A stretch of DNA of 64,000 bases from assembly GCA_045804325.1 (NCBI GenBank), contig JBJMNJ010000035.1:423-64422 (forward strand), written 5' to 3'. Below are positions 1-64,000 of the stretch, piece by piece (position 1 is the stretch's first letter; each line of letters begins with the position of its first letter). A program made the position numbers and the translations under genes. Under the pieces are notes generated by a model. It was given only the letters and a program-made list of their open reading frames with translations, did not search any database and was not told where the DNA came from. Source of the stretch: Gemmatimonadaceae bacterium. Its GTDB lineage: Bacteria; Gemmatimonadota; Gemmatimonadetes; Gemmatimonadales; Gemmatimonadaceae.

Positions 1-178
1 GATTCGGGACGACCTGCACGTGCGCGCCCAGGCGCTTGAGCTCGATGCCGAGGGAGTCCCACGCCTCGGCGCCGGCCACCCGACGGAAGTCGAGCGGGAC
101 GAAGATCCAGTCCTGACTCTCGAGGCGCCCCGCCCGCGCCGCGCGGCCGAGCTCGTCCACTGTATCGAAGAAGATCAC
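1..178 (-). CDS. hypothetical protein, N-terminal fragment (gene continues past the left edge)
   Basis: The reverse frame from GTG at 178 reads VIFFDTVDELGRAARAGRLESQDWIFVPLDFRRVAGAEAWDSLGIELKRLGAHVQVVPN, with G/C at nearly all third codon positions. It is absent from the ORF track because it is open at the window edge. An in-frame GTG at 244 is an alternative start. No family recognised. Confidence 0.3.
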   Translation of the reverse strand, partial: MIFFDTVDELGRAARAGRLESQDWIFVPLDFRRVAGAEAWDSLGIELKRLGAHVQVVPN

Positions 179-289
179 GCCGTCCGGTGCATGGTGTTTC
201 GTGGGCCGCGGGGCTCCCGGCTCGATCGGGCCGCGGGCACGCACGCATGGTGCCTGCACCGCTCACAGCGTCGAAGAACCCGATTCCCG

Positions 290-2734
290 TTATGCCTCGG
301 CGCGCAGCGCGAGGCTCGGCGCGAGCCGCGCGGCGCGCGCGGCCGGCAGCGCGGCGGCGAGCAGCGCGAGCGCGGCCACGCCCGAGGCCGTGCCGGCGAA
401 TGCCACCGGGTCGAGCGCGTCGAGCCCGAAGAGCAGCCCGGCGAGCAGCCGCGAGGCTGCGGCGGCGACCGCCACGCCGGCCGCGACGCCCAACGCGACC
501 AGTCGGACGCCGCGTCCGAGCACGAGTGCCACCACCTCGCGGCGCGTGGCGCCGAGCGCCATGCGGATGCCGAGCTCGCGCGTGCGCCGCGCCGCCGCGT
601 AGGCGACGACGCCCTGCACCCCCACCGCCGCGAGCAGCAGCGCCAGCCCGCCGAGCGCGGCCGCGAGCGTCGCGCCCGCCTGCGCCGGCCGCAGCTCGCT
701 CGCCAGCGCATCCTCGATGCGCTCGACCGCCACGGCCGCGTCCGGGTCGAGGTCGCGCACCATTGCCGGGAGCGCGCGGACGAGCGCCGGCTGCGCACCG
801 GCGGTGCGGAGCACGACGCGCAGGCCGAGCCGGTCGGCCGGGCGCGGCGGCGCGTAGAACGCGACCGCGGCAGGACCGCCGAGGCGGTCGGCGCTCACGT
901 CGGCCGCGACGCCCATCACGACGTAGCGCTCGTCGCCGGCACGGAAGCGCGCGCCGAGCGGGTCGGCCGCGCGCCAGAGACGCCGCGCCATGGCCCCGCT
1001 CACCACCGCCGGGGTCGCGTCCCCGCCCTCGCCCTCGCCGAAGGCGCGCCCGCGCACCAGCCGCACGCCCATCGTCCGGAAGTAGCCGACGGAGACGGCG
1101 GTCCACTGCACGGGCACGTCGCGCGCCGGCGATGGGCCCTCCGTCGTCACCTGCGTCTCGCTCCGGCCGGAGAGCGGCAGGCGGGCGGCGAGCGCGACCG
1201 CCTCGACACCGGGAGTCGCGCCGAGCCGCTCCAGCAAGCGGGCGTCGAGCGCCGCGGCGCGCTCCGGCGTGTAGCCGCGCTCGCCGAGGTCGAGCGCGAC
1301 GGACAGCACGTGCCGCGTGGCGAAACCGGGGTCGGCGCTCTCGCCGCGCCGCACGCCGCGCGCGAGCAGCGCGGCGCCGACGAGGAGGACGATGCACCCG
1401 GCGACCTGCGCGACGACTAGCGCGTCGCGGGCGCGGGTGGGACTCCCGCGCCGCCCGCCCGCGAGGCCCGAGCCGCCCAGCGCGGCGTACACGTCGGTGC
1501 GCGCCGCCTGGAGCGCGGGCGCGAGCCCGACGATCATGGTGCACGCCGCGGCGAGCGCGGCCGCGTAGCCGAGCACGGCGAGGTCGGGCGAGAGGGGGAT
1601 CCGGACTCCGTCGGCCGGCAGCGCCGCCACGAGCAGCGGCGGGAGCCAGTAGGCGACGAGCACGCCGAGCGCGGCGCCCGCGGCGCACAGGACCGCGGAC
1701 TCGGTGAGGAGCTGCCGAACGATGCGCCGCGGGCTCGCGCCGAGCGCGATGCGCACGGCCACCTCGCGCCGGCGGGCGGCGGCGCGCGCGAGCAGCAGGT
1801 TCGCGACGTTGGCGCACGCCATGAGCAGCACGAGGCCGGCGAAGGCCATCACGCCGGCGGCGATGGGGAGGCCGCGACTCCACACTTCGGGACCCGCGAG
1901 CAGCGCGCCGCGGCTGACGACCAGGCGCGTCGTGCGCCCCGGGTCCGCCTCGTCGCGCTCGCGGGCGATGCGGGTGAGGTCGGCGCGCGCGTCGCCGAGG
2001 GAGGCGCCGGGCCGCAGCCGCCCCACGAGCTCGAGCCAGCTCACGTCCTCCTCGCCGAGCAGGTGCCGCTGCTCGGGCTCGAGCACCGGCTGCATCTCCA
2101 GCGGCACCCAGAGCGCGGGCGCGCCGGGCGCCGTGCCGACGACCTCCGGCGCCGCGACGCCGACGACGGTGACCCTGTGCCCGTTCAGCGTGACCGGGCG
2201 GCCGACGACGGCGGCGTCGGCGCCGAAGCGGGTGCGCCAGAGCGCGTGCCCCAGCACGACGACCGGCCCGGCGCCGGGGGCGCGGCACTCGTCCGCGGTG
2301 AAGGTCCGTCCCAGGACGACGGGGCTCCCGCCGCCCGGCGCGCCGAGCACGGCGAAGTAGTCGCACGAGACGAGGAGGCCGTCCACCGGCAGCGGCGCGG
2401 CGCCGCCGAGGGTGAAGCGCGCGTCCGCGTATGCGGCGAGGCCGGCGAGCGTGCGGGCCCGGTCGCGGTAGTCCCGGTACTCCGGGTACGCGAAGAGGAG
2501 CGGCGAGCCGCGGATCTCGCGGCGGCGCTCGATCCGGGTCTCCTGGTGGAGCACGACGACGCGGCGCGCGTCGCGCACCGGGAGCGGGCGCAGCGCGACG
2601 GCGTACAGCGCCGTGAACAGCGACGTGTTGGCGCCGACGCCTAACGCCAGCGACAGGACGGCCGCCAGCGCGAAGCCGGGGCTCGCGCGCAGGGAGCGGA
2701 AGGCATGGCGGAGGTCCTGGATCACGGACGTCAC
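290..2734 (-). CDS. MacB/FtsX-type ABC transporter permease (duplicated FtsX domains, no adjacent ATPase)
   Basis: 814-aa ORF. The N-terminus VTSVIQDLRHAFRSLRASPGFALAAVLSLALGVGANT is typical of MacB-like permeases. Two TM/FtsX modules flank large periplasmic domains. GTG start at 2734 with AGGAG upstream; TAA stop at 290. Confidence 0.85.
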   Translation of the reverse strand: MTSVIQDLRHAFRSLRASPGFALAAVLSLALGVGANTSLFTALYAVALRPLPVRDARRVVVLHQETRIERRREIRGSPLLFAYPEYRDYRDRARTLAGLAAYADARFTLGGAAPLPVDGLLVSCDYFAVLGAPGGGSPVVLGRTFTADECRAPGAGPVVVLGHALWRTRFGADAAVVGRPVTLNGHRVTVVGVAAPEVVGTAPGAPALWVPLEMQPVLEPEQRHLLGEEDVSWLELVGRLRPGASLGDARADLTRIARERDEADPGRTTRLVVSRGALLAGPEVWSRGLPIAAGVMAFAGLVLLMACANVANLLLARAAARRREVAVRIALGASPRRIVRQLLTESAVLCAAGAALGVLVAYWLPPLLVAALPADGVRIPLSPDLAVLGYAAALAAACTMIVGLAPALQAARTDVYAALGGSGLAGGRRGSPTRARDALVVAQVAGCIVLLVGAALLARGVRRGESADPGFATRHVLSVALDLGERGYTPERAAALDARLLERLGATPGVEAVALAARLPLSGRSETQVTTEGPSPARDVPVQWTAVSVGYFRTMGVRLVRGRAFGEGEGGDATPAVVSGAMARRLWRAADPLGARFRAGDERYVVMGVAADVSADRLGGPAAVAFYAPPRPADRLGLRVVLRTAGAQPALVRALPAMVRDLDPDAAVAVERIEDALASELRPAQAGATLAAALGGLALLLAAVGVQGVVAYAAARRTRELGIRMALGATRREVVALVLGRGVRLVALGVAAGVAVAAAASRLLAGLLFGLDALDPVAFAGTASGVAALALLAAALPAARAARLAPSLALRAEA

Positions 2735-2894
2735 CGGGGGCTCCTGGGCGGCGGGGTGGGGCGCGGCTCGGCACCGGCAGCTTCACGCCGTACGTCCGGC
2801 ACCGTGCCCGGGTTCCGGAGCGGGATGGTGGCCACGGCGCGCGAGGCAATCCCGTCATTGCGACCGGCCAGCGCGGTTCCCACATTCGTCGCCG

Positions 2895-5276
2895 ATGAGC
2901 CAGTCGTCCCACACCCAGTCGCCTACCCCGGACCCCCGCGCCACCGAGCCGGCCTCCGCCGCCGAAGAGGAGCGCCGGCAGCTCCTCGAGGCGGAGCGCG
3001 CGGCGCGCGAGGCGGCCGAGCGGGTGGCCGCGCGGCTGCGCGCCGTGGCGGCCATCAGCGAGCGCATCAACCAGGCCGCCACGGTGGACGCGGTGCTGCA
3101 CGAGGTGGTGGACGGCGTGCGCGACGCGCTCCGCACCGACACCGTCATGCTGCTCCTGCTCGACGAGCGCGGGTCCGAGCTGCGCGTCGGCGCGTCCGCG
3201 GGGCTCCCGGAGGAGGTGGCCGCGGAGGTGCGCGTCCCGCTCGGCGAGGGGTTCGCCGGGAAGATCGCCGCGACGCGCCAGCCGCTCGTGCTCGACACCC
3301 CGGCGCCCGAGGCGCTCGTGAGCGCCTACCTGCGCGAGCACGCGTTCTCCCTGATCGGCGTGCCGCTCGTGGGCGAGGCGCGTGTGCTGGGCGTCCTGCA
3401 CGCGTCCACGCGCGCGGCGCGGCGCTTCACGGGCGAGGACGTCACCCTGCTGGAGCTCGTCGGCGCTCGCGCCGCCTCGGCGCTGCTCCGCGCGCGCCTC
3501 TACGACGCGGAGCGCGTGGCGCGCGAGCAGACGGAGCGGCTCCAGCGCCTGAGCGCGGAGCTCACGCGCGTCCTCACGCGCGACGAGGTCACGGACGTCG
3601 TCGTCCGCCACGTCGCGGCCGCGTTCGGGGCGTACGTGGCCGGCGTCGTGGAGCTCACCGCGGATGGGCGCGAGTTCGCGATGCTCGGCACCGCGAGCTA
3701 CGGCCCGGCCGTGCGCCGGCGCTACGCGCGCTTCCGCGTGGACACTCCCGTCCCGGCGCGCGACGTGGCCCGCACGCGGCAGCCCGTCTTCCTGAGCAGC
3801 CGCGCCGAGTGGGCGGCGCGCTTCGCCCAACCGCCCATGATGATGCCCCCGGAGGGCGACGGCGCCTGGGCGGCGCTCCCGCTGCTCGTGGAAGACCGGC
3901 TGCTCGGCGCCCTGACCGTGAGCCTGCACGGGCCGCGCACCTTCCCGGAGGACGAGCGGCGGCTCATGCAGGCGTACGCGGACCTCTGCGCGCAGGCGCT
4001 CGAGCGCGCGCGGCTGTACGAGGCGGAGCGCACGGCACGCGGGCGCGCCGAGGCGTTGCAGCGCGTGACCTCCACGCTCGCGCGGGTGCAGACGATGTCG
4101 GACGTGGGGCACGTCTTCTCGCGCGAGCTGACGGCGCTCATCGGGGCCGACACGACGTGGGTCGGCGTCGTGAGCGCGGACCGCACGAGCATCGAGGCGG
4201 TGGGGTGGTCCGGCTACTCGGACGGCGCGCTGGAGCGCTGGCGGCGGCTGCCGCTCGACGCCGGCATCGCGCTCACCGACGCCGTGCGGGCGGCGCGCCC
4301 GCAGTGGTGGGCCACGCGCGAGGAGCTCGTCGCCGCGTACCCGACGCGCGCCGCCGCGGTCCGGGAGGCGGACCAGGAGAGCGTCGCCATCCTCCCGCTC
4401 GTCGGGGAGCCCGCGGAGGCCGGCGACGGCGCACTGGGCGGGATCGTCGTCGGCTTCCGGGACGCGCGGCGGTTCGACCCCGACCTGCGCACGTTCCTCC
4501 TCGCGCTCGCCCAGCAGTGCGCGCAGGCCATCGCGCGCGCGCGGCTCTACGAGTCGGAGCAGGCCGCGCGCGCCGAGGCCGAGGCGGCGAACCAGGCGAA
4601 GAGCGACTTCCTCGCGACGATGAGCCACGAGCTCCGCACGCCGCTCAACGCCATCGCCGGCTACGCGGAGCTCCTCGACCTCGGCATCCACGGCCCGGTC
4701 ACCGACGCGCAGCGCGAGGCGCTGGGCCGCATCCAGCGCAGCCAGAAGCACCTACTCTCGCTCATCAACGAAGTGCTGAACTACGCACGCCTGGAGGCCG
4801 GCGCCGTCGAGTACGACGTGCGCCCGGTGGACGTGCGCGGCGCCGTCGCGGGGGTGGAGCCGTTCATCCTCCCGCAGGTGCGCGCGAAGGGGCTGCGCTT
4901 CACGGTGAGCGCATGCCCCTCCGCGCTCGCCGTGCGCGCCGACGCGGAGAAGCTCGGGCAGATCCTCCTCAACCTCCTCTCCAACGCGGTGAAGTTCACC
5001 GAGCCGGGCGGCGAGATCACCATCGCGTGCGAGGCGGCCGACGGCCACGTGCGCATCCTGGTGCGCGACACCGGACGGGGCATTCCCGAGGAGCACCTGT
5101 CCCGCATCTTCGAGCCCTTCGTGCAGATCGGCCGCACGCTGAACAGCCCGGTCGAGGGCACGGGGCTCGGCCTCGCGATCAGCCGCGACCTCGCGCGCGG
5201 CATGGGCGGCGACCTCGCGGCGGAGAGCGTGCATGGGAAAGGGAGCACGTTCGCGGTGACGCTGCCGGCCGCGTAG
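2895..5276 (+). CDS. GAF-domain sensor histidine kinase (orphan)
   Basis: Frame of ORF 2613..5276, trimmed to ATG 2895 (MSQSSHTQ). Repeated GAF-like segments, H-box [21 protein letters not shown], and a HATPase_c region with N/G boxes ([25 protein letters not shown]). Confidence 0.85.
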
Positions 5277-5307
5277 GGCGGCGCTGCGCCGTGCGGAGTG
5301 GAAAACC

Positions 5308-5325
5308 GCGGCCCGTCAGGGCCGC
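5308..5325. terminator. short GC hairpin between convergent HK and peptidase genes
   Basis: gcggccc-gtca-gggccgc (7-bp stem, 4-nt loop) lies just after the HK stop and overlaps the peptidase stop. There is no T-tract. Confidence 0.25.
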
Positions 5326-7559
5326 ACACCCGGCCACCCCTCCACCACCGCCACCCGCTGCGCCACCTGCGTCGCGAGCGCCACGCCGGAGCGCTCGTCG
5401 TCGGTGACGACGACGCAGCCCGCGCCGGCGTCGGGGTAGCCCAGGAGGACGAGGGTGCGCCCGCTGCCAGCGTCCACGTACGATAGGCGCACGGCACCGG
5501 CCCGGGTGAGAAGACGGAAGCCGAGACCGCCGCGGCGCGTCGCGCCGAACGGGTCGCCCGCGAGGCTGTCGCCCGCGGCGAGCATCGCGCGCGCGGCCTC
5601 CGGCCTCGCACGCGTTCCGCCCCGGCCGGCCGCGGCCGCGAGCGCGTCCGCCCAGAGCGCCGCGAGCGACGCCACGCTCGCGCCCGCCGTGTCGCGCGCG
5701 AAGCGTGCGGGGTCGAGCTGCCGCGCGGACGCGGCGAAGTCCCCGAGTGGCCACGGCCGTGCGGAGTCGCCGGCGGTGGCCGTCCACGCGACGCGGTGGC
5801 CGCGCACCACGCCGAGGCTCACGCGGCCCGCGCCGTACATCCGCCGCAGCCACGAGAGCTCGTCCCGGAGCCAGGCGCGGCTGGCGGCCGCGTCGAGCGG
5901 GCGCGTCACGCCGGGGACGGGCCCGTACTCCGGCTCCCACAGCATGAGGCGATGCTCGGGGTCGAGCCGAACGGCCGTCGGGGCGCCACGCGCGGGCAGC
6001 ACGAACGCCTGCACCGAGTCGGCGAGGAGCACGCGACTGCGAAGCGCGCCGCCGCGCGATGCGACGTCGACGTCGAGAGGCAGCCGGTAGGGGCGCGTGC
6101 GCTGGGTGACCTCGACGCGCGCGGCGGGGCGGCCGCCGAGCGTGGCGGCGGACCAGCGCACGTCGAGCACCGGCGCGCCGGCGCGGTCGAGCCAGTCGGC
6201 GAAGAACCTCGTGAGCTCCCGCGCGCTGTCGGGCGGGACCGCCTGGAGGAAGGCGGCGCGGAGGTCGGGGAGCGTGGCGCTGCGGCCGGCGTAGTCGCGG
6301 ACGAAGCGGCGGAGCACCGCGAAGTACGTCGAGTCGCCGACGCGGTCGCGGAGCATCTCGTAGAACCACGCGCCCTTGGAGTACGACGGGAGCGTCGCGA
6401 AGTCGTTCATGAGCGGCTCGTCCGCCCCGATGCGCCACAGGTGGAAGAAGGTGTGCGCGCTGTTGGGGACGGAGCCGTCACGCATGTACGCGCGCATGCC
6501 GGCGCGCCCGTGGCGCGCCTCCACGACGAGCGACGCGCCGTGGCTGGCCATCCCCTCGTCCATCATGTCGTCGCCCGGCGGGTCGGAGAGGACCGTGTTC
6601 GCCCACCACATGTGCGCGAGCTCGTGCGCGAAGAGCGGCACGTCGACGGTGTCGGCGTCGAGCGCGTGCTCGTGCGCGAGGAAGTATCCCTGCTCGGAGC
6701 GTCCGCCGATCCCGGGCGGCGCGATGCCGGCGGGGATGGCCGCGACGCCGAACGTGCCGAAGGGGTACGGCCCGTACGCCTTCTCGAGGACGGCGACCAT
6801 CGGCGGGACCGCCGCCGCGAACGCGCCCGCCTTGCCCGCCTGCCTCGGCATGAGATGAATGGCGACGTCGGTGGCGCCCACCCGGTGGCGGGTCACGACG
6901 TACGGCGCGGCGATGAAGCTCCACGCGAGCGGCTGCGCGCTCTCCCACCGCTCGCGCCGCACGCCGCCGCTCACCGTGCTGTCGACGAGCCGGCCGTTCG
7001 ACAGGCCGCTCCACGAGGCGGGGACCGTGAGCCGCAGCGTGCCCCGCGCGCTGATGGACGGGTCGCGCCCCTTCGTCGCGGCGAGCCACGGGTACCAGTT
7101 CCCGTACCACGATGCGAACGCCCCCTCGCGGCCGAGCGCGACGCTGCGCGCGACGCGCGGCTGCCGGGCGCGCGAGCGGAAGCGCACGACCACGGCCGCC
7201 CCGGAGTCCGCCGGCGCCGCGAGCCGCACGCGCGCGGTGTCGCCGCCGGTCGAGAGCGTGACGCTCGCGCCCGCGGCCTCCACCGACTCGAGCCGCATCC
7301 CCCCGGACGCCACGGCGAGCGCGGGACCGAGCGACCCGCCGGCGGGCGCGGTGACCGTGAGCGCGCCCGCGACGCGCACGGTCTCGCTGTCCGGCAGCGC
7401 GACGACGCCGAGCTCGATGCGCGCGAGCTTCCATCCCGAGCCGCTCGTGTCGGCCGTCGCGCTGGGCGCAACGCTCCAATGGCGCGATGGCGGGGGAGCG
7501 CCAGAGAGCGCCAGCAGGCTCGCGAGGACCGACAGCCGAGAGCCGAGAGCGCGATTCAT
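5316..7559 (-). CDS. secreted M1-family zinc metallopeptidase with an extra C-terminal domain
   Basis: Frame of ORF 5316..8219, trimmed to ATG 7559 (MNRALGSRLSVLASLLALSG, signal-like) with GGAGGAG upstream. Carries the HEXXH motif in FAHELAHMWWAN with a downstream Glu typical of gluzincin M1 peptidases. About 220 extra C-terminal residues follow. Confidence 0.8.
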   Translation of the reverse strand: MNRALGSRLSVLASLLALSGAPPPSRHWSVAPSATADTSGSGWKLARIELGVVALPDSETVRVAGALTVTAPAGGSLGPALAVASGGMRLESVEAAGASVTLSTGGDTARVRLAAPADSGAAVVVRFRSRARQPRVARSVALGREGAFASWYGNWYPWLAATKGRDPSISARGTLRLTVPASWSGLSNGRLVDSTVSGGVRRERWESAQPLAWSFIAAPYVVTRHRVGATDVAIHLMPRQAGKAGAFAAAVPPMVAVLEKAYGPYPFGTFGVAAIPAGIAPPGIGGRSEQGYFLAHEHALDADTVDVPLFAHELAHMWWANTVLSDPPGDDMMDEGMASHGASLVVEARHGRAGMRAYMRDGSVPNSAHTFFHLWRIGADEPLMNDFATLPSYSKGAWFYEMLRDRVGDSTYFAVLRRFVRDYAGRSATLPDLRAAFLQAVPPDSARELTRFFADWLDRAGAPVLDVRWSAATLGGRPAARVEVTQRTRPYRLPLDVDVASRGGALRSRVLLADSVQAFVLPARGAPTAVRLDPEHRLMLWEPEYGPVPGVTRPLDAAASRAWLRDELSWLRRMYGAGRVSLGVVRGHRVAWTATAGDSARPWPLGDFAASARQLDPARFARDTAGASVASLAALWADALAAAAGRGGTRARPEAARAMLAAGDSLAGDPFGATRRGGLGFRLLTRAGAVRLSYVDAGSGRTLVLLGYPDAGAGCVVVTDDERSGVALATQVAQRVAVVEGWPGVRP

Positions 7560-8005
7560 CGCCTCTCCTCCGGCGGCCCATTCTCCCACAGCACGTTCAG
7601 GATCACCCAGCGCCCGTTCACCCGCGCGAGGTGCATGTAGTCGACCCACGATGCCGCGGTGACGCGCACGCTCGCCGCGCCGCCGTACACGTCGAGGATG
7701 CGGACGTCGTTCTTCCGCTGCGCCACCGGGATGTCCGAGCCGCCCCCTCGGCGCGCGCCCTGCACGAGGCTCATCGCGCTCATCTGGGTGAGGCGGCTCC
7801 GCCCCTGCGCATCGGTGACGACGTTGCGCTTGGCGAGCTCCGGGTGCAGCGCGCGCTCCATGCGCGCGCCATCGGCCGCGTACCACCCCTCGATGTAGTC
7901 GAGCGCGGCGGCGCGGATGGCGGCGGTGTCGGCCGCGCTCTGCGCGCGCGCGGCCTGCGGTGCGAGGGTCAGAAAGACGGCGAGGATGGGCGCGATGCGC
8001 GGCAT
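7556..8005 (-). CDS. NTF2-like / SnoaL-type small secreted protein
   Basis: Frame of ORF 7556..8821, trimmed to ATG 8005 (MPRIAPILAVFLTLAPQAARAQ, signal peptide). The IRAAALDYIEGWY...RVNGRWVILNVLW pattern is typical of NTF2-fold (lumazine-binding-like) proteins. Its stop overlaps the peptidase start (ATGA). Confidence 0.6.
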   Translation of the reverse strand: MPRIAPILAVFLTLAPQAARAQSAADTAAIRAAALDYIEGWYAADGARMERALHPELAKRNVVTDAQGRSRLTQMSAMSLVQGARRGGGSDIPVAQRKNDVRILDVYGGAASVRVTAASWVDYMHLARVNGRWVILNVLWENGPPEERR

Positions 8006-8085
8006 GCGTGGCTCCGAGGGTGAACGCGGCGGGACGGGCCTGCCACGCCACCATCGGCCGCGCGCCCGCCCGGGGCAACGCCGGA

Positions 8086-8114
8086 GTGACGGACCGCGCC
8101 GGCGCCGTGACGGA
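8086..8114. promoter_or_regulatory. candidate LytTR-type binding site (direct repeat)
   Basis: GTGACGGAcCGC at 8086 and GTGACGGAgCGC at 8107 match at 11 of 12 positions. They are 21 bp apart start to start. The site lies between the LytTR regulator stop (8128) and the NTF2-like gene start (8005). Confidence 0.35.
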
Positions 8115-8127
8115 GCGCCGCGCCCGC

Positions 8128-8930
8128 TCAGCCCCGCAGCAGCGCCTGCACGCGCGCGCCGTACGCGCGGCCGCTGTCCACGCGCACGCCGCCGCGCAGG
8201 TGCAGCCGGTACTCGCCATGCCCGAGCGGCTCCACGCGCTCGATCCGCTCCGCGGCCACGATGGCCGAGCGGTGCACGCGAACGAAGCGCGAGGGGTCCA
8301 GCCGCGCCTCGAGCGCCTTCATCGTCTGCCGCACGAGGTGGACGCGACCCTGCGCGTGGAGCGCCGCGTAGTTCCCCTCCGCCTCCACCCACTCGACGTC
8401 GTCCGCCTGCACGAAGTAGTAGCCCTTCGGCGAGCGCACGAGGAAGCGCTGCGCGTAGCGCGGCGCCGTGCCGAGCCGCGCGAGCAGCGCGTCCATCGCG
8501 ACCGCCGACGCGCCGCCGTCGCCGGCGCCCGCGAGCCGCGCCTCCAGGCGTGCCATCGTGCGCGCGAACCGGTCGCGGTCCACCGGCTTGAGGAGGTAGT
8601 CCGCCGCGCTCACCTCGAAGGCCCGCAGCGCGAACGCGTCGTACGCCGTCACGAAGACGACCGCAGGAGCCTCGGCGCCCTCCGAGCCCGCGATGGCCTC
8701 CGCCACCTCGAGCCCGTCGAGCCCGGGCATGCGCACGTCGAGGAACACGACGTCCGGCCGCTGCTCGAGGATCGCCTCCACCGCCTGCGGCCCGTTGCGG
8801 CACTCGGCCACCACCTCCCACCCCGGGTGGCGCGAGACGAGCTGCCGCAGCCGCTCGCGCGCGAGCGCCTCGTCGTCGGCGACGACCACTCGGCGCGCCG
8901 GTCGCGCGGCGTCCCGGGAGCGCGCGGCGC

Positions 8931-8934
<4 letters not shown>
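8128..8934 (-). CDS. LytR/AlgR-family response regulator (REC + LytTR DNA-binding domain)
   Basis: Frame of ORF 8128..9270. GTG at 8934 overlaps the kinase stop (GTGA). REC motifs VVVADDE...DVVFLDVRMPGLDG...VVFVTAY, and a LytTR region FLVRSPKGYYFVQADDVEWVEAEGNYAALH...VRVHRSAIV. Confidence 0.85.
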
Positions 8935-10019
<1,085 letters not shown>

Positions 10020-10109
10020 GCCGCGAATGTACGGCCCGGCGCGCGAGCCGGCGCGGGCGAGGGGCGGGGCGGACCGGGGGCGTGACGAACCGCCGGTCCG
10101 CGCCTCCCC

Positions 10110-12740
10110 TCACTCGCCCGCGATGACCTCCGCCGGATGGATGCGCGCCGCCCGCCGCCCGGGCAGCCAGCACGCGAGCGCCGCGACCACGAGCAGCAGC
10201 AGCGGCGCCCCGACGATCGTGGCGGGGTCCGTCGCGCTCACGTCGAAGAGCATCGCGCGCAGGAGTCGCGTGCCGTAGAGCGCGAGGAAGAGCCCCACGG
10301 CGAGGCCGGCGAGCGCGCGCGCGAGGCCGCGGCGCACGATCATCGCCACGACCGTGCGCGCGTCGGCGCCGAGCGCGATGCGGACGCCGATCTCGCGCCG
10401 CTGCTGCGCGACCGCGTACGACATCACGCCGAACACCCCGAGCGCGGCGAGCACGACCGCCGCCGCGGCGAAGCCGCCGAGGAGCCACGTGAGGCGCCGC
10501 GGGTCGGCCACGGACTCGGACAGCCGATCCTCCATCGGAGCCAGGTCGCGGAGCGGGACCTCCGGGTCGATGGAGTGGATGCTCTCCCGGACGGCCGCGA
10601 TGAGGCTGGCGGGCGCGGTCGCCGTCCGCACCACCAGGAACATCGACGAGAAGCCGGCGCCCCGCACCGGCTGGTAGACCGCGTCCGCGTCGTTGGCGAG
10701 CCCGAGGTACTTCACGTCGCCCACGATCCCCACGACGGTCGTCGGCGGGCACTCGCGACAGCCGCCGGAGTACATCCGCTTGCCGATCGGCGTCTCGTTC
10801 GGGAAGAAGCGCCGGGCCCACGTGCGGCTCACGAGGGCGACCGGGGGCGCGTCGGCGTCGTCGCGCGGCCCGAACGCCCGACCCTCCAGCAGGGGAATGC
10901 CGAGCGCGGGGAACAGCTCGGGCGTGACCATCGCCCACGGGGCGACCGGCTCCGCGACGCCCGGCTCGACGGGGCGGTCGAGCAGGTCGAAGTTGTTGAC
11001 GTCGCCGCCGTTGTCGGGCGGCAGCGTGCTCGTGAGCCCCACCTCGATCACGCCCGGGATCCGCCGGACGCGGCGCTGCGCCTCCTCCCAGAAGCGCTCC
11101 ATCGCGGCCGCGTCGCCGTAGGCGGTCGTGGGCAGCGTGATCTGCGCCGCGAGCAGGTTCCGCGCGTCGAAGCCGGGGTCCACGCGCTGGAGGCGCAGGA
11201 ACGACTGGAGCAGCAGGCCCGCCCCCACGAGCAGCGGCACCGCGAGCGCGAACTCGGACGCGACGAGCGCGCCCTGGAAGACGCGCGCGCCGCGCGTGGC
11301 GCCCGTGCGCCGGTCGCCGCTCCGCATGGTCGCCCCCAGCGACCGCGACACGCCGAACGCCAGCGGGTAGAGACCCACGAGCAGGCCGCTCGCGAGCGCC
11401 GCCCCGAGCGTGAACAGCAGCACGCGCACGTCGAGATGCGCCTCGTCGAGGCGCGGCAGCTGCGGGCCGGCCTTGTTGAGCGCCGCGAGCCCCAGCACCG
11501 CCACCGCGACGCCGCCGACGCCGCCGACGGCGCCGAGCACGAGGCTCTCGGTGAGCAGCATGCGCGCGAGGCGCGAGCGCCCGGCGCCGAGCGCGGTGCG
11601 CACCGCCATCTCGCGCGCGCGGCCCAGGGCGCGCACGAGCACGAGGTTGGCGACGTTGGCGATCGCGATGAGGAGCACGAGCGCGACGCCCGCCGCGAGC
11701 ACGGCCAGCGCGCGCGACGCGTTGCCGACGATCGCGTCCCGGAGCGGCATCGGCGCGAGGCGCGCCGCCTTCCCCTGGAAGCTGGTCTGCCAGATGGGGA
11801 AGATGCGTACGCTGATCGCGGCGAGGTCGCGAGCCGCGGCGTCGAGCGTGACGCCCTCGCGCAGGCGCGCGACCGCCGCGGACCCGAACGGCCCGCGGCG
11901 CGTCGGCGTGGCCGGCTGGAGGATCGGCCACACCTCCGCCCGCAGCCCCGCGTGCCGCTGCTCCCCGCCCGGCAGCACGCCGACGACGGTGTGCGCCACG
12001 CGGTCGAGGACGAGCGTGCGACCGATCGGGTCGCCCTCGCCGAAGTGCCGGCGCCAGAAGCCCTCGCTCACGACGACGACGGGCGGCGCGCCCGGCGCGT
12101 CGTCCCCCTTCTGGAAGCCCCGCCCGCGCGCGAGGGTCACGCCGAGCGTCCGGAAGAAGTCGGCCGTCACGCGCCCCGTCGACACCCACTCGGCCCGCCC
12201 GCCGATGGAGGCGGCCGCCCCGCCGCCGCGGTACAGCGCCGCCGACTCGAAGCTGCGCTGCTGGTCGCGGATCGCGAGCCAGTCGACGACCGAGATCCCG
12301 CCGCGGTTCCTCGGGGAGAACTGCATGTGCACCCGGACGAGGCGCTCCGGGGCCGGGTACGGCAGCGGAGCGAGGAGCACGGCGTGCACCGCGCTGAACA
12401 CCGCCGACGTCGCGCCGATGCCGAGCGCGAGCGTGAGCGCCGCGGTCAGCGCGAAGCCGGGGCTCCGTCGCAGACCGCGGAGGGCGTAGCGGACGTCCGC
12501 CCCCAGGTCGTCGAGCGCGCGCCCGCCGCGGGCGTCCCGCGCCTCCTCCTTGAACCGCTCGACGCCGCCGAAGTCGCGGAGCGCCGCCGCGCGCGCCGCC
12601 TCGGGCGGCATCCCGGCGCGCACGCGCTCCTCGGCCTCGAGCTCGAGGTGGAGGCGCATCTCGTCGTCCATCTCGCGCTCCACGCTCCCCCGGTCGAGCC
12701 ACACGCGCAGCCGCCTGCCGATGCGTTCGATCCCGCGCAT
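10110..12740 (-). CDS. ADOP-type (TIGR03434-like) MacB/FtsX duplicated orphan permease
   Basis: 876-aa ORF. N-terminal extension EREMDDEMRLHLELEAEERVRAGMPPEAARAAALRDFGGVERFKEE, then DVRYALRGLRRSPGFALTAALTLALGIGA, and two FtsX modules. ATG at 12740 with GGAGG upstream. Confidence 0.9.
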   Translation of the reverse strand: MRGIERIGRRLRVWLDRGSVEREMDDEMRLHLELEAEERVRAGMPPEAARAAALRDFGGVERFKEEARDARGGRALDDLGADVRYALRGLRRSPGFALTAALTLALGIGATSAVFSAVHAVLLAPLPYPAPERLVRVHMQFSPRNRGGISVVDWLAIRDQQRSFESAALYRGGGAAASIGGRAEWVSTGRVTADFFRTLGVTLARGRGFQKGDDAPGAPPVVVVSEGFWRRHFGEGDPIGRTLVLDRVAHTVVGVLPGGEQRHAGLRAEVWPILQPATPTRRGPFGSAAVARLREGVTLDAAARDLAAISVRIFPIWQTSFQGKAARLAPMPLRDAIVGNASRALAVLAAGVALVLLIAIANVANLVLVRALGRAREMAVRTALGAGRSRLARMLLTESLVLGAVGGVGGVAVAVLGLAALNKAGPQLPRLDEAHLDVRVLLFTLGAALASGLLVGLYPLAFGVSRSLGATMRSGDRRTGATRGARVFQGALVASEFALAVPLLVGAGLLLQSFLRLQRVDPGFDARNLLAAQITLPTTAYGDAAAMERFWEEAQRRVRRIPGVIEVGLTSTLPPDNGGDVNNFDLLDRPVEPGVAEPVAPWAMVTPELFPALGIPLLEGRAFGPRDDADAPPVALVSRTWARRFFPNETPIGKRMYSGGCRECPPTTVVGIVGDVKYLGLANDADAVYQPVRGAGFSSMFLVVRTATAPASLIAAVRESIHSIDPEVPLRDLAPMEDRLSESVADPRRLTWLLGGFAAAAVVLAALGVFGVMSYAVAQQRREIGVRIALGADARTVVAMIVRRGLARALAGLAVGLFLALYGTRLLRAMLFDVSATDPATIVGAPLLLLVVAALACWLPGRRAARIHPAEVIAGE

Positions 12741-12769
12741 CCCTGCCTCCGGCGTGATACCTAGATGTT

Positions 12770-12882
12770 CGACAACAAGGTTCCGTCACGGTGCGTCGTG
12801 AGGCGACGCCTGTCAAGCCTCGTCCGGTAGACGCGGCCGGCCGCCGGAGGGTTGGGCGGTTGCCTTGACGTCCGACAACAAG
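12770..12882. promoter_or_regulatory. divergent promoter region with a 10-bp direct repeat CGACAACAAG (two copies)
   Basis: CGACAACAAG occurs at 12770-12779 and 12873-12882, in the 190-bp gap between the permease (start 12740, minus strand) and the PadR gene (start 12931, plus strand). TTGACG sits at 12865-12870. Confidence 0.3.
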
Positions 12883-12930
12883 CACCGCATCGTCCGGGCG
12901 ACGAGAGACGTCTCCACACAGGGCCCCGCC

Positions 12931-13260
12931 ATGCGCGACCGCACCGACCTGCTCCAGGGCACCCTCGACCTGCTCGTGCTGAAGAGCCTGAGCCTCGCGC
13001 CGCTGCACGGCTGGGGGATCTCGAAGCGCATCCGCCAGCTCTCGCGCGACGCCCTCCAGGTGAACCAGGGCTCGCTCTACCCCGCGCTCTACCGCCTCGA
13101 GGACCGCGGGCTGATCCGCGCCGCCTGGGGGGTGAGCCCCGAGGGGCGTCGCGCGAAGTTCTACTCGCTCACCGCCGCCGGCCGGCGGCAGCTCGAGGAG
13201 GAGCGCGCGCAGTGGCGCGACTTCGCCGCCGCGATGGAGCTCGTCCTCCAGGGCGCGTGA
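12931..13260 (+). CDS. PadR-family transcriptional regulator
   Basis: Frame of ORF 12865..13260, trimmed to ATG 12931. [34 protein letters not shown]...QGSLYPALYRLEDRGLI...KFYSLTAAG is a textbook PadR winged helix. Confidence 0.85.
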   Translation: MRDRTDLLQGTLDLLVLKSLSLAPLHGWGISKRIRQLSRDALQVNQGSLYPALYRLEDRGLIRAAWGVSPEGRRAKFYSLTAAGRRQLEEERAQWRDFAAAMELVLQGA

Positions 13261-14213
13261 GCGGGGCGATCGGGGCGGCGCACTGGCTGCACCTCGTCGA
13301 CGCGACGGCGGCGGCGCGCGCCGCCGCGGCGTTCGGCGCGGACCCCGACAGCGCCCGGGTCGTCGGCGCCTCGGAGAACGTCGTGGTCCGCGCCGCCGTG
13401 GGGCACGAGACGATCTTCGTGCGGCTGTCGCACCCGAAGCACCGGGACGAGGCGCAGCTCCGCGCGGAGATCGACTTCGTCTCGTACCTCGCGGACCGCG
13501 GCCTCCCGGTCGCGCGACCGCGCCCCGCCCCGGGCGGCCAGCACCTCGTGGCGGTCCCGCTCGCCGGCGTCGACACGCACGCCGCGGCGTTCGACGAGGC
13601 GCCGGGACGCGAGATCCCCGCGCGGCCGCCGCCCGACGCGGCGCACTTCCGGGCGCGCGGCCACTTCCTCGGCGCGCTGCACACCGCGGCGCGGGCCTAC
13701 CGCGCGCCCGGCCCGGAGCGGCTGCACTGGCACGAGGAGCACGCGTGGGCACTCGCTTCAGGCATCCTCGAGACGGAGCCGCCCGAGGTACGGCGCGAGC
13801 ACGATGCGCTGCGCGACGCGCTGGCAGCGCTTCCGACGGGGCGCGACCAGTACGGCCTGGTGCACGGGGACTTCGGCGCGAGCAACCTGCGCCTCGACGG
13901 AGCGCGGCTGCACGTGTTCGACTTCGACGACTGCTGCCGGCACTGGTTCGTCTACGACGTCGCCGTGACCATGTACCCGCACGCAGCACGTCCGGACCGC
14001 CGCGCCCTGCTCGACGCCCTGCGCGCGGGCTACGCGGCGACGAGCGGGGTCGGCGCGCCCTCGCCCGACGCGGTGGGCCTCTTCGGTCGGGTGCGCCTGC
14101 TGTTCCTGTACCTGCACCGCCGCGCGCGGCTGGCGGGCCGGCCGCCGGCCGCGGAGGAGGCGGCGTGGTTCGCGGCGCGCCGCGCGACGATGCGCTCGCC
14201 GGTCGCGTGGTGA
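13257..14213 (+). CDS. aminoglycoside-phosphotransferase (APH)-fold kinase family protein
   Basis: Frame of ORF 12852..14213. GTG at 13257 overlaps the PadR stop (GTGA). Catalytic-loop-like LVHGDFGASNLRL and VFDFDDC motifs are typical of APH / choline / homoserine-kinase-II-like kinases. Confidence 0.7.
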   Translation: MSGAIGAAHWLHLVDATAAARAAAAFGADPDSARVVGASENVVVRAAVGHETIFVRLSHPKHRDEAQLRAEIDFVSYLADRGLPVARPRPAPGGQHLVAVPLAGVDTHAAAFDEAPGREIPARPPPDAAHFRARGHFLGALHTAARAYRAPGPERLHWHEEHAWALASGILETEPPEVRREHDALRDALAALPTGRDQYGLVHGDFGASNLRLDGARLHVFDFDDCCRHWFVYDVAVTMYPHAARPDRRALLDALRAGYAATSGVGAPSPDAVGLFGRVRLLFLYLHRRARLAGRPPAAEEAAWFAARRATMRSPVAW

Positions 14214-14244
14214 CCGGCCGCGCCGCGCTCCGGGGACGGCGACC

Positions 14245-14287
14245 TTGACCTGCCGGCGGTGAGGCGGTATAGGTAGTTCAACTACCT
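14245..14287 (+). promoter_or_regulatory. sigma70-like promoter with overlapping palindromic operator upstream of PadR
   Basis: TTGACC (14245-14250), 17 nt, then TATAGG (14268-14273). A perfect palindrome AGGTAGTT-c-AACTACCT at 14271-14287 lies 16 nt before ATG 14303. Confidence 0.45.
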
Positions 14288-14302
14288 GTATCCCTACTGC
14301 CT

Positions 14303-14647
14303 ATGAGCCCCGACCCCGCCCGCGGCGACCTCGCCCCCGGGATGCTCGAGCTCCTGATCCTCCGCACGCTCTCCGTGCAGACGATGCACGGCTACGCCAT
14401 CGCGCAGCAGATCGAGCGACTCTCCGAGGACGTCTTCCGCGTCGAGCAGGGCTCGCTCTACCCGGCGCTCGAGCGGCTCCAGCGGAAGGGCTGGGTGACC
14501 TCCGAGTGGAAGGAGACGCCCACGAAGCGGCGCGCGCGCTATTACACCATCACCCGCGCCGGCCACGAGCAGCTCGGCGAGGCGCTCACGCGCTTCGAGC
14601 GCACCACCCTCGCCATCGCCCGCGTCCTCCGCGGCGCGGGCGGCTGA
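14303..14647 (+). CDS. PadR-family transcriptional regulator
   Basis: 114-aa ORF. LELLILRTLSVQTMHGYAIAQQIERLSEDVFRVEQGSLYPALERLQRKGWV...RYYTITRAG. Confidence 0.9.
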   Translation: MSPDPARGDLAPGMLELLILRTLSVQTMHGYAIAQQIERLSEDVFRVEQGSLYPALERLQRKGWVTSEWKETPTKRRARYYTITRAGHEQLGEALTRFERTTLAIARVLRGAGG

Positions 14648-14661
14648 GCGCGGGGCGGCCC

Positions 14662-17340
14662 GTGTCCCGCCTGCTCGCCCTGCGCCACCGCCTGCGCGCC
14701 CTGCTGCGCCCCGGCGCGCACGCGCGCGAGCTCGCCGAGGAGCTCCGCTTCCACGAGGAGCTCGACGCCATGCACCGGCGTCACGCCGGCGCGAGCGCGG
14801 ACGCCGCGCGCCTCGCCGCCCGGCGCCGGCTCGGCAACGCCACCCGCATCACCGAGGAGGTCCGCGAGATGTCCGCGCGCCACCGGCTCGACGAGCTCCA
14901 GCAGGACCTGCGCTACGCCGCGCGCACGCTCCGCCGCGCCCCGGGCTTCACCGTGGGCGCCGTGCTCACCCTCGGCCTCGGGATCGGCGCGGCCGCGGCG
15001 ATGTTCACGGTGGTGGACGCGGTGCTCCTCCGCGCCCTCCCCTACGCCGACCCCGAGCGGCTCGTCGCGGTATGGACCGCCGGCACGTCGGGGGGCGAGC
15101 CGATGACCTCGTCCCCGCCCGACTTCCGCGAGCTCGCGGCCGCGCGGCGGACCTTTTCGGGCATGGCGGCTCACTACACCGTCGAGGTGAACGTCGCGGG
15201 CGGCGGGGAGCCCGAGCGCGTGAGCGGCGCGCGCGTGAGCCCCTCGCTCTTCGACGTGCTCGGCGTCGCCCCGTCGCTCGGGCGTGCCTTCGCCGAGGTG
15301 GAGGGCGACTGGGGACGGCACCGCGTCGCCGTGATCTCCGACGGCCTCTGGCGCCGCCGCTTCGGCGCCGACCCGCGAGTCATCGGCCGCACCATCACCC
15401 TCGACCGCGAGCCACACGTCGTGGTCGGCGTCGCGCCCCGCGCGCTCGCATTCCCCGCGCGGGGCCTGGACGTCTGGCTTCCGATCGCCTTCGCGCCCGG
15501 CGACCACTCGAACACGCGCGGCAACTACTTCCTGCAGATCGTCGCGCGCCTGCGCGGCGGCGCCTCGGCGGCCGGCGCCGCCGCGGAGCTCCGGCCCATC
15601 GCGCGGCGCGTGGCGGCGGAGCACGCCGACGCCGTGATGAAGGACGTCGTCGTGCGGCCGCTCCGCTCGGACGTCGTGGGAGGCGCCGCACGACCCCTCC
15701 TCGTGCTCGGCGGCGCCATCGCGCTCGTGCTGCTCGTCTCCTGCGCCAACGTCGCCGCGCTCGTGCTCGCACGCGGCTCGGCGCGCCGAGCGGAGATCGC
15801 CCTCCGCGCGGGGCTCGGCGCCAGCCGCGCGCGCATCGTCCGCCAGCTCATGACCGAGAGCCTCGTCCTCGGCGCGCTCGCCGGGGTGCTCGGCACCGCG
15901 CTCGCCGCGGCGGGGGTGCTGCTCGCCGTCCGCCACGCGCCGCCCGACCTCCCGCGCCTGCAGGAGGTTGCGGTAGGCGCGCGCACACTCACCGTGTGCG
16001 CCGCGCTCGCGCTCGCGACCACGGTCCTGTTCGGGCTCGTGCCGGCGCTCCGCCTCGCGCGCGCCGGGGTGGCCGACGCGCTGCGCGAGCGCACGCGCAC
16101 CGCGACCGGGCGCGCCGGGTACCGCGGGTACGCCGCGCTGGTCGCCGCACAGATGGCGCTGTCGGTGGTGCTCCTCGCCGGGGCCGGCCTCCTCCTGCGG
16201 AGCTTCGCGCGGGTCATGGCGGTGGACCCCGGCTTCCGCGCCGAGCGCGTGCTCTCGATGGCGGTGGCGCTCCCGGAGGGGGCGTACCCGACGGCCGAGC
16301 GCACGGCGCAGTTCCTCGACGCGGTGCTCGAGCGCGCGCGGGCGCTCCCCGGCGTGCGCGCCGCGGCGGCCACGTCGGGGTTGTCGTTGGGCGGCGGGTG
16401 GTGGGGCAAGATGCTCAGCGTGGCGGGGCGCCCTGCCCCGCGGACGATGGGCGAGGTCCCGTCCGTGGGATACCGCGTGGTGAGCCGCGACTACTTCGCG
16501 ACGCTGGGCGTCGCGCTGCGCAGTGGACGGACGTTCGGGCCCGACGACCGCCGCGGCGGCCCGGGCGTCGCCGTCATCAACGAGACGGCAGCGCGCAGGT
16601 TCTGGGGCGGCGAGAGCCCGCTCGGGAAGACGATCTGGCTCGGGCCGCCGGAGGCGATGGTCAGCGGACACGTCCCCGGCGGCTACCACTTCCCGCGCCT
16701 CGAGGTCGTCGGCGTCGTGGGCGACGAGCGCTTCTCCGCGCTCGACGAGCCGCCCGTGGCCGAGGTGTATCAGCTCTACGAGCAGGTGACGGAGACGGCC
16801 TCCGTCATGTACCTCGCCGTGCGCGCCGACGGTGACCCCGCTGCCCTCGCGGCGTCGGTGCGCGCGGCCGTCCGCGCCGTGGATCCGCTGCAGCCCGTCG
16901 CGGACGTCGCGACCATGAGCGCGCGCCTCGAGCGCGCCACGGGCGCGCGCCGCTTCACGCTCGGGTTACTCGGCGGCTTCGCCGCGCTGGCGCTCGGGCT
17001 CGCGGCCGTGGGGCTGTACGGGGTGATCGCGTACACCGTGGCGGAGCGTCGGCGCGAGCTCGCCGTGCGGCTCGCGCTGGGGGATACGGCGGCGGGGGTC
17101 GTCAGGCTCGTCGTGGGGCGCGCCATGCGTCCGGTGGTCCTCGGCGTGGCGGCGGGAGTGGCGCCGGCACTCGCGCTCGCCGGAGTCGTGCGCGCGCTGC
17201 TCTACGGCGTGTCGCCCACCGACCCCGCGGCGTTCGCCGGAGCGGTCGTCACGCTGCTCGCCGCGGCGCTCGCCGCGAGTGCGCTGCCCGCGTGGCGCGC
17301 CTCGCGCCTGGGGCTCGCGGAGACGCTGCGCGGCGAGTAG
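14662..17340 (+). CDS. ADOP-type MacB/FtsX duplicated orphan permease
   Basis: Frame of ORF 14506..17340, trimmed to GTG 14662, which is 15 nt after the PadR stop. N-terminal extension ELRFHEELDAMHRRH...RRLGNATRITEEVREM, then LRYAARTLRRAPGFTVGAVLTLGLGIGA, and two FtsX modules. Confidence 0.9.
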   Translation: MSRLLALRHRLRALLRPGAHARELAEELRFHEELDAMHRRHAGASADAARLAARRRLGNATRITEEVREMSARHRLDELQQDLRYAARTLRRAPGFTVGAVLTLGLGIGAAAAMFTVVDAVLLRALPYADPERLVAVWTAGTSGGEPMTSSPPDFRELAAARRTFSGMAAHYTVEVNVAGGGEPERVSGARVSPSLFDVLGVAPSLGRAFAEVEGDWGRHRVAVISDGLWRRRFGADPRVIGRTITLDREPHVVVGVAPRALAFPARGLDVWLPIAFAPGDHSNTRGNYFLQIVARLRGGASAAGAAAELRPIARRVAAEHADAVMKDVVVRPLRSDVVGGAARPLLVLGGAIALVLLVSCANVAALVLARGSARRAEIALRAGLGASRARIVRQLMTESLVLGALAGVLGTALAAAGVLLAVRHAPPDLPRLQEVAVGARTLTVCAALALATTVLFGLVPALRLARAGVADALRERTRTATGRAGYRGYAALVAAQMALSVVLLAGAGLLLRSFARVMAVDPGFRAERVLSMAVALPEGAYPTAERTAQFLDAVLERARALPGVRAAAATSGLSLGGGWWGKMLSVAGRPAPRTMGEVPSVGYRVVSRDYFATLGVALRSGRTFGPDDRRGGPGVAVINETAARRFWGGESPLGKTIWLGPPEAMVSGHVPGGYHFPRLEVVGVVGDERFSALDEPPVAEVYQLYEQVTETASVMYLAVRADGDPAALAASVRAAVRAVDPLQPVADVATMSARLERATGARRFTLGLLGGFAALALGLAAVGLYGVIAYTVAERRRELAVRLALGDTAAGVVRLVVGRAMRPVVLGVAAGVAPALALAGVVRALLYGVSPTDPAAFAGAVVTLLAAALAASALPAWRASRLGLAETLRGE

Positions 17341-17349
17341 CGGCCTCGC

Positions 17350-18090
17350 TCACGCCGCCGATGCCGCGGCCGTCGGCGCGGAGCCGCCGTTCTCCTCGCC
17401 GAGCACGCCGTACCCCACGACGCCCGCGCTCGCGTCGATGAGCGCGTGGATGACCATCGCGGGCAGGAGCCAGCCCGTGCCGAGCACCACGAGGCCGAGC
17501 ACGAGCGCGACGGCGCCCGCCTTCAGCGCGCCCGCGGGCCCCTGGTACGAGTGCCCGACGGCGAAGAGCACGGCCTGCGCGACGAGCGCGCCCGCGGTGC
17601 CGAGGTACGCGCTCAGGATCCAGAAGAGGAAGCCGCGGTAGAGCAGCTCCTCGCACACGCCGGCGGTGACCGAGACGGCGGTGAACCACCGGAGCTCGCT
17701 GCGCGTGTGCGGGAGGATGAACTCGACGCCCGCGAGGCGCGGCCGCAGGGCCCCCGCCTGCTCGGCGGAGAGCCGCCGGACGGCGCGCGCCTGCCGCACG
17801 GAGAGCGCGACGAGGGCGGCCGCGAGCGCGGCCCCGAGCGCGAGGCGCCACCCGCCCTGCGGCACGACGCCGAGCGCGCGCCAGGCGCGGCCCTGCCACG
17901 CCCACAGGGCGAGCGCGGCGGCGGCGGCCGTCCATTGCAGGAGCATCACCCGACGGTAGGCGTTGCGCCGCGCGTCGGGCTTCCCGGCCGCCACCGCCGC
18001 GCGGAAGCGGGGAAAGAAGACGAAGGTCTCGAACGCGGTGGCGGCGACGGCGAAGAGGAAGACGAACGCGATGTCGGCGGCGGACGGCAT
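17350..18090 (-). CDS. CPBP-family (CAAX/Abi) intramembrane glutamic protease
   Basis: 246-aa polytopic ORF with the CPBP motifs EELLYRGFLF, FAVGH and HALIDA. Confidence 0.8.
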   Translation of the reverse strand: MPSAADIAFVFLFAVAATAFETFVFFPRFRAAVAAGKPDARRNAYRRVMLLQWTAAAAALALWAWQGRAWRALGVVPQGGWRLALGAALAAALVALSVRQARAVRRLSAEQAGALRPRLAGVEFILPHTRSELRWFTAVSVTAGVCEELLYRGFLFWILSAYLGTAGALVAQAVLFAVGHSYQGPAGALKAGAVALVLGLVVLGTGWLLPAMVIHALIDASAGVVGYGVLGEENGGSAPTAAASAA

Positions 18091-18133
18091 GGGCGAGGGG
18101 CTCCGGCGGGGGAACGGCGGGCGGCGGGGCCGC

Positions 18134-18159
18134 CATTGTTCAAATAGTATTGAATAATG
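18134..18159. promoter_or_regulatory. candidate ArsR/SmtB-type 12-2-12 operator
   Basis: cattgttcaaat-ag-tattgaataatg; the arms match as an inverted repeat at 9 of 12 positions. It is an AT-rich island in the 112-bp divergent gap between the CPBP protease and ArsR genes. Confidence 0.45.
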
Positions 18160-18202
18160 CGCGGTCGCTTGTCAATACGGCGCCCCGCCGCTACCCTCGG
18201 GC

Positions 18203-18859
18203 ATGCCACGGAAGCCCCGCGCCGCCGGCGCGCCGCCCCTCGCGCCGAGCGTCGCCGAGCTGCGGGCGCTCGCGCACCCGCTGCGCATCCGCCTGCTCGA
18301 GCTGTTCGCCGAGGGGCCGCGCACGACGAAGCAGGTGGCGGAGCTCCTCGGCGAGCCGCCGACGCGGCTGTACCACCACATCGCCGCGCTGGAGCGCGCC
18401 GGGCTGCTGGAGCTGCGCGAGACGCGGAAGGTGCGCGGCACCACCGAGCGCTGGTACGCCGCGGTGGCGCGCGCGTACGGGTCCGGCGCCGGCGGCGAGG
18501 CGGCGGCCCTTGGCGACCGCGGCCCGGGGCGGGGCGGGCGGAAGCGCGGGCCCGCGTCGAAGGCGGCGCACGCGGTCGCCCAGACGGTCGTGGAGCAGGC
18601 GCGGCGTGAGCTCGCCGCCGTTGCGGCGCGCGGGAGCGGGGAGCGCTCGGCGGACGACGCGCCCCTCGTCGCGCGCCTCGTGGTGAACGTCCCGCCCGAG
18701 CGCATCCCCGAGCTGCGCCAGCGGATCTACGCCGCGGCGCGCGACGTCCTGCGCGAGCTCGCGCCGCACGACGAGGCCGCCGAGGGCGACGGGCGCGCGC
18801 GCTGGGCGCTCACCCTCGCGCTCGCGCCGGTCTGGCCGCGCGGGAACGCCGCGCGCTAG
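18203..18859 (+). CDS. ArsR-family winged-helix transcriptional regulator with C-terminal extension
   Basis: 218-aa ORF. LRALAHPLRIRLLELFAEGPRTTKQVAELLGEPPTRLYHHIAALERAGLLE is a typical ArsR HTH. Confidence 0.8.
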   Translation: MPRKPRAAGAPPLAPSVAELRALAHPLRIRLLELFAEGPRTTKQVAELLGEPPTRLYHHIAALERAGLLELRETRKVRGTTERWYAAVARAYGSGAGGEAAALGDRGPGRGGRKRGPASKAAHAVAQTVVEQARRELAAVAARGSGERSADDAPLVARLVVNVPPERIPELRQRIYAAARDVLRELAPHDEAAEGDGRARWALTLALAPVWPRGNAAR

Positions 18860-18877
18860 GCGCGCGCTGGGCGCGCG

Positions 18878-19060
18878 CTAGCCGCGCGCCTCCCGTCGTA
18901 CCGATCCCGGTTCGGCGTCCCCCGACGTCATCGGCGCGCCTCCGACGCGCCGCTTCCGCCGCCGGTGCCCGGAGGTCGCCGCGAGCACGCCGAGCAGCGT
19001 GAGGACGACCGACCCGACTCCGAGGATCGCCAGCAGCGCGGTCTTCAGCCCGACGTCCAT
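18878..19060 (-). CDS. 60-aa single-pass membrane peptide (hypothetical)
   Basis: ATG at 19060 is preceded by GGAGGGAG 7 nt upstream. MDVGLKTALLAILGVGSVVLTLLGVLAATSGHRRRKRR... with high GC3. Overlaps the end of the upstream ORF by 16 nt. Confidence 0.45.
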   Translation of the reverse strand: MDVGLKTALLAILGVGSVVLTLLGVLAATSGHRRRKRRVGGAPMTSGDAEPGSVRREARG

Positions 19061-19596
19061 GTCGCGCTCCCTCCGTGACGAGTCGCCGCCGGCGCGTCGA
19101 ACCAGAGCACGACGCGCGTCTCGAACTCCCGCTCCAGCGCCTGCATCATCGTGAGCAGCGCGCAGTACGTCGCCGGCACGACGTCGCGGTCCTCCGCGGA
19201 CCCGGCGAGCGTCGTGAGGACGCGATCCAGCTCGCGCACGTCGCACCACGTCGCGAGCTCCGGGCGGCCGGACCGCCGCCGCCGCTCGCGATACAGCGCG
19301 TAGCGCTCGGCCGTCGGGGCGCTGGGGTCCGGCGGCATGCCGAGCGCGCCCACCAGGTCGTCGTCGGGCGCGCCGAGGCCGAGGAAGAGCCCCGCCAGCG
19401 CGTCGTGGCGTGCGCCCTCGCGCCGCCGCGCGCGCCGCGCGTCCGACGCGCCGCCGACGGCGGGACACGCGTAGTGCCACCACGCGCCGCTGCCGGTGCG
19501 ACACTCGACGTGCGCCTCCGTCACCACCCCCGCGGCGATGCGCGTCGCGACGTGTGCGCCGGCGCGCGCGCCCTCCTGCTCGTCTCGCCAGATCAT
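19045..19596 (-). CDS. hypothetical protein, paralogue A of the ligD-adjacent unknown family
   Basis: Frame of ORF 19045..19686, trimmed to ATG 19596 (MIWRDEQEG) with high GC3. Shares AHVECRTGSGAWWHYA and PATYCALLTMMQALEREFETRVVLWF with ORF 20267..21052. Confidence 0.6.
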   Translation of the reverse strand: MIWRDEQEGARAGAHVATRIAAGVVTEAHVECRTGSGAWWHYACPAVGGASDARRARRREGARHDALAGLFLGLGAPDDDLVGALGMPPDPSAPTAERYALYRERRRRSGRPELATWCDVRELDRVLTTLAGSAEDRDVVPATYCALLTMMQALEREFETRVVLWFDAPAATRHGGSATWTSG

Positions 19597-19726
19597 CGGC
19601 GCCCTTCCCTTCTCCAGACGTGATGCGATGTGGGTCCCGGACCGCGGACGGCTGCGCGGTGAGAGGCGGCGTGGCGGACGACGCACGCACCCGCTGGCCG
19701 CCGCGGCCGGGTCCCCGTTCGTGGCG

Positions 19727-20122
19727 CTACTCGGCGTCCTCCGGATCGCGGAGGTCGCCTCGACGCCGCCGCGGCGGGAAGCCGGGCGGCCGCACGGACT
19801 TCCACGGCCGGCGCCCGCCGCGCGACACGCGCGGCGGGAACTGCAGCTCGAGCTGGGCGCGGTCGGCGGCGTCGGAGCCCGGCAGCGCGCCGAGCATGCG
19901 CGCCGACCGCCAGAACATCAGGAGGCGGATGGGCGCCCGGTGGCCGCCGAACGGCGTCCGCGCGACGGCCAGCGCCTCCTCGCGCACCTCGCGCGGGATG
20001 CGCCGCGCCTCGAGCTCGCAGAGGCGCTCGACGTTGCCGACGTCGCGCTCCTCCACCGAGGCGTGGAGCTCGGCCAGCACCGCGAGCAGCGGCGGGCGCT
20101 TCGCGCGGTCGCGGCGCGTCAC
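19727..20122 (-). CDS. hypothetical basic protein (131 aa)
   Basis: Frame of ORF 19727..20197. GTG at 20122 overlaps the stop of the upstream mini-ORF (GTGA). Very high GC3, Arg-rich C-terminus, no family recognised. Confidence 0.5.
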   Translation of the reverse strand: MTRRDRAKRPPLLAVLAELHASVEERDVGNVERLCELEARRIPREVREEALAVARTPFGGHRAPIRLLMFWRSARMLGALPGSDAADRAQLELQFPPRVSRGGRRPWKSVRPPGFPPRRRRGDLRDPEDAE

Positions 20123-20265
20123 GAGTGCGCGACCCCGTAGAGGACGAGCGCCGCGATCACCCACAGCACGACCACCAGCCAGACCGCGGTGCGCCATTCC
20201 TGCGAGGCACGGCGCGCGACGCGGCGCATGGAGTCGGTGACGGGGCGCATGCTGCTCGCTCGCAT
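20119..20265 (-). CDS. 48-aa single-pass membrane peptide (hypothetical)
   Basis: ATG at 20265 is 1 nt after the TGA of the upstream ORF. MRASSMRPVTDSMRRVARRASQEWRTAVWLVVVLWVIAALVLYGVAHS with high GC3. Confidence 0.45.
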   Translation of the reverse strand: MRASSMRPVTDSMRRVARRASQEWRTAVWLVVVLWVIAALVLYGVAHS

Positions 20266-20266
20266 G

Positions 20267-21052
20267 TCACCGCGCTGCCCGCGGCAGGTGCAGCTCCGAG
20301 CCACACCGCGGGCACCGTCCGGTGAGCGTCGCTGGCCCGTAGCGGCTGGCGCGCGCGGGCGCAGCAGGCGAGCCCGCGCGGCGCCGGCCCACGCGGACGC
20401 TCGCGCCGCAGGGGCACGAGGCGACGCCGGGGGCCGACCACGCCGCGAACGGCGCACGCGCGCCGCGCGCCTGCACTGCCGCCGGGACGACGTCCCTCAC
20501 CTCGCGCGCCGCCTCGGCGCCGTCGCCCTCGCGCCGCGACGCACCGAGCGCCAGGAGCGACAGCCGCTCGAACCAGAGGAGGACCCGCACCTCGTACGTC
20601 CCCTCGAGCTCGCGAATCATCGCGACGAGCGCGCGGTAGGTGGCGGGGGCCGGCTCGTCGTGCTCGGCGCGGAACGCCGAGAGGCAGGCGGCGAGGTCGT
20701 CGAGCGAGAGCGTCGTCGGGTACTCGTTGACGGGGTCCGTGATGCGCGCCCACGGCTCGCGCGTGCGCCACCGCTCGGCGTCCCCCGCCGCCACCCACGC
20801 GTCCGCGTCCTCCGCGCTCACCGTGCGCGGCCCCGGCGCGACGTACTCGCCGACCACGCGCAGGGTGTAGTCGTCGAGCACCGCCCAGGACACGTCGGCC
20901 GGCAGCTCCGCGCGGAACGTGCGGCCCCCTGCCTCGCCGGAGGCGATGATGCGGAAGAGCCGCGGGTCGTGCGCGAGGAACGGGCGCGCGTAGCGCCACC
21001 ACTCGCGGCCGGGCACCCGGCACTCGACGTGGGCGTGGGAGAGCCACGCCAT
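20267..21052 (-). CDS. hypothetical protein, paralogue B of the ligD-adjacent unknown family, with C-terminal zinc-ribbon-like CxC...CxxC
   Basis: Frame of ORF 20267..21070. ATG at 21052 is 4 nt after the ligD TAG. Motifs AHVECRVPGREWWRYA and PATYRALVAMIRELEGTYEVRVLLWF, with a C-terminal CPCGASV...GRCPRCGSELHLP. Confidence 0.65.
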   Translation of the reverse strand: MAWLSHAHVECRVPGREWWRYARPFLAHDPRLFRIIASGEAGGRTFRAELPADVSWAVLDDYTLRVVGEYVAPGPRTVSAEDADAWVAAGDAERWRTREPWARITDPVNEYPTTLSLDDLAACLSAFRAEHDEPAPATYRALVAMIRELEGTYEVRVLLWFERLSLLALGASRREGDGAEAAREVRDVVPAAVQARGARAPFAAWSAPGVASCPCGASVRVGRRRAGSPAAPARASRYGPATLTGRCPRCGSELHLPRAAR

Positions 21053-21056
21053 CCGG

Positions 21057-23102
21057 CTAGCGGTCACCACGGACGATCCCCTCCAGTCGGTTGCGGCGCC
21101 GCATGGCGGCCGCCCACAGGTCGCCCGCGCGCGCGAGCCGGTCGGGCACCGTCGCGACGTCGAACTCGCGCGGGTCGAGCCGCTCGTCGAGCTCGTCCCA
21201 CGCGAGCGGCGTCGATACGGTCGCGCCCGGCCGCGCGCGCACCGAGTACACGCTGGCGACGGTCTTTCCCCTGATGTTCTGCAGGTAGTCCACGTAGATG
21301 ACGCCCGCCGCGCGCTTCGCGACGCTGCGCTCGACGGTCGCCTCGCGCGGGTGCCGCAGCGCCACGTGCGTCGCGATGAGCTGCGCGAGCACGCGCGCCG
21401 CGTCGGCGGGCGTGCCCGGCTCGAGCGGGAGCACGATGTGCAGCCCGGTGGCGCCCGAGGTCTTGGGCGTTCCGTGAAGGCCGAGCGCGTCCATCGCCTC
21501 CTTCACGCGGAGTGCGACCTCCACCACGCGGCGGAACGGCGCGCGCGGCCCCGGGTCGAGGTCCACGATCGCGTAGTCCGCCGACTCGGTGTCCGGGACG
21601 CGCCCGTGCCACGGGTCCACCGAGATGGCGCCCAGCTGCACCGTGTAGAGGAGCGTGAGGAGGTCGCCGCCGACGAGCCGCGCCTCGTCGGCGCCGTCGG
21701 CGCTCCGCACGGACTCCACGCGTACGCCCGCCGGCACCCGCTCCGGCGCCCGCTGCTGGTAGAACGCCGGCGCGTCCACGCCGTTCGGGAAGCGGCGCAG
21801 GACGAGCGGGCGGTCGGCGACGGCGGGCAGGATCGCGCGCGCCACCAGCGCGTAGTAGCGCATGACGTCGCCCTTCGTCACGCCGGCGCGTCCGAAGAAG
21901 GGCTTCCCGAGGTTCGTGACGTCGAGCGTGCGGCCGGGGCCGAGCCAGAGCGTGCCCGCACCGCCCTCCATCTCGATCGCGTCGAGCTGCGCCACGACGT
22001 CCATGGGCGTGAAGCCCTCGAGCACCGAGATGCGGCGCCGCGCCCACGGGAGACGAGGCCGCGGCGGCGCCGCGGTGGACGCGACCACGCGGCGCCCGCG
22101 CGCCACGACGCGCCCGGCGCGGCCCGGCGCACTCTCGCGGCGCACCTCGCGCGGCGGCTTGTCGTCGCGCACGCCGAGGAAGACCGGCTGGCGGAGCACC
22201 GCGTCGGCGGTCCACTCGTTGAACCGCACCTCCACGACCACGCTCGGGCGCACCCAGTGCGCGCGCTCGCGCGTGCGCGGCGGGTTCGCGAAGGGCGAGG
22301 TCGCGCGCTCGAGCGGCGCGAGGCGCGCGTAGACGTCGGCCAGCGCCTGGCGCGTGAAGCCCGCGCCGACGGCGCCCGAGAAGACGAGCCGGTCCTCGTC
22401 GTCGCGCACGCCGACGAGCAGGGCTCCGATGTGCTCGCGCGAGTTGCGCGGCTCGGTGAAGCCGCCGACGACGAACTCCTGCTGCAGCTCCGCCTTCACC
22501 TTGAGCCAGGCGCCCGTGCGCTTCCCCGGCTCGTAGGCGGCGTCGAGGCGCTTGGCGATGACGCCCTCCCACGCGTGGGCGTGCGCGTGCGCGAGCGCCT
22601 CGTCGCCGCCCATGCGCAGCGACTCGGCGAGCACGAGGCCCGCGGGCGGACGCCGGAGCAGCCGCTCGAGCCGCCGCCGGCGCTCCGCGTACGGCTCGTC
22701 GACGAGGCGGTCGTCCCCCTCGAGCAGCAGGTCGAAGGCGACGAACGCCGCCGGCGCCGCCCCGGCCAGCCGCGCGGCCTCGCCGGGCGAGGCGTGGATG
22801 CGGCCCTGGAGGTCCTGGAATCGCCCGAGCGTGCCGTCGGCGCGCCGGGCGACGATCTCGCCGTCGAGCACGAGCGGCGCGCCCGCGCGCGCCGCGAGCG
22901 CGGAGAGCGCCGCGACGACCTCGGGGAACTGCGCGCCCTTGTCGTTGCCGTTGCGGGAGACGAGCGACGCCGACGCGCTCGCCGCGTAGGCGAGCACGCG
23001 CACGCCGTCGTACTTCGCCTCGAACGCCCACCCCTCGCCGGCCGGCGGCGCGGCGGCGGGGCGGGCGAGCATCGGGCTGAATCGGGCGGCGCGGCGCGTC
23101 AT
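21057..23102 (-). CDS. ligD: ATP-dependent DNA ligase LigD (ligase + polymerase/primase domains, no phosphoesterase domain seen)
   Basis: Frame of ORF 21057..24164, trimmed to ATG 23102, which overlaps the ku stop (ATGA). Adenylation motif EAKYDGVR. The C-terminal half (LWLGPGRTLDVTNLGKPFF...FPNGVD...TSGATGLHIVLPL...IYVDYLQN) matches the LigD polymerase domain. Confidence 0.9.
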   Translation of the reverse strand: MTRRAARFSPMLARPAAAPPAGEGWAFEAKYDGVRVLAYAASASASLVSRNGNDKGAQFPEVVAALSALAARAGAPLVLDGEIVARRADGTLGRFQDLQGRIHASPGEAARLAGAAPAAFVAFDLLLEGDDRLVDEPYAERRRRLERLLRRPPAGLVLAESLRMGGDEALAHAHAHAWEGVIAKRLDAAYEPGKRTGAWLKVKAELQQEFVVGGFTEPRNSREHIGALLVGVRDDEDRLVFSGAVGAGFTRQALADVYARLAPLERATSPFANPPRTRERAHWVRPSVVVEVRFNEWTADAVLRQPVFLGVRDDKPPREVRRESAPGRAGRVVARGRRVVASTAAPPRPRLPWARRRISVLEGFTPMDVVAQLDAIEMEGGAGTLWLGPGRTLDVTNLGKPFFGRAGVTKGDVMRYYALVARAILPAVADRPLVLRRFPNGVDAPAFYQQRAPERVPAGVRVESVRSADGADEARLVGGDLLTLLYTVQLGAISVDPWHGRVPDTESADYAIVDLDPGPRAPFRRVVEVALRVKEAMDALGLHGTPKTSGATGLHIVLPLEPGTPADAARVLAQLIATHVALRHPREATVERSVAKRAAGVIYVDYLQNIRGKTVASVYSVRARPGATVSTPLAWDELDERLDPREFDVATVPDRLARAGDLWAAAMRRRNRLEGIVRGDR

Positions 23103-23947
23103 GCGGTCCTCCGCTTCCTTCTCACCGTCTTGCCCGCCGCGGCCTTGGTGGCCGCGCGCGCCGCCGGCCGCCGCTTCCCTTTCGCGAGGCTCTCCTGGAG
23201 CCGCGCCAGGAGGTCCACGACGGGCGTGCTCTCCGGCTCGTCCGGCTCGTCGAGCTTGACCTTCCGGCCCTTGAGCTTCGCCTTGATGACGCGCTGGAGG
23301 TTCTCGCGGTACTCGTCCTTGTACTTCCCCGGCGTGAAGGGCTCGGCGAGGTTCGCGATGAGCTGCTCGGCCATCTGCACCTCCTGCGGCCGCACGCCCG
23401 CGCCGTCGGGGAAGCGGAGCGAGCCGACGTCCACCAGCTCGCTCGCGAAGCGCATGATCTCGAGCACCAGCGCCTCCTCGACGACGCGCACGGCCGCGAG
23501 GTGGTGCGAGTTGGAGCGCATCGTGATCTTGCCGATGCCGACCATCCCGCTGCGGCGCATCGCCTCGCGCAGGAGCGCGTACGCCTTGTCGCCGTCCTTG
23601 CCGGGGAGCAGGTAGTACGGCGCCTCGAAGAAGCGCGGGTCGATCTCCTCCGCGCGCACGAAGTCGAGGATCTCGAACGTCTTCGACGAGACGAGGGCGG
23701 CGGCCTTGAAGTCGTCGTCGTCGAGCACGACGAACTTGCCCTTCGCGTACTCGTAGCCCTTGACGATGTCCTCCCACGGGACGACGTCGCCCTCCTGCTC
23801 GCAGACGCGCTGGTACTTGATGGGCGAGTGGTCGCGCTTGTGGAGCTGGCGGAAGCTGATGCGCTCCCCGGCGCGCACGGCGGAGTGCAGCTCGACGGGA
23901 AGGTGCACGAGCCCGAACGTGAGGGATCCCTTCCAGATAGGTCGCAT
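23099..23947 (-). CDS. ku: non-homologous end-joining protein Ku
   Basis: Frame of ORF 23099..24034, trimmed to ATG 23947. MRPIWKGSLTFGLVHLPVELHSAV...ISFRQLH...PIKYQRVCE...GYEYAKGKFVVL is the canonical bacterial Ku core. Lys/Arg-rich C-terminal tail. Confidence 0.95.
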   Translation of the reverse strand: MRPIWKGSLTFGLVHLPVELHSAVRAGERISFRQLHKRDHSPIKYQRVCEQEGDVVPWEDIVKGYEYAKGKFVVLDDDDFKAAALVSSKTFEILDFVRAEEIDPRFFEAPYYLLPGKDGDKAYALLREAMRRSGMVGIGKITMRSNSHHLAAVRVVEEALVLEIMRFASELVDVGSLRFPDGAGVRPQEVQMAEQLIANLAEPFTPGKYKDEYRENLQRVIKAKLKGRKVKLDEPDEPESTPVVDLLARLQESLAKGKRRPAARAATKAAAGKTVRRKRRTA

Positions 23948-23978
23948 CGCTGGCGGCGCTCGCGGTCCCGAGTTCGTG

Positions 23979-24017
23979 TCGCGAATTCGCATCGCGAATT
24001 CGCATCGCGAATTCGCG
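23979..24017. promoter_or_regulatory. three tandem 13-bp units (tcgcgaattcgca x2, tcgcgaattcgcg), each with a GCGAATTCGC palindrome, in the ku leader/promoter
   Basis: Read directly at 23979-23991, 23992-24004 and 24005-24017, which is 32-70 nt upstream of the ku ATG. The AATT cores stand out in GC-rich DNA. Confidence 0.55.
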
Positions 24018-24035
24018 GAGACGGATGGCGCCACC

Positions 24036-24298
24036 GCCTAACGCATGGAAAGGGCCATTGTGGATATCCACACGGAGTCCACATTCGTGATGTGCAGAAC
24101 CGCCGACTTTTCCACAAGCCGTTGCCCTACAAGGGCATAGGCCCCTCGCCATTGTGGTCGGCATCGTACAGCCTAACGTCAGCCGGCGGCCGGGTGCGGG
24201 CCGGGTGGACTCCGGCGGGATGCGCCCGGGATGCCGATCGGCGGTGGCCGACCTCCCCCGTTAGGCGCCCGGGCGCGCGAGATCGATCGACGTTAGGC
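24036..24298. repeat. clustered 8-mer GCCTAACG / CGTTAGGC (2 forward, 2 reverse copies)
   Basis: GCCTAACG at 24036 and 24171; CGTTAGGC at 24259 and 24291. A fifth copy (GCCTAACG) lies at 24859. Confidence 0.5.
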
Positions 24299-24458
24299 AG
24301 GGCCGGTCTCTCGCGCGGACGCGTCACCGAATTCGTGGTCACGGCGCGACGCCCTCGGGCGCGCTCGCATTTATGCACAGAGGTTTTCAACGCGGCGAAG
24401 CGGCGCGGCGACAAGAACTTCCGGCGTTTTCCACGGGTTTCCACAGGGCTTATCCACA
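24059..24458. promoter_or_regulatory. DnaA-box cluster (oriC-like or DnaA-regulated region)
   Basis: TGTGGATATCCACA palindrome at 24059-24072 (two inverted aTATCCACA boxes). TTTTCCACA at 24108-24116. TTATgCACA at 24371-24379. TTTTCCACg at 24427-24435. gTTTCCACA at 24437-24445. Perfect TTATCCACA at 24450-24458. A roughly 41% GC patch follows at 24471-24504. Confidence 0.6.
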
Positions 24459-24586
24459 AGCGGCACAACGACTTAGACCTATTTTGCCTCTTGTCTTTCT
24501 CGAGCGTCGATCCTAGCATTCTGCCCGCGCCGCGCTCCGCTCCTGGGCGCCGCGCTCCCGCCCCCTTCGACCTCCCCGGAACCACG

Positions 24587-24910
24587 ATGCAGCTGCTCCC
24601 CTGCGCCCCCCCGGTCGGCCCCCTCGAGCGTGCTCCCATGACCGCGCTGCGCCCCGACGGCGAGGGCGAGTGGGTCGGGTTCTGGGCGGGGGACCACGCC
24701 TACTACGCGCGGCACACGCGCGAGGACGGCGGGGCGGAGTGGTTCGAGGTGCGCGCGGAGGAGGGCGGCGCCGGGCCTCGGCCCGTGCGGCCGGCGACGC
24801 CGCGCTCCGTCGGGGTGCTGCCGCCGCGCCGCGCGCTGAGCGCCGTCGGGCGCCTGGGGCCTAACGCGAGCTTCGCGCTCGTGTGGAGCTCGCGCCGCCG
24901 ACGAGCGTGA
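24587..24910 (+). CDS. hypothetical small protein (start 24587 or 24638)
   Basis: This is the tail of ORF-track frame 23501..24910. From MTALRPDGEGEWVGFWAGDHAYYARHTREDGGAEWFEVRAEE onward the third codon positions are almost all G/C. No family recognised. Confidence 0.45.
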   Translation: MQLLPCAPPVGPLERAPMTALRPDGEGEWVGFWAGDHAYYARHTREDGGAEWFEVRAEEGGAGPRPVRPATPRSVGVLPPRRALSAVGRLGPNASFALVWSSRRRRA

Positions 24911-24937
24911 CCGCCGCGGCGTGAGGCCCCCGCCGCC

Positions 24938-25792
24938 CTAGGCCGTCAGTCCCGGCAGGTTGAGCTGCTGCGTGTGTCCCTGGGAGACGCGCAGCGCCGC
25001 CAGGTGCACCCACGAGAACAGTACGTCGAGGCGCAGGTCGCCCGACGTCGCTTCCTTCGCGAGGCCGAAGTGGATCGAGAGCGCGCGGCCGATGTTCGCG
25101 GGACGCTGGTGGACGAAGAACATCAACAGATCCGTGGCGGCGTCCACCGCGTGGTAGAGCGCGAACAGGTAGAATCGCATCCGCTCCGCGTCGCGCTGCG
25201 CGAGGGCGAGCAGCAGCGCGGCCTCGCGCGAGGCGCGCTCCTCGCGCACCCGCGCGATGATCGCCGTGGCGCGCGGCAGCTCCGCGCCCCCCTCGCGACG
25301 CAGCAGCTCCGTCCAGGCGTCGGCGAGGTGCTCGAGCAGCGCGACGTCCCACGGGCGCGCGTCGCGGTCGTCGGGCGCGGGGTGCAGCCGCTGCCACCGC
25401 TCCCACTGCGGCGCGAGCGAGCCGACCTCCGCGAGCGCCGCGAGCTGGAGCTTCCGGATGGCCAGGGCGCGCGGCTCGTCCGGCGCGGGCAGCGCCGAGT
25501 AGAGGAGGAAGGCGCGGGACGCGGCGAGCTCCACCTGCTCCTGCGCCGTCGCGAGCTCGTCGGGATCGGCGAGCGCGAGGTGGGAGGCGAGGTCGCGCCC
25601 CGCGAGGTCGTACGCGGCCGCGAGCTGCACCGCCGCCTCGCACTCCGCGGCGTCGAGCGGCGAGACCGGCTCGGCGGCCTCGCGCGGGTCGTAGGCCGCG
25701 ACGGCCGCGGCACGCGCCAAGAGCGCCTGCGCCGGCCCGAAGGCGGCCACCGCCCAGTGGCGGTCGACGTGCCGAGCGCTGTGCAGCTGCAC
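24938..25792 (-). CDS. hypothetical alpha-helical protein (start uncertain)
   Basis: Frame of ORF 24938..26344. High GC3 begins near 25900. The first plausible canonical start is GTG 25792 (VQLHSARH...). C-terminus ...RFYLFALYHAVDAATDLLMFFVHQRPANIGRALSIHFGLAKE. No family recognised. Confidence 0.45.
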   Translation of the reverse strand: MQLHSARHVDRHWAVAAFGPAQALLARAAAVAAYDPREAAEPVSPLDAAECEAAVQLAAAYDLAGRDLASHLALADPDELATAQEQVELAASRAFLLYSALPAPDEPRALAIRKLQLAALAEVGSLAPQWERWQRLHPAPDDRDARPWDVALLEHLADAWTELLRREGGAELPRATAIIARVREERASREAALLLALAQRDAERMRFYLFALYHAVDAATDLLMFFVHQRPANIGRALSIHFGLAKEATSGDLRLDVLFSWVHLAALRVSQGHTQQLNLPGLTA

Positions 25793-25966
25793 GGAGGGGG
25801 AAGTGGGGACGCCACGACGGCGCCCCGGGTCCGCAGTGCCCGAGTACGCCCACCAGATCGGCCGCCGAGGGCGTCGCGCGGCGGCCAGCTCCAGCCTGAA
25901 GCTCCCCGTCTGACGCCCAGCTCGATCGTACGGTAACGAACGCGTCCATTCCGCGAGAATCGACCG

Positions 25967-26452
25967 ATGTGCCTGGAACCCGTCTCCTCGCCCCGCCTGG
26001 CCATGCTCTCGCGACTCGCCGCCGCCGAGGCGGCGTCGCACGACTTCTCTCAGCCTTCCTCTTCCGCATCGATGACCGTGCTCCCCTCCAGCCCCCTCGC
26101 GCGCGACGTCGCCGCCTGCCCCGACTGCCACGCGCGGGTGACCGCCGCGGGCGTCAGCTCGCTCTGCCAGCGCCACGAGGCCGTCTGGATGTTCGAGCAG
26201 GCGGTGGGCGCCTCGGCCGAGCCGCTCGCGGGGGACGTCGGTCCTCTGCTCCAGCAGGTGCTCACGACCGGGGACCGCGGCCGCGACCTGCTCGACGCGT
26301 TCCGCCGGCAGGCGAGCGCCCTCAACCTCGTGTGGGAGGCGCACGTACGGGGCGCGGCCCGACTTCCCGAGGAGGTGGCGGAGCTCGTGCGGTCGGCCCG
26401 CGAGCGGGCGCCGGACCTCCTGGCCGGTCGGCCAGTGCCGCGGAGCGCCTGA
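25967..26452 (+). CDS. hypothetical protein with CxxC...CxxH motif (start 25967 or ATG 26072)
   Basis: 161-aa ORF with high GC3 from about 26072 (MTVLPSSPLARDVAACPDCHARVTAAGVSSLCQRHEAVW...). No family recognised. Confidence 0.45.
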   Translation: MCLEPVSSPRLAMLSRLAAAEAASHDFSQPSSSASMTVLPSSPLARDVAACPDCHARVTAAGVSSLCQRHEAVWMFEQAVGASAEPLAGDVGPLLQQVLTTGDRGRDLLDAFRRQASALNLVWEAHVRGAARLPEEVAELVRSARERAPDLLAGRPVPRSA

Positions 26453-26571
26453 GCGGCGTGAACGCGCAAGCTCAATGAGGGCACCGACTTCGGGCGCGCT
26501 GCCGGTTTGACGGGCCGGCTGGCAGCCGGGCTCGACCGTGACCCGGTCGCTGCCGCCGCCGTCCGAAGTGC

Positions 26572-28575
26572 ATGAGCCAGCGCCTCCCAGCCATCCCGAC
26601 GCCGCTCCTGCCGTGGTATAGGCATGCGGGCAAGGTCGTCATGGCCGCCGCCAGCACTGGCGCCGGTCTCGTCTCGATCTTCACGTTTCTCTACTCGTAC
26701 GGCGTCGTCGGCGAGTCGGAGAGCCACAAGACCATCGGCAACCTCGGCGCCGCCTGGGTCGGGCTCCAGCCCCGCAGCGACACCGCGACCGCCATCGGCG
26801 ACACGCTGCACCTCGCGGCGACGATCACCGACCGGAACGGCGCCGTGCTCGTCGGCGCGCGGCCGCTCTGGACGAGCGACCACCCCGAGGTGGCCGAGGT
26901 GCTCGCCGACGGCTCGGTGATCGCGAAGGGGCCGGGGCGCAGCACCGTCACCGTGGCCGTCGGCACCCTCACGGCGCGCGCACAGGTGCTCGTGCGTCCC
27001 CGCGTCACGACCGTCGAGGTGGCGGCCGAGAAGGGCGACAGCGCCATCGTCGTGCCCGAGGACGGAAGGCGTCCGCTGCGTGCGCGCGGACTCGACGCGC
27101 GCGGCCACGCCGTGCACGTGCAGGAGGTCGTCTGGCGGGCGGACGACAGCACGGTGGCCGCCGTCGACTCGACCGGCGCCGTGAGCGGCGTCGCCCCCGG
27201 CCGCACCATCGTCACGGCCACGATCGCCGGCGTGCAGGGGCACGCCGCGGTGACCGTGGCGCCGGCTCCGGCCGCGCTCGTCGCGCTGGCGGGCGGGTCG
27301 CAGTGGGCGCCCGCGGGCGACGCGCTACCGCAGCAGGTCGTCGTGCGCGTGACGAGCCGCCGCGACCGCGCCGTGGAGGGCGTGCTCGTGCGCTTCCGCC
27401 TGGCCGATGGCGCGGGGCGCGTGGCGCCCGAGGCCGCGCTCACCGACGCCGACGGCCGCGTGCGCGCGGCGTGGACGCTCGGCGCGCTGCCGGGGCGCCA
27501 GACGCTGCTCGCCTCGGTGGACAACGTGGACAGCGCGCTCACCATCGTGGCCGAGGCGGAGCCGGTGGCGGCGAACACGCGCGTGGCGCCGCTCGCCGAG
27601 TCGCCGATGGCGGCCGCGGGCGAGCGCCTCCCCGCTCCCGCGGGCGTGCGGCTCACCGACAGCACGGGGCGCGCGCTCGTCGGCGTCCCGGTGACGTGGA
27701 CGGCGCTCGACGGCGGCGCCGCGGAGGCCGTGGACGCGCGGACCGACTCCACGGGGGCGGCCCGAGTGAACTGGACGCTCGGCCCTCGCGCCGGCGCGCA
27801 GCGGCTGCGCGCGCAGGTGGGCGCCGGCCGCGGCGCGGACCCGGTGAAGCCGGTGACGCTCACGGCCGACGCGCTCCCGGGCGCGCCGGCGTCGCTCGTG
27901 GCCGTGAGCGGCGACGCGCAGCGCGGCACCGCGGGCGCGGCGCTCGCGCGCCCGCTGGTGGTTCGCGCGGTGGACGGGTCGGGGAACGGCGTCGCGGGTG
28001 TCGCGCTCGCGCTCGCGCCGGCGGCCGGCTCGGTGCCGGACACGGTTGCCCTCACGGACTCCACCGGCACAGCCCGCGTCCGGTGGACGCTCGGCCGCGC
28101 CGCGGGGGAGCAGGAGCTCGCCGTGCGAGTGGCGGGGCTGGCGCAGCCGCTCAAGCTCACGGCGCGCGCCGCGCCGGGGGCGGCCGCGAACATCGCGTTC
28201 GACGACGCGTCGTCCGGCAGGGGCGCGCACAAGGTCGCGGCGCTCGTGACCGACGAGTTCGGGAACCCGGTGGCGGACGTGCGCGTGCGGCTCACGGCGA
28301 GCGCGGGGCGCGTGACGCCGGAGCGCGCCGTGACGGACGCGAAGGGGCGCGTGAGCGTGACGTGGCAGCCGGGGCCCCGCGGCGGCGAGCAGACGCTCAC
28401 GGCGCGCGTGCTCGGCCGCGACGTCGTGGCCGGGCAGTACGTCGTGCTGGTCTCCGGCGGCGCGGGCACGCGCGCGGCGAAGCCGTCCCTCGCGCCGACG
28501 GCGCCCTCCGCGAAGCCGACGGCGAAGCCCGCCGCGAGGAGCGCGAAGCCCGCAGCGGCGAAGCGCCGGAGCTAG
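26572..28575 (+). CDS. membrane-anchored protein with bacterial Ig-like (Big_2 then Big_1/invasin-like) repeats
   Basis: 667-aa ORF with an N-terminal TM segment (VVMAAASTGAGLVSIFTFLYSY). Big_2-like segments (WTSDHPEVAEVLADGSVIAKGPGRSTVTV; WRADDSTVAAVDSTGAVSGVAPGRTIVTA). At least four repeats end in TDxxGxxRVxWTLG. Lys/Ala/Pro tail AKPTAKPAARSAKPAAAKRRS. Confidence 0.8.
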   Translation: MSQRLPAIPTPLLPWYRHAGKVVMAAASTGAGLVSIFTFLYSYGVVGESESHKTIGNLGAAWVGLQPRSDTATAIGDTLHLAATITDRNGAVLVGARPLWTSDHPEVAEVLADGSVIAKGPGRSTVTVAVGTLTARAQVLVRPRVTTVEVAAEKGDSAIVVPEDGRRPLRARGLDARGHAVHVQEVVWRADDSTVAAVDSTGAVSGVAPGRTIVTATIAGVQGHAAVTVAPAPAALVALAGGSQWAPAGDALPQQVVVRVTSRRDRAVEGVLVRFRLADGAGRVAPEAALTDADGRVRAAWTLGALPGRQTLLASVDNVDSALTIVAEAEPVAANTRVAPLAESPMAAAGERLPAPAGVRLTDSTGRALVGVPVTWTALDGGAAEAVDARTDSTGAARVNWTLGPRAGAQRLRAQVGAGRGADPVKPVTLTADALPGAPASLVAVSGDAQRGTAGAALARPLVVRAVDGSGNGVAGVALALAPAAGSVPDTVALTDSTGTARVRWTLGRAAGEQELAVRVAGLAQPLKLTARAAPGAAANIAFDDASSGRGAHKVAALVTDEFGNPVADVRVRLTASAGRVTPERAVTDAKGRVSVTWQPGPRGGEQTLTARVLGRDVVAGQYVVLVSGGAGTRAAKPSLAPTAPSAKPTAKPAARSAKPAAAKRRS

Positions 28576-28587
28576 CGGGCGCGCGCC

Positions 28588-28614
28588 GACTGCCGGCCGG
28601 TCCCCCCGGCAGTC
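28588..28614. terminator. GC-rich hairpin between convergent genes
   Basis: gactgccgg-ccggtcccc-ccggcagtc (perfect 9-bp stem), 13 nt after the stop of the Ig-repeat gene. There is no T-tract. Confidence 0.4.
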
Positions 28615-28852
28615 ACTGGACCCGAGACGCGTCGCGCTCACCAGGGCGCGCATCGCGCCGCGCCCAGCGCCGCAGCACCGCCCCCGCCGCGAGGAGCCCC
28701 GCCGCGCCGATGAAGGAGAGCTTGTAGATCACGACCTTCATCATGAAGGGCGAGAGCCGCGGCACGATGCCGAAGGCGAGCGCGAGCCCGGCCGCGACGC
28801 CGACGGCGAGGCCGGTGACGAGAAAGACGTTGGCGAGCTGAATGCGCCGCAT
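28613..28852 (-). CDS. small two-TM membrane protein (hypothetical)
   Basis: 79-aa ORF with two hydrophobic helices and high GC3. Confidence 0.5.
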   Translation of the reverse strand: MRRIQLANVFLVTGLAVGVAAGLALAFGIVPRLSPFMMKVVIYKLSFIGAAGLLAAGAVLRRWARRDARPGERDASRVQ

Positions 28853-28955
28853 CGGAGCTCCATAGGGGACACCAACCCTACGACGCGGGTGCCCGATGGT
28901 GTCGGCGCGCCGCGTCCCCCGCCGAGGCTAGCTCCGGGGCGCCCCCGACGCCATC

Positions 28956-29744
28956 GTGACCGGCATGCACACGAACGAGAGACCAGCGGGCCGCGTGGCC
29001 CTCGTCACGGGCGCCGCTCAGGGCGTCGGCAAGGGGATCGCGCTGGAGCTCGCGCGCGCCGGGTGGCGGGTGGCCGTGAACTACGTCGAGCGGCCGGAGC
29101 TCGCCGAGGGGACCGTCGCGGAGCTCCGCGCGCTGGGCGGCGATGGCGTGGCCGTGCGCGCCGACGTGCGCGCCGCCGCGGACGTGCGGCGGATGGTGGG
29201 CGAGGTCGTCGCGCGCCTCGGCCGGCTGGACCTCCTCGTGAACAACGCCGGCGTGCAGGCGGAGGCGCCGCTCCTCGAGGTGACCGAGGCGGACTGGGAC
29301 CGCGTCATCGCGACGAACCTCACGGGGACGTTCCTCTGCACGCAGGCCGCCGCGCTGCACATGCGCGACCACGGCGGCGGGTCGATCGTGAACGTCGGCT
29401 CCGGGTCGAACAAGGTGCCGTTCCCGCGCCTCGCCGCCTACACGGCGAGCAAGGGCGGCGTCGAGATGCTCACGCGCGCCGCCGCCGTCGAGCTCGGCCC
29501 GTTAGGCATCCGGGTGAACTGCGTCGCCCCGGGCGCCGTCGAGATCGAGCGGACGCGGCGCGAGAGTCCCGACTATGCGGGCACGTGGGGCCGGTTCGCG
29601 CCGCTCGGGCGGGTCGGCACGCCGGCCGACGTCGGCGCCGCCGTGGCCTTCCTCGCGAGCGACGCGGCGGCGTTCGTGACGGGGCAGACGCTGTACGTGG
29701 ACGGCGGCGTGTTCACGCAGGCGCCGTGGGCGTACGGGGCGTGA
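28956..29744 (+). CDS. short-chain dehydrogenase/reductase (FabG / glucose 1-dehydrogenase-like)
   Basis: 262-aa ORF with cofactor motif TGAAQGVGKGIA, NNAG, and catalytic YTASKGG. Confidence 0.9.
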   Translation: MTGMHTNERPAGRVALVTGAAQGVGKGIALELARAGWRVAVNYVERPELAEGTVAELRALGGDGVAVRADVRAAADVRRMVGEVVARLGRLDLLVNNAGVQAEAPLLEVTEADWDRVIATNLTGTFLCTQAAALHMRDHGGGSIVNVGSGSNKVPFPRLAAYTASKGGVEMLTRAAAVELGPLGIRVNCVAPGAVEIERTRRESPDYAGTWGRFAPLGRVGTPADVGAAVAFLASDAAAFVTGQTLYVDGGVFTQAPWAYGA

Positions 29745-30522
29745 CCGCGCCGGGCCCGCCGCGCAGCGTGTCGTCGAGCAGGGCGAGCAGCGTCCGCCAG
29801 TGCCGCGCCGCCGCGGCGGCGTCGTGCGCGCGGGTGTCGCGCGGCACGAAGCCGTGGAGCGCGTCGTAGGTCTCGATCGTGTGCTCCACGCCCGCGGCCG
29901 AGAGCGCCGCGTCGAGCCGCGCCTTCTGCGCGTCGTCGAAGCTCCGGTCCTCCTTCGCGCCGCCGACGTAGACGCGCGCCCGCATCCGCGGCGCGAGCAG
30001 GTGTGGGCTGTCGGGCGCGTCGGTGGCGAGGCCGCCCGGGTGATACGACGCGGCCGCCGCGACGCGCTCGGGGAAGTGGCCGGCCGCCGCCAGGGAGAGC
30101 CGCCCGCCCATGCAGTACCCTACCGTCGCGATCGCGCCCCGTCGGACGGTCGGCCGCGCATCGAGGTGCTCGAGAAAAGCGGGCACGTCGTGCATGACCT
30201 TCCCGGCGCTCACCGTCGGGAGCACCTGCGCGGTCCAGTGGGCGCGCACCGCGGGATCGCTGAAGAGCGAGCCGTCCTCGGGCGGACGGAAGCCGCTGCG
30301 GTAGTACAGGTCGGGGAGCGCCGCGACGTAGCCGTGCGCCGCCAGCCGCTCGGCGATCTCGAGCATCGCCGGGCGAATGCCGTGCGCGTCCATGAAGACG
30401 AGGACGCCGGGCCACGGTCCACCGCCCTCCGGCTCGAAGACTTCCGTGGGGCAGACGCCGTCCCCAGTGTGGATGTCGATCGTGTCGTGCGGAATCGGCG
30501 GCTCCGGCTCGGGGTGCTGCAA
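29713..30522 (-). CDS. dienelactone hydrolase family protein
   Basis: Frame of ORF 29713..30711, with the start set at TTG 30522 because there is no ATG or GTG nearby. GVLVFMDAHGIRP...GYCMGGRL (nucleophile elbow with Cys)...HGF pattern is typical of DLH. Confidence 0.75.
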   Translation of the reverse strand: MQHPEPEPPIPHDTIDIHTGDGVCPTEVFEPEGGGPWPGVLVFMDAHGIRPAMLEIAERLAAHGYVAALPDLYYRSGFRPPEDGSLFSDPAVRAHWTAQVLPTVSAGKVMHDVPAFLEHLDARPTVRRGAIATVGYCMGGRLSLAAAGHFPERVAAAASYHPGGLATDAPDSPHLLAPRMRARVYVGGAKEDRSFDDAQKARLDAALSAAGVEHTIETYDALHGFVPRDTRAHDAAAAARHWRTLLALLDDTLRGGPGAVTPRTPTAPA

Positions 30523-30673
30523 GATAGCGCTGCGCGGTGGTGCGGCATTCGCCCTCCCGCGCCCGGCACTTCCCTGCCCGGCGTTAGGGCGGACGACGAC
30601 AGACTGGGTCCTCCGCCCATCTCCATCTTCGGGCGTGCATTCGAGCCGCCCCGAACACCCGGAGGAGGGGACC

Positions 30674-31351
30674 ATGAGCACGCTCGCCACCGGCCTCGCC
30701 CACGAGGCCACCCGTCACCCGCTGGAAGTGCGCGTCGAGCCGGCACTCGATCATCGCAACCGGCTCACCGTCGCCTTCCGGCCGCTGCTCGCCATCCCGC
30801 ACATCGTCCTCGTCGGCGGACCGGTCGCGGCCGCGCTCACCTGGGCGACGCGCTCCACGCCGGGCGGCCGGGTCGAGTGGGGCGCGGGCGGCGGGGTGCT
30901 CGGCGCCGTCGCCGTGGTGTGCGCCGTCATCGCCTGGTTCGCGATCCTCGCCACGGGCCGACACCCCGGCGGGCTGCGCGAGCTCGCCGTCTTCTACCTC
31001 CGGTGGCGCGTGCGCGCCATCGGGTACCAGGTGCTCCTGCGCGACGAGTACCCGCCGTTCGGCGAGGCCCCCTACCCCGTCGAGCTCGTGGTCGAGCTTC
31101 CCGCGAAGCCACGCGACAAGGCCTCGGTCGCCTTCAGGATCATCCTCGCGATCCCCCAGCTGCTCGTGCTCTGGGCGTTGTCGATCGCGTGGGCCGTCGT
31201 CACGCTCGTCGCGTGGTTCGCGGTGCTCTTCACGGGGCGCCATCCCGCGGGGCTGTACGGCTTCTCGGTCGGCGCGCTGCGGTGGACGACGCGCGTCGAG
31301 GCGTACCTGCTGCTGCTGCACGACGAGTATCCGCCGTTCTCGCTCGCCTGA
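30674..31351 (+). CDS. DUF4389-like membrane protein (two tandem repeats)
   Basis: Frame of ORF 30377..31351, trimmed to ATG 30674 with GGAGGAGGGG upstream. Two repeats of the pattern FRxxLAIPxxxVL...AWFAILxTGRHPxGL...LRWxxRxxxYxxLLxDEYPPF. Confidence 0.7.
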   Translation: MSTLATGLAHEATRHPLEVRVEPALDHRNRLTVAFRPLLAIPHIVLVGGPVAAALTWATRSTPGGRVEWGAGGGVLGAVAVVCAVIAWFAILATGRHPGGLRELAVFYLRWRVRAIGYQVLLRDEYPPFGEAPYPVELVVELPAKPRDKASVAFRIILAIPQLLVLWALSIAWAVVTLVAWFAVLFTGRHPAGLYGFSVGALRWTTRVEAYLLLLHDEYPPFSLA

Positions 31352-31620
31352 GCGACGGCTCTACGTCCCGCACCGGCACCCGTCGCCCCACCAGCCCGAC
31401 GAGCACCCGCAGCGGCAGCGCCGCCACCGCGCTTCCGACCGCGAGCAGGATGGTGACCGCCGACGCGTAGGAGCGCGCCGGGCATGATGGCCGAAGCCTC
31501 GTAGAGCGAGCCGAGGTGCGGGTTCGGGGCACGCACGCCCGCGGCTTGGCTTACGCACCGGCTGCCATCCCCGGACAGACCTCTACGTCCAATGGCGGCA
31601 TCCTGCATGGGAGGCCAGAC

Positions 31621-32973
31621 ATGTCACTGCCCGCGGCCGGCGTCGGCCGGGCCCGCGGAGACGTTTCGCCGGAGGGCGGACACATGGATCCCACCACGCA
31701 GTCCACGCTCGCCGCGCGCGCGACCGATAGCGCGCCGCTCGTCCCACCCGACCCGCCGCGCCGCGGCCCCGTACTGGTCGCCACCGACGGCGCGCGACAC
31801 GCCGACGCGGCGCTGCTGGTCGGGAAGCTCCTCGCCGAGCGCGCCGGCGCGCCGCTCCGGGTGCTCAGCGTGGTGGACACGGTGCTGCTGCCGACGACGG
31901 CCGGCAGGCCGAACCCCAGCGCGCAGCCGCTCGACGAGATGCGCTGCGCCGAGCGGCTGCGCGCGGTGCACGCGCAGGTGGATCGACTCATCCGCGGCGC
32001 CGACCTCCAATCGACCGACGTCGTCACCGGCATCCCCGCGCGCGCCATCGCGCGCATCGCGGCCGAGTGCGACGCGCGCGCGATCGTCGTCGGCCTCGGC
32101 GCGCACCGCCTGCGCGACCGCGTGGTCGGCACCGAGACGGCGCTGCAGCTCACCCGCCTCGCCGACGTGCCCGTGCTCGCGGTGCCCCCGGGCGTCACGG
32201 CGCTCCCGCGACGCGCCGTGGTCGCGGTGGACTTCTCGCCGTTCAGCCTCCGCGCCGCGCGCGCCGCGCTCGAGCTCGTCCGGCGCGGCGCCACCGTCTA
32301 CCTCGCGCACGTCGTCTCCAGCATCGGCGACCTCACCGGCGCGCTCGAGCGCTCGGAGGACGACGTGGGCGTGGACGAGGCGTTCGCGCACCTGGCGGGC
32401 GACCTGTCCGTGCGAGACGACGTCGTGCTGGAGGTCGCCGCGCTCCACGGCGAGCCCGCCGAGTCCGTGCTCGAGTTCGCGCAGGCCGGCGGCGCCGACC
32501 TGATCGTGGCGGGAAGTCACGGACACGGCTTCTTCGAGCGGCTCGTCGTCGGCAGCGTCGCGACGAAGATCCTCCGCTCGGCGGCGTGCATGGTGCTGGT
32601 CGTACCGCCGTCGCCGGCGCGGGCGCCGGGCCGCGAGCGCCCCGACCCCGGCGTCGAGATGGAGCGCTGGGAGCAGCGCCTGCGCGCGTTCACGCAGCGG
32701 AACGCCGGCCGGCGGTGCTCGCTCGAGGTGGACGACCCCGCGCTCGGCGCGCAGGTGCAGGCGCGCGACTACCCGTTCCTCGGCGCCGACTACGACCACC
32801 GCGACCACCGCGTGGACATCGCGCTCGGCGACGAATCCACCGGCGGCCGGCACCTCACGCGCACGATCCCCGACGTGCACGCCGTGGACGTCGTGGAGGC
32901 GGGCCCGGGACACGTGGACGTGCTCCGCGTCTCGCACGGGAGGGGTCAGTCGCTCGTGTTCGTCCCGCGGTGA
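31621..32973 (+). CDS. tandem universal stress protein (UspA) domains with a C-terminal DUF5335-like domain
   Basis: Frame of ORF 31516..32973. ATG at 31621 (GGGAGG upstream) or ATG at 31684. Two Usp modules (VLVATDGARHADAAL...; AVVAVDFSPFSLRAA...GADLIVAGSHGHGFFERLVVGSVATKILRSAACMVLVVP). The roughly 120-aa tail RWEQRLRAFTQRNAGRRCSLEVDDPALGAQ... is assigned to DUF5335 only tentatively. Confidence 0.75.
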   Translation: MSLPAAGVGRARGDVSPEGGHMDPTTQSTLAARATDSAPLVPPDPPRRGPVLVATDGARHADAALLVGKLLAERAGAPLRVLSVVDTVLLPTTAGRPNPSAQPLDEMRCAERLRAVHAQVDRLIRGADLQSTDVVTGIPARAIARIAAECDARAIVVGLGAHRLRDRVVGTETALQLTRLADVPVLAVPPGVTALPRRAVVAVDFSPFSLRAARAALELVRRGATVYLAHVVSSIGDLTGALERSEDDVGVDEAFAHLAGDLSVRDDVVLEVAALHGEPAESVLEFAQAGGADLIVAGSHGHGFFERLVVGSVATKILRSAACMVLVVPPSPARAPGRERPDPGVEMERWEQRLRAFTQRNAGRRCSLEVDDPALGAQVQARDYPFLGADYDHRDHRVDIALGDESTGGRHLTRTIPDVHAVDVVEAGPGHVDVLRVSHGRGQSLVFVPR

Positions 32974-32994
32974 GCGGCGCCTGGGTGCGGCGCG

Positions 32995-34035
32995 TCAGTC
33001 CGCGACGCGCAGCACCGTCGCGCCCCGGATGCCGCCGCGCCGCACCGCGGCGAGCGCGTCGTTCGCCCGCTCGAGGGGGAGCTCGTCCACGGTGGGCCGT
33101 AGGCCGAGCGCGTCGGCGGCCTCGAGCACCTCGCGCACGTCGGCGCGCGCGACGTTGGCGACGCTCGCGACCTCCCGCTCGCGCCACAGGTGCGCGGCGT
33201 AGTCGAGGCGGAGCAGCTCCGCGCGGTCCGCGTCCGCCTTGCGGATGGCGTTGATCACGAGCCGCCCGCCGGGCGCGAGCCGCGCGAGCGCCTCCACCAC
33301 CGGCTTCCAGGCGGGCGTCGTGTCGATGACCGCCGACGGCGGCTCCGGCGGCTCGTCGGTGGTGTCCCCCACCCACGCGGCGCCGAGCGCGCGCGCGAAC
33401 GCACGCTCCGCGTCGCTGCGCGCGAAGACGAACACCGGCGAGCGCGGGTACCGGTGCCGCGCGAGCTGGAGCACGAGGTGCGCGGACGCGCCGAAGCCCG
33501 TGAGCCCGAGCGGCTCGCCGTCGACGAGTCGCGCCAGACGTAGAGAGCGCCAGCCGATCGCCCCGGCACACAGCAGCGGCGCCGCTTCGGCGTCGGGGAT
33601 GTCCGCCGGCAGCGCGTGCGCGAAGGCGGCCGGCACGGTGAGCCACTCCGCGTAGCCCCCGGCCGCGTCGCAGCCGGTCGCGCGGAAGCGCGGGCACAGG
33701 TTCTCGCGGCCCTCGCGGCACCACCGGCACGCGCCGCACGCCGAGTGGATCCAGGCGACGCCGACGCGGTCCCCCTCGCGGAAGCCCGCGGCGCCCGCGC
33801 CTAACGCGTCCACCGTGCCGACGACCTGGTGGCCCGGTACGACCGGGTAGCTCGGCGCCGCGAGGCGGCCCTCCGCGAGGTCGAGGTCCGTGCGGCAGAC
33901 GCCGCACCGGCGCACGCGGACGCGCAGCTCGCCGGCGGCGGGGACCGGCGCCGGCACGTCGGCCGCCTCGAGCGGCACCCAGGCGGGCAACCCGGGCGCC
34001 CACGGCGAGGGCGCCCGGAGGATCATCGCGCGCAT
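32995..34035 (-). CDS. zinc-dependent alcohol dehydrogenase (MDR superfamily)
   Basis: 346-aa ORF. GELRVRVRRCGVCRTDLDLAEG...PVVPGHQVVGTV and structural-zinc Cys cluster CGACRWCREGRENLC. Confidence 0.9.
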   Translation of the reverse strand: MRAMILRAPSPWAPGLPAWVPLEAADVPAPVPAAGELRVRVRRCGVCRTDLDLAEGRLAAPSYPVVPGHQVVGTVDALGAGAAGFREGDRVGVAWIHSACGACRWCREGRENLCPRFRATGCDAAGGYAEWLTVPAAFAHALPADIPDAEAAPLLCAGAIGWRSLRLARLVDGEPLGLTGFGASAHLVLQLARHRYPRSPVFVFARSDAERAFARALGAAWVGDTTDEPPEPPSAVIDTTPAWKPVVEALARLAPGGRLVINAIRKADADRAELLRLDYAAHLWREREVASVANVARADVREVLEAADALGLRPTVDELPLERANDALAAVRRGGIRGATVLRVAD

Positions 34036-34083
34036 CGCCGGCCCTCCGTCACGTCGTCGCCCCGAGCGCGTGGTCCCGGAACG

Positions 34084-34698
34084 CTAAGCGGTCACCGGCT
34101 GGTGCGCCTCCGTCGGACGGGCCAGCGGGCCGGCGAGCGGGCCGGCCGGCAGGCCGGCCAGCGCGCCGGCGAACGCGTCCGCGAACCCGTCGACCTGCGC
34201 CCAGTCCGTCATCTCGTGGTCGCGCGAGGTGTCGGTCGGCGCGCCGTTCTGCGCGGCGATGCGTCGCATGACCCACCGCAGCAGTGGGTTGTAGCGCGTG
34301 TACGCCAGCGCGCCCGCCACGATCGCGACGTGCGCGGGCCGCCAGCCACTCTCGCCCAGCAGCTCGTCCGCGTAGCGCCGCGCCTCGGCCCGCGCCGCGT
34401 CGGTCCGACCTCCCGCCGACCCGCTGACGGAGAAGAAGGCGCTCGGGCGATCGTTCAGTGCGTCGCGCTCGGCGCGCACGAACCGCCGGACGCGCTTCTG
34501 ATGGCGCCCGAAGGTGACGGAGCTGCCGACGACGACGGCGTCGAAGTCGCGCGCCGAGAGGAAGCGCGGGAGCTCGTCCGCGTCCACCAGGGTCACGACG
34601 TGACCGCGGGCCTCGAGCCGGCGGGCCACGTGCTCGGCGATCTTGCCGGTCTGACCGTGGGTGGTGGCGTAGACGACGAGCACGCGGCGCGGGGGCAT
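34084..34698 (-). CDS. hemG: HemG-like flavodoxin-domain protein (possible menaquinone-dependent protoporphyrinogen oxidase)
   Basis: Frame of ORF 34084..36429, trimmed to ATG 34698 with GGAGGAG upstream. VLVVYATTHGQTGKIAE...VVVGSSVTFGRH...AFFSVSG...VAGALAYTRYNPLLRWVMRRIA...MTDWAQVDGFA follows the E. coli HemG layout, including the long-loop segment. Confidence 0.7.
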   Translation of the reverse strand: MPPRRVLVVYATTHGQTGKIAEHVARRLEARGHVVTLVDADELPRFLSARDFDAVVVGSSVTFGRHQKRVRRFVRAERDALNDRPSAFFSVSGSAGGRTDAARAEARRYADELLGESGWRPAHVAIVAGALAYTRYNPLLRWVMRRIAAQNGAPTDTSRDHEMTDWAQVDGFADAFAGALAGLPAGPLAGPLARPTEAHQPVTA

Positions 34699-34871
34699 GG
34701 GCTCCTCCAGTGTGGACGCTGCCCAGGGTAGCGCCGCCCGCGCCGGGCGAGAATCCGCATCGCCCCTACCGCGCGTGCGGTTTCCGCCTGCGGATTCCGC
34801 CTGCAGTGTCTGCGTTCTGGAAAGACGTGGTCGCCTACTACCGCGAACGCACCGACCGGCAGGCGGCGACG

Positions 34872-37493
34872 TCACCCCGCGCGAAGGGCGACGTTCGGGT
34901 CGACGCTCGCCGCGCGGCGCACGGGCACGAGCAGCGCGGCCGCGCCGCAGACGGCGAGCAGCAGCACGGCGAGCGCCAGGGCGACCGGGTCGAACGGGGA
35001 CACGCCGTAGAGCAGCCCGCGCACCGTCCGCGCGACGAGCAGCACGCCGAGCGCACCGCCCGCGAGCCCGAGCGCCATCCACGCGGCGCCCTGGCGCAGG
35101 ACGAGCGCGGCGATCCCGCGGGGGGTCGACCCGAGCGCGAGGCGCACGCCGAACTCCCGCTCGCGCGCCGCGGCCATGCTGGCGAACATCGCGTACACGC
35201 CGACGGACGCGAGCACGAGCGCGAGCGCGCCGAACGCCGTCAGGAGGAGGACCGGCAGGCGGCGGCCCACGAGGCGCTCGTCCACGATTGCGCGCAGCGT
35301 CGTCGGCGCGCGCAGCGGCACCGCCGGATCGATCGCCGCCATCAGGCGCCGCATCGCGGGCAGGACGGCGAGCGGGTCGCCCTGCGTCCGCACGAGGAAG
35401 TCGCGGCCGCCCCACATGTCGTCCTGCCGGTTGGTCGCGTAGGCCATGGGGCCCGGAGTCGGGAGCGCGGGGTCCACGCGCACGTCGCGCACGACGCCGA
35501 CCACCACGCCCCACCGCTCCGCCGTGTGCGGGCTGATGCGGATGCGCGAGCCGACGGCGGCGCCCCGCGGCCAGTAGCGTCGCGCCATGGCCTGGCTGAC
35601 GATGATCGCCGGCGGCGCGTCGGGCCCGTCCTGCGGCCCGAACACGCGGCCCTCCACGAGGCCGATGCCCATGAGCCGGAAGTAGTCGTCGGACACCGAC
35701 ATGTAGGGGATGAACGTGGGGCCCTCGCCCGCGAGGGTGACGCCCTCGATCGTGAGCTTGTTCTGGCTCATCGTGGTCGACGGGATCTGCGTCACGCTGG
35801 CCACGGCGAGCACCCCCGGCTGCGCGGCGAGTCGCTCGTGCAACTCCTGGAACACCGCGTTGCGCGCCTGCGGCGTGGCGTAGCTCGCGGCGGGGAGCTC
35901 CACGCGGGCCGTCAGCACGCCGTCCGGCGTGAAGCCGAGCGGCGCGTTCGCGATCGCGAGCAGGCTCCGCACGAGCATCCCCGCCCCCGCGAGCAGGCTG
36001 AGGGAGAGCGCGAGCTGCGTCGCGACGAGCGCGCCGCGGAGTCCCCGCGCGCGCCGCCCCTCGCTCGTGGCGCGCCCCTCCTCGCGGAGCGTGCCCTGCG
36101 GCTGCCGGCGTGCCGCGGACAGGGCGGGCGCGAGGCCGAAGCCGACGCCGACGAGCAGGGCGGCGAGCAGCGTGACGAGCACGGCGCCGGGGTCGAGGGA
36201 GAGGTCGGCGTAGGGCGGCAGGGCGGAGCGCGCGAACGTCCGGACCGCCGCGAGCCCGAGGAGCGCGAGCGCGAGCCCCACCACGGCGCCGAGCATCGCC
36301 AGCAGCGTGGTCTCCGTCAGGAGCTGGCGGACCAGCCGGCCGCTGCCGGCCCCGAGGGCGACGCGCACGGCGAACTCGCGGCGCCTCGCGATGGTCCGCG
36401 AGAGCAGCGCGCCGGCGAGGTTGGCGCACGTGATGAGCAGGACGAGGCCGGCGCTCGTCATGAGCAGCAGGAGCGGCGTGCGCGTCTCGCCGACCATCGA
36501 GTCGCGGAGCGGCACCACGACGAGGCTCCGCCCCCGGTCCGTCTGCGGGTGCTCGCGCTCGAGGTCCGCGGCGAGGCGGTCGAGCTCGCGCTTGGCGGTC
36601 TCCGCGCTGGCGCCCGGCGCGAGGCGGCCGACGACGCCCAGCCAGTGCTGGTCGCGCGCGGAGGCGCCGCCGCGCAGTATCGCCTTCAGGTCGAGTGGGA
36701 AGACGATGTCGGCCGCGCCCATCGGACCCACGTAGTCGGCGGGCAGCACGCCGACCACCTCCGCCGCGCTGCGCTCGATGCGGAGCGTGCGCCCGACGAC
36801 GCTCGAGTCGCCGCCGAACTCCCGCTGCCAGGCGTCGTGGCTGAGCAGCGCGGCGTTGGAGGTGGCGTCCGCCGCGGTGAGCGTGCGACCGAGCGCGGCG
36901 TGCACACCCAGGGTGGAGAAGTAGTCCGGGGTGACGAACGCTGCCGCGAGCACGCGTGCGCCGGCATCCCCGAGGAACGCGACGTCGAACGTGCTGAAGT
37001 TGAACGACGCCACGGACGAGAACGACCGCGCGCGCTCGTCGATGTCCGCCGCCGCGCCGGGACTCACGGAGGAGCGCTCCATCTCCGAGGCGGCGAAGCG
37101 CGAGTACACGCGCACGAGGCGGTCCGCGTCGCGGTACGGGAGGGCGTCGAGGAGCACTGACTTCACGACGCCGAAGACGGCCGCGTTGGCTCCGATGCCA
37201 AGCGCCAGCGTCAGCACCGCCAGCAGCGCGAACAGCGGCGCGCGGCGGAGCTGGCGCAGGGCGAAGCGCACGTCGCGCGCGAGGGCGTCGAGCCAGAGCA
37301 CGCGGCGCGACTCGTAGAAGCGCTCCTGCGCGCCGGCGACGTTGCCGAAGCGCCGCCGCGCCTCGTCACGCGCGGCCTCCGCGCCCCACCCTTCGGCCCG
37401 CAGCTGCTCGGCCTCGAGCTCGATGTGCGCGCGGATCTCCTCGCCGAAGTCGGCGTCGGGGCGCGCGCGGCGCGCCCAGCGGTTCCATCTCAT
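34872..37493 (-). CDS. ADOP-type MacB/FtsX duplicated orphan permease
   Basis: Frame of ORF 34872..37646, trimmed to ATG 37493, which is 5 nt after the PadR stop. EEIRAHIELEAEQLRAEGWGAEAARDEARRRFGNVAGAQE, then DVRFALRQLRRAPLFALLAVLTLALGIGA, and two FtsX modules. Confidence 0.9.
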   Translation of the reverse strand: MRWNRWARRARPDADFGEEIRAHIELEAEQLRAEGWGAEAARDEARRRFGNVAGAQERFYESRRVLWLDALARDVRFALRQLRRAPLFALLAVLTLALGIGANAAVFGVVKSVLLDALPYRDADRLVRVYSRFAASEMERSSVSPGAAADIDERARSFSSVASFNFSTFDVAFLGDAGARVLAAAFVTPDYFSTLGVHAALGRTLTAADATSNAALLSHDAWQREFGGDSSVVGRTLRIERSAAEVVGVLPADYVGPMGAADIVFPLDLKAILRGGASARDQHWLGVVGRLAPGASAETAKRELDRLAADLEREHPQTDRGRSLVVVPLRDSMVGETRTPLLLLMTSAGLVLLITCANLAGALLSRTIARRREFAVRVALGAGSGRLVRQLLTETTLLAMLGAVVGLALALLGLAAVRTFARSALPPYADLSLDPGAVLVTLLAALLVGVGFGLAPALSAARRQPQGTLREEGRATSEGRRARGLRGALVATQLALSLSLLAGAGMLVRSLLAIANAPLGFTPDGVLTARVELPAASYATPQARNAVFQELHERLAAQPGVLAVASVTQIPSTTMSQNKLTIEGVTLAGEGPTFIPYMSVSDDYFRLMGIGLVEGRVFGPQDGPDAPPAIIVSQAMARRYWPRGAAVGSRIRISPHTAERWGVVVGVVRDVRVDPALPTPGPMAYATNRQDDMWGGRDFLVRTQGDPLAVLPAMRRLMAAIDPAVPLRAPTTLRAIVDERLVGRRLPVLLLTAFGALALVLASVGVYAMFASMAAAREREFGVRLALGSTPRGIAALVLRQGAAWMALGLAGGALGVLLVARTVRGLLYGVSPFDPVALALAVLLLAVCGAAALLVPVRRAASVDPNVALRAG

Positions 37494-37498
37494 CGCGA

Positions 37499-37861
37499 CT
37501 ACCCCTCCGCCGTCTCGGGCCCGAGGATGAGGGACACGGCCCGCACGAGCGAGAGCCACTGCGACGTCTCGCGGGCGAGCTGCTTGCGGCCGGCGGCGGT
37601 GAGCTCGTAATAGCGCGCCTTCCGGTTGTTCTCCGAGACGCCCCACTCGGCGCGCACCCAGCCGCGCGCCTCCAGGCGCTGGAGCGCGGGGTAGAGCGAG
37701 CCGTGGTCCACGAGGAGCGCCTCCTCGGAGCGCTGCTGGATGGCGCGCGCGATCCCCTGCCCGTGCGCGGGGCGGAAGACGAGCGTGCGGAGGATGAGAA
37801 GGTCGAGCGTGCCCTGGAGGATGGCGGCGCGCTCGTCGCGGGCGTCGTTTCGGGTAGCCAT
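37499..37861 (-). CDS. PadR-family transcriptional regulator
   Basis: 120-aa [59 protein letters not shown]...RYYELTAAG. Confidence 0.9.
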
Positions 37862-37893
37862 TCTACCCGAGAGTACGCCCGCTCGGGTAGAAT
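37851..37893. promoter_or_regulatory. candidate PadR operator: three CGGGTAG/CTACCCG half-sites forming two inverted repeats
   Basis: CGGGTAG at 37851-37857, CTACCCG at 37863-37869, CGGGTAG at 37884-37890. The perfect 12-bp arms attctacccgag (37860-37871) and ctcgggtagaat (37882-37893) have a 10-nt spacer. The first arm overlaps the PadR ATG (37861). Confidence 0.5.
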
Positions 37894-37973
37894 GTCAACC
37901 CGAGTGCACCCTTGCGCCCTCTCGGCGCGCAGGGCACGAATCCAGCGTGCCTCCCGTGCGCCTCCCAGGATTC

Positions 37974-39527
37974 ATGACCTCGCCAGCACCGCCCCCCGCA
38001 CCGCCCGAGAACCCGCTGTCACCCGTCGAGCGCCGGCGGCTCCGGCGCGGCCGCAACGCGCGCCTGCCCGTCGCGCTGGTGCTGGGCTCGCTCCTGGCGG
38101 TCGTATTGCTCCCGATCATGACGGACCGGCGCACCGACCGCCTCCGCGACGAGCTCAACGAGGCCGTGGGCCCCGCGCGCGCGCACGTCGCCGAGATCCA
38201 GACGACGCTCGCGCTCGAGGCCGCCGCGCGGCGCGGCTACCTGCTCACGGGGGACCGCCAGCTCGCCCGCAGCGTCGGCGAGTCGCGCGAGCGGCGCCGC
38301 GCGGCCGAGCGGGAGCTCGCGGCGCTGGCCGAGCGGCTCGACGGCAAGGTCGCGCGCACCGAGGGCGAGCTCGCGCGCCGGCTGGTCGCGGCGGACGCGC
38401 ACCTCGACTCCGTGTTCGCCACCGGCGACTCCAGCGCCGCGTACGTGGCGGCGTTGAGCAAGCAGCAGGCGCGCTTCCGCGACGTGATCCAGGCGGCCGA
38501 CAGCGTGGACGCCGCGCTCGTCGTCGCCTCGCTCGAGCGGCAGGACGCGATCCAGCGCACGGAGCAGCGCAGCGTGATGCTCACCGTCGCGCTCGTCCTC
38601 CTCGCCCTGTCGGCCGCCGCCGTCGTGGCGCACCTCGGCCGCGGCTTCCGCTCGCTCGCGCTCCGGCTGGACGAGAGCGAGTCGCGCTTCCGCGAGCTCG
38701 CCGAGGAGCGCGAGCGGCTCCTGCGGAGCGAGCGCGACGCGCGCGCGGCCTCCGAGGCGCGGCGCGAGGAGCTCGAGCGCGTCACCGAGAGCCGCGCGCG
38801 CCTCATCCGCGGCTTCACGCACGACGTGAAGAACCCGCTCGGCGCGGCCGACGGCTACCTCGAGCTGCTGCAGACGGGGATCTACGGCGCCCTCGCCGCG
38901 ACCCAGCACGAGGCCGTCGGCAAGGTGCGCCGCTCCATCCGCGTCGCGCTCGACCTCATCGGCCACCTGCTCGACCTCGCACGCGCCGAGTCGGGGCAGC
39001 TCGACCTGCGGCGCGAGCCGGTGGACGTGCGCGAGACGGCGCGCGAGGTGCTGGAGGAGTTCTCCGCGCAGGCCGCCGCGAAGTCGCTGCGCATGGCGCT
39101 CGACCTCCCGCCGGAGCTGCCGCCGCTCGAGACGGACCCGGGCCGCACGCGCCAGATCCTCGCGAACCTCGTCTCGAACGCGGTGAAGTACACGCCGGAG
39201 GGCGGGCGCATCACGGTGCGCGTGCGCGAGTGCTCGGACGGTGCCGCGCCGGCCGCGGGCGCGTGGGCGGCGGTGGACGTCGAGGACACCGGGCACGGCA
39301 TCCGGCCCGATCAGCAGGCGCTGCTCTTCGACGAGTTCACGCGCTTCGACCCGGAGGCGGCGCAGGGGAGTGGGATCGGCCTCGCGATCAGCGATCGCAT
39401 CGCGCGCGCGCTCCGCGGGCGGATCACCGTGCGGAGCGCGGTCGGCGCGGGGAGCACGTTCACGCTCTGGCTGCCGCTCGGGCGTGACGGCGCCCCGCCC
39501 GCGTCGACCGCGTCCGACGGGCGCTGA
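37974..39527 (+). CDS. CHASE3-like sensor histidine kinase (orphan)
   Basis: Frame of ORF 37740..39527, trimmed to ATG 37974. One TM segment, then ALEAAARRGYLLTGDRQLA (CHASE3-like RGYLLTGD motif). H-box FTHDVKNPLGAA and HATPase boxes (LVSNAVKYT, DTGHGI, GSGIGLAIS). Confidence 0.85.
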   Translation: MTSPAPPPAPPENPLSPVERRRLRRGRNARLPVALVLGSLLAVVLLPIMTDRRTDRLRDELNEAVGPARAHVAEIQTTLALEAAARRGYLLTGDRQLARSVGESRERRRAAERELAALAERLDGKVARTEGELARRLVAADAHLDSVFATGDSSAAYVAALSKQQARFRDVIQAADSVDAALVVASLERQDAIQRTEQRSVMLTVALVLLALSAAAVVAHLGRGFRSLALRLDESESRFRELAEERERLLRSERDARAASEARREELERVTESRARLIRGFTHDVKNPLGAADGYLELLQTGIYGALAATQHEAVGKVRRSIRVALDLIGHLLDLARAESGQLDLRREPVDVRETAREVLEEFSAQAAAKSLRMALDLPPELPPLETDPGRTRQILANLVSNAVKYTPEGGRITVRVRECSDGAAPAAGAWAAVDVEDTGHGIRPDQQALLFDEFTRFDPEAAQGSGIGLAISDRIARALRGRITVRSAVGAGSTFTLWLPLGRDGAPPASTASDGR

Positions 39528-40585
39528 TGGGCGCGGGCGACGGCGCCCGCGAGCGGGCGCGCGCGCTCGTGCTGCGCCACGGCTGGAACGTCGCGTCCTA
39601 CCAGATCCTCAACCCGGGCATGCGGCTCTGGTTCGCGGCGGCCGGCGACGCCGTCGCGGGCTACGTCGCGCACGCGCGCACGTGGGTCGTCGCGGGCGCG
39701 CCCGTCTGCGCGGACGACCGGCTGCCCGGCGTGGCGGCGGAGCTCGAGTCGGCCGCGCGCGCGACGGGAGCGCGGGTGGTGTACTTCGGCGCCGGCGCGC
39801 GCCTCGAGCGCCTCTACGCGCCGCGCCGCACGCACCGCCTGCTCCTCCTCGGCGCGCAGCCGGTGTGGGACGCGCCCGGGTGGCCCGACGTCGTGCGCCA
39901 CAAGGCCTCGCTGCGCGCGCAGCTCAACCGCGCGCGCAACAAGGGCGTCGCCGTGCGCGAGTGGCCCTCCACCGAGGCGCAGGGACACCCCGCGCTCCGC
40001 GCCGTGCTGGACGAGTGGCTGTCCACGCGCGGGCTCCCGCCGCTGCACTTCATGACCGAGCCCGACACGCTCGGCGACCTGCGCGACCGGCGCGTGTTCG
40101 TCGCCGAGAGCGGCGGGCCCGTGGCGTTCCTCGTCGCGACGCCGGTGCCGGCGCGGCACGGCTGGCTCGTGGAGCAGTGGCCGCGCGCGGCGCGCGCGCC
40201 GAACGGCACGACGCACCTGCTCGTGGACGCGGCGATGCGCGCGCTCGCGGCGGACGGCGCGCACTACGTGTCCCTCGGGCTCGCGCCGCTGTCGGACCGC
40301 GCGGGCGCCATCGGCGAGGGGGAGCCGGCGTGGCTGCGGCTGCTGCTCCGCTGGCTCCGCGCGCACGGGCGGCGCTTCTACAACTTCGCGGGCCTGGACG
40401 CGTTCAAGGCGAGCCTCGCCCCGCACGCGTGGGAGCCGATCTACGCGATCGCGCCGGGGCGCCTCGGGCCGCGCACGCTGGCGGCGGTGGCGGGCGCGTT
40501 CGGCGGCGGCTCGCCGCTGCGGCTGGTGGCGACGGCGCTCGTGATGGCGGCCGCGCGCGAGGCGCGGGCGCTCCTAGCCAGGTGA
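39527..40585 (+). CDS. stand-alone DUF2156 / LPG_synthase_C-like (aminoacyl-phosphatidylglycerol synthase C-terminal domain) protein
   Basis: 352-aa ORF whose ATG shares one base with the kinase TGA (TGATG). HGWNVASYQILNPGM...LHFMTEP...YNFAGLDAFKASLAPHAWEPIY resembles the MprF C-terminal transferase domain. Confidence 0.7.
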   Translation: MGAGDGARERARALVLRHGWNVASYQILNPGMRLWFAAAGDAVAGYVAHARTWVVAGAPVCADDRLPGVAAELESAARATGARVVYFGAGARLERLYAPRRTHRLLLLGAQPVWDAPGWPDVVRHKASLRAQLNRARNKGVAVREWPSTEAQGHPALRAVLDEWLSTRGLPPLHFMTEPDTLGDLRDRRVFVAESGGPVAFLVATPVPARHGWLVEQWPRAARAPNGTTHLLVDAAMRALAADGAHYVSLGLAPLSDRAGAIGEGEPAWLRLLLRWLRAHGRRFYNFAGLDAFKASLAPHAWEPIYAIAPGRLGPRTLAAVAGAFGGGSPLRLVATALVMAAAREARALLAR

Positions 40586-43396
40586 CCGGCGCGCCCGCCG
40601 CACGCGCCCCACGAGCTTCGACGCCTCGCGCACCCAGAGCACCGTGCTCGCGGCGGCGAGGCACCGGAGCCAGTCGCCCGGGCCGAGCGCCACGGTGCCG
40701 AACGCCCGCTGGAAGGCGGGCACGTAGAGGACGAGCGGGTGCAGCGCGAGCGACAGGGCGAGCGCGCCCCACAGCCAGCGGTTCGCGAAGAGGTCCGCGA
40801 ACGCGCTCCGCGCGTCCGAGCGCGCGTTGAAGGCGTTGAAGAGCTGCGCCACCACCAGCGTCGTGAACGCCATGGTCTGCGCGTAGGGCAGCGTGCCGCT
40901 CCCCGGGATCATGCCCCCGGGAAGCGAGGCGTCGAGCACGAAGAGCACGCTCGCCGCCATCGCGACGCCGACGAGCACGATCCCGCGCCACATCCGCGCG
41001 GTGACCACGCCCTCGCCGGGCGCGCGCGGCGCGCGCCGCATCAGCCCTTCGTCCGCGGGGTCCACGCCGAGCGCGAGCGCGGGCGCCCCGTCCGTCACGA
41101 GGTTCACCCAGAGGATCTGCGTGGCGAGCAGCGGCAGCGCCACGCCGCCCTCGGGCTTCGGCAGGCCGATGCGATGCGCGAGGAGCACGCCGAAGAACAT
41201 CGTGAGCACCTCGCCGATGTTCGACGAGAGCAGGTAGCGCAGGAACTTCCGGATGTTCGCGAAGATCGCGCGCCCCTCCTCCACCGCGGCGACGATCGTC
41301 GCGAAGTCGTCGTCGGCGAGTACGATGTCCGCCGCCTCCTTCGACACGTCGGTGCCGGTGATCCCCATCGCGACGCCGATGTCCGCGGTCTTGAGCGCCG
41401 GCGCGTCGTTCACCCCGTCGCCGGTCATCGCGACGACCGCGCCCCGGCGCTGGAGCGCGCGCACGATGCGCAGCTTGTGCTCCGGCGCGACGCGCGCGTA
41501 GACCGAGACGCCCGCGACGAGGTCCGCCAGCGCCTCCTCCGCCAGCCGCTCGAGCTCCGCCCCCGTCGCCACGCGCCCGTCCTCGGCGATCCCCAGCTCG
41601 CGCGCGATCACGGCCGCCGTGCGCGGGTGGTCGCCCGTGATCATCATCGGCCTGATCCCCGCCGACCGCGCGCGCTCGACGGCCGCGGCCGCCTCGGCGC
41701 GCGGCGGGTCGATCATCCCGATCAGCCCCGCGAACACCAGGTCGTGCTCCACCGCCTGCTCCGTCGCGGCGTCGAGCGCGGCGGCGTCCTCGTCGGGCAC
41801 GCGGCGGATCGCGACGCCGAGCGTGCGCAGCGCCTGGCCGGCGAGCTCCTCGTTGAGCCGCAGCAGCTCCGCCCGCCGCTCGGCCTCGAGCGGGCGCGGC
41901 GTCTCCCCCACCAGCTCGTGCGTGCAGCGCGCGAGCAGCACGTCGGGCGCGCCCTTCGTGAACACCGTGAAGCGGTCCTCGCGCGCGGCGTCGCGGTGCA
42001 CGGTGCTCATGAGCTTCCGCTCCGACGAGAACGGCACCTCGCCCACGCGCCGGAACCGGCTCTCGAGCGCCTCCGCCCGGAGCCCCGCCTTGCGCGCGGC
42101 CGCGAGCAGCGCGCCCTCGGTGGGGTCGCCGAGCACGGTCCACGCGCCGTCCTTCTCCTGGAGCGTCGCGTTGCTCGCGCGGTCCGCCGCCGCGAGCGCG
42201 CGCTCGAGCTCCGCGCGGAGCGCGCCCTCCACGCGGCCGCCGCCGTCGCACCGCACCTCGCCCGCGGGCTCGTACCCCGTGCCCTCGAAGCGCACGCGCC
42301 CGCTCGCCGTCGCCACGACGCGCACGGTCATCTCGTTGCGGGTGAGCGTCCCCGTCTTGTCCGACGCGATCACCGTCGCGGAGCCGAGCGTCTCGACCGC
42401 GGAGAGGTGGCGCACGATGGCGTTCCGCCGCGCCATGCGCTGCACGCCGAGCGAGAGGACCGCCGTCACCACCGCGGGCAGCCCCTCGGGGACGGCGGCC
42501 ACGGCGAGCGCGACGCCGAGCAGCAGCACGTCGAGCAGCGCCGCCAGCCCACGCACGTGGTCCACGAGGACGATCGTCACGATCATCACGACGGCGATGG
42601 CGATCACGACGGCGCCGAGCATGCGGCCGGTGCGGTCGAGCTCGCGCTGGAGCGGCGTCTGCTCCTCGCGCGCCTCGTCGAGCAGGCCGGCGATGCGGCC
42701 CATCTCGGTCTGCATCCCCGTGGCGGTGATGACGGCGGTGCCGTGGCCGTACGTCGCCGCCGTGCCGCTGAACAGCATGTCGCTCCGGTCGCCGATGGCC
42801 GCGTCGGCGGGCGCGGGCGCGACGTCCTTCGTGACGGGCAGGCTCTCGCCCGTCAGCGCCGCCTCGGCCGTCTGGAGCGCGGAGGCCTCGAGGACGCGCG
42901 CGTCGGCGGGGATGGTGTCGCCTTCCTCGACGAGCAGGACGTCGCCGGGGACGAGCTCCGCGGACGGCACGCGACGCCGTGCGCCGCCGCGGATCACGCT
43001 CGCCTCCGCCGCCGTCATCGCGCGCAGCGCCGCCACCGCCGCCTCGGCGCGCGACTCCTGGAGGAAGCCCATGACGGCGTTGAGCAGCACGACCGCGAGG
43101 ATCGCCAGCGCCTCGTAGGGCAGCGCCGTCTCGCGCTCCGCCGCCCACAGCCCGGCCGACACGGCCGTGGCGACGAGGAGCAGGATGACGAGCACGTCGC
43201 CGAACTGCGCGAGGAAGCGCCGCCAGGCGGGCACCGGCGGCTTCGACGCGAGCACGTTCGGCCCGTGGCGGGCGAGGCGCTCGCGGGCCTCCTCCTCGGT
43301 GAGCCCGCGCCGCGCGTCGGTGGCGAGCGCGCGGACGACGGCGGCCGCGTCCTGCGCGTGCGGCGCGTCGCGGGGCCGTTCCGCTACGTCCCCCAC
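40574..43396 (-). CDS. cation-transporting P-type ATPase (P2-type, Ca2+/Mg2+-ATPase-like)
   Basis: 940-aa ORF with DKTGTLT phosphorylation motif, TGES, MITGDHPRTA and TGDGVNDAPALK. N-terminal cation-ATPase_N-like GLTEEEARERLARHGPN. GTG start at 43396. Confidence 0.95.
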   Translation of the reverse strand: MGDVAERPRDAPHAQDAAAVVRALATDARRGLTEEEARERLARHGPNVLASKPPVPAWRRFLAQFGDVLVILLLVATAVSAGLWAAERETALPYEALAILAVVLLNAVMGFLQESRAEAAVAALRAMTAAEASVIRGGARRRVPSAELVPGDVLLVEEGDTIPADARVLEASALQTAEAALTGESLPVTKDVAPAPADAAIGDRSDMLFSGTAATYGHGTAVITATGMQTEMGRIAGLLDEAREEQTPLQRELDRTGRMLGAVVIAIAVVMIVTIVLVDHVRGLAALLDVLLLGVALAVAAVPEGLPAVVTAVLSLGVQRMARRNAIVRHLSAVETLGSATVIASDKTGTLTRNEMTVRVVATASGRVRFEGTGYEPAGEVRCDGGGRVEGALRAELERALAAADRASNATLQEKDGAWTVLGDPTEGALLAAARKAGLRAEALESRFRRVGEVPFSSERKLMSTVHRDAAREDRFTVFTKGAPDVLLARCTHELVGETPRPLEAERRAELLRLNEELAGQALRTLGVAIRRVPDEDAAALDAATEQAVEHDLVFAGLIGMIDPPRAEAAAAVERARSAGIRPMMITGDHPRTAAVIARELGIAEDGRVATGAELERLAEEALADLVAGVSVYARVAPEHKLRIVRALQRRGAVVAMTGDGVNDAPALKTADIGVAMGITGTDVSKEAADIVLADDDFATIVAAVEEGRAIFANIRKFLRYLLSSNIGEVLTMFFGVLLAHRIGLPKPEGGVALPLLATQILWVNLVTDGAPALALGVDPADEGLMRRAPRAPGEGVVTARMWRGIVLVGVAMAASVLFVLDASLPGGMIPGSGTLPYAQTMAFTTLVVAQLFNAFNARSDARSAFADLFANRWLWGALALSLALHPLVLYVPAFQRAFGTVALGPGDWLRCLAAASTVLWVREASKLVGRVRRARRSPG

Positions 43397-43400
43397 GGCG

Positions 43401-44993
43401 TCACGGCCGCGACGCCGCGTAGAACCGGTCGAGGAAGAGCATGCGCTCGCGCGGCTCCGGCTCGGCGCGCGACTCCACGTCGATGCGCATCAGCATCACC
43501 GGCGCGCCGCCCGTCGCGTTGCCGCGCGGCCACTCCGGCAGGCCGGCGCCGTTCGGGTCGCCCGTCTTGATGAAGTTCGCGAAGTAGCCCTGCATCGTCT
43601 CCGAGACCCGGAAGTCCTCCGGCGTCCACGCGAAGACCTTGTTCAGCGGCAGGTTCCCCATCGCGTACTCGATCTCGGCGGAGTGCACCGCGCCGCGCGA
43701 CGGGGGCGGCGCGTTGGGGCCGGGGCTCGCCAGCGCCGGGCGCGGACGCGCGTAGAGGTAGCGGAAGACGGGCTGCCCGCTCGTGCGCCCGTGCTCCTCG
43801 AGCCACTTCCACGTCGAGTACGCGATGAACTGGTCGCCCGCGAGGTTCGTGAGCGACTGCATGGCCTCCTCGGGCGTCGCGGCCGGGTAGACCTGCGCGG
43901 CCGCCTGGGCCTGCTCGTTGAAGATGCGGCGCAGCACGCCCGCGACGTTCTCGGCGTTCGGCGTCTCGTTCAAGAGCGCCCGGCCCGTCATCTCCTCGCT
44001 GTTCCAGCCGGCGAGCAGCGGCACCCGCGCCTGCCTCCCCGCGGCGAAGATCGCGGCGGGCGCCTCGGGGAAGAACCAGCCGTCCACGTTGGCCGCGAAG
44101 CGCGGCACCCCCTGCCGCCCCGCCGCCTCGAGCAGCTCGTGCGCCGAGAGGGCGCGGAGCGCCGCGAGCGTCGTCGCGCCGACGGCCTGGCCGAACCTCA
44201 CGCCGTTCTGCTCCGCCTCGGCGCGCGTCGGCGTCGCGAGCGTGCGCGAGAAGAAGGCGCCGCTCTCGCCGATGGCGCGCGCGAAGAGCCCCTTCGCGAG
44301 CGGCGACGCCATCTGCGCGCTCACGGAGAAGGAGCCGGCGCTCTCGCCGGCGATCGTGACCTGGCCGGGGTCGCCGCCGAAGGCGGCGATGTTGTCGCGC
44401 ACCCAGCGCAGCGCCGCCGTCTGGTCCATCAGCGCGTAGTTGCCGGACGCGCCGTTCGGGCTCTCGCGCGTGAGCTCGGGGTGCGCGAGGAAGCCGAAGA
44501 CGCCGAGCCGGTAGCTCGTGGTGACGACGACGATGCCGCGGCGGGCCATGCTCTCGCCGTCGTAGCGCGGCTCGGAGCCGTCGCCGGCCATGAAGCCGCC
44601 GCCGGAGAAGTAGACGAGCACCGGCAGCCGCGCGCCGGCCGCCGCCCTCGCGGGCGCCCACACGTTGAGGTAGAGGCAGTCCTCGCTCGTCCCCTCGTTG
44701 CGGAACATCATGTCCGAGTAGATGCGCGCCTGCATGCACTGCGGGCCGAAGCGGTCGGCGGCGCGGACGCCGGTCCAGGCGCGCGCCGGCTGCGGCGGGC
44801 GCCAGCGCAGCTCGCGCACGGGCGGCGCGGCGAAGGGGATGCCGCGGAACGCGCGGACGCCGGTCGCGAGCGCGACGCCGCGGACGACGCCCTGCGCGGT
44901 GCGCGCGGCGGGCGCAGCGGGCGCGGTGGGAGCCTGCGCGGCGATCGCGAGCGGGACGAGCGTCGCCAGCACGACGGGGAGGATCCTGCGCAT
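43401..44993 (-). CDS. secreted type-B carboxylesterase/lipase (para-nitrobenzyl esterase-like)
   Basis: 530-aa ORF with a signal peptide MRRILPVVLATLVPLAIAAQA. EDCLYLNVW, FSGGGF and nucleophile elbow GESAGS. Its stop is 4 nt before the ATPase start. Confidence 0.9.
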   Translation of the reverse strand: MRRILPVVLATLVPLAIAAQAPTAPAAPAARTAQGVVRGVALATGVRAFRGIPFAAPPVRELRWRPPQPARAWTGVRAADRFGPQCMQARIYSDMMFRNEGTSEDCLYLNVWAPARAAAGARLPVLVYFSGGGFMAGDGSEPRYDGESMARRGIVVVTTSYRLGVFGFLAHPELTRESPNGASGNYALMDQTAALRWVRDNIAAFGGDPGQVTIAGESAGSFSVSAQMASPLAKGLFARAIGESGAFFSRTLATPTRAEAEQNGVRFGQAVGATTLAALRALSAHELLEAAGRQGVPRFAANVDGWFFPEAPAAIFAAGRQARVPLLAGWNSEEMTGRALLNETPNAENVAGVLRRIFNEQAQAAAQVYPAATPEEAMQSLTNLAGDQFIAYSTWKWLEEHGRTSGQPVFRYLYARPRPALASPGPNAPPPSRGAVHSAEIEYAMGNLPLNKVFAWTPEDFRVSETMQGYFANFIKTGDPNGAGLPEWPRGNATGGAPVMLMRIDVESRAEPEPRERMLFLDRFYAASRP

Positions 44994-45048
44994 GCGTGGT
45001 CTCTCGTGGGTTGGGTGCGTCCCCTAACGTACTACGGTTGCCCGCACG

Positions 45049-45717
45049 TCACAGGTCGCCCCAGGCGCGCCGCGCCGCCTCGCGCACGTCGGCGAGCGAC
45101 TCGTAGATGCCGGCCGCTCGCGCCGCGACGTCCGGCGGCGGCACGACGAGGTCGGGGACGAGCAGGAGCTGCATCCCGGCCGCGAGCGCCGACCGCGCGC
45201 CCGCGGGCGAGTCCTCCAGCGCGAGGCAGCCCTCGGGCGGCACGCCGAGCCGCGCGGCGGCCTCGAGGTAGAGGTCGGGGTGCGGCTTCCCGCGCGCGAC
45301 GTCGGCCCGCGTCACCACCGCGGCGAACCCCGGCAGCAGCTCGCCGAGCCGCTCCTTCACGAGGTGCGGCCCGCTCGACGTCGCCAGCCCCAGCGGGATG
45401 CAGCGCTCGGCGACGAACTCCAGCCACTCGCGCGCGCCGGCGCGGAGCGGGACGCCCTCGGCCTCGACGATCGCGCGCATCCGCGCGTGGCAGCTGGCCC
45501 GGAAGCCGGGAATGTCGAACGCCGGCCCGTAGTACTGGAGGAGCTGGCCGTCGTTCACGTCGGCCGAGTGGCCGACGAACGTCGCGAACTGCTCGTCGGA
45601 CATCGCGACGCCGTGGTCGGCCGCGGCGGCCTGCCAGACGCGGCGCTCGACGCGCTCGCTGTCCACGAGGAGGCCGTCCATGTCGCAGACGACGGCGGCG
45701 GGGGGATGTGGGATCAC
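45049..45717 (-). CDS. HAD-superfamily hydrolase (beta-phosphoglucomutase-like subfamily IA)
   Basis: 222-aa ORF with motif I VVCDMDGLLVDSE, motif III K (GKPHPDLY) and motif IV EDSPAG. Confidence 0.85.
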   Translation of the reverse strand: MIPHPPAAVVCDMDGLLVDSERVERRVWQAAAADHGVAMSDEQFATFVGHSADVNDGQLLQYYGPAFDIPGFRASCHARMRAIVEAEGVPLRAGAREWLEFVAERCIPLGLATSSGPHLVKERLGELLPGFAAVVTRADVARGKPHPDLYLEAAARLGVPPEGCLALEDSPAGARSALAAGMQLLLVPDLVVPPPDVAARAAGIYESLADVREAARRAWGDL

Positions 45718-45866
45718 GGGGCTGCGCGGACGAGAGCGGGGAGGAGGACTGGGAGGAAAGCTAGCGGCGGAGAAGGCACGCCGGCGACGATCGGGGCGAG
45801 CAGACGTCGGGACACGCCCGACCCACCGCCGGCGCGGGCGGGGTCGATCGCGGCTAGATTGGCCGC

Positions 45867-46619
45867 GTGTCGACGTCTCCCCGCACCCCCGTCGCCGTGA
45901 GCTGGAGCGGCGGCAAGGACAGCACGCTCGCCCTCGCCGCGGCGCTCGCGGACCAGGCGCTCGAGGTCCGCGCGCTCGTCACCACCGTGACGGCCGAGTA
46001 CGAGCGCATCAGCATGCACGGCGTGCGGCGCGCGCTGCTCCGGCGGCAGGCCGAGGCGCTCGGCCTCCCGCTCGTCGAGGTCCCCATCGCGCCGCGCTGC
46101 TCGAACGAGGACTACGAGCGCGCGATGCGTGAGGCGCTCGCACGCCTCGCGGCCGAGGGCGTGACCGGCGTCGTGTGTGGGGACCTGTACCTCGCGGACG
46201 TGCGCGCCTACCGCGAGCGCCTGTTCGCCGCCGTGGGGCTCGCGGGCGTCTACCCGCTGTGGGGGCGCGACACGCGGGCGCTCGCGCACGAGTTCGTGGA
46301 CGCGGGGTATCGCGCGGTGCTCGTCTGCGTGGACCCGCGGCAGATCGACCGCGCCTTCTGCGGGCGCGACTACGACCGCGCGCTGCTCGCGGAGCTCCCG
46401 GCGTCCGCGGACCCCTGCGGCGAGAACGGCGAGTTCCACACGTTCGTGCACGACGGCCCGATCTTCCACGCGCCCATCCCCGTCGCGCGAGGCGAGGTGG
46501 TGGAGCGCGACGGCTTCGTGTTCGCGGACCTGGAGGTCGCGCGCGGCCTGCCGCAGCCGGAGATCGCTCCGCTCGGCGGCGGGACGTTCACGCCGCCGCG
46601 CCCAGGCTCGCGGGCGTGA
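45867..46619 (+). CDS. Dph6-related / MJ0570-type PP-loop ATP pyrophosphatase domain protein
   Basis: 250-aa ORF (GTG start). The PP-loop SWSGGKDS and the C-terminal GENGEFHTFV motif are typical of this adenine-nucleotide alpha-hydrolase family. Confidence 0.7.
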   Translation: MSTSPRTPVAVSWSGGKDSTLALAAALADQALEVRALVTTVTAEYERISMHGVRRALLRRQAEALGLPLVEVPIAPRCSNEDYERAMREALARLAAEGVTGVVCGDLYLADVRAYRERLFAAVGLAGVYPLWGRDTRALAHEFVDAGYRAVLVCVDPRQIDRAFCGRDYDRALLAELPASADPCGENGEFHTFVHDGPIFHAPIPVARGEVVERDGFVFADLEVARGLPQPEIAPLGGGTFTPPRPGSRA

Positions 46620-47463
46620 GCAGCAGCAGCGGCACGTCGCTCGCCTTCACCACGCCCTCGGCCACGCTGCCGACTGCGAGGCGCTGAAGCCCGCTCGCCC
46701 CGCGCGTGGTCATCGCGATGATGTCGACGAGGTCGTCGCGCACCGCGTCGCAGATCGCCCGTGCCGCGTCGTCGGACTCCACGGTCCGCACCTCGACGGC
46801 CGTCGCGCCTCGCGCGCGGACGCGGTCCCGCGCCGCCGCGAGCCGCTGCTCCGCGGCCGACGTGTCCCCGCGCGACGGGACCACCTCCAGCAGCACGTAC
46901 TCCAGCGCGGCGGCGCCGGGCCACGACATGAGGAGCTCCAGTGCGCGCCCGGAGAGCGCCGAGCCGTCGAGCGGGACGAGCACGCGCGAGAAGCGCACGT
47001 GCCTGTCTTGCATGTCGGCCGAGCCGGGCGGTACGACGACGACGGGGCGCGGGCTCTCGCGGACGACGCGCTCCGTGACGCCGCCGATCAGCGCGAGCTC
47101 CAGCGCGCTCGGCGCCCGCGTCGCCATCACGAGCACGCTCGCGTCGTGCAGGACCGCGCGCTGGACGAGCTCCTCGATTACGCGTCCCGACTCCGGGATG
47201 TCGAACGTGACGGGGTGCCCCGTCGCGCCGGACACGCGCGACGCGGTCTCGGAGAGGTGGGTCGCCACGCCGCGGCGTCCGCTGACGGCGGACCGGTCCA
47301 GGCCGAGGAACGCGCCCTGCGCCACCTCGCTGTCGCTCGGCTCGTCGATCACGTGCACGAGGTGCAGCGGTGCGTGCGCGAGGTCGGCGAGCCCCACCGC
47401 GACCGCCAGCGCGCGAGGGTCCCGCTCCGAGCCGTCGAGCGCCACCATCACCGGGCCCGGCAT
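46588..47463 (-). CDS. tandem universal stress protein (UspA) domains
   Basis: Frame of ORF 46588..47922, trimmed to ATG 47463, which abuts the DsbA stop. VMVALDGSERD...VLVMATRAPS...; VLVPLDGSALS...DIIAMTTRGASGLQRLAVGSVAEGVVKASDVPLLLL. Confidence 0.8.
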   Translation of the reverse strand: MPGPVMVALDGSERDPRALAVAVGLADLAHAPLHLVHVIDEPSDSEVAQGAFLGLDRSAVSGRRGVATHLSETASRVSGATGHPVTFDIPESGRVIEELVQRAVLHDASVLVMATRAPSALELALIGGVTERVVRESPRPVVVVPPGSADMQDRHVRFSRVLVPLDGSALSGRALELLMSWPGAAALEYVLLEVVPSRGDTSAAEQRLAAARDRVRARGATAVEVRTVESDDAARAICDAVRDDLVDIIAMTTRGASGLQRLAVGSVAEGVVKASDVPLLLLTPASLGAAA

Positions 47464-48014
47464 CAGCGCGGCAGGCTCGTTCCCGCGCCGCTCGCCGCCT
47501 CGCGCAGCGCGCGCGCGAAGCCCTCGGCGTCGGTCCAGTCGCCGTCGTAGCGCTCGCCGTTGATGAAGAAGGTGGGCGTCCCGTTCACGCCGCTCCGCGC
47601 GCCGCTCCGGAAGTCGCGGCGCACGCGATCCGTCCACGTCCCGTCCGCGAGCTCGCGCGCCACGCGCTCGGCGTCGAGCCCCAGCGCCCGCGCGTGCGCG
47701 ACGAGGTCGGCGTCGCGCATCGCGCTCTGATGCTCGAAGATGCGGTCGTGCATCTGCCAGAACTTCCCCTGCGCGCCCGCCGCCTCCGCGGCCTCCGCCG
47801 CGTGCTGCGCGTGCGGGTGGGACTGGCTGATCGGGAAGTGTCGGAAGACGAAGCGCAGGCCGGTGCCGAGCCGCTCCTGGATCGACTTGAGGATCGGGTG
47901 CGCGCGGCCGCAGTACGGGCACTCGAGGTCGCCGTACTCGACGAGCGTGACGGGGGCGTCGGGCGGTCCGGCGACGTGATCGTCGGGGCCGACGGGCGGA
48001 TTCAGGTGGCTCAC
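47463..48014 (-). CDS. DsbA-family thioredoxin-fold protein
   Basis: Frame of ORF 47463..48323. GTG at 48014 overlaps the peroxiredoxin stop (GTGA). VTLVEYGDLECPYCGRAHP (CPYC active site)...GVNGTPTFFING. Confidence 0.85.
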   Translation of the reverse strand: MSHLNPPVGPDDHVAGPPDAPVTLVEYGDLECPYCGRAHPILKSIQERLGTGLRFVFRHFPISQSHPHAQHAAEAAEAAGAQGKFWQMHDRIFEHQSAMRDADLVAHARALGLDAERVARELADGTWTDRVRRDFRSGARSGVNGTPTFFINGERYDGDWTDAEGFARALREAASGAGTSLPR

Positions 48015-48577
48015 GGCCTCGCCTCCCGCGCGCCGTCCGCCTGCGCGTGCGCGCCGTGCTCCCGCACCGACGCGCTGCCGTCGCCCTCGCGGAGCATCTC
48101 GAGGGCGTTCAGCACGCCGTCGGCGCCCGGGTTGACGCCGACCGGCGAGAGGTAGCTCCAGCGGATGACGCCCTGCGGGTCCACCACGAACAGCGCGCGC
48201 GCGCTGGTGCCGTCCTCCGCGCGATACGCGCCGTACAGCCGCGACACCGCGCCCTTGGGCTCGAAGTCGGCGAGCAGCGGGAAGTGCAGGTGGCGCTCGC
48301 GCGCGAACGCGGCGTGGCACCACACGCCGTCCACGGAGACGCCGAGCAGCTCGGCGCCGAGCTCGCGGAAGTCCGGCAGGAGCTCGTTGAACAGCGCCAG
48401 CTCGTCCCCGCAGACGGGACTCCAGTCGGCCGGATAGAAGACGAGGACGACGGGGCGTCCGCGCAGCTCTCTCAGCGCGAGCATCTGGTCGGGCGTGGAC
48501 TTGAGCGCGAAGTCGGGCGCGGCGGTGCCGGGCTGGAGAATGCCCGGGCCCTCGCGGGCGCCTTCGGTGGTCGGCAC
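48011..48577 (-). CDS. peroxiredoxin (AhpC/TSA-redoxin family)
   Basis: ORF 48011..48613. Preferred start is GTG 48577 with GGAGG 4 nt upstream. APDFALKS...GRPVVLVFYPADWSPVCGDEL has the peroxidatic Cys in the PxxxSxxC context. Confidence 0.85.
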   Translation of the reverse strand: MPTTEGAREGPGILQPGTAAPDFALKSTPDQMLALRELRGRPVVLVFYPADWSPVCGDELALFNELLPDFRELGAELLGVSVDGVWCHAAFARERHLHFPLLADFEPKGAVSRLYGAYRAEDGTSARALFVVDPQGVIRWSYLSPVGVNPGADGVLNALEMLREGDGSASVREHGAHAQADGAREARP

Positions 48578-48641
48578 GGAGCCTCCCTGCAGTGGACCCC
48601 GACGGACCTGCAAGAATGCTGCGCGCCGACCGCCGTCCGCC

Positions 48642-49304
48642 CTAGCGCACGAGGGTGACCACGGCCGTGACGACGAGGGCGGCGGCCCACACCAGGTCGA
48701 GGTTGACCCAGGCGCGGCGGAGCATCCGCAGCCCGAGCCGCTCGTACACGATCACCGCAACGGTGCCGGTGACGATGAGGTAGCCCGCCGCGTGCACGAG
48801 CGAGGCGGCGAGCGGGGCGATCGCCGCGCCGCCGACGGCGACGCCCATGGCCATCGCGTGGTGCGCGTGCATCCCGGCCGGACCGTCGGGCGCGTCGCGC
48901 AGCACGAGCGGCAGCGCCATGAGGCCGGCCCCGTGCGCCGTCGCCATGAGAAACGACCACGTGACGAGCTCGCGCGGGCCGACGCGCATGCCCGTCCAGC
49001 GTCCGTGCCGGTGCCCGGCGAGCGCGCGCATGCCGACGACCATGAGCGCCCCCGCGACGACCCAGCGGATCCCCCGCGCCGGGAGCACGGCGCCGAGCGC
49101 GGCGGCGGCCACGAGCGCCGCGGCGAGCGCCAGGGCGTGTCCCAGCGCGAGCGGTCCGATGGCGCCCCACACCGCGCGCCGGCTCTTCTCCTGGAGCCCG
49201 AGCGCGACGGCGAACAGCCACCCCATGCCGGGGTTGATTCCGTGGAGGGCGCCGAGGAGCAGCAGGCCGATCCAGGGGAGCGCGGGTGCGGTCGCGGCAG
49301 TCAT
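48642..49304 (-). CDS. polytopic membrane protein with His-rich loops (hypothetical, possible metal handling)
   Basis: 220-aa ORF with about six hydrophobic segments. His clusters HGINPGMGW, AGHRHGRW and GMHAHHAMAMG. Its start is 7 nt after the SBP56 stop. No family recognised. Confidence 0.55.
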   Translation of the reverse strand: MTAATAPALPWIGLLLLGALHGINPGMGWLFAVALGLQEKSRRAVWGAIGPLALGHALALAAALVAAAALGAVLPARGIRWVVAGALMVVGMRALAGHRHGRWTGMRVGPRELVTWSFLMATAHGAGLMALPLVLRDAPDGPAGMHAHHAMAMGVAVGGAAIAPLAASLVHAAGYLIVTGTVAVIVYERLGLRMLRRAWVNLDLVWAAALVVTAVVTLVR

Positions 49305-49311
49305 CGCCGCC

Positions 49312-50724
49312 TCACGCGAAGCAGAACGAGTCCGACGACGCGTCGCCGCCTTCGAGCCGCACCTGATGCGGCCGCACCCCGTCCTCGAACTCGCAGAGGA
49401 AGCCCGTGTCGAGCGCGAGCCCGCCGTTCCGACCCGCGTCGAGCCGCGCGAGCCAGCCGCGGATGCCGTCCGGGTAGAACTGGGCGTCCCAGGGCGAGTA
49501 GAGCGAGTTCGTGACGTAGACCCGGCGCCCGTCGCGGCTCACCTCCACCATCTGCGGCCCGCCGTTGAGCGGACGGTCCGGCGATCCCGGGTGGGCCGTG
49601 CGGCGCACGATGCCGCCGATCCGCGCGCTGCCCGCGAGGACGGGGTTGAACGGATCGCTCACGTCGTACTGCCGCAGCTCGCCCGTCCCCCAGCACGACA
49701 CGTAGAGGAAGCGGTCGTCCACCGAGAGGTTGATGTCGGTGACGAGCGGCGGCACCGCCGCGAAGCCCTTGAGCATCGGCGGCAGCAGCGCCGGGTCGGC
49801 CGGCTCCGCGGGGATGGTGATGACCTTCCTCGTCTTCCATTCTCCCCGGCCGCTCCCGTGCTCCTTGTCGAGGTACCACAGGAAGACCGACGCCGACAGG
49901 TCGACGAGCGAGATCACCACGCCGGCGAAGCCGTAGGCGCGCGTCGGGTTGTGCGCCGGGCGCAGCTCGAGCACCATCTGCTGCTCGGCGCCGAGGTCGA
50001 GCGTCTGGAGGTGGCGCCGCGTCTTCATGTCCCACACGTGCAGCGCGTGCCCGTACTTGCCCGCGAGCAGGAGCTCGGGGTTCAGCCCCTGGGTCACCAT
50101 GTTCGGCGTGCCCCACTCGCTCGTGAGCATCGTGTCCTGCCCGAGGTGCCAGGCGAAGTCGTAGGCGAGGTGCTGCGGCCCGCGGTCCCGCTCCCAGCGC
50201 CCCTTCACCTCGAAGGTCTCGTGGTCGAGCATGAAGATCCCGCCCGGACCGTCCCCGTCGGGCGCGCCGAGCGCGTTCATGTAGATGCCGTCGGGCCCGC
50301 AGTGCACCGTGTGCGGCGCGGCGTAGCCGGTCTTCCGCACCACCTCCTCGCCCTCGATGACCCTCACGAGGCGCGGGCGGCGCGGGTCCGGCTTCGTGTC
50401 CACGACGTGGATGCGCGACGAGTGCGTGCCCGGCACCACGAGGTAGCGCCGCTCGACGTGCGCGTGGGGCGCGGACGGACACAGGTGCGAGCTGCACGCG
50501 TTCCAGCCGAAGTGGTGCAGCTCGTTGCCACCCTGCGGGAACTCCACGCGGCCGACGAGGCGCCCGTAGTCGCTCGAGAGGGGGTTCGTGTCGACGACGC
50601 CGATCGCGTCGCGGCGGCCGTCGCCGTCGGCGAGCAGCGCGACGTAGGCGAGCCCCTCCGGCGGCGCCTCCATGGCGAGCTCGGGGGACGGGTAGAACGT
50701 GGGATCGGGAAGCATTCGCGCCAT
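49312..50724 (-). CDS. selenium-binding protein family (SBP56; methanethiol-oxidase family) protein
   Basis: 470-aa ORF. DPTFYPSP...YVA...GNELHHFGWNACSS...HTVHCGPDGIYMNALG...MLTSEWGTPN...GELRQYDVSDPFNP are hallmark SBP56 blocks. No signal peptide is apparent. Confidence 0.9.
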   Translation of the reverse strand: MARMLPDPTFYPSPELAMEAPPEGLAYVALLADGDGRRDAIGVVDTNPLSSDYGRLVGRVEFPQGGNELHHFGWNACSSHLCPSAPHAHVERRYLVVPGTHSSRIHVVDTKPDPRRPRLVRVIEGEEVVRKTGYAAPHTVHCGPDGIYMNALGAPDGDGPGGIFMLDHETFEVKGRWERDRGPQHLAYDFAWHLGQDTMLTSEWGTPNMVTQGLNPELLLAGKYGHALHVWDMKTRRHLQTLDLGAEQQMVLELRPAHNPTRAYGFAGVVISLVDLSASVFLWYLDKEHGSGRGEWKTRKVITIPAEPADPALLPPMLKGFAAVPPLVTDINLSVDDRFLYVSCWGTGELRQYDVSDPFNPVLAGSARIGGIVRRTAHPGSPDRPLNGGPQMVEVSRDGRRVYVTNSLYSPWDAQFYPDGIRGWLARLDAGRNGGLALDTGFLCEFEDGVRPHQVRLEGGDASSDSFCFA

Positions 50725-50802
50725 GGTGAGCTCCTATGGGGGGGTTCACCAGGGAGCTACGCAGCCGCGCCGCGCGGCCGGACACGAGAGCCGAGAGCCG
50801 CG

Positions 50803-53583
50803 CTACCGCGGCGTCAGACTCTCCTGCACGCGCTGCCGCCAGTACGCGACCCACAGACTGTCGCCGCGCGCGGCGTGGAGGTCGGCCAGGCGGCGGTAGA
50901 CGATCCGCACGTCCTGGTGCGTCACGCTGCCGACGCGCTCGATGAGCGCCGCCGAGTGGCGGTAGAGCGAGTCGGCGGCCCACACCTCGCCGCGCTTCGC
51001 GGCCACGTCGCCGAGCCCGCGCCACGCCGCCGCCGGGCCCGCCCGCTCGGCACCGAAGGCGCGCGTCTCGAGGGCAATGGCCTCGCGGAAAGCCGAGTCG
51101 GCGGCCGCGACGCGTCCACGCGCGAGGAGCACGTCGCCGAGGTTCACGAGGGCGCCGGCGTACGTGGTCGCGCTCGTCCCCACCGCCGATCCCCACAGGC
51201 GCACCGCCTCGCGCTGCGTCCGCTCGGCCTCGTCGAAGCGGCCCTGCTCCACGTACACCCGCGCGAGGTAAGTCAGTGGCCCGACCAGCGGCGTGCCCCT
51301 GCCGCGCGCCCCTCGCTCGAGCTCGGCCGCGCGGAGGGCCAGTCGCTCGGCCTCGGCCAGGCGGCCGCGCGCCTGGAGGATCGGCACGAGGCTCAGTCGT
51401 GCCGCCGCCACCTGCTGGTGCGATTCGCCGTAGATGGCCGAGAGGAGGGCGATGGCGCGACCGTACATCGCCTCCGCCGAGTCGGCACGCTCCCAGCTCT
51501 CGAAGTAGAGGTCGCCGAGGCGCACGGTGAGCCAGGCCACGGCGGGGTCGCGCGGGCTCGTCACGCGCTCCGTCATCGCGATCGCCTGCCGCAGCCGCCG
51601 CTCCGCCTCGATCGACTTGCCGCGCCGGCGGAGGGTGGAGCCGAGATAGAAGTAGCTGTTCGCGAGCGGGCGCGCGTCCGCGCCGGCGGCGGTGACTTCC
51701 TCGCGGATGGCGACCGCCTCGCGCGCGAGCGCCTCGGCCGGCGCGAGCTGCCCGCGGTAGATGGCGACGCTGCGCAGCTCCTCGAGCGCCTCCGCCACCG
51801 CCGGGTGACGCGCGCCGAGCACCGCGCGGCGCTTCTCCAGCGCCTCAGTGGTCAGCACCTCCGCCTCCTCGGCGCGGCCGAGCGTCCGCAGCACGCGCCC
51901 GAGGCGAATGAGGGTCGTGGCGGTCTCGAGCGCGCCGCCGTGGTTCGCGCGGCGCAGCGCGATGGAGCGCTCGTACGCGTCGCGGGCGTCGCCGTAGCGG
52001 CCGAGCGCGTAGTAGAGGCGGCCCATGGCGTCGAGCATGCGCGCCTGGACCAGCGGCTGCCCCTCGCGCACCGGGACCTGCGCGGCGCCGCGCGCCACCA
52101 GCAGATCGACGGCGCGGGCCAGGTCGGGCGTCCCCGTCGGGCCGGGCGCGCTGCCGTCGAAGAGCCCGACGAGGAACGTCCCCATCTCCTCCGACTCGAG
52201 CAGCGCCTGCTCCGCCTGCGCGCGCGCCGACTCGGCCCGGTCGCGCTCGCGCCGCGCCAGTGCCGCCTCGCGCGCCGCCACCGCCGTCCCGGCGCCGAGC
52301 GACAGCACGGCGAGCGCGCCCGCCGCCACCCCCACGCGATTCCGCGCGAGGAGCTTGCGGAACCGGTACCCGCGGGTGCCGGCGTGCGCGGAGACCGGAC
52401 GGCCGTCGCGCAGCCGGGTGAGGTCCTCCCCCAGCAGCTCCGCCGAGCCGTAGCGGCGACGCGGCTCCTTGCGCAGCGCCTTGAGGACGATGGCGTCCGC
52501 GTCGCCGCGCAGCTGTCGCGTGACGCGCTCGGGCGTCGTCCCGCGCGCCCAGGCGACCGCCACCGGGTCGTGCTCGCGCGTCGTGCCGTCGTCGCGCAGG
52601 ATCGCGTCGCGGCGCGCGGCGACCGAGCTCGGGCGCTCGGGCTCGCGCTCGCACACGAGCTCGTGCAGCTCGCGCGGCGAGCCGGTCTTCAGTTGGTAGG
52701 GACGCCGCCCGGTGAGCAGCTCGTAGAGGATCACGCCGAGCGCGTACACGTCGCTCGCGGTGGAGAGCGGCTCGCCGCGCACCTGCTCGGGGCTCGCGTA
52801 CTCCGGCGTCATCACGCGGATGCCGGTGCGTGTGTGCGGCAGGTCGACGGCGCCGAACGAGGGCGCGAGCAGCTTCGCGATGCCGAAGTCGAGCAGCTTC
52901 ACCTCGCCGTCGGCGGTGACCAGGATGTTCGACGGCTTGAGGTCGCGGTGGATGACGAGGCTCTGGTGCGCCGACTGGACCGCCTCGCACACGTCCTCGA
53001 AAAGGCGGAGCCGCGCCGCGACGTCCAGCCGCTCGCGGTCGCACCACTCGGTGATCGGCAGCCCGTCCACGTACTCCATGACGAGGTACGGGAGCTGCCC
53101 GTCCGCCGTGCCCCCGTCGAGCAGCCGCGCGATGTGCGGGTGGTCGAGCGCGGCGAGGATCTGCCGCTCGGCGAGGAAGCGCCGGTGCAGCTCGTCGGCG
53201 TCCGGGCTCGCGCGCAGCAGCTTGATGGCCACCTGCCGGTGGAACGCGCCGTCGGCGCGCTCGGCGAGGTAGACGACGCCCATCCCCCCGCGCCCGAGCT
53301 CGCGGATGACGCGGTACGGGCCGATGCGGCGCTCGCCCATCGCGCGCTCGACGTGATCGACGCGGTCGGCGCGCTCCGCCGCGAGCAGCCCCGCGAATGC
53401 CGCGACGCCCCGCTCGAGCGGGCCGTCGGGCGTCGCGTGCGCGGCGAGCAGCGAGTCCACCTCGCGGCGCAGCTCGGCGTCGCCGGCGCAGCGCGCCGCG
53501 AGCCACGCGGCGCGCTCGGTCGTGGCGAGGTCGAGCGCCGACTCGAAGACGCTCTCGACCTCGGCGCGGCGCGTGGCGTTCAC
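50803..53583 (-). CDS. Ser/Thr protein kinase with transmembrane segment and C-terminal TPR repeats
   Basis: Frame of ORF 50803..54468. GTG at 53583 overlaps the sigma-factor stop (GTGA). GRGGMGVVYLA, AIKLL, HRDLKPSNIL and DFGIAK, then a TM segment (VGVAAGALAVLSLGAGTAVAA), then a long TPR-like region. Confidence 0.9.
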   Translation of the reverse strand: MNATRRAEVESVFESALDLATTERAAWLAARCAGDAELRREVDSLLAAHATPDGPLERGVAAFAGLLAAERADRVDHVERAMGERRIGPYRVIRELGRGGMGVVYLAERADGAFHRQVAIKLLRASPDADELHRRFLAERQILAALDHPHIARLLDGGTADGQLPYLVMEYVDGLPITEWCDRERLDVAARLRLFEDVCEAVQSAHQSLVIHRDLKPSNILVTADGEVKLLDFGIAKLLAPSFGAVDLPHTRTGIRVMTPEYASPEQVRGEPLSTASDVYALGVILYELLTGRRPYQLKTGSPRELHELVCEREPERPSSVAARRDAILRDDGTTREHDPVAVAWARGTTPERVTRQLRGDADAIVLKALRKEPRRRYGSAELLGEDLTRLRDGRPVSAHAGTRGYRFRKLLARNRVGVAAGALAVLSLGAGTAVAAREAALARRERDRAESARAQAEQALLESEEMGTFLVGLFDGSAPGPTGTPDLARAVDLLVARGAAQVPVREGQPLVQARMLDAMGRLYYALGRYGDARDAYERSIALRRANHGGALETATTLIRLGRVLRTLGRAEEAEVLTTEALEKRRAVLGARHPAVAEALEELRSVAIYRGQLAPAEALAREAVAIREEVTAAGADARPLANSYFYLGSTLRRRGKSIEAERRLRQAIAMTERVTSPRDPAVAWLTVRLGDLYFESWERADSAEAMYGRAIALLSAIYGESHQQVAAARLSLVPILQARGRLAEAERLALRAAELERGARGRGTPLVGPLTYLARVYVEQGRFDEAERTQREAVRLWGSAVGTSATTYAGALVNLGDVLLARGRVAAADSAFREAIALETRAFGAERAGPAAAWRGLGDVAAKRGEVWAADSLYRHSAALIERVGSVTHQDVRIVYRRLADLHAARGDSLWVAYWRQRVQESLTPR

Positions 53584-54164
53584 GCCGCGCCGCCTTCGGG
53601 CGCGCCGCTGCCGAGCGCGCGGTAGAGCCAGGCGCGCGCCTTCACCCAGTCGCGCCGCACGGTGCGGTCGGTCACGCCGAGCACCGCGGCGATCTCCGCG
53701 TCCTCCATGCCGCCGAAGAAGCGGCACTCGACGACCGCGCGCTGCCGCGGCTCGAGGGCGTCGAGCGCGTCGTTCAGGGCGAGCAGGTCTTCCGGCGCGA
53801 CGTCCGCGACCCAGCTCCCGTCCGAGAGCGTCGCGCGCCGCCAGCCGCCGCCGCGCTTGTCCGCGCCGCGGCGGCGCGCGTCGTCCACGAGCACCTGGCG
53901 CATCGCGCGCGCGGCGATGGCGAGGAAGTGCGCGCGGTCCACCGCCGCGGGCGCGCCGGCGGCGGCGAGCTTCATCCACACCTCGTGCACGAGCTCCGTG
54001 GGGCGGAGCGTGCGCGGGGCGCGCCCGCCGAGCTGCCGGCGCGCGATGCGCCGCAGGTCGTCGTAGACGAGCGGCACGAGCCGATCGAGCGACGTGGCGT
54101 CGCCCGAGCGCGCAGCGTGGAGCAGTCGCGTGATCTCGCCCTGAGGCGTGACGTCGGCAGACAG
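53580..54164 (-). CDS. ECF sigma factor, TIGR02999 / ECF43-like (kinase-associated)
   Basis: The ORF track starts at GTG 54077 (VPLVYDDLRRIARRQL...). The in-frame upstream sequence encodes the family-typical N-terminus EITRLLHAARSGDATSLDRL and contains no ATG, GTG or TTG. The start is therefore provisionally placed at CTG 54164, 5 nt after GGGAGGAA. Region 4 ECRFFGGMEDAEIAAVLGVTDRTVRRDW. Confidence 0.75.
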   Translation of the reverse strand: MSADVTPQGEITRLLHAARSGDATSLDRLVPLVYDDLRRIARRQLGGRAPRTLRPTELVHEVWMKLAAAGAPAAVDRAHFLAIAARAMRQVLVDDARRRGADKRGGGWRRATLSDGSWVADVAPEDLLALNDALDALEPRQRAVVECRFFGGMEDAEIAAVLGVTDRTVRRDWVKARAWLYRALGSGAPEGGAA

Positions 54165-54521
54165 GGATTCCTCCCGCGTTGCACCGGCAGGCGCGGCGCG
54201 AGGCTGCCGGTGGCGCCGCGCCGCGCCTGCCGGCCCAATGTGCGACAGTCAGCCGAGCACTACAAGCACGACCTTGGCCGACGGGTGCGGCGCACCGTCC
54301 GGAATCCCGTCCCCATCCCGTGAGATACGCGAGCCGGCCCCCCGGCCGGACACGAGACGCTGGCCTCTTCTCGGGAACGTTCCCACGCTCGCGCCCGCTC
54401 CGTGGCGTGTCCGGTCGGGCGCTGCGTTCGCGTACTCCCCGGTGCCGCACCACTCGCAGATCGCGCACGCCGGCTCGCCCGCGTCGCGTGCCCTACAACC
54501 ACACATTGGAGGAGGACGAGG

Positions 54522-55118
54522 ATGATCAGCGCGACGAAGCACATCATCGGTCGGTCGCTCGCAGCGGTCGTCACCGCGGCCCTGGTGGCCGCGTGCGACA
54601 CCGGCACCACGGGCCCCGACGGGACGTCCGCGATGCGACTCGGCGTCGCCGCCTCCGCGGACGAGTCGGAGGACGCGCTGCGCGCCGTGGACCTCGGCAC
54701 CTGCGACAGCCTGCAGCCGCCGGCGGGCACCATCCTCGTCGCCCGCATGTTCGCCGAGGGAGTGCAGGTCTACCGCTGGAACGGCGCGAGCTGGTCCTTC
54801 GTCGCGCCCTCCGCGACGCTGTACGCGGACGCCGCGATGACGGGCGTGCTCGGCACGCACTTCGTCGGGCCGACCTGGCAGAGCGTCAGCGGCGGCACCG
54901 TCGTGGGCGCGGCCTCCAAGCGGTGCACCCCGGACGCCAGTGCCATCCCGTGGCTGCTCCTCACCGCGACGCCCGACGGGCCGGGCATCTTCGAGAAGGT
55001 GGCGTTCATCCAGCGGTTGAACACCGTCGGCGGGATCGCGCCCGCGCAGGCCGGGAGGTTCGTCGGCGATCGGCGGGCCGTGCCGTATACCGCCACGTAC
55101 ACGTTCTACCGGTACTAG
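54522..55118 (+). CDS. DUF3455-like lipoprotein
   Basis: Frame of ORF 54402..55118, trimmed to ATG 54522 with GGAGGAGGA upstream. Lipobox AALVAAC. GVQVYRWNG...GTHFVGPTWQS...IPWLLL...FIQRLNTVGGIAP...VPYTATYTFY resembles DUF3455 (family assigned from memory). Confidence 0.6.
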   Translation: MISATKHIIGRSLAAVVTAALVAACDTGTTGPDGTSAMRLGVAASADESEDALRAVDLGTCDSLQPPAGTILVARMFAEGVQVYRWNGASWSFVAPSATLYADAAMTGVLGTHFVGPTWQSVSGGTVVGAASKRCTPDASAIPWLLLTATPDGPGIFEKVAFIQRLNTVGGIAPAQAGRFVGDRRAVPYTATYTFYRY

Positions 55119-55301
55119 CGGAGGCGCGGGATGCAGGTCCCTCGGCCCTCGGCTCATACGTCAGCCGGCCCGCAGCATCACGAACGGCGTGCGCGCCCGC
55201 AGCGGCCCTGGCCCACATCTTGACTGTGACAGGTCCTAAGCGTTTGCCACCGCAGGGTTTGCAAAACAACTGTGCAGAGGAGCCGTGCAGGGGAGGGTCG
55301 T

Positions 55302-57251
55302 ATGAGCACCGGGCGAGAGATGACGCGTGACGCTCGCGGCGCGAGCGGAGCTCCGGCGGAGGGCCTCGCCCCAGCGCGCCCTGCGGACGGGTCGGCGCCG
55401 CACGACTGCTTCGAGCGCACCGCGTTCCTCGCCGAGGCGAGCCGCCTGCTCGCCCAGTCGCTCGACTACCAGACCACGCTCGCCACCGTCGCGCGCCTCG
55501 CGATGCCCGAGCTCGGCGCGTGGTGCATCGTGGACGTCATCGGTGACGACGGCGGCATGGAGCGGATCGCCGTCATCCACCCCGACCCCGAGAAGCAGGC
55601 GCTCGCGCGCCAGCTCGCCTCCGACTTCCCGCCGGAGAAGGACGACATCGTCGGGATCCCGCGCGCCATGGTGACGCAGCGCCCCGAGATCGTCCCCGAG
55701 GTCACCGACGAGATGCTCGCCGCCGCGGCGCGCTCGCCCGCGCACCTGCGGCTCCTGCGCGGCCTCGGCATGGGCTCCTTCATGGTCCTCCCGCTCGCGG
55801 CGCGCGGGCACCTGCTCGGCTGCATGACGTTCATCAGCGCGGGCGACGGGCGGCGCTACGACGTCGGCGACCTCGCCGTCGCCGAGGACCTCGCGAACCG
55901 CTGCGCGCTCGCCATCGACAACGCGCGGCTCTACGCGGCCGCCGAGCACGCCCGGCGGGCGGCCGAGTCGGCGACGCGCGCGAAGAGCGACTTCCTCGCG
56001 ACGATGAGCCACGAGCTCCGCACGCCCCTCAACGCCATCCTCGGCTACCTCGACCTCATCGAGCTGGGGCTGTCCGGGCCCGTGACGGAGCTCCAGCGCG
56101 CGCAGCTCGTGCGCATCCGCGAGTGCGGCGCGCACCTCACCGACCTGGTCGGGCAGGTGCTCGACCTCGCGAACATCGAGGCGGCGCGCATGCCGCTCGA
56201 CCCGGAGCCGGGCCCCCGCGCCGTCACCGTCGAGGCGGCGCTGGCGATCGTCCGGCCGGCGGCGGCGGCGCGCGGCATCCACCTCGGGGGCCGCTGCGCG
56301 CGCGCGGGGGACGCCTGCTTCGTGGCCGACCACGCGCGCGCGCGGCAGGTCCTGGTCCACCTGCTCTCGAACGCGGTGAAGTTCACGCCGGTGGGCGGGC
56401 GGGTCGAGGTGTCGTGCGGGACGGTCGCGGCGAGCGCCGCGCCGCTCGCGCTCCAGGCGCCGGCCGACGCCGACGACGACGCGGAAGGGCGCTGGGCGTA
56501 CGTCCGGGTGCGCGACACGGGCGCGGGCATCGCCGCCGGCGACGCCGAGCGCGTGTTCGGCGCGTTCGTGCAGCTCGACCAGTCGCGCACGCGGGTGAAG
56601 GGCGGCTCGGGGCTCGGCCTCACGCTCGCGCGGCAGCTCGCCCGCCTCATGGGCGGCGAGGTGACGCTCGAGAGCGCGGTGGGCCGCGGCAGCGTGTTCA
56701 CGCTCTGGCTCCCCGCGTCGCCCGTCGGGGAGGGCAGCGGCGCGCGCGACGCGCTCGCGGCCGCGCCGCGCTCGGTCGCGGCCTCGGCGCAGCTCGGGCG
56801 CCTGCTGCTCGAGCGCCTGGAGGTGGTGCTCCACCGCTACCTGCGCCGCGTGCGCGCCGAGGCGCCCGCGCCGCAGGTGCTCATCATGAGCGACGTCGAG
56901 ATCCTCGACCACGTCGGGAGCCTGCTCACCGACGTCGCGCAGACGATGATCGCGAGCGCGGCGGCGAACGGGCAGCCGTCCGGCCTCCTGCGCGACGGCG
57001 CCGAGATCCAGCGCGTCATCGCCGAGTTCCACGGCGCGCAGCGCCGCCGCCTGGGGTGGGAGGAGGCGGCGGTGCAGCGCGACTTCGGCATCGTACGCGC
57101 CGTCGTGCGCGAGGCCCTGGAGGACGCCGCGCACCTGGCGGGCGCCGCGGGGGAGTCGGCGCTGCGCGTGCTCGAGCGGCTCCTCGCGCACGCCGAGCAC
57201 GAGAGCGTGCGCGCCTACCGCATGGCGGCGGCGGAGGCGGCCGCGACCTGA
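55302..57251 (+). CDS. GAF-domain sensor histidine kinase (orphan) with extra C-terminal helical domain
   Basis: Frame of ORF 55272..57251, trimmed to ATG 55302 with GGGAGGG upstream. GAF-like N-terminus, H-box [21 protein letters not shown], and HATPase boxes ([25 protein letters not shown]). Confidence 0.85.
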   Translation: MSTGREMTRDARGASGAPAEGLAPARPADGSAPHDCFERTAFLAEASRLLAQSLDYQTTLATVARLAMPELGAWCIVDVIGDDGGMERIAVIHPDPEKQALARQLASDFPPEKDDIVGIPRAMVTQRPEIVPEVTDEMLAAAARSPAHLRLLRGLGMGSFMVLPLAARGHLLGCMTFISAGDGRRYDVGDLAVAEDLANRCALAIDNARLYAAAEHARRAAESATRAKSDFLATMSHELRTPLNAILGYLDLIELGLSGPVTELQRAQLVRIRECGAHLTDLVGQVLDLANIEAARMPLDPEPGPRAVTVEAALAIVRPAAAARGIHLGGRCARAGDACFVADHARARQVLVHLLSNAVKFTPVGGRVEVSCGTVAASAAPLALQAPADADDDAEGRWAYVRVRDTGAGIAAGDAERVFGAFVQLDQSRTRVKGGSGLGLTLARQLARLMGGEVTLESAVGRGSVFTLWLPASPVGEGSGARDALAAAPRSVAASAQLGRLLLERLEVVLHRYLRRVRAEAPAPQVLIMSDVEILDHVGSLLTDVAQTMIASAAANGQPSGLLRDGAEIQRVIAEFHGAQRRRLGWEEAAVQRDFGIVRAVVREALEDAAHLAGAAGESALRVLERLLAHAEHESVRAYRMAAAEAAAT

Positions 57252-57267
57252 GGCCGCGGCGCGGCCG

Positions 57268-59700
57268 CTACTCCGCCTTGAGCGCGAGCTGCGGGTCCAC
57301 GCGCGCGGCACTCCGCGCGGGCACCACCGTCGCGAGCAGCGCGATGGCCGCCACCGCGAGGCTCGTCGCCGCGAACGTCGGCACGTCGGTCGTCGTCACG
57401 CCGACGAGCTGCGTGGCGAGCGCGCGGGCGCCCGCCGCCGCGGCGAGCAGGCCGAGCACGACGCCGGCGGCGGCCAGCGTCATCCCGTTGCGGACGACGA
57501 GCGCGACGACCTCGCGCGCCTCGGCGCCCAGCGCCATGCGGACGGCGATCTCGCGCCGGCTCAGCCCGACGACGAACGCGATGATGCCGTAGATGCCGAT
57601 CCCCGCGAGGAAGAGCGCGATGGCCGCGAGCGACGAGAGCACCGCCGAGCCGAAGCGGGCGCCCGCGCTCTGCTGCCGGAGCACGTCGGCGAGCGGCTGC
57701 ACCGCGAACAGCGGCAGCGACGGGTCCACCGCGGCGAGCGCCTCGCGCAGCGCGCCCGCCGAGGGGAGCGCGCCGGTGCGCGAGCGCACGGCGATCTCGA
57801 CGTCGCGGTCGGGGAGCTGCGCGAAGGAGAAGTAGACGTCCGGCTCGCTCGCCGACGCCGAGAGGTCCGTCGTCAGGCTGCGAAAGCGCGCGGTCCCGAC
57901 GACGCCGACGACCGTCACCTCCGAGCGGCCCATCCGGATGCGGTGCCCCACGGCACTCTCGCCGGGCCACACGCGCCGCGCCATCGCCTCGCTGATGATG
58001 GCGACGCCCTGCGCGCCGTCGCGGTCGCGCGCGTCGAACGCGCGCCCGCCCACGAGGTGGATGCCGAGCGTCTCGAAGAAGCCCGGCGTCACCGCGTGGC
58101 GGTAGAAGCGGATCGACTCCGCCTCGCCGCGGTCGGTCACGAGGCGCGAGGCGCTCGAGTTCCCGGTGAACGGCATGTCGGAGCTCACGGACGCCGCGCG
58201 CACCGACGGGATGGCGCGCAGGCGCGCCTCGAGCTGCTCGGCGAAACGGACGCGCGCGGGCGCGTCGTAGCGCTCGCGCGGGAGCGACACGCGTGCGACG
58301 AGCACGCCCTCGGGGTCGAAGCCCGGAGGGACGGCGAGCTGTGCGGCGAGGCTCCGTGCCATGAGCCCGGCGCCCGCCAGCAGCGCGAGCGCCAGCGCCA
58401 CCTCGCCCACGACGAAGAGCTGCTGCGCGCCGGGGCGCGCGATGCGCCCGATCCCGGGCGCCGCCGCGCGCGCGCCGTCCTTCAGCGCGCTGGCGAGGTT
58501 CAGCCGCGCGCCCGCGAGCGCGGGCACGAGTCCGCACACGAGCGCGCACGCGCCGACGAGGGCGAGCGCGAAGAGCAGCACGCGCGCGTCGACCGCGGGG
58601 CGCACGTAGGCGGGGAGCAGCCCCTCCGGCGCGAGCGACACGAGCGCGCTCGACGCCCACAGCGACGCGAGCACGCCGACGGCGCCGCCCGCAGCCGCCA
58701 GCACCGCGCCCTCGGCGGCGAGCTGCCGGACGAGGTGCGTGCGCGTGGCGCCGAGCGCCAGGCGGAGCGCGACCTCGCGCCCGCGGGACGCGGCGCGCAC
58801 GAGCTGGAGGCCAGCCACGTTCGCGCACGCGATGAGGAGGAAGAGGATCACCGCGCCGAACAGCGCGCGCAGCAGCGGGCGCGTGCTGCCGAGGTAGTTC
58901 TCCTCGAGCGACATGAGGCGCACGCCGCGATCCTTGTTGGTCGCGGGGTAGGCGTCCTGGAGCCGGAGCGCCACGGCGTCGAGGTCGCGCTGCGCGTCGG
59001 GCAGGGCGACGCCGTCCCTGAGGCGGCCGACGGCCGCGAGCCACCGGGTGCCGCGGTTCGTGAGCAGATCCGGGCTCCCGGTCAGCGAGATCATCGACGT
59101 CGGTATCCACAGCTCGGCCGTGATCGACAGCCCGCCGAACCCCTCGGGCGCGACGCCGACGACCGTGAGCTGGCGATCGTTCACGGTGATCGTGCGTCCG
59201 ACGACGCCCGGGTCGCCGCCGAGGCGCGTCTGCCAGAGCCGGTGGCTCACGATCGCCACGGGGTGCGCGTCCGCCGCGCCGTCCTCCTCGGGGAGGAACG
59301 CTCGACCGCGCGCCGCAGCGGTGCGCAGGAGCGGGAAGTACGACGCCGAGACCATCTCGGCCGGCGCACGTTCGACGGCGTCGCCGACGCGCACGTTGAG
59401 CGAGATCGGGTCGAAGATCGCGACGTCGGAGAAGGAGCGGTTCCCCGCGCGCCAGTCGAGGATCTCCGGAACGGATGCCCCGCGGATCGCGCGCTCGGGA
59501 CCCGCGACGCCCCAGAAGATCGCGAGCCGTCCAGGCTCGGCGAATGGGAGCGGACGGAGCAGTGCCGCATCCAGAAGGCTGAACATCGTCGTGCTCGCGG
59601 CGATGGCGACGGCGAGCGTGGCGACGACGGCCGCCGTGAATCCGGGACGGCGGCGCAGAGAGCGGACGGCGTACCGGAGCTCGTGCGAGAGGAGCGACAT
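57268..59700 (-). CDS. MacB/FtsX-type ABC transporter permease (duplicated, orphan)
   Basis: 810-aa ORF. MSLLSHELRYAVRSLRRRPGFTAAVVATLAVAIAAST, two FtsX modules, and no ATPase or PadR gene adjacent. Confidence 0.9.
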   Translation of the reverse strand: MSLLSHELRYAVRSLRRRPGFTAAVVATLAVAIAASTTMFSLLDAALLRPLPFAEPGRLAIFWGVAGPERAIRGASVPEILDWRAGNRSFSDVAIFDPISLNVRVGDAVERAPAEMVSASYFPLLRTAAARGRAFLPEEDGAADAHPVAIVSHRLWQTRLGGDPGVVGRTITVNDRQLTVVGVAPEGFGGLSITAELWIPTSMISLTGSPDLLTNRGTRWLAAVGRLRDGVALPDAQRDLDAVALRLQDAYPATNKDRGVRLMSLEENYLGSTRPLLRALFGAVILFLLIACANVAGLQLVRAASRGREVALRLALGATRTHLVRQLAAEGAVLAAAGGAVGVLASLWASSALVSLAPEGLLPAYVRPAVDARVLLFALALVGACALVCGLVPALAGARLNLASALKDGARAAAPGIGRIARPGAQQLFVVGEVALALALLAGAGLMARSLAAQLAVPPGFDPEGVLVARVSLPRERYDAPARVRFAEQLEARLRAIPSVRAASVSSDMPFTGNSSASRLVTDRGEAESIRFYRHAVTPGFFETLGIHLVGGRAFDARDRDGAQGVAIISEAMARRVWPGESAVGHRIRMGRSEVTVVGVVGTARFRSLTTDLSASASEPDVYFSFAQLPDRDVEIAVRSRTGALPSAGALREALAAVDPSLPLFAVQPLADVLRQQSAGARFGSAVLSSLAAIALFLAGIGIYGIIAFVVGLSRREIAVRMALGAEAREVVALVVRNGMTLAAAGVVLGLLAAAAGARALATQLVGVTTTDVPTFAATSLAVAAIALLATVVPARSAARVDPQLALKAE

Positions 59701-59875
59701 GGGGTCGGCGCGGAGGTGGCGGGCGGGCGGACAGCGACAGCCCCTGCCAAGGCACCGTGCGTGCCGCGCGTCGCGCGCGCTAAGTGTCTGTGGTTTCCGC
59801 AGTTGGCCGCGAGCGGTCGACCGACGATGTCCGCACGCGGGACTGGACCTCCCAGGATCGGACGCGGCGTGCGCC

Positions 59876-60436
59876 TCAGGGGTGCCGGTGCCCCGCTCCG
59901 CCGTGACCGGGGTCGCCGGCCCCGCCCGCGCGGTGGTCCCCGCGCTGGAACGCGATGAACTCGTGCACGGCAGCGATGGCCTCCGGGTCGCTCGTCGTGA
60001 TGCGCACCTCGCCCCCGCGCGGGAGGTCGCGCACCGCGTAGTCGATCGCCGCGCGCTTCGCCGCCATCACCGCCGTACCGGGCACGGGCCCGGCGTGCAC
60101 GAAGGCCGGCGTGTCGAAGTCGCCCGCGCGGAACGCCGCGGCGATCTCGCGCAGGTGCCCGCGGATCTGGGCGACGCCCGCGGAGTCGTCCATGGCGCGC
60201 TGGAGCTCGATGCGCCCGCCGTCCGGCAGCGCGTCGAAGCGGTGCGCCGACGTGTACTGGTCCACGCCCATGGCGCGCGGGTCGGCGCCGCGCGCCTGGA
60301 GCGCGGCGAACGCGCTGTCGGCGCGCGCGCGGGAGGCAGGCGCGGCGGAGGTGGAGTCGGTGCGCGCGGGCGGTCGGCCGCACGCCGCGAGGAGCAGCGA
60401 GGCGGCGAGCAGGGCGCGGCTGGCGATGAGGCGCAT
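59876..60436 (-). CDS. hypothetical lipoprotein with His/Gly-rich C-terminal tail
   Basis: 186-aa ORF with lipobox LLLAAC and tail GDHRAGGAGDPGHGGAGHRHP. No family recognised. Confidence 0.55.
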   Translation of the reverse strand: MRLIASRALLAASLLLAACGRPPARTDSTSAAPASRARADSAFAALQARGADPRAMGVDQYTSAHRFDALPDGGRIELQRAMDDSAGVAQIRGHLREIAAAFRAGDFDTPAFVHAGPVPGTAVMAAKRAAIDYAVRDLPRGGEVRITTSDPEAIAAVHEFIAFQRGDHRAGGAGDPGHGGAGHRHP

Positions 60437-60517
60437 GAGAGTCGGGGTCGGTGTGTACGTACGCGACGGGCACGTCGCGGGAGCACGCGTCCAACCTCGC
60501 CCCTGGCGTCGGCGCGC

Positions 60518-60537
60518 GAAGGAACCAAGGTTCCTTC
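60518..60537. promoter_or_regulatory. perfect 9-2-9 palindrome GAAGGAACC-aa-GGTTCCTTC abutting the crp/fnr-like start codon
   Basis: Read directly at 60518-60537. GTG 60538 follows immediately. The site lies in the 101-bp divergent gap shared with the lipoprotein gene. Confidence 0.4.
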
Positions 60538-61206
60538 GTGCCCGCCCCCGCCGCGCCCCTCCCCGAGCTCGCCCCGTTCCGCGACGTCGCGCCCGCCGCG
60601 CTCGCCGTGCTCGCGGCCGCGCCCCGCCGCCGCTTCCGCCGCGGCGAGACGCTCTGGGTGGCGGGCGCCGAGGCGCGCGGGCTCATGGTCGTGCTGAGCG
60701 GACGGGTGCGCGTGGTGCGCGCGCCCGAGGGTCGACAGTACGCCGTGCACACCGAGGGGCCGGGCGGCACGCTCGGCGAGGTGCCGTTCTTCGCCGGCGG
60801 GCGCTACCCGGCCACCGCGGTGGCGGCGGAGCCGACGACGTGCCTCGTCATCGACCGCTCGACGCTCGCCCGCGCCGTGGCCGCCGACCCGGAGGTCGCG
60901 CTCCGGTGGCTCGGCCGGCTCGCGGCGCGCGTGCGCCAGCTCGTCGAACGGCTCGACCAGCAGACGGCGCGCACCGTCGAGCAGCGGCTGGCGGCGCTCC
61001 TGCTCGCGCGGCACGCCGCGAGTCCCGGCGCGCCGTTCGCGCTCGCCGCCACGCAGGCGGAGGCGGCCGAGGAGATCGGCACGGTGCGCGAGGTCCTCGT
61101 GCGCACGCTGCGCCGCTTCCGCCAGGCGGGGCTCGTGACCACTCCGGCGCGCGGTCGCTACGGCGTTCGCGACGCCGCGGGGCTGCGACGCATCGCGGGC
61201 GACTGA
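60538..61206 (+). CDS. Crp/Fnr-family transcriptional regulator
   Basis: Frame of ORF 60451..61206, trimmed to GTG 60538. cNMP-binding fold (GETLWVAGAEARGLMVVLSGRVRVV...GTLGEVPFF) and a C-terminal HTH (TQAEAAEEIGTVREVLVRTLRRF). Confidence 0.8.
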   Translation: MPAPAAPLPELAPFRDVAPAALAVLAAAPRRRFRRGETLWVAGAEARGLMVVLSGRVRVVRAPEGRQYAVHTEGPGGTLGEVPFFAGGRYPATAVAAEPTTCLVIDRSTLARAVAADPEVALRWLGRLAARVRQLVERLDQQTARTVEQRLAALLLARHAASPGAPFALAATQAEAAEEIGTVREVLVRTLRRFRQAGLVTTPARGRYGVRDAAGLRRIAGD

Positions 61207-61240
61207 GAAGGCCGGCCAGCGCCGCGCTCCCTGCGATCGC

Positions 61241-61274
61241 GACGGGGCCGGGCGCCGCGTCGCCCGGCCCCGTC
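61241..61274. terminator. strong GC hairpin between convergent crp-like and csbD-like genes
   Basis: gacggggccgggcg-ccgcgt-cgcccggccccgtc has a perfect 14-bp stem. Confidence 0.55.
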
Positions 61275-61302
61275 TACCCTCACAACCAAGACCTGGCGGC
61301 GG

Positions 61303-61527
61303 TCAGATCCCCGTGTCGCGCCGCGTCTTGTTCACGCGATCGAGCTCGCTCTGCGCCTCGCCGAGCCGCTGCTGCGCCTTCCCCTCGAGCTGGTCGGCCT
61401 TGCCCTCGATGTCGTCGCGCGGGTTGTCGGTCAGGTTGCCGAGCGCGTCCTTGAACTTGCCCTTGAGCTCCTTCGCCTTGCCCTCGAGCTCGATCTGCTT
61501 GCCAGTCTTGCGGGTCGCGTCGTCCAT
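61303..61527 (-). CDS. CsbD-family general stress protein
   Basis: 74-aa ORF. GKAKELKGKFKDALGNLTDNPRDDIEGKADQLEGKAQQRLGEAQ is the typical CsbD repeat pattern. Confidence 0.85.
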   Translation of the reverse strand: MDDATRKTGKQIELEGKAKELKGKFKDALGNLTDNPRDDIEGKADQLEGKAQQRLGEAQSELDRVNKTRRDTGI

Positions 61528-61623
61528 GTGAGCCTCCTGCTGAAGAGTCCGGCCGCGCGGCGCATGCCCTGCCGCGAACGGCGCCTGACATAGCGCCTAT
61601 CGTGCCAGCCGGAGCGTCGCTCG

Positions 61624-62097
61624 CTACGAACGCGCGTACGTCCCCATCAGCTCCGCGGTCTCGAGCACGTGCCCGGCCATGGCGGCCTCGAGCTCGGCCC
61701 TGCTCGCGATGCCGCGCTCGGGGAGCAGTGCATCGAGGGCGAACAGGTGGAAGAAGTAGCGGTGTCGTCCGATGGGCGGACACGGGCCGTTGTAGCCCGC
61801 GCCGCCGGAGTCGTTCCGCAGCGCGCGCGTGCCGCTGGGCAGCTCCTTCGCCGCCACGCCCTCGGCGAGCGCGCGCGTGTCGGGCGGGACGTTGTACAGC
61901 GCCCAGTGCAGCCACACGCGCTTGGGCGCCGCGGGATCGGGCGCGTCGGGGTCGTCCACGATGAGCGCGAGGGACCGGGTGCCGGAGGGGGCGCCCGTCC
62001 ACGCGAGCGGCGGGGAGACGTCCGCGTCGTCGCAGGTGTGCCGCCGCGGGATCGCGCCGCCGGCCGCGAACGCGGAGGAGGTGATGGAAAGGGCCAC
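61624..62097 (-). CDS. YbhB/YbcL-family PEBP (Raf-kinase-inhibitor-like) protein, cytoplasmic form
   Basis: 157-aa ORF (GTG start). SPPLAW...LIVDDPDAP...WLHW...GYNGPCPPIGRHRYFFHLFALD. Confidence 0.85.
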   Translation of the reverse strand: MALSITSSAFAAGGAIPRRHTCDDADVSPPLAWTGAPSGTRSLALIVDDPDAPDPAAPKRVWLHWALYNVPPDTRALAEGVAAKELPSGTRALRNDSGGAGYNGPCPPIGRHRYFFHLFALDALLPERGIASRAELEAAMAGHVLETAELMGTYARS

Positions 62098-62105
62098 GCG
62101 CTAGC

Positions 62106-62279
62106 TCACTTGAGCGTCAGGGTGAGGATCAGGAGCGCGCCGAGGACCGCGAGGACGACGATCGTCCATTTCTGGACGAACACGGACGGCGCGTCACCGT
62201 GGTGGCGGTGCGGGTCGTGGCGCCCCCGCACGCTCGCGATGGCACCGACGAGGAAGATGACGAGAAGGAGCTCGGCCAC
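62106..62279 (-). CDS. 57-aa two-TM membrane peptide with His-rich loop (hypothetical)
   Basis: Frame of ORF 62106..62339, trimmed to GTG 62279 with GGAGG 6 nt upstream. VAELLLVIFLVGAIASVRGRHDPHRHHGDAPSVFVQKWTIVVLAVLGALLILTLTLK. Confidence 0.45.
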   Translation of the reverse strand: MAELLLVIFLVGAIASVRGRHDPHRHHGDAPSVFVQKWTIVVLAVLGALLILTLTLK

Positions 62280-62347
62280 GCGTGACCTCCCGCTCCCGGA
62301 ATGGCGGCAGGTCCTCCTGGACCGCACGTCTCGGTCCACTGGCGCAC

Positions 62348-63118
62348 CTAACGACCGGCGACCTCGGCCGCGAACGCGGCCACCGCCGCGGCGCGGTCGG
62401 CGGCGATGGGCTCCACCCGGCAGTCCGGCAGGTGCTCGGCGTACACGGCCGCGACCTCCGCGGGGTGGATGGGGTCGTCGCCGGGGATGAGCAGCGCCGG
62501 CACCCGGATGGCACGCAGCTCCGCCGCCGCGCCGAACGGCTGCGCGCCCGTGTCGAGGAAGCGGGCCGTCGCGGCGACGCTCCCGGGGTCGAGCGTCTCG
62601 AGCATCGCGAGCGCCCGCGCCTGCACTCCTTCGGGGAGCCGCTCGTAGAGCGGGCGCAGCACGCCCGTGCCCTCGGCGGGCGCGCGCTCGGCCAGCGCGC
62701 GCAGCTCGGTGAAGGCGGCCCGCTGCGCCGGCAGGAGGCCGAGCGCCGCGCCGCCGTACGCCGGCGTCACGAGGACGAGCGCGCGGAGGCGCGCCGGGTG
62801 GCGGAGCGCGAACCGCACCGCCACCGCGGCGCCGCCCGACACGCCGCCGACGATCGCGTCGGCTTCCCCGGCGGCATCGAGCAGCGCGGCCACGTCGTCG
62901 GCGAGCCCGTCGAACGTGATCGCGCCGTGGAAGTGCGAGCGGCCGTTGCCGCGGAGGTCGGGCGCGAGCACCCGGAAGCGCGGCGCGAGCGCGTCCACGA
63001 GGCCGCGCACCGCGCCGTGCGTCGCCATGGGGCCGTGGAGCATCACCGCCGCGGGGCCGCTCCCCGCGTCCGCGGCGAAGAGGCGGGCGCCGTCGCGCTC
63101 CGCCCAGAGCTCGCGCAC
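62348..63118 (-). CDS. alpha/beta-fold hydrolase
   Basis: 256-aa ORF. VMLHGP...LAPDLRGNGRS...GGVSGGAAVAV (a GxSxG-like elbow) and the lid/His region at the C-terminus. Confidence 0.85.
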   Translation of the reverse strand: MRELWAERDGARLFAADAGSGPAAVMLHGPMATHGAVRGLVDALAPRFRVLAPDLRGNGRSHFHGAITFDGLADDVAALLDAAGEADAIVGGVSGGAAVAVRFALRHPARLRALVLVTPAYGGAALGLLPAQRAAFTELRALAERAPAEGTGVLRPLYERLPEGVQARALAMLETLDPGSVAATARFLDTGAQPFGAAAELRAIRVPALLIPGDDPIHPAEVAAVYAEHLPDCRVEPIAADRAAAVAAFAAEVAGR

Positions 63119-63143
63119 CGTCGCGCCCGGGCGCGGCGGCGTC

Positions 63144-63752
63144 TCAGCGCCCGTAGCGCGCCGTGAACGTCGCCGTGGCGAGCTTGTTCGCGTTCAGGTT
63201 GAAGCCGACCATCGCCGCCGTCGCGTTCGCGGGCACGTCGATGCGGTCCACCTTCAACGCGAACACCGTGAACACGTAGCGGTGCGGCTTGTCCCCCGGC
63301 GGCGGGCACGGGCCGCCGTAGCCCGGCGTGCCGAAGTCGGTGTTCCCCTGCCGCGCCCCGTTAGGCAGGCCGCGCCCCTGGGCGCCGCCGGCGCCGGCCG
63401 CGAGCGACGTCGCGGTCGCCGGGATGTCGAAGACCACCCAGTGCCACCACCCGCTCCCCGTCGGCGCGTCGGGGTCGTACACGGTGACGGCGTAGCTCTT
63501 CGTCCCCGCCGGGGCGCCGCGCCAGGAGAGCGCGGGCGAGACGTTCCCCCCGCGGCACCCGAACACGTTCGCGACGTGGCGCGCGGCGATGGGCGCGCCC
63601 GGTCCGACGTCGGGGCTCGTGAGCGTGAACCGCCCGGCGGCCCGGGCTGCCGGACGCTGCGCGGAGAGCGGCGCCGAGAGCGGCGCGGCGCCGAGCGCGA
63701 GCGCCACGGCCACCACGGCCGCGGCGCGAGACCTGACGAGCGGTCCTGACAT
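63144..63752 (-). CDS. YbhB/YbcL-family PEBP protein, secreted form
   Basis: Frame of ORF 63144..63944, trimmed to ATG 63752. Signal peptide MSGPLVRSRAAAVVAVALALGAAPLSA. SPALSW...VTVYDPDAPTGSGWWHW...GYGGPCPPPGDKPHRYVFTVFAL. Confidence 0.85.
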   Translation of the reverse strand: MSGPLVRSRAAAVVAVALALGAAPLSAPLSAQRPAARAAGRFTLTSPDVGPGAPIAARHVANVFGCRGGNVSPALSWRGAPAGTKSYAVTVYDPDAPTGSGWWHWVVFDIPATATSLAAGAGGAQGRGLPNGARQGNTDFGTPGYGGPCPPPGDKPHRYVFTVFALKVDRIDVPANATAAMVGFNLNANKLATATFTARYGR

Positions 63753-63781
63753 CGTGTCCTCGCGAGGAGTCGAGACGGGGA

Positions 63782-64000
63782 TCATTCTACCACGGCGCCC
63801 CACGCGCGCTCCATCCCGAGCTCCGCCTCGAGCAGCGCGCGGTCCCGCCCGATGGCGGCCACCGCCAGCACGCGCTCGCCGGCGCGGTAGGTCACCGTGC
63901 AGTCGCGGCCGGCGATGCTCCCGCTGATCGCGACGTCGTCCCACCGCTCGGCGTGCCCCACGTAGCCGATCGTGACGTCGTGGTGCGCGCTCCAGAAGAA
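63782..64000 (-). CDS. C-terminal fragment of an FAD-dependent ferredoxin-reductase-like oxidoreductase (Reductase_C-like domain); gene continues past the right edge
   Basis: The reverse frame reads FFWSAHHDVTIGYVGHAERWDDVAISGSIAGRDCTVTYRAGERVLAVAAIGRDRALLEAELGMERAWGAVVE-stop (TGA at 63782-63784). High GC3. The pattern resembles the FWSDQYD...G...Y C-terminal dimerisation domain of ferredoxin/rubredoxin reductases. Confidence 0.5.
   Translation of the reverse strand, partial: FFWSAHHDVTIGYVGHAERWDDVAISGSIAGRDCTVTYRAGERVLAVAAIGRDRALLEAELGMERAWGAVVE

Follow-up and report, generated by a model that had tools for sequence, protein, structure and literature searches.

Two protein families encoded with ku and ligD in Gemmatimonadaceae and their possible part in end joining

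In the published accounts at hand, bacterial NHEJ is presented as a minimal two-component system made up of Ku and LigD only. The ku-ligD operon analyzed here lies in a stretch of 64,000 nucleotides (the window) from a Gemmatimonadaceae MAG, and it runs on into five further ORFs, each of which is annotated as "hypothetical protein" in that MAG. This raises the question of whether these ORFs belong to the end-joining system. Below, X stands for the 261- and 183-aa proteins (X1 and X2), and partner stands for the 131-aa protein.

Anatomy of the ku-ligD locus

Re-derivation of the ORFs in the window reproduced all seven ORFs of a preliminary description of this DNA, on the minus strand and at the same coordinates. 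The features are as follows.

24058-24116, minus strand: inverted-repeat region 5' of ku, TGTGGAAAA-N9-TTCTGCACA, then ATGTGGA, then TGTGGATATCCACA
23099-23947, minus strand: ku, 282 aa; Pfam PF02735, E=2e-48; NCBI "Ku protein" MFL5579051
21057-23102, minus strand: ligD, 681 aa; ligase and primase-polymerase domains (Pfam DNA_ligase_A_M, DNA_ligase_A_C, LigD_Prim-Pol)
20267-21052, minus strand: X1 ORF, 261 aa from ATG 21052
20543-21070, minus strand: X1 globular domain, HVECR...LWFER, starting at ATG 21052 or GTG 21070
20267-20542, minus strand: X1 C-terminal tail, an Arg-rich linker plus a CPC...CPRC zinc-ribbon-like motif
20119-20265, minus strand: mini48, 48 aa, one hydrophobic segment, GC3 0.92; gene status uncertain
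19727-20122, minus strand: partner, 131 aa, GTG start; four-helix core, LPxEVRxEAL...RAP motif, charged disordered tail
19597-19726, minus strand: spacer between the partner gene and X2, 130 nt; first ~95 nt ~93% identical to the related locus L006
19045-19596, minus strand: X2, 183 aa; X1 paralogue without ~37 central residues and the conserved His6
18878-19060, minus strand: mini60, 60 aa, one hydrophobic segment, GGAGGGAG Shine-Dalgarno; NCBI ACJ8AO_01630

The ku and ligD genes overlap by 4 nt (ATGA), the ligD TAG is 4 nt from ATG 21052 of the 261-aa ORF, and the TGA of that ORF is 1 nt from ATG 20265 of the 48-aa ORF, which in turn overlaps the 131-aa ORF through GTGA. A gap of 130 nt precedes the 183-aa ORF, which overlaps the 60-aa ORF by 16 nt, with GGAGGGAG 5' of the 60-aa ATG. 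GC3 was between 0.89 and 0.97 across all seven ORFs. These junctions, the coding-type GC3 and the CPC...CPRC tail were all re-read in the sequence as first described. A scan of positions 18500-24900 for sigma-70-like promoters and intrinsic terminators found neither, and thus no internal terminator or independent promoter that would part the five ORFs from ligD.

The inverted-repeat region 5' of ku is located in an intergenic stretch of lower GC (0.64-0.69), and its arrangement, GTGGAnAA-N9-TnTCCACA-N5-7-ATGTG(G/C)A, sits 5' of ku in 8 loci. This conserved region is probably the operator or promoter region of the operon. The 130-nt spacer, which occurs once in the window, is more conserved towards L006 than the flanking coding DNA; it showed no significant fold (z=-0.7) and no Rfam match, and may hold a promoter of X2's own. 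The window LigD gave no Pfam match to LigD_N (PF13298), that is, it is without the phosphoesterase (PE) domain, and tblastn with a PE domain query found nothing PE-like across the 64 kb of the window.

Gene callers place the start of X1 at GTG 21070, which makes the protein 267 or 266 aa long and lets its gene overlap ligD by 14 nt. The exact 267-aa sequence is on record, and a 266-aa version is present in the NCBI MAG record (MFL5579049.1, ACJ8AO_01650); the window's 261-aa version was absent from the records, among which there is a 261-aa cluster member (P0309). Since about 10 residues precede the HxxVECR block in X1 homologues, the longer start is no less likely.

The two blocks first seen to be shared by the 261- and 183-aa proteins are real, as BLASTP aligned X1 with X2 at E=7e-9 over ~160 residues, and the window's second copy (X2 with mini60) stems from a duplication of the module within the sub-lineage. 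The dN/dS values of X1 and X2 were 0.3-0.4 (0.38 for X2 against its L006 orthologue, which is 70% identical), and that of the partner was 0.6-0.7 over few sites. In AF2 models, pLDDT exceeded 90 for residues 1-165 of X1, from an alignment made up mostly of canonical members of a phage family (see below), and for residues 11-78 of the partner, which forms four helices. Foldseek found no PDB neighbour for either model and no fold likeness of X1 to any hydrolase. X1, X2 and the partner matched nothing in Pfam, NCBIfam or PADLOC, in agreement with the earlier failure to recognize a family; no well-known family outside DNA metabolism claims them, and searches by sequence and by structure turned up no likeness to proteins that bind or process DNA. 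In the X1 tail, C217-x-C219 and C247-x-x-C250 are present, and the Cys pairs were modeled by AF2 on short strands at low pLDDT. The tail gave a weak rubrerythrin-like match in NCBIfam (E=0.11) and a weak match (E=0.03) to a separate 111-aa CxC...CxxC protein encoded beside the second X paralogue of locus L001.

Association of X and partner with NHEJ genes

A gene-neighbourhood census of the homologues, which the preliminary description had put forward as a check, was positive for both the 261/183-aa and the 131-aa families, whose close members accompany ku, ligase and primase-polymerase genes. X and partner recurred beside or between these genes on over 20 additional contigs, of which no fewer than about ten are distinct, and all the named contigs are from Gemmatimonadaceae. 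The association recurs on independent contigs at 35-60% identity, in four different gene orders and with frequent overlaps of start and stop codons. The arrangements were as follows.

L001: ku-ligD-X-partner
L010, L015-L017 and L019-L027: ku-ligD(PE+Lig)-Pol-X-partner
A further order: Lig-Pol-X-123 aa
L018: Pol-X-partner-Lig
L011: Pol-X-Lig, with ku-partner convergent
L007: Lig-partner-X

At many loci the overlaps join X with Pol or ligase, and X with the partner gene. Among contigs long enough to judge, there was one exception to NHEJ adjacency, the near-identical pair L008/L009, in which partner-X has no NHEJ gene within 0.7 kb upstream and 0.4 kb downstream. The partner family comprises 161 proteins, every named one from Gemmatimonadaceae, and the X clade and the partner family are confined to that family and always occur together. 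The partner is the constant companion of the 261/183-aa family, a point missed at first; its gene usually adjoins X, and L011 splits the two. Even where they are parted from one another, each stays beside an NHEJ gene. This retention of adjacency through rearranged orders argues for a functional link with NHEJ and not just inherited synteny, although part of the synteny could reflect shared ancestry. All of the functional evidence on X and partner is genomic association, and it comes from one bacterial family.

The loci were compared with the canonical Ku and LigD operon of Mycobacterium, Pseudomonas and Bacillus. Both have adjacent, overlapping ku and ligD genes and share the Ku beta-barrel, the ATP-dependent ligase and the PrimPol domains. 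Unlike the canonical operon, the Gemmatimonadaceae loci have two further conserved genes embedded in them, and in the window the module is duplicated and LigD is without PE. LigD is also without PE in L001, which like the window has two X paralogues, and carries PE in most of the related loci with X.

Descent of X and its possible roles

X is, by sequence comparison, a divergent branch of phrog_10141 (MGCDIH...FWFDN), a large, phage-borne and uncharacterised family of ~165-aa proteins that has at least 1541 members and no Pfam model. A profile built from X1, X2, P0001 and P0002 recovered dozens of canonical family proteins, with E between 1e-8 and 1e-4, tblastn linked X to the phage family at E=1e-8 with homology spanning the whole domain, and 43 of the 57 aligned sequences matched phrog_10141; with hmmscan against PHROGs, X1 and X2 themselves did not match the phrog_10141 model. 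The sole Foldseek match of X1 was the predicted structure of an uncharacterised Caudovirales protein, A0A6J5M5E5 (E=1.5e-7, TM 0.51/0.62). This descent had been missed in the preliminary description.

X and phrog_10141 are alike in fold and in the order of secondary structures, and have H6, E10, W18, P51, P107, W114, E119, R156, W160 and D/E162 in common. However, X is without G2, C3, D4, R28, Y30, R40, D108, H110 and N163 of the phage family, and seven near-invariant residues are gone, of which G2 is non-polar and the other six are polar or aromatic. From the MGCDIHxxxE N-terminus the X clade keeps just H6 and E10 (X2 has lost H6 too), with G2, C3 and D4 replaced in every member, and in PDWH both D108 and H110 are replaced. 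Where the phage proteins end in FWFDN, X has LWF(E/D) or LWLE followed by an extension of 10-95 aa; the basic (RPRRPRKxRR type) or zinc-ribbon-like tails of the clade measure 30-95 aa. X is chromosomal, NHEJ-linked and has an obligate partner gene, whereas the phage members are found among miscellaneous early genes and their loci have no partner homologue. No association with Ku or ligase was found in the family at large, so nothing in the ancestry of X points to NHEJ.

Such an origin would suit a phage-derived X-partner cassette (TA-like, anti-phage or selfish) that entered the NHEJ locus in an ancestor of the Gemmatimonadaceae, was inherited with it and has no role in end joining. The family is abundant in phages and prophages, the window and L001 each have two copies of the module, overlapping genes of ~200 and ~100 aa are reminiscent of TA or defence pairs, and one partner-X pair, that of L008/L009, stands alone. 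However, none of the five ORF proteins matched a PADLOC model even at E up to 1, a partner homologue was not found beside the phage copies, and the distribution has the look of vertical inheritance within one family and not of mobility. Rearranged loci in which X separates Pol from Lig, or the partner gene follows ku, are also hard to square with passive carriage, and we consider a cassette of this kind rather unlikely.

Another reading is that X is an active nuclease or phosphoesterase, with a re-tooled metal site (H6, H8, E10, D/E162 and others), that cleans ends for LigD and might compensate where LigD is without PE. The canonical phage family has an enzyme-like set of invariant residues (D, H, E, R, D, H, D, N), and the X clade keeps H6, E10, E119, R156 and D/E162 alongside clade-specific invariant polar residues; moreover, the two loci with two X paralogues are those noted above for a LigD without PE. 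X also resembles the LigD PE domain and stand-alone PE proteins in its size (~160-190 aa) and in its position in NHEJ loci. Unlike them, it matched neither PF13298 nor the PE structures in the PDB. The presence of X at loci whose LigD does have PE means that it does not simply replace PE. The replacement of seven near-invariant residues, the absence of H6 and 37 core residues from X2 and the lack of fold similarity to hydrolases also argue against catalysis, and we regard an end-processing enzyme as quite improbable. Nevertheless, because the X clade keeps an invariant polar set of its own (H, E, C, R, D, S, D, R, E), X is possibly still an enzyme and not an adaptor.

We prefer the explanation that X and partner serve Gemmatimonadaceae NHEJ as accessory components specific to this lineage. 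This explanation starts from the demonstrated anatomy, paralogy, family relationships, recurrent operon membership and absence of known relatives, and is favoured by the tight packing with ligD without intervening terminator or promoter matches, by the loss of canonical residues with H6, E10, E119, R156 and D/E162 kept, and by the basic or zinc-ribbon-like tails. A shared transcript from the conserved region 5' of ku would carry X and partner together with ku and ligD, and translation would be coupled via the overlapping or abutting stop and start codons. In the proposed scheme, X, a compact alpha/beta domain from phrog_10141, would have lost near-invariant residues, gained a basic C-terminal tail (in the window, an Arg-rich linker and a putative zinc ribbon) and paired with the four-helix partner as a largely non-catalytic adaptor. 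This adaptor may bind DNA ends, Ku-LigD or both, and may modulate end synapsis, end protection or end processing. We give the full adaptor proposal about an even chance (roughly 0.5). Our best guess is that X and partner form a complex, largely non-catalytic, that acts at DNA ends bound by Ku/LigD. The more specific statement that Gemmatimonadaceae NHEJ has two dedicated extra subunits at these ends, a phage-derived pseudo-enzyme and a new four-helix partner, is tentative, and we place it somewhat short of even odds.

Eukaryotic XRCC4, XLF and PAXX are small non-enzymatic proteins that assist Ku and the ligase at DNA ends. Their likeness to X-partner would be a functional analogy only, since PDB searches were negative and there is no similarity in sequence or fold. 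X and partner suggest that bacterial end joining has additional, lineage-specific components. If the adaptor proposal is true, bacterial NHEJ is not universally a two-protein system, X and partner are its first lineage-specific dedicated accessory factors, and a phage gene has been domesticated into a host repair operon. The proposal would then bear on end protection, bridging and processing in slow-growing, desiccation-exposed soil bacteria, and study of X and partner would offer the first functional handle on a phage family with 1,500 or more members. The analysis also flags two protein families that Pfam does not model and that have confident predicted folds but no relative of solved structure.

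Short hydrophobic ORFs

The mini-ORFs had been taken to suggest a membrane-linked stress or dormancy module, in which mini-TM peptides would tether X and partner and the whole would merely be co-expressed with DSB repair. Two or three short hydrophobic ORFs do occur in the sub-lineage (mini48, mini60 and a 53-aa ORF in L001). However, mini48 and mini60 have no mutual similarity, which leaves the first reading of a mini-TM peptide as part of the duplicated module unsupported, and both are missing from the remaining loci, where X and partner persist and the majority-clade operon ends directly after the partner gene. In addition, short Ala/Leu/Val-rich hydrophobic ORFs arise easily at 77% GC, and no TM segment was predicted in X or partner. 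The membrane or dormancy reading thus finds no support, given that conservation of the mini-ORFs stops at near relatives and the main clade lacks them, and we hold it to be very improbable.

Conservation of the small ORFs differed between the two. mini48 was seen only in the 98%-identical contigs L002 and L003, where three substitutions are too little divergence for dN/dS, whereas mini60 extends to one more contig, L006, with a homologue at the equivalent position, and its TM part gave a dN/dS of 0.37. On the strength of the confident core folds of X and partner and of the dN/dS values, X1, X2, mini60 and the partner are real, constrained proteins.

Organization of the NHEJ operon

Seven co-directional ORFs were re-derived and the minus strand was read directly. 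The ORFs and all of their junctions were as given in the preliminary description:

23099-23947, minus strand: ku (Pfam Ku)
21057-23102, minus strand: ligD (Pfam ligase and PrimPol domains, without the phosphoesterase domain)
20267-21052, minus strand: 261-aa ORF (X1)
20119-20265, minus strand: 48-aa ORF (mini48)
19727-20122, minus strand: 131-aa ORF with a GTG start (the partner)
19045-19596, minus strand: 183-aa ORF (X2)
18878-19060, minus strand: 60-aa ORF (mini60)

From ku to mini60 the junctions were, in order, an ATGA overlap, 4 nt, 1 nt, a GTGA overlap, a 130-nt gap and a 16-nt overlap, the last between X2 and mini60, which has the Shine-Dalgarno sequence GGAGGGAG. The GC3 of the seven genes was 0.89-0.97, with a background GC of 77%. 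Simple scans across 18500-24900 detected no promoter or terminator. The 261- and 183-aa proteins, reported earlier to share two sequence blocks, were true paralogues (BLASTP E=7e-9), and we refer to their family as X. NCBI has these exact proteins on a contig of 65.9 kb, where their neighbours are named "DNA ligase D" and "Ku protein". Gene callers placed the X1 start at GTG 21070, which lengthens the protein to 267 or 266 aa and makes its gene overlap ligD by 14 nt. Because X homologues have about 10 residues ahead of the HxxVECR block, this longer start appears at least as likely as ATG 21052.

The two mini-ORFs each encode one hydrophobic segment. mini60 carries an NCBI annotation and has a positional homologue in contig L006, and its hydrophobic N-terminal 38 codons showed a dN/dS of 0.37, compared with 0.38 for the neighbouring X2; it is likely a genuine gene of the window's sub-lineage. 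mini48 occurred in 98%-identical contigs alone, where the three substitutions are too few for a selection test. In contig L001, a 53-aa hydrophobic ORF located 3' of the partner gene was unrelated to either mini-ORF, and in the majority clade, which holds most Gemmatimonadaceae loci, the operon stops directly after the partner gene. Given this distribution, the mini-peptides are outside the conserved core. The earlier proposal of a membrane or stress module, for which the hydrophobic segments had spoken, is not supported, mini-ORFs being absent from majority-clade operons, and is highly improbable.

Association of X and its partner with NHEJ genes

The neighbourhoods of X homologues were compiled from contig look-ups, a GTDB scan, a metagenome scan and the mapping of all loci by tblastn. 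The GTDB scan with a clade-only alignment yielded four Gemmatimonadaceae or Gemmatimonas MAGs; an earlier GTDB scan with narrow patterns gave no match.

Gene arrangements at X and partner loci. L numbers are contigs with related loci and P numbers individual homologous proteins; PE, LigD phosphoesterase domain (PF13298); Lig, ligase; Pol, primase-polymerase.
ku-ligD(Lig-Pol)-X-mini-partner-X2-mini: window; L002 and L003 (98% relatives) span ligD to partner only
ku-ligD-X-partner-mini, with convergent X2-Zn-ribbon-181 aa: L001
ku-ligD(PE-Lig)-Pol-X-partner, complete: L010, L015, L016, L019-L022, L025
ku-ligD(PE-Lig)-Pol-X-partner, partial stretches: L017, L023, L024, L026, L027
Lig-Pol-X-123 aa: P0006, two contigs
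Pol-X-partner-Lig: L018
Pol-X-Lig, with ku-partner on the opposite strand: L011
Lig-partner-X: L007
partner-X, no NHEJ gene inside the 1.9-kb contig: L008, L009

The X proteins of these loci shared 35-60% mutual identity, and start/stop codon overlaps were frequent, such as 8 nt between Pol and X and 4 nt between X and the partner gene. Translation of the genes around X homologues revealed, beside X at every locus, a small protein whose core motif is LPxEVRxEAL......PxxSxRAP...L; the 131-aa protein is this constant partner of X. A partner profile search returned 161 proteins, including the window copy, and the named ones were all from Gemmatimonadaceae.

The preliminary description had proposed a census of whether these proteins track ku and ligD, and X and the partner did follow NHEJ genes through at least four rearrangements. 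In L011, X and the partner lie apart from each other, yet each is beside an NHEJ gene. Because adjacency to NHEJ genes was kept through the rearrangements, even where X and the partner were separated, the link would be functional and not merely inherited; this is the strongest argument, and it comes from loci that all belong to one bacterial family. We put the probability of a functional link of X and the partner to NHEJ at about 0.5, and hold the following details with less confidence. The genes ku, ligD, X and partner would form one transcription unit, and X and the partner would jointly serve as accessory factors at ends bound by Ku/LigD. X would most likely be a largely non-catalytic adaptor, with its basic or zinc-ribbon tail as the anchor.

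The abstracts available to us describe bacterial NHEJ as Ku plus LigD, whereas the Gemmatimonadaceae operon has two additional conserved components, each of unknown fold class. As judged from the genomes and metagenomes searched, this two-extra-component operon is restricted to Gemmatimonadaceae, and no description of the X or partner genes was found in the literature.

Relationship of X to a phage-borne family

The five proteins encoded downstream of ligD gave no meaningful match to Pfam, NCBIfam, PHROGs or PADLOC, and 57 family members scanned against Pfam and NCBIfam likewise gave none; by these searches, none of the five falls in a described family. A word-indexed search found only two relatives of the 261-aa protein. 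Searching 1.84 billion representatives exhaustively with a profile yielded 87 relatives, which split into a close clade and a much larger set of proteins of about 160-180 aa. The close clade (P0002-P0010 and P0014) has HVECR...WW and PATYxAL...LW(F/L)E in common. The larger set reads MGCDIHxYIE...RDY..LAGVR..PRGIP...PDWH..SWL...RxVFWFDN, and the protein terminates precisely at FWFDN. This set, the canonical family, is phrog_10141, a PHROG family of unknown function that was matched by 43 of the 57 aligned sequences and has no model in Pfam or NCBIfam. It comprises at least 1541 members by profile search, and all named ones are labelled hypothetical. At least 400 loci were found in IMG/VR, including jumbo-phage-sized contigs and one contig labelled GVMAG, and cultured phage genomes gave just 6 weak matches. 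From this relationship, X is, as one of the extra NHEJ components, a putatively domesticated member of a large unstudied phage family.

The canonical members, which are remote from X, showed no NHEJ link comparable to that of X. The L004/L005 member lies amid amino-acid metabolism genes. At two prophage or phage loci, canonical members are near a YqaJ exonuclease or a UvrD/DnaB/RecJ region (replication/recombination). The recombination role hinted at by this context was dropped, because the 135 immediate neighbours on 68 viral contigs included no recurrent Pfam family, no Ku and no ligase. HMM search of 85 viral or other canonical-member loci gave 0 matches to partner homologues near phage copies of the X family. 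That X and the partner are a phage-derived two-gene cassette merely residing in the NHEJ locus would fit the phage ancestry of X and is unlikely, the NHEJ adjacency having been kept through rearrangement.

The canonical near-invariant residues (G2, C3, D4, H6, E10, R28, Y30, R40, D108, H110, E119, R156, D162 and N163) form an enzyme-like set. The NHEJ-linked clade retains H6, E10, W18, P51, P107, W114, E119, R156, W160 and D/E162, and has G2, D4, R28, Y30, R40, D108, H110 and N163 replaced. In X2 and its orthologue in L006, H6 is missing as well, along with about 37 central residues, and P0009, from L018, has an independent deletion similar to the central one of X2. The clade has also gained a C-terminal extension beyond the canonical end. 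In the majority clade the extension ends in a strongly basic cluster, RPRRPRKxRR, and in the window X1 it consists of an Arg-rich linker and CPC...CPRC. Next to the second X paralogue of L001 lies a separate 111-aa CxC...CxxC protein; since its similarity to the window tail was weak (E=0.03), a fusion/fission link between the two is only suggestive.

The residue pattern of X is characteristic of a pseudo-enzyme or of a site that has been re-tooled, and we infer that X may have lost the ancestral chemistry and gained nucleic-acid or protein binding. That X is instead an end-processing enzyme, active through a re-tooled site, is distinctly unlikely in view of the replaced residues; in its favour, both loci with a PE-less LigD (window and L001) have two X paralogues, these being two examples only. 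X as a diverged LigD PE domain was rejected, as there was no PF13298 match and no PE structure match, and X coexists with PE.

The AlphaFold2 model of X1 (116-sequence alignment) was confident over residues 1-165 (pLDDT >90), with the order beta-hairpin, helix, helix, strand, helix, two strands, two helices and C-terminal strand. The tail was poorly predicted, with short strands at both Cys pairs. Foldseek found no neighbour of X1 in the PDB (best E=0.8), and PP2C and methyltransferase matches were rejected (TM about 0.1). The single BFVD match was an uncharacterised Caudovirales protein (E=1.5e-7, TM 0.51/0.62). Sequence searches of the PDB, with either a profile or a canonical member as query, gave nothing significant; the best match, a YqgF-type resolvase (E=0.29), was rejected. 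The partner model showed a four-helix unit at about residues 12-78 (pLDDT >90) followed by a disordered charged tail, and Foldseek found no PDB neighbour for it.

Putative regulatory and flanking sequences

One conserved element was found in the long (about 500 nt), lower-GC intergenic region upstream of ku:

24058-24116, read on the minus strand: TGTGGA-type motif cluster

The cluster lies about 100-170 nt upstream of ku in 8/8 loci (window, L001, L010, L015, L016, L019, L022 and L025), and its layout is an inverted repeat GTGGAnAA-N9-TnTCCACA followed by ATGTG(G/C)A and TGTnnATA. Several copies are DnaA-box-like 9-mers (TGTGGATAA). Because the arrangement occurs upstream of ku in eight different loci, an oriC reading of the low-GC stretch was rejected, and the cluster looks like an operator or promoter of the NHEJ operon. 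Transcription of the proposed unit would be driven from this region.

Of the spacer that separates the partner gene from X2, the first ~95 nt (window 19632-19726, L006 246-340) were about 93% identical and so better conserved than the coding DNA on either side (pS 0.38, 70% aa identity). The window contains a single copy of this stretch. Examined as an RNA element, it gave no Rfam match and no significant fold; it could serve X2-mini60 as an internal promoter or regulatory element.

Other features flanking the operon in the window were as follows:

24938-26344, minus strand: 468-aa protein, co-directional with ku, its C-terminal 290 aa homologous to ~300-aa proteins
~24593-24910, plus strand: small protein (~105-137 aa) with the motif WxGFWGxDxxYYAR, divergent from ku
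~23978-24016, immediately upstream of the ku start codon: three tandem GCGAATTCGCGAT copies (palindromic core TCGCGAATTCGCGA)
18203-18859, plus strand: ArsR/HTH_20 regulator, downstream of the module and convergent
17350-18090, minus strand: CAAX/Rce1-like membrane protease, downstream
14506-17340, plus strand: MacB-like permease, downstream

The two uncharacterised genes upstream of ku were conserved across Gemmatimonadaceae loci and had no Pfam match; the tandem GCGAATTCGCGAT copies were window-specific and were not in the other aligned loci. The L006 permease lies immediately next to the mini60 homologue; the regulator and protease were therefore either inserted in the window lineage or deleted in L006. 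In the majority clade, a 70-aa gene (MTTRLEKTIKRELELDGRLYTVQMGPEGVKVTEKGHRKGQELSW...) is convergent to the operon end (L010 5586-5825, L016 11098-11301 and L019 7324-7536, all minus strand, and others). It had no Pfam match and showed 88-97% identity between loci, far above X or the partner; it is located elsewhere in L001 and was not found in the window. L001, a soil contig, also carries an FtsZ/tubulin-domain gene (5811-6851, minus strand), which is on the strand opposite to ku, about 300 nt upstream of it and just past the ku-divergent small ORF.

Follow-up and report, generated by a model that had tools for sequence, protein, structure and literature searches.

The non-coding gap between the end-joining genes ku-ligD and a small, divergently oriented open reading frame (ORF) contains a dense and conserved array of DnaA boxes, which is probably an extra-origin DnaA-box cluster that would act as a bidirectional, DnaA-responsive promoter region. 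This proposed bidirectional control region has the small ORF on one side and, on the other side, an operon that in most cases, though not in all, starts with ku-ligD, and it is part of a cassette of genes that is confined to Gemmatimonadota. A preliminary description of this DNA had raised four alternatives for the boxes, and DnaA acting as a transcription factor is the best supported of them, although the constant partner of the boxes turned out to be the small ORF rather than ku.

The 64-kb stretch of DNA that was analyzed (the window) has a GC content of 76%, and the gap itself (23948-24586, 639 bp), which extends from the start of ku at 23947 to the start of the small ORF at 24587, has 66%. 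A plot of third-position GC marks 23948-24586 as non-coding, as had been stated earlier for the stretch with the boxes, and scans of the window with Rfam and for tRNAs gave no matches. All boxes that had previously been listed are present at their positions, and the earlier count of at least seven boxes with two or fewer mismatches rises to eight with one that had been missed on the minus strand (Table 1). Boxes with no more than one mismatch occur seven times in the whole window, compared to an expectation of 0.42, and five of these seven lie inside the gap. For the eight gap boxes with up to two mismatches the expectation is 0.64, and none of 2000 first-order Markov simulations drawn from the gap's own composition (66% GC) reached this number. 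The corresponding gaps of relatives contain 9-12 boxes versus 0.6-1.2 expected, and again the observed count was not equaled in any of 2000 simulations. The enrichment of DnaA boxes in this non-coding gap is therefore significant, as is expected of an oriC.

Table 1. Coordinates of the genes, boxes, and other sequence elements around the control region (window positions; a single number is the first position of a box).
Feature	Position	Strand	Remarks
Gene of the "129/152-aa family", downstream of ligD	19727-20197	-	tblastn
Gene of the "208-aa family", downstream of ligD	20267-21097	-	tblastn
ligD, ligase and primase-polymerase domains	21057-23102	-	Pfam and translation
ku	23099-23947	-	Pfam Ku, E 2e-48; divergent from control region
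Conserved non-box block between sub-cluster A and ku	24037-24058	-	reads AATGGCCCTTTCCATGCGTTAGG on the minus strand
Sub-cluster A, ku side	24059-24116	mixed	palindromic pair, weak GAGTCCACA, TTCTGCACA (-), TTTTCCACA (+)
Palindromic box pair TGTGGATATCCACA	24059-24072		
Weak box GAGTCCACA	24073-24081		
Box TTCTGCACA	24091-24099	-	
Box TTTTCCACA	24108-24116	+	
Variable GC-rich spacer between the sub-clusters	24117-24370		
Sub-cluster B, small-ORF side	24371-24458	+	all boxes point toward the small ORF
Box TTATGCACA	24371	+	
Weak box TTTTCAACG	24384	+	
Box TTTTCCACG	24427	+	
Box GTTTCCACA	24437	+	
Perfect box TTATCCACA	24450	+	
Conserved 10-mer CAACGACTTA between last box and promoter	24466-24475	+	nearly invariant in alignments
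Putative promoter of the small ORF, sigma-70 type	24491-24519	+	-35 TTGTCT 24491-24496, 17-nt spacer, -10 TAGCAT 24514-24519
Small conserved ORF, 107 aa	24587-24910	+	GC3 0.94; homologs
Convergent 284-aa gene, neighbor of the small ORF	24938-25792	-	
161-aa cysteine-motif gene, neighbor of the small ORF	25967-26452	+	

The boxes are conserved in related genomes, a comparison that the preliminary description had itself named as capable of overturning its reading. Close relatives keep the boxes on the ku side exactly while the flanking DNA drifts, and in two loci (L082 and L084; Ku 86-89% identical) the box equivalent to the one at 24108 is even a perfect TTATCCACA. The whole architecture is kept in distant relatives that were found either via Ku (L163, L164, L085, L087, and L001; 56-76% identical) or via the small ORF (L169, L171, and L175), and in all eight of them sub-cluster B retains the order, orientation, and spacing of its boxes. 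Starting from the small ORF, the shared order comprises the hexamer pair of the putative promoter, the 10-mer, the same-direction trio of boxes, two to three more boxes, a variable spacer, and finally the group with mixed orientations.

This comparison also reveals which gene the cluster follows. The small ORF was found in nine independent lineages, and in each of them 6-11 boxes are located in the 600 bp upstream of it, compared to only 0-6 boxes (median 1) at 55 ku loci without the small ORF and 0-2 boxes at the Gemmatimonadota among these. Conversely, ku-ligD is absent from L171 and L175, where both sub-clusters are retained together with the small ORF. In L171, a 129-aa homolog of the gene that forms the end of the ku operon elsewhere (window 19727-20197) directly adjoins sub-cluster A, and in L175 the equivalent of this gene is a frameshifted remnant. 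Because the cluster persists without ku-ligD and is missing at ku loci without the small ORF, its constant partner is the small ORF and not ku. A more general statement that the Gemmatimonadota of GTDB have no boxes upstream of ku was dropped because it is false for L001, which has the small ORF and nine boxes with two or fewer mismatches.

Sub-clusters A and B are separable modules. Sub-cluster A is kept box for box in L081, L082, L084, and L163 and appears in a diverged form, GCAAC-N5-TGCTATCAACA-N4-TCCACA-N8-TGTGGAAAG, in L085, L087, L164, L169, L171, and L175. The spacer that separates it from sub-cluster B varies in sequence and composition among relatives (it is T-rich in L087, for example), and in L163 it is replaced by a 1.3-kb stretch with an ftsZ-like gene (8033-9073) that has sub-cluster B (7887-7978) on one side and sub-cluster A (9260-9309) on the other. 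The same locus contains a third module of the A type at 15027-15090, ca. 5.7 kb from the ku-side copy and 6 kb from ku, which can be aligned to A modules from six further lineages. It is located 57 bp upstream of a paralog of the gene that follows ligD both in the window (20267-21097) and in L163. In this one case (L163:15027-15090), the putative operator thus stands at more than one promoter, as would be expected of a regulon, and the re-use of the A module upstream of a related gene is the behavior of a transcription-factor operator. In sub-cluster B, the trio of boxes at 24427, 24437, and 24450 has spacings of 10 and 13 bp.

Downstream of sub-cluster B, the preliminary description had noted an AT-rich patch at 24471-24504 with the kind of contrast expected of a DNA-unwinding element. 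The patch indeed has 41% GC, but its reading as an unwinding element is not supported: L163 and L164 are GC-rich at the equivalent stretch, and the positions that are conserved are those of a -35 and a -10 hexamer, with the patch overlapping the -35 half. Across nine lineages, the pattern TTGnnn-N17-TAnnnT has an invariant TTG and TA...T at a constant distance of 17 nt, while the sequence in between is free and ranges, judged by eye, from AT-rich to very GC-rich (the latter in L163, L164, and L001). Such invariant hexamer positions around a free and sometimes GC-rich spacer point to a sigma-70-type promoter and not to an unwinding element, and we therefore annotate this pair as the putative promoter of the small ORF on the basis of its conservation pattern. 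The last box is likewise separated from the -35 hexamer by a constant 32-33 nt, and box order and spacing are kept in the nine lineages, i.e., several intergenic boxes are found at conserved positions beside this putative promoter. The hexamers of the window match the E. coli consensus at only 8 of 12 positions, and this weak match explains why a scan of 23800-25000 for consensus promoters and terminators returned nothing at its threshold. On the ku side, no promoter could be defined. The block at 24037-24058 has the same sequence in the window, L081, L082, and L084 despite diverged flanks, is similar in L163, and probably carries the putative promoter of the ku operon.

Pfam confirmed that the genes adjoining the gap on this side are the end-joining genes ku and ligD, as had been proposed. 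The ligD start overlaps the ku stop (ATGA), and both genes downstream of ligD (19727-21097) are part of the conserved ku-side operon. The best named homologs of Ku are from Gemmatimonadaceae; among GTDB representative genomes the best match is 63% identical, and there is a further Ku (P0004) that is 84% identical.

On the other side of the gap, the small ORF at 24587 is a real gene, as judged from its GC3 of 0.94 and its conserved homologs, e.g., a protein of L087 that is 39% identical (E 2e-16). A profile search retrieved at least 534 homologous clusters, all of them unnamed and, where labels are given, assigned to Gemmatimonadaceae. The protein has no match in Pfam, NCBIfam, or PADLOC. Its AlphaFold2 model comprises a five-strand beta domain (residues 1-57) followed by a disordered, arginine-rich tail, and a fold search with this model against the PDB gave no match at E ≤ 0.001. 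The order of the small ORF, the 284-aa gene, and the 161-aa gene is shared by L087, L163, L164, L169, L171, L175, and L177. Among the proteins of this cassette, none matched Pfam or NCBIfam or has a recognizable DNA-binding domain, but the 284-aa protein is matched by the N-terminal part of the phage-defense candidate PDC-M23B of PADLOC (E 3.9e-26); a literature search on PDC-M23 found nothing useful. In L087, a candidate gene at 8027-9160 on the minus strand that would have been co-directional with the small ORF was rejected as the antisense shadow of a convergent gene of ca. 300 aa.

We infer from the sequence of the boxes that DnaA is the protein that binds them. When the bases flanking every CACA in the gaps were tallied, an approach chosen to avoid selecting on the full consensus, T was found at position 2 in 60%, T at position 4 in 71%, and C at position 5 in 64% of cases while position 3 was free. 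The resulting yTnTCCACA matches the DnaA-box family, in which positions 2 and 4 are the ones read by DnaA. The boxes are arranged as inverted pairs at distances of 0, 6, 8, and 15 bp and as direct pairs at 10 and 13 bp, and such variable orientation and spacing suggest a monomeric binder and not a dimer of fixed geometry. It is unlikely that the TCCACA repeats are instead operators of another DNA-binding protein, possibly one encoded by the cassette, with a merely coincidental likeness to DnaA boxes. Several boxes form inverted repeats as are common for dimeric regulators, namely TGTGGATATCCACA in the window and TGTCCACA-N6-TGTGGACA in L171, and these would fit such a protein, as would the constant company of the same uncharacterized genes and the presence of further conserved motifs outside of the boxes, i.e., GCAAC, ATCGGTTAC, and GAGTTAGCG. 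However, the flanking preference extends the match to 9 bp including the T at positions 2 and 4, the window as well as L082 and L084 contain the perfect TTATCCACA, the varying arrangement of the boxes fits a monomer, and the cassette proteins, as described above, offer no candidate domain.

If DnaA is the binder, the number of boxes also raises the question of a replication origin. In this reading, which we consider rather unlikely, the gap would be a chromosomal origin of a Gemmatimonadaceae clade that is not linked to dnaA, with the arrays as DnaA assembly region, the AT-richer stretch as unwinding site, and the promoter of the small ORF as an origin-flanking promoter comparable to those of gidA and mioC in E. 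coli or hemE in Caulobacter. A bacterial oriC whose basal unwinding system consists of a box pair, a spacer, DnaA-trios, and an AT-rich region does resemble the gap in the number of boxes (9-12 conserved boxes in 450-640 bp in the loci studied here) and in tandem boxes of the same orientation that face lower GC: the trio is directed at the stretch of lowest GC, which reaches 67% AT over 49 bp in relatives with 64-66% GC. Furthermore, the spacer of L087 and of L171 is filled with TTTTCG/TTTTCA repeats that weakly resemble boxes, and only one such region was found per contig within the 20 kb examined. Yet the AT-richness is not kept (59% AT in the window patch and a GC-rich stretch between the hexamers in L163 and L164), a gene separates the halves of the cluster in L163, and a further copy of the A module is found at another site. 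Unwinding modules follow the rule of a box, a spacer of 0-16 bp, and at least three NAN DnaA-trios (PMC8287927). On the B side, neither the window nor L163 nor L001 has a run of three or more DnaA-trios at up to 16 bp from a box, and the only period-3 run of T begins 31 bp past the perfect box. A trio scan gave a single match, a GC-rich run of 3-mers in sub-cluster A, and none in L163 or L001.

The genomic surroundings of the gap bear on the same question. The earlier observation that dnaA and dnaN are missing from the window was borne out by tblastn and by Pfam searches on ca. 55 window genes; tblastn with E. coli DnaA, DnaN, and RecF found none of the three in the window or the fetched loci (ca. 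2 Mb in total), and in none of the relatives does one of these genes occur at a distance of up to 10 kb from the element. The window genes instead encode stress, sensor, and transporter (MacB/FtsX) functions without origin-type neighbors. Gene orientation does not flip at the gap, as had also been noted, with ca. two thirds of the coding bases on the minus strand on either side (66% left, 67% right). Regressing GC3 skew on transcription strand and side of the element gave a side coefficient of 0.001 ± 0.009 and an intercept of -0.002 ± 0.010 for the window, and with both terms close to zero this appears to be a genome without measurable replication skew. The relatives yielded side coefficients of 0.006, 0.023, 0.025, 0.065, and 0.064, all with the polarity of an origin, but these were determined from non-independent 10-kb flanks that are homologous among four of the loci and compare to a spread of 0.034 (sd) among 50 control loci. 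They are significant in L175 and L177, and each of the six loci has a higher raw GC skew to the right of the element than to its left. The skew of the relatives may lean slightly toward an origin. Of the proposal that the gap is a chromosomal origin, the significant box cluster thus stands, but it comes with separable modules and without a conserved AT-rich element, DnaA-trios, linkage to dnaA, or a strand flip. That it is the true origin of a large clade of soil Gemmatimonadaceae, located beside an end-joining operon, lacking a recognizable DnaA-trio module, and with a promoter in its unwinding side, seems improbable to us; if this were the case, it would be a rare origin not linked to dnaA in a phylum whose origin is unstudied. 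A literature search on the origin of Gemmatimonas found nothing useful. The proposal of a plasmid or chromid origin is not supported, with no rep or par domains found in the ca. 55 window genes screened. Some observations weigh against regulation as the role of the gap: ca. 11 boxes in ca. 500 bp are typical of origins and exceed what most known DnaA-regulated promoters contain, all six side coefficients are at or above zero, as they would be for an origin, the promoter hexamers match the consensus weakly, and no promoter could be assigned on the ku side. A different role, and one for which we see little probability, would be the control of DnaA itself, i.e., titration or inactivation as by datA or reactivation as by the DARS sites, with any effect on the transcription of neighboring genes being incidental. 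The high density of boxes that is conserved over large evolutionary distances would agree with such a role, and clusters of this kind in Bacillus subtilis do restrain initiation (PMC3245932). However, the fixed geometry of the arrays relative to the promoter, their strict coupling to one gene cassette, and the re-use of the A module upstream of a paralog argue for gene control. Both roles are mutually compatible, as is the case for the B. subtilis clusters (PMC3245932).

For the extra-origin promoter region that we favor, we infer that DnaA alters transcription in the following way. DnaA would bind cooperatively to the five or six same-direction boxes at 24371-24458, ca. 35-120 bp upstream of the -35 hexamer, and from there act on TTGTCT-N17-TAGCAT (24491-24519) as the promoter driving the small ORF. 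It would also bind the five boxes of mixed orientation at 24059-24116, ca. 110-170 bp upstream of the ku start, and this array would control the divergent operon of ku-ligD and two uncharacterized genes. Transcription of both the end-joining operon and the small-ORF cassette could then track the amount or nucleotide state of DnaA and thereby replication status, and the dense array may in addition titrate DnaA. As a guess on the direction of this control, ku-ligD might be repressed during replication and released in non-replicating cells because end joining is most useful then.

Among known systems, the closest parallels are the DnaA-box clusters of B. subtilis that are intergenic and located outside of oriC, where DnaA activates sda and represses ywlC and yydA and the clusters also restrain initiation (PMC3245932). 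Like the gap in the reading favored here, these clusters (e.g., yqeG-sda, ywlC-ywlB, and yydA-yycS) consist of dense intergenic boxes outside of oriC and beside promoters of DnaA-responsive genes, with titration being possible, and sda encodes a small protein that takes part in a checkpoint for replication status (PMC3245932). By contrast, our cluster is found in another phylum, would have ku-ligD and the cassette as new targets, and has a bipartite and bidirectional layout with ca. 11 boxes. The similarity to promoters regulated or autoregulated by DnaA, e.g., those of dnaA, nrdAB, and Caulobacter cell-cycle genes, lies in the boxes close to the promoter and in the proposed coupling of transcription to the state of the initiator. 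As a rule, a single box or a few are found at such promoters, and to our knowledge none has been known to control non-homologous end joining. In E. coli, the datA and DARS sites combine three to five boxes with sites for IHF or Fis and are not organized around a promoter; inspection of the gap by eye revealed no IHF-type site. What datA, DARS1, and DARS2 share with the favored reading of the gap is that they are non-origin DnaA-box clusters, which act on DnaA in E. coli (PMC3245932).

If these boxes are indeed bound by DnaA, they would provide the first indication of a bacterium in which the expression of ku-ligD is coupled to the replication initiator. A link between DnaA and end joining would be sensible because this type of repair is most important in cells that lack an available sister chromosome, and a literature search that combined the DnaA box with LigD and non-homologous end joining retrieved nothing related as judged by title and abstract. 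Binding by DnaA would also mean that an uncharacterized cassette that is widespread in soil Gemmatimonadota responds to replication in a similar way as sda does in Bacillus.

Some smaller sequence features of the gap are not part of its boxes. The spacer at 24117-24370 contains three copies of CCTAACG/CGTTAGG, with a fourth copy just outside of it on the ku side (24037-24043), and the only other tandem repeat is a 13-bp unit at 23979-24016 that is not kept in relatives. The block at 24037-24058 shows a GG-N10-GC spacing that, judged by eye, resembles the -24/-12 element of sigma-54 promoters.

In six lower-GC relatives (L085, L087, L164, L169, L171 and L175), the probable control region upstream of the small ORF carries, apart from its DnaA-type boxes, an AT-rich block 5' of the -35 element of the putative promoter, and this block contains a conserved TTATGGAAAA. 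Read on the opposite strand, this motif is the box-like TTTTCCATA, oriented towards the trio of same-direction boxes on the small-ORF side; it is missing from the window, L163 and L001. On the other flank, the leader of ku holds a perfect 13-bp tandem repeat in which every unit contains the palindrome GCGAATTCGC. One copy is missing in L081, a relative at 99% identity; the repeat is absent altogether from L082 and L084.

The non-coding gap between ku and the small ORF is also the site of 4 of the 12 copies of the 7-mer CCTAACG found in the window, where 1.6 would be expected. The copies in the gap include an exact inverted pair, GCCTAACGTC and GACGTTAGGC (24171-24180 and 24289-24298), and CGTTAGG is likewise present in the variable spacer between the two box sub-clusters of L163 and L164. 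Part of the excess may stem from the lower GC content of intergenic DNA. Between the ku-side boxes and the downstream gene, a conserved arrangement of GG or AG, N10 and GC resembling sigma-54 -24/-12 elements was seen by eye: the window has, for example, TGGCCC-N5-ATGC, and relatives have TAGCAY-N5-TTGC. Such a pattern turns up so often in GC-rich DNA that by itself it carries no significance.

Features in the window and in relatives' loci, with positions in the respective sequence
Feature	Locus	Positions	Strand	Remark
MacB/FtsX-type permease genes	window	290-2782, 10110-12755, 14638-17340, 34872-37502, 57268-59751		five paralogues
PadR regulator genes	window	12862-13260, 14288-14647, 37499-37849		just 5' of permease genes
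General-stress genes	window	31681-32973, 46588-47508, 47463-48586, 53580-54143, 61303-61536		
CCTAACG	window	24037, 24172, 24259, 24291, 24860		seven further sites
Sigma-54-like pattern	window	24037-24058	-	by eye
Sigma-54-like pattern	L087	9895-9920		by eye
Sigma-54-like pattern	L163	15027-15045		by eye
13-bp tandem repeat	window	23979-24016		TCGCGAATTCGCA x 2.9, perfect; ku leader
284-aa gene	window	24938-25792	-	conserved; convergent with small ORF
FtsZ paralogue	L163	8033-9073		346 aa; Tubulin and FtsZ_C domains
Antisense shadow ORF	window	24974-25936	+	long; over real genes
Antisense shadow ORF	L087	8027-9160	-	long; over real genes

Across the whole window, third-position GC skew tracks the transcription strand, C exceeding G on the coding strand with a coefficient of -0.075 ± 0.009; a contribution from replication could not be detected. 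Shadow ORFs in this GC-rich DNA yield tblastn matches even between relatives and can mislead strand assignment.

Among PADLOC profiles, the phage-defence candidate PDC-M23B is matched over its first 260 positions by the 284-aa protein encoded beyond the small ORF (E 3.9e-26), which has no match in Pfam or NCBIfam; a literature search for PDC-M23 found nothing. In L163, the gene for an FtsZ paralogue sits within the control region and is divergent from ku, with the ku-side boxes common to both.

In the wider neighbourhood, three of the five permease genes are preceded by a PadR regulator gene, and the same pairs also flank the control region in L175 and L177. General-stress genes are abundant in the window, encoding two Usp proteins, AhpC, a DsbA-like thioredoxin and CsbD; an ECF sigma factor gene adjoins that of a Ser/Thr kinase with TPR repeats, counted among them.
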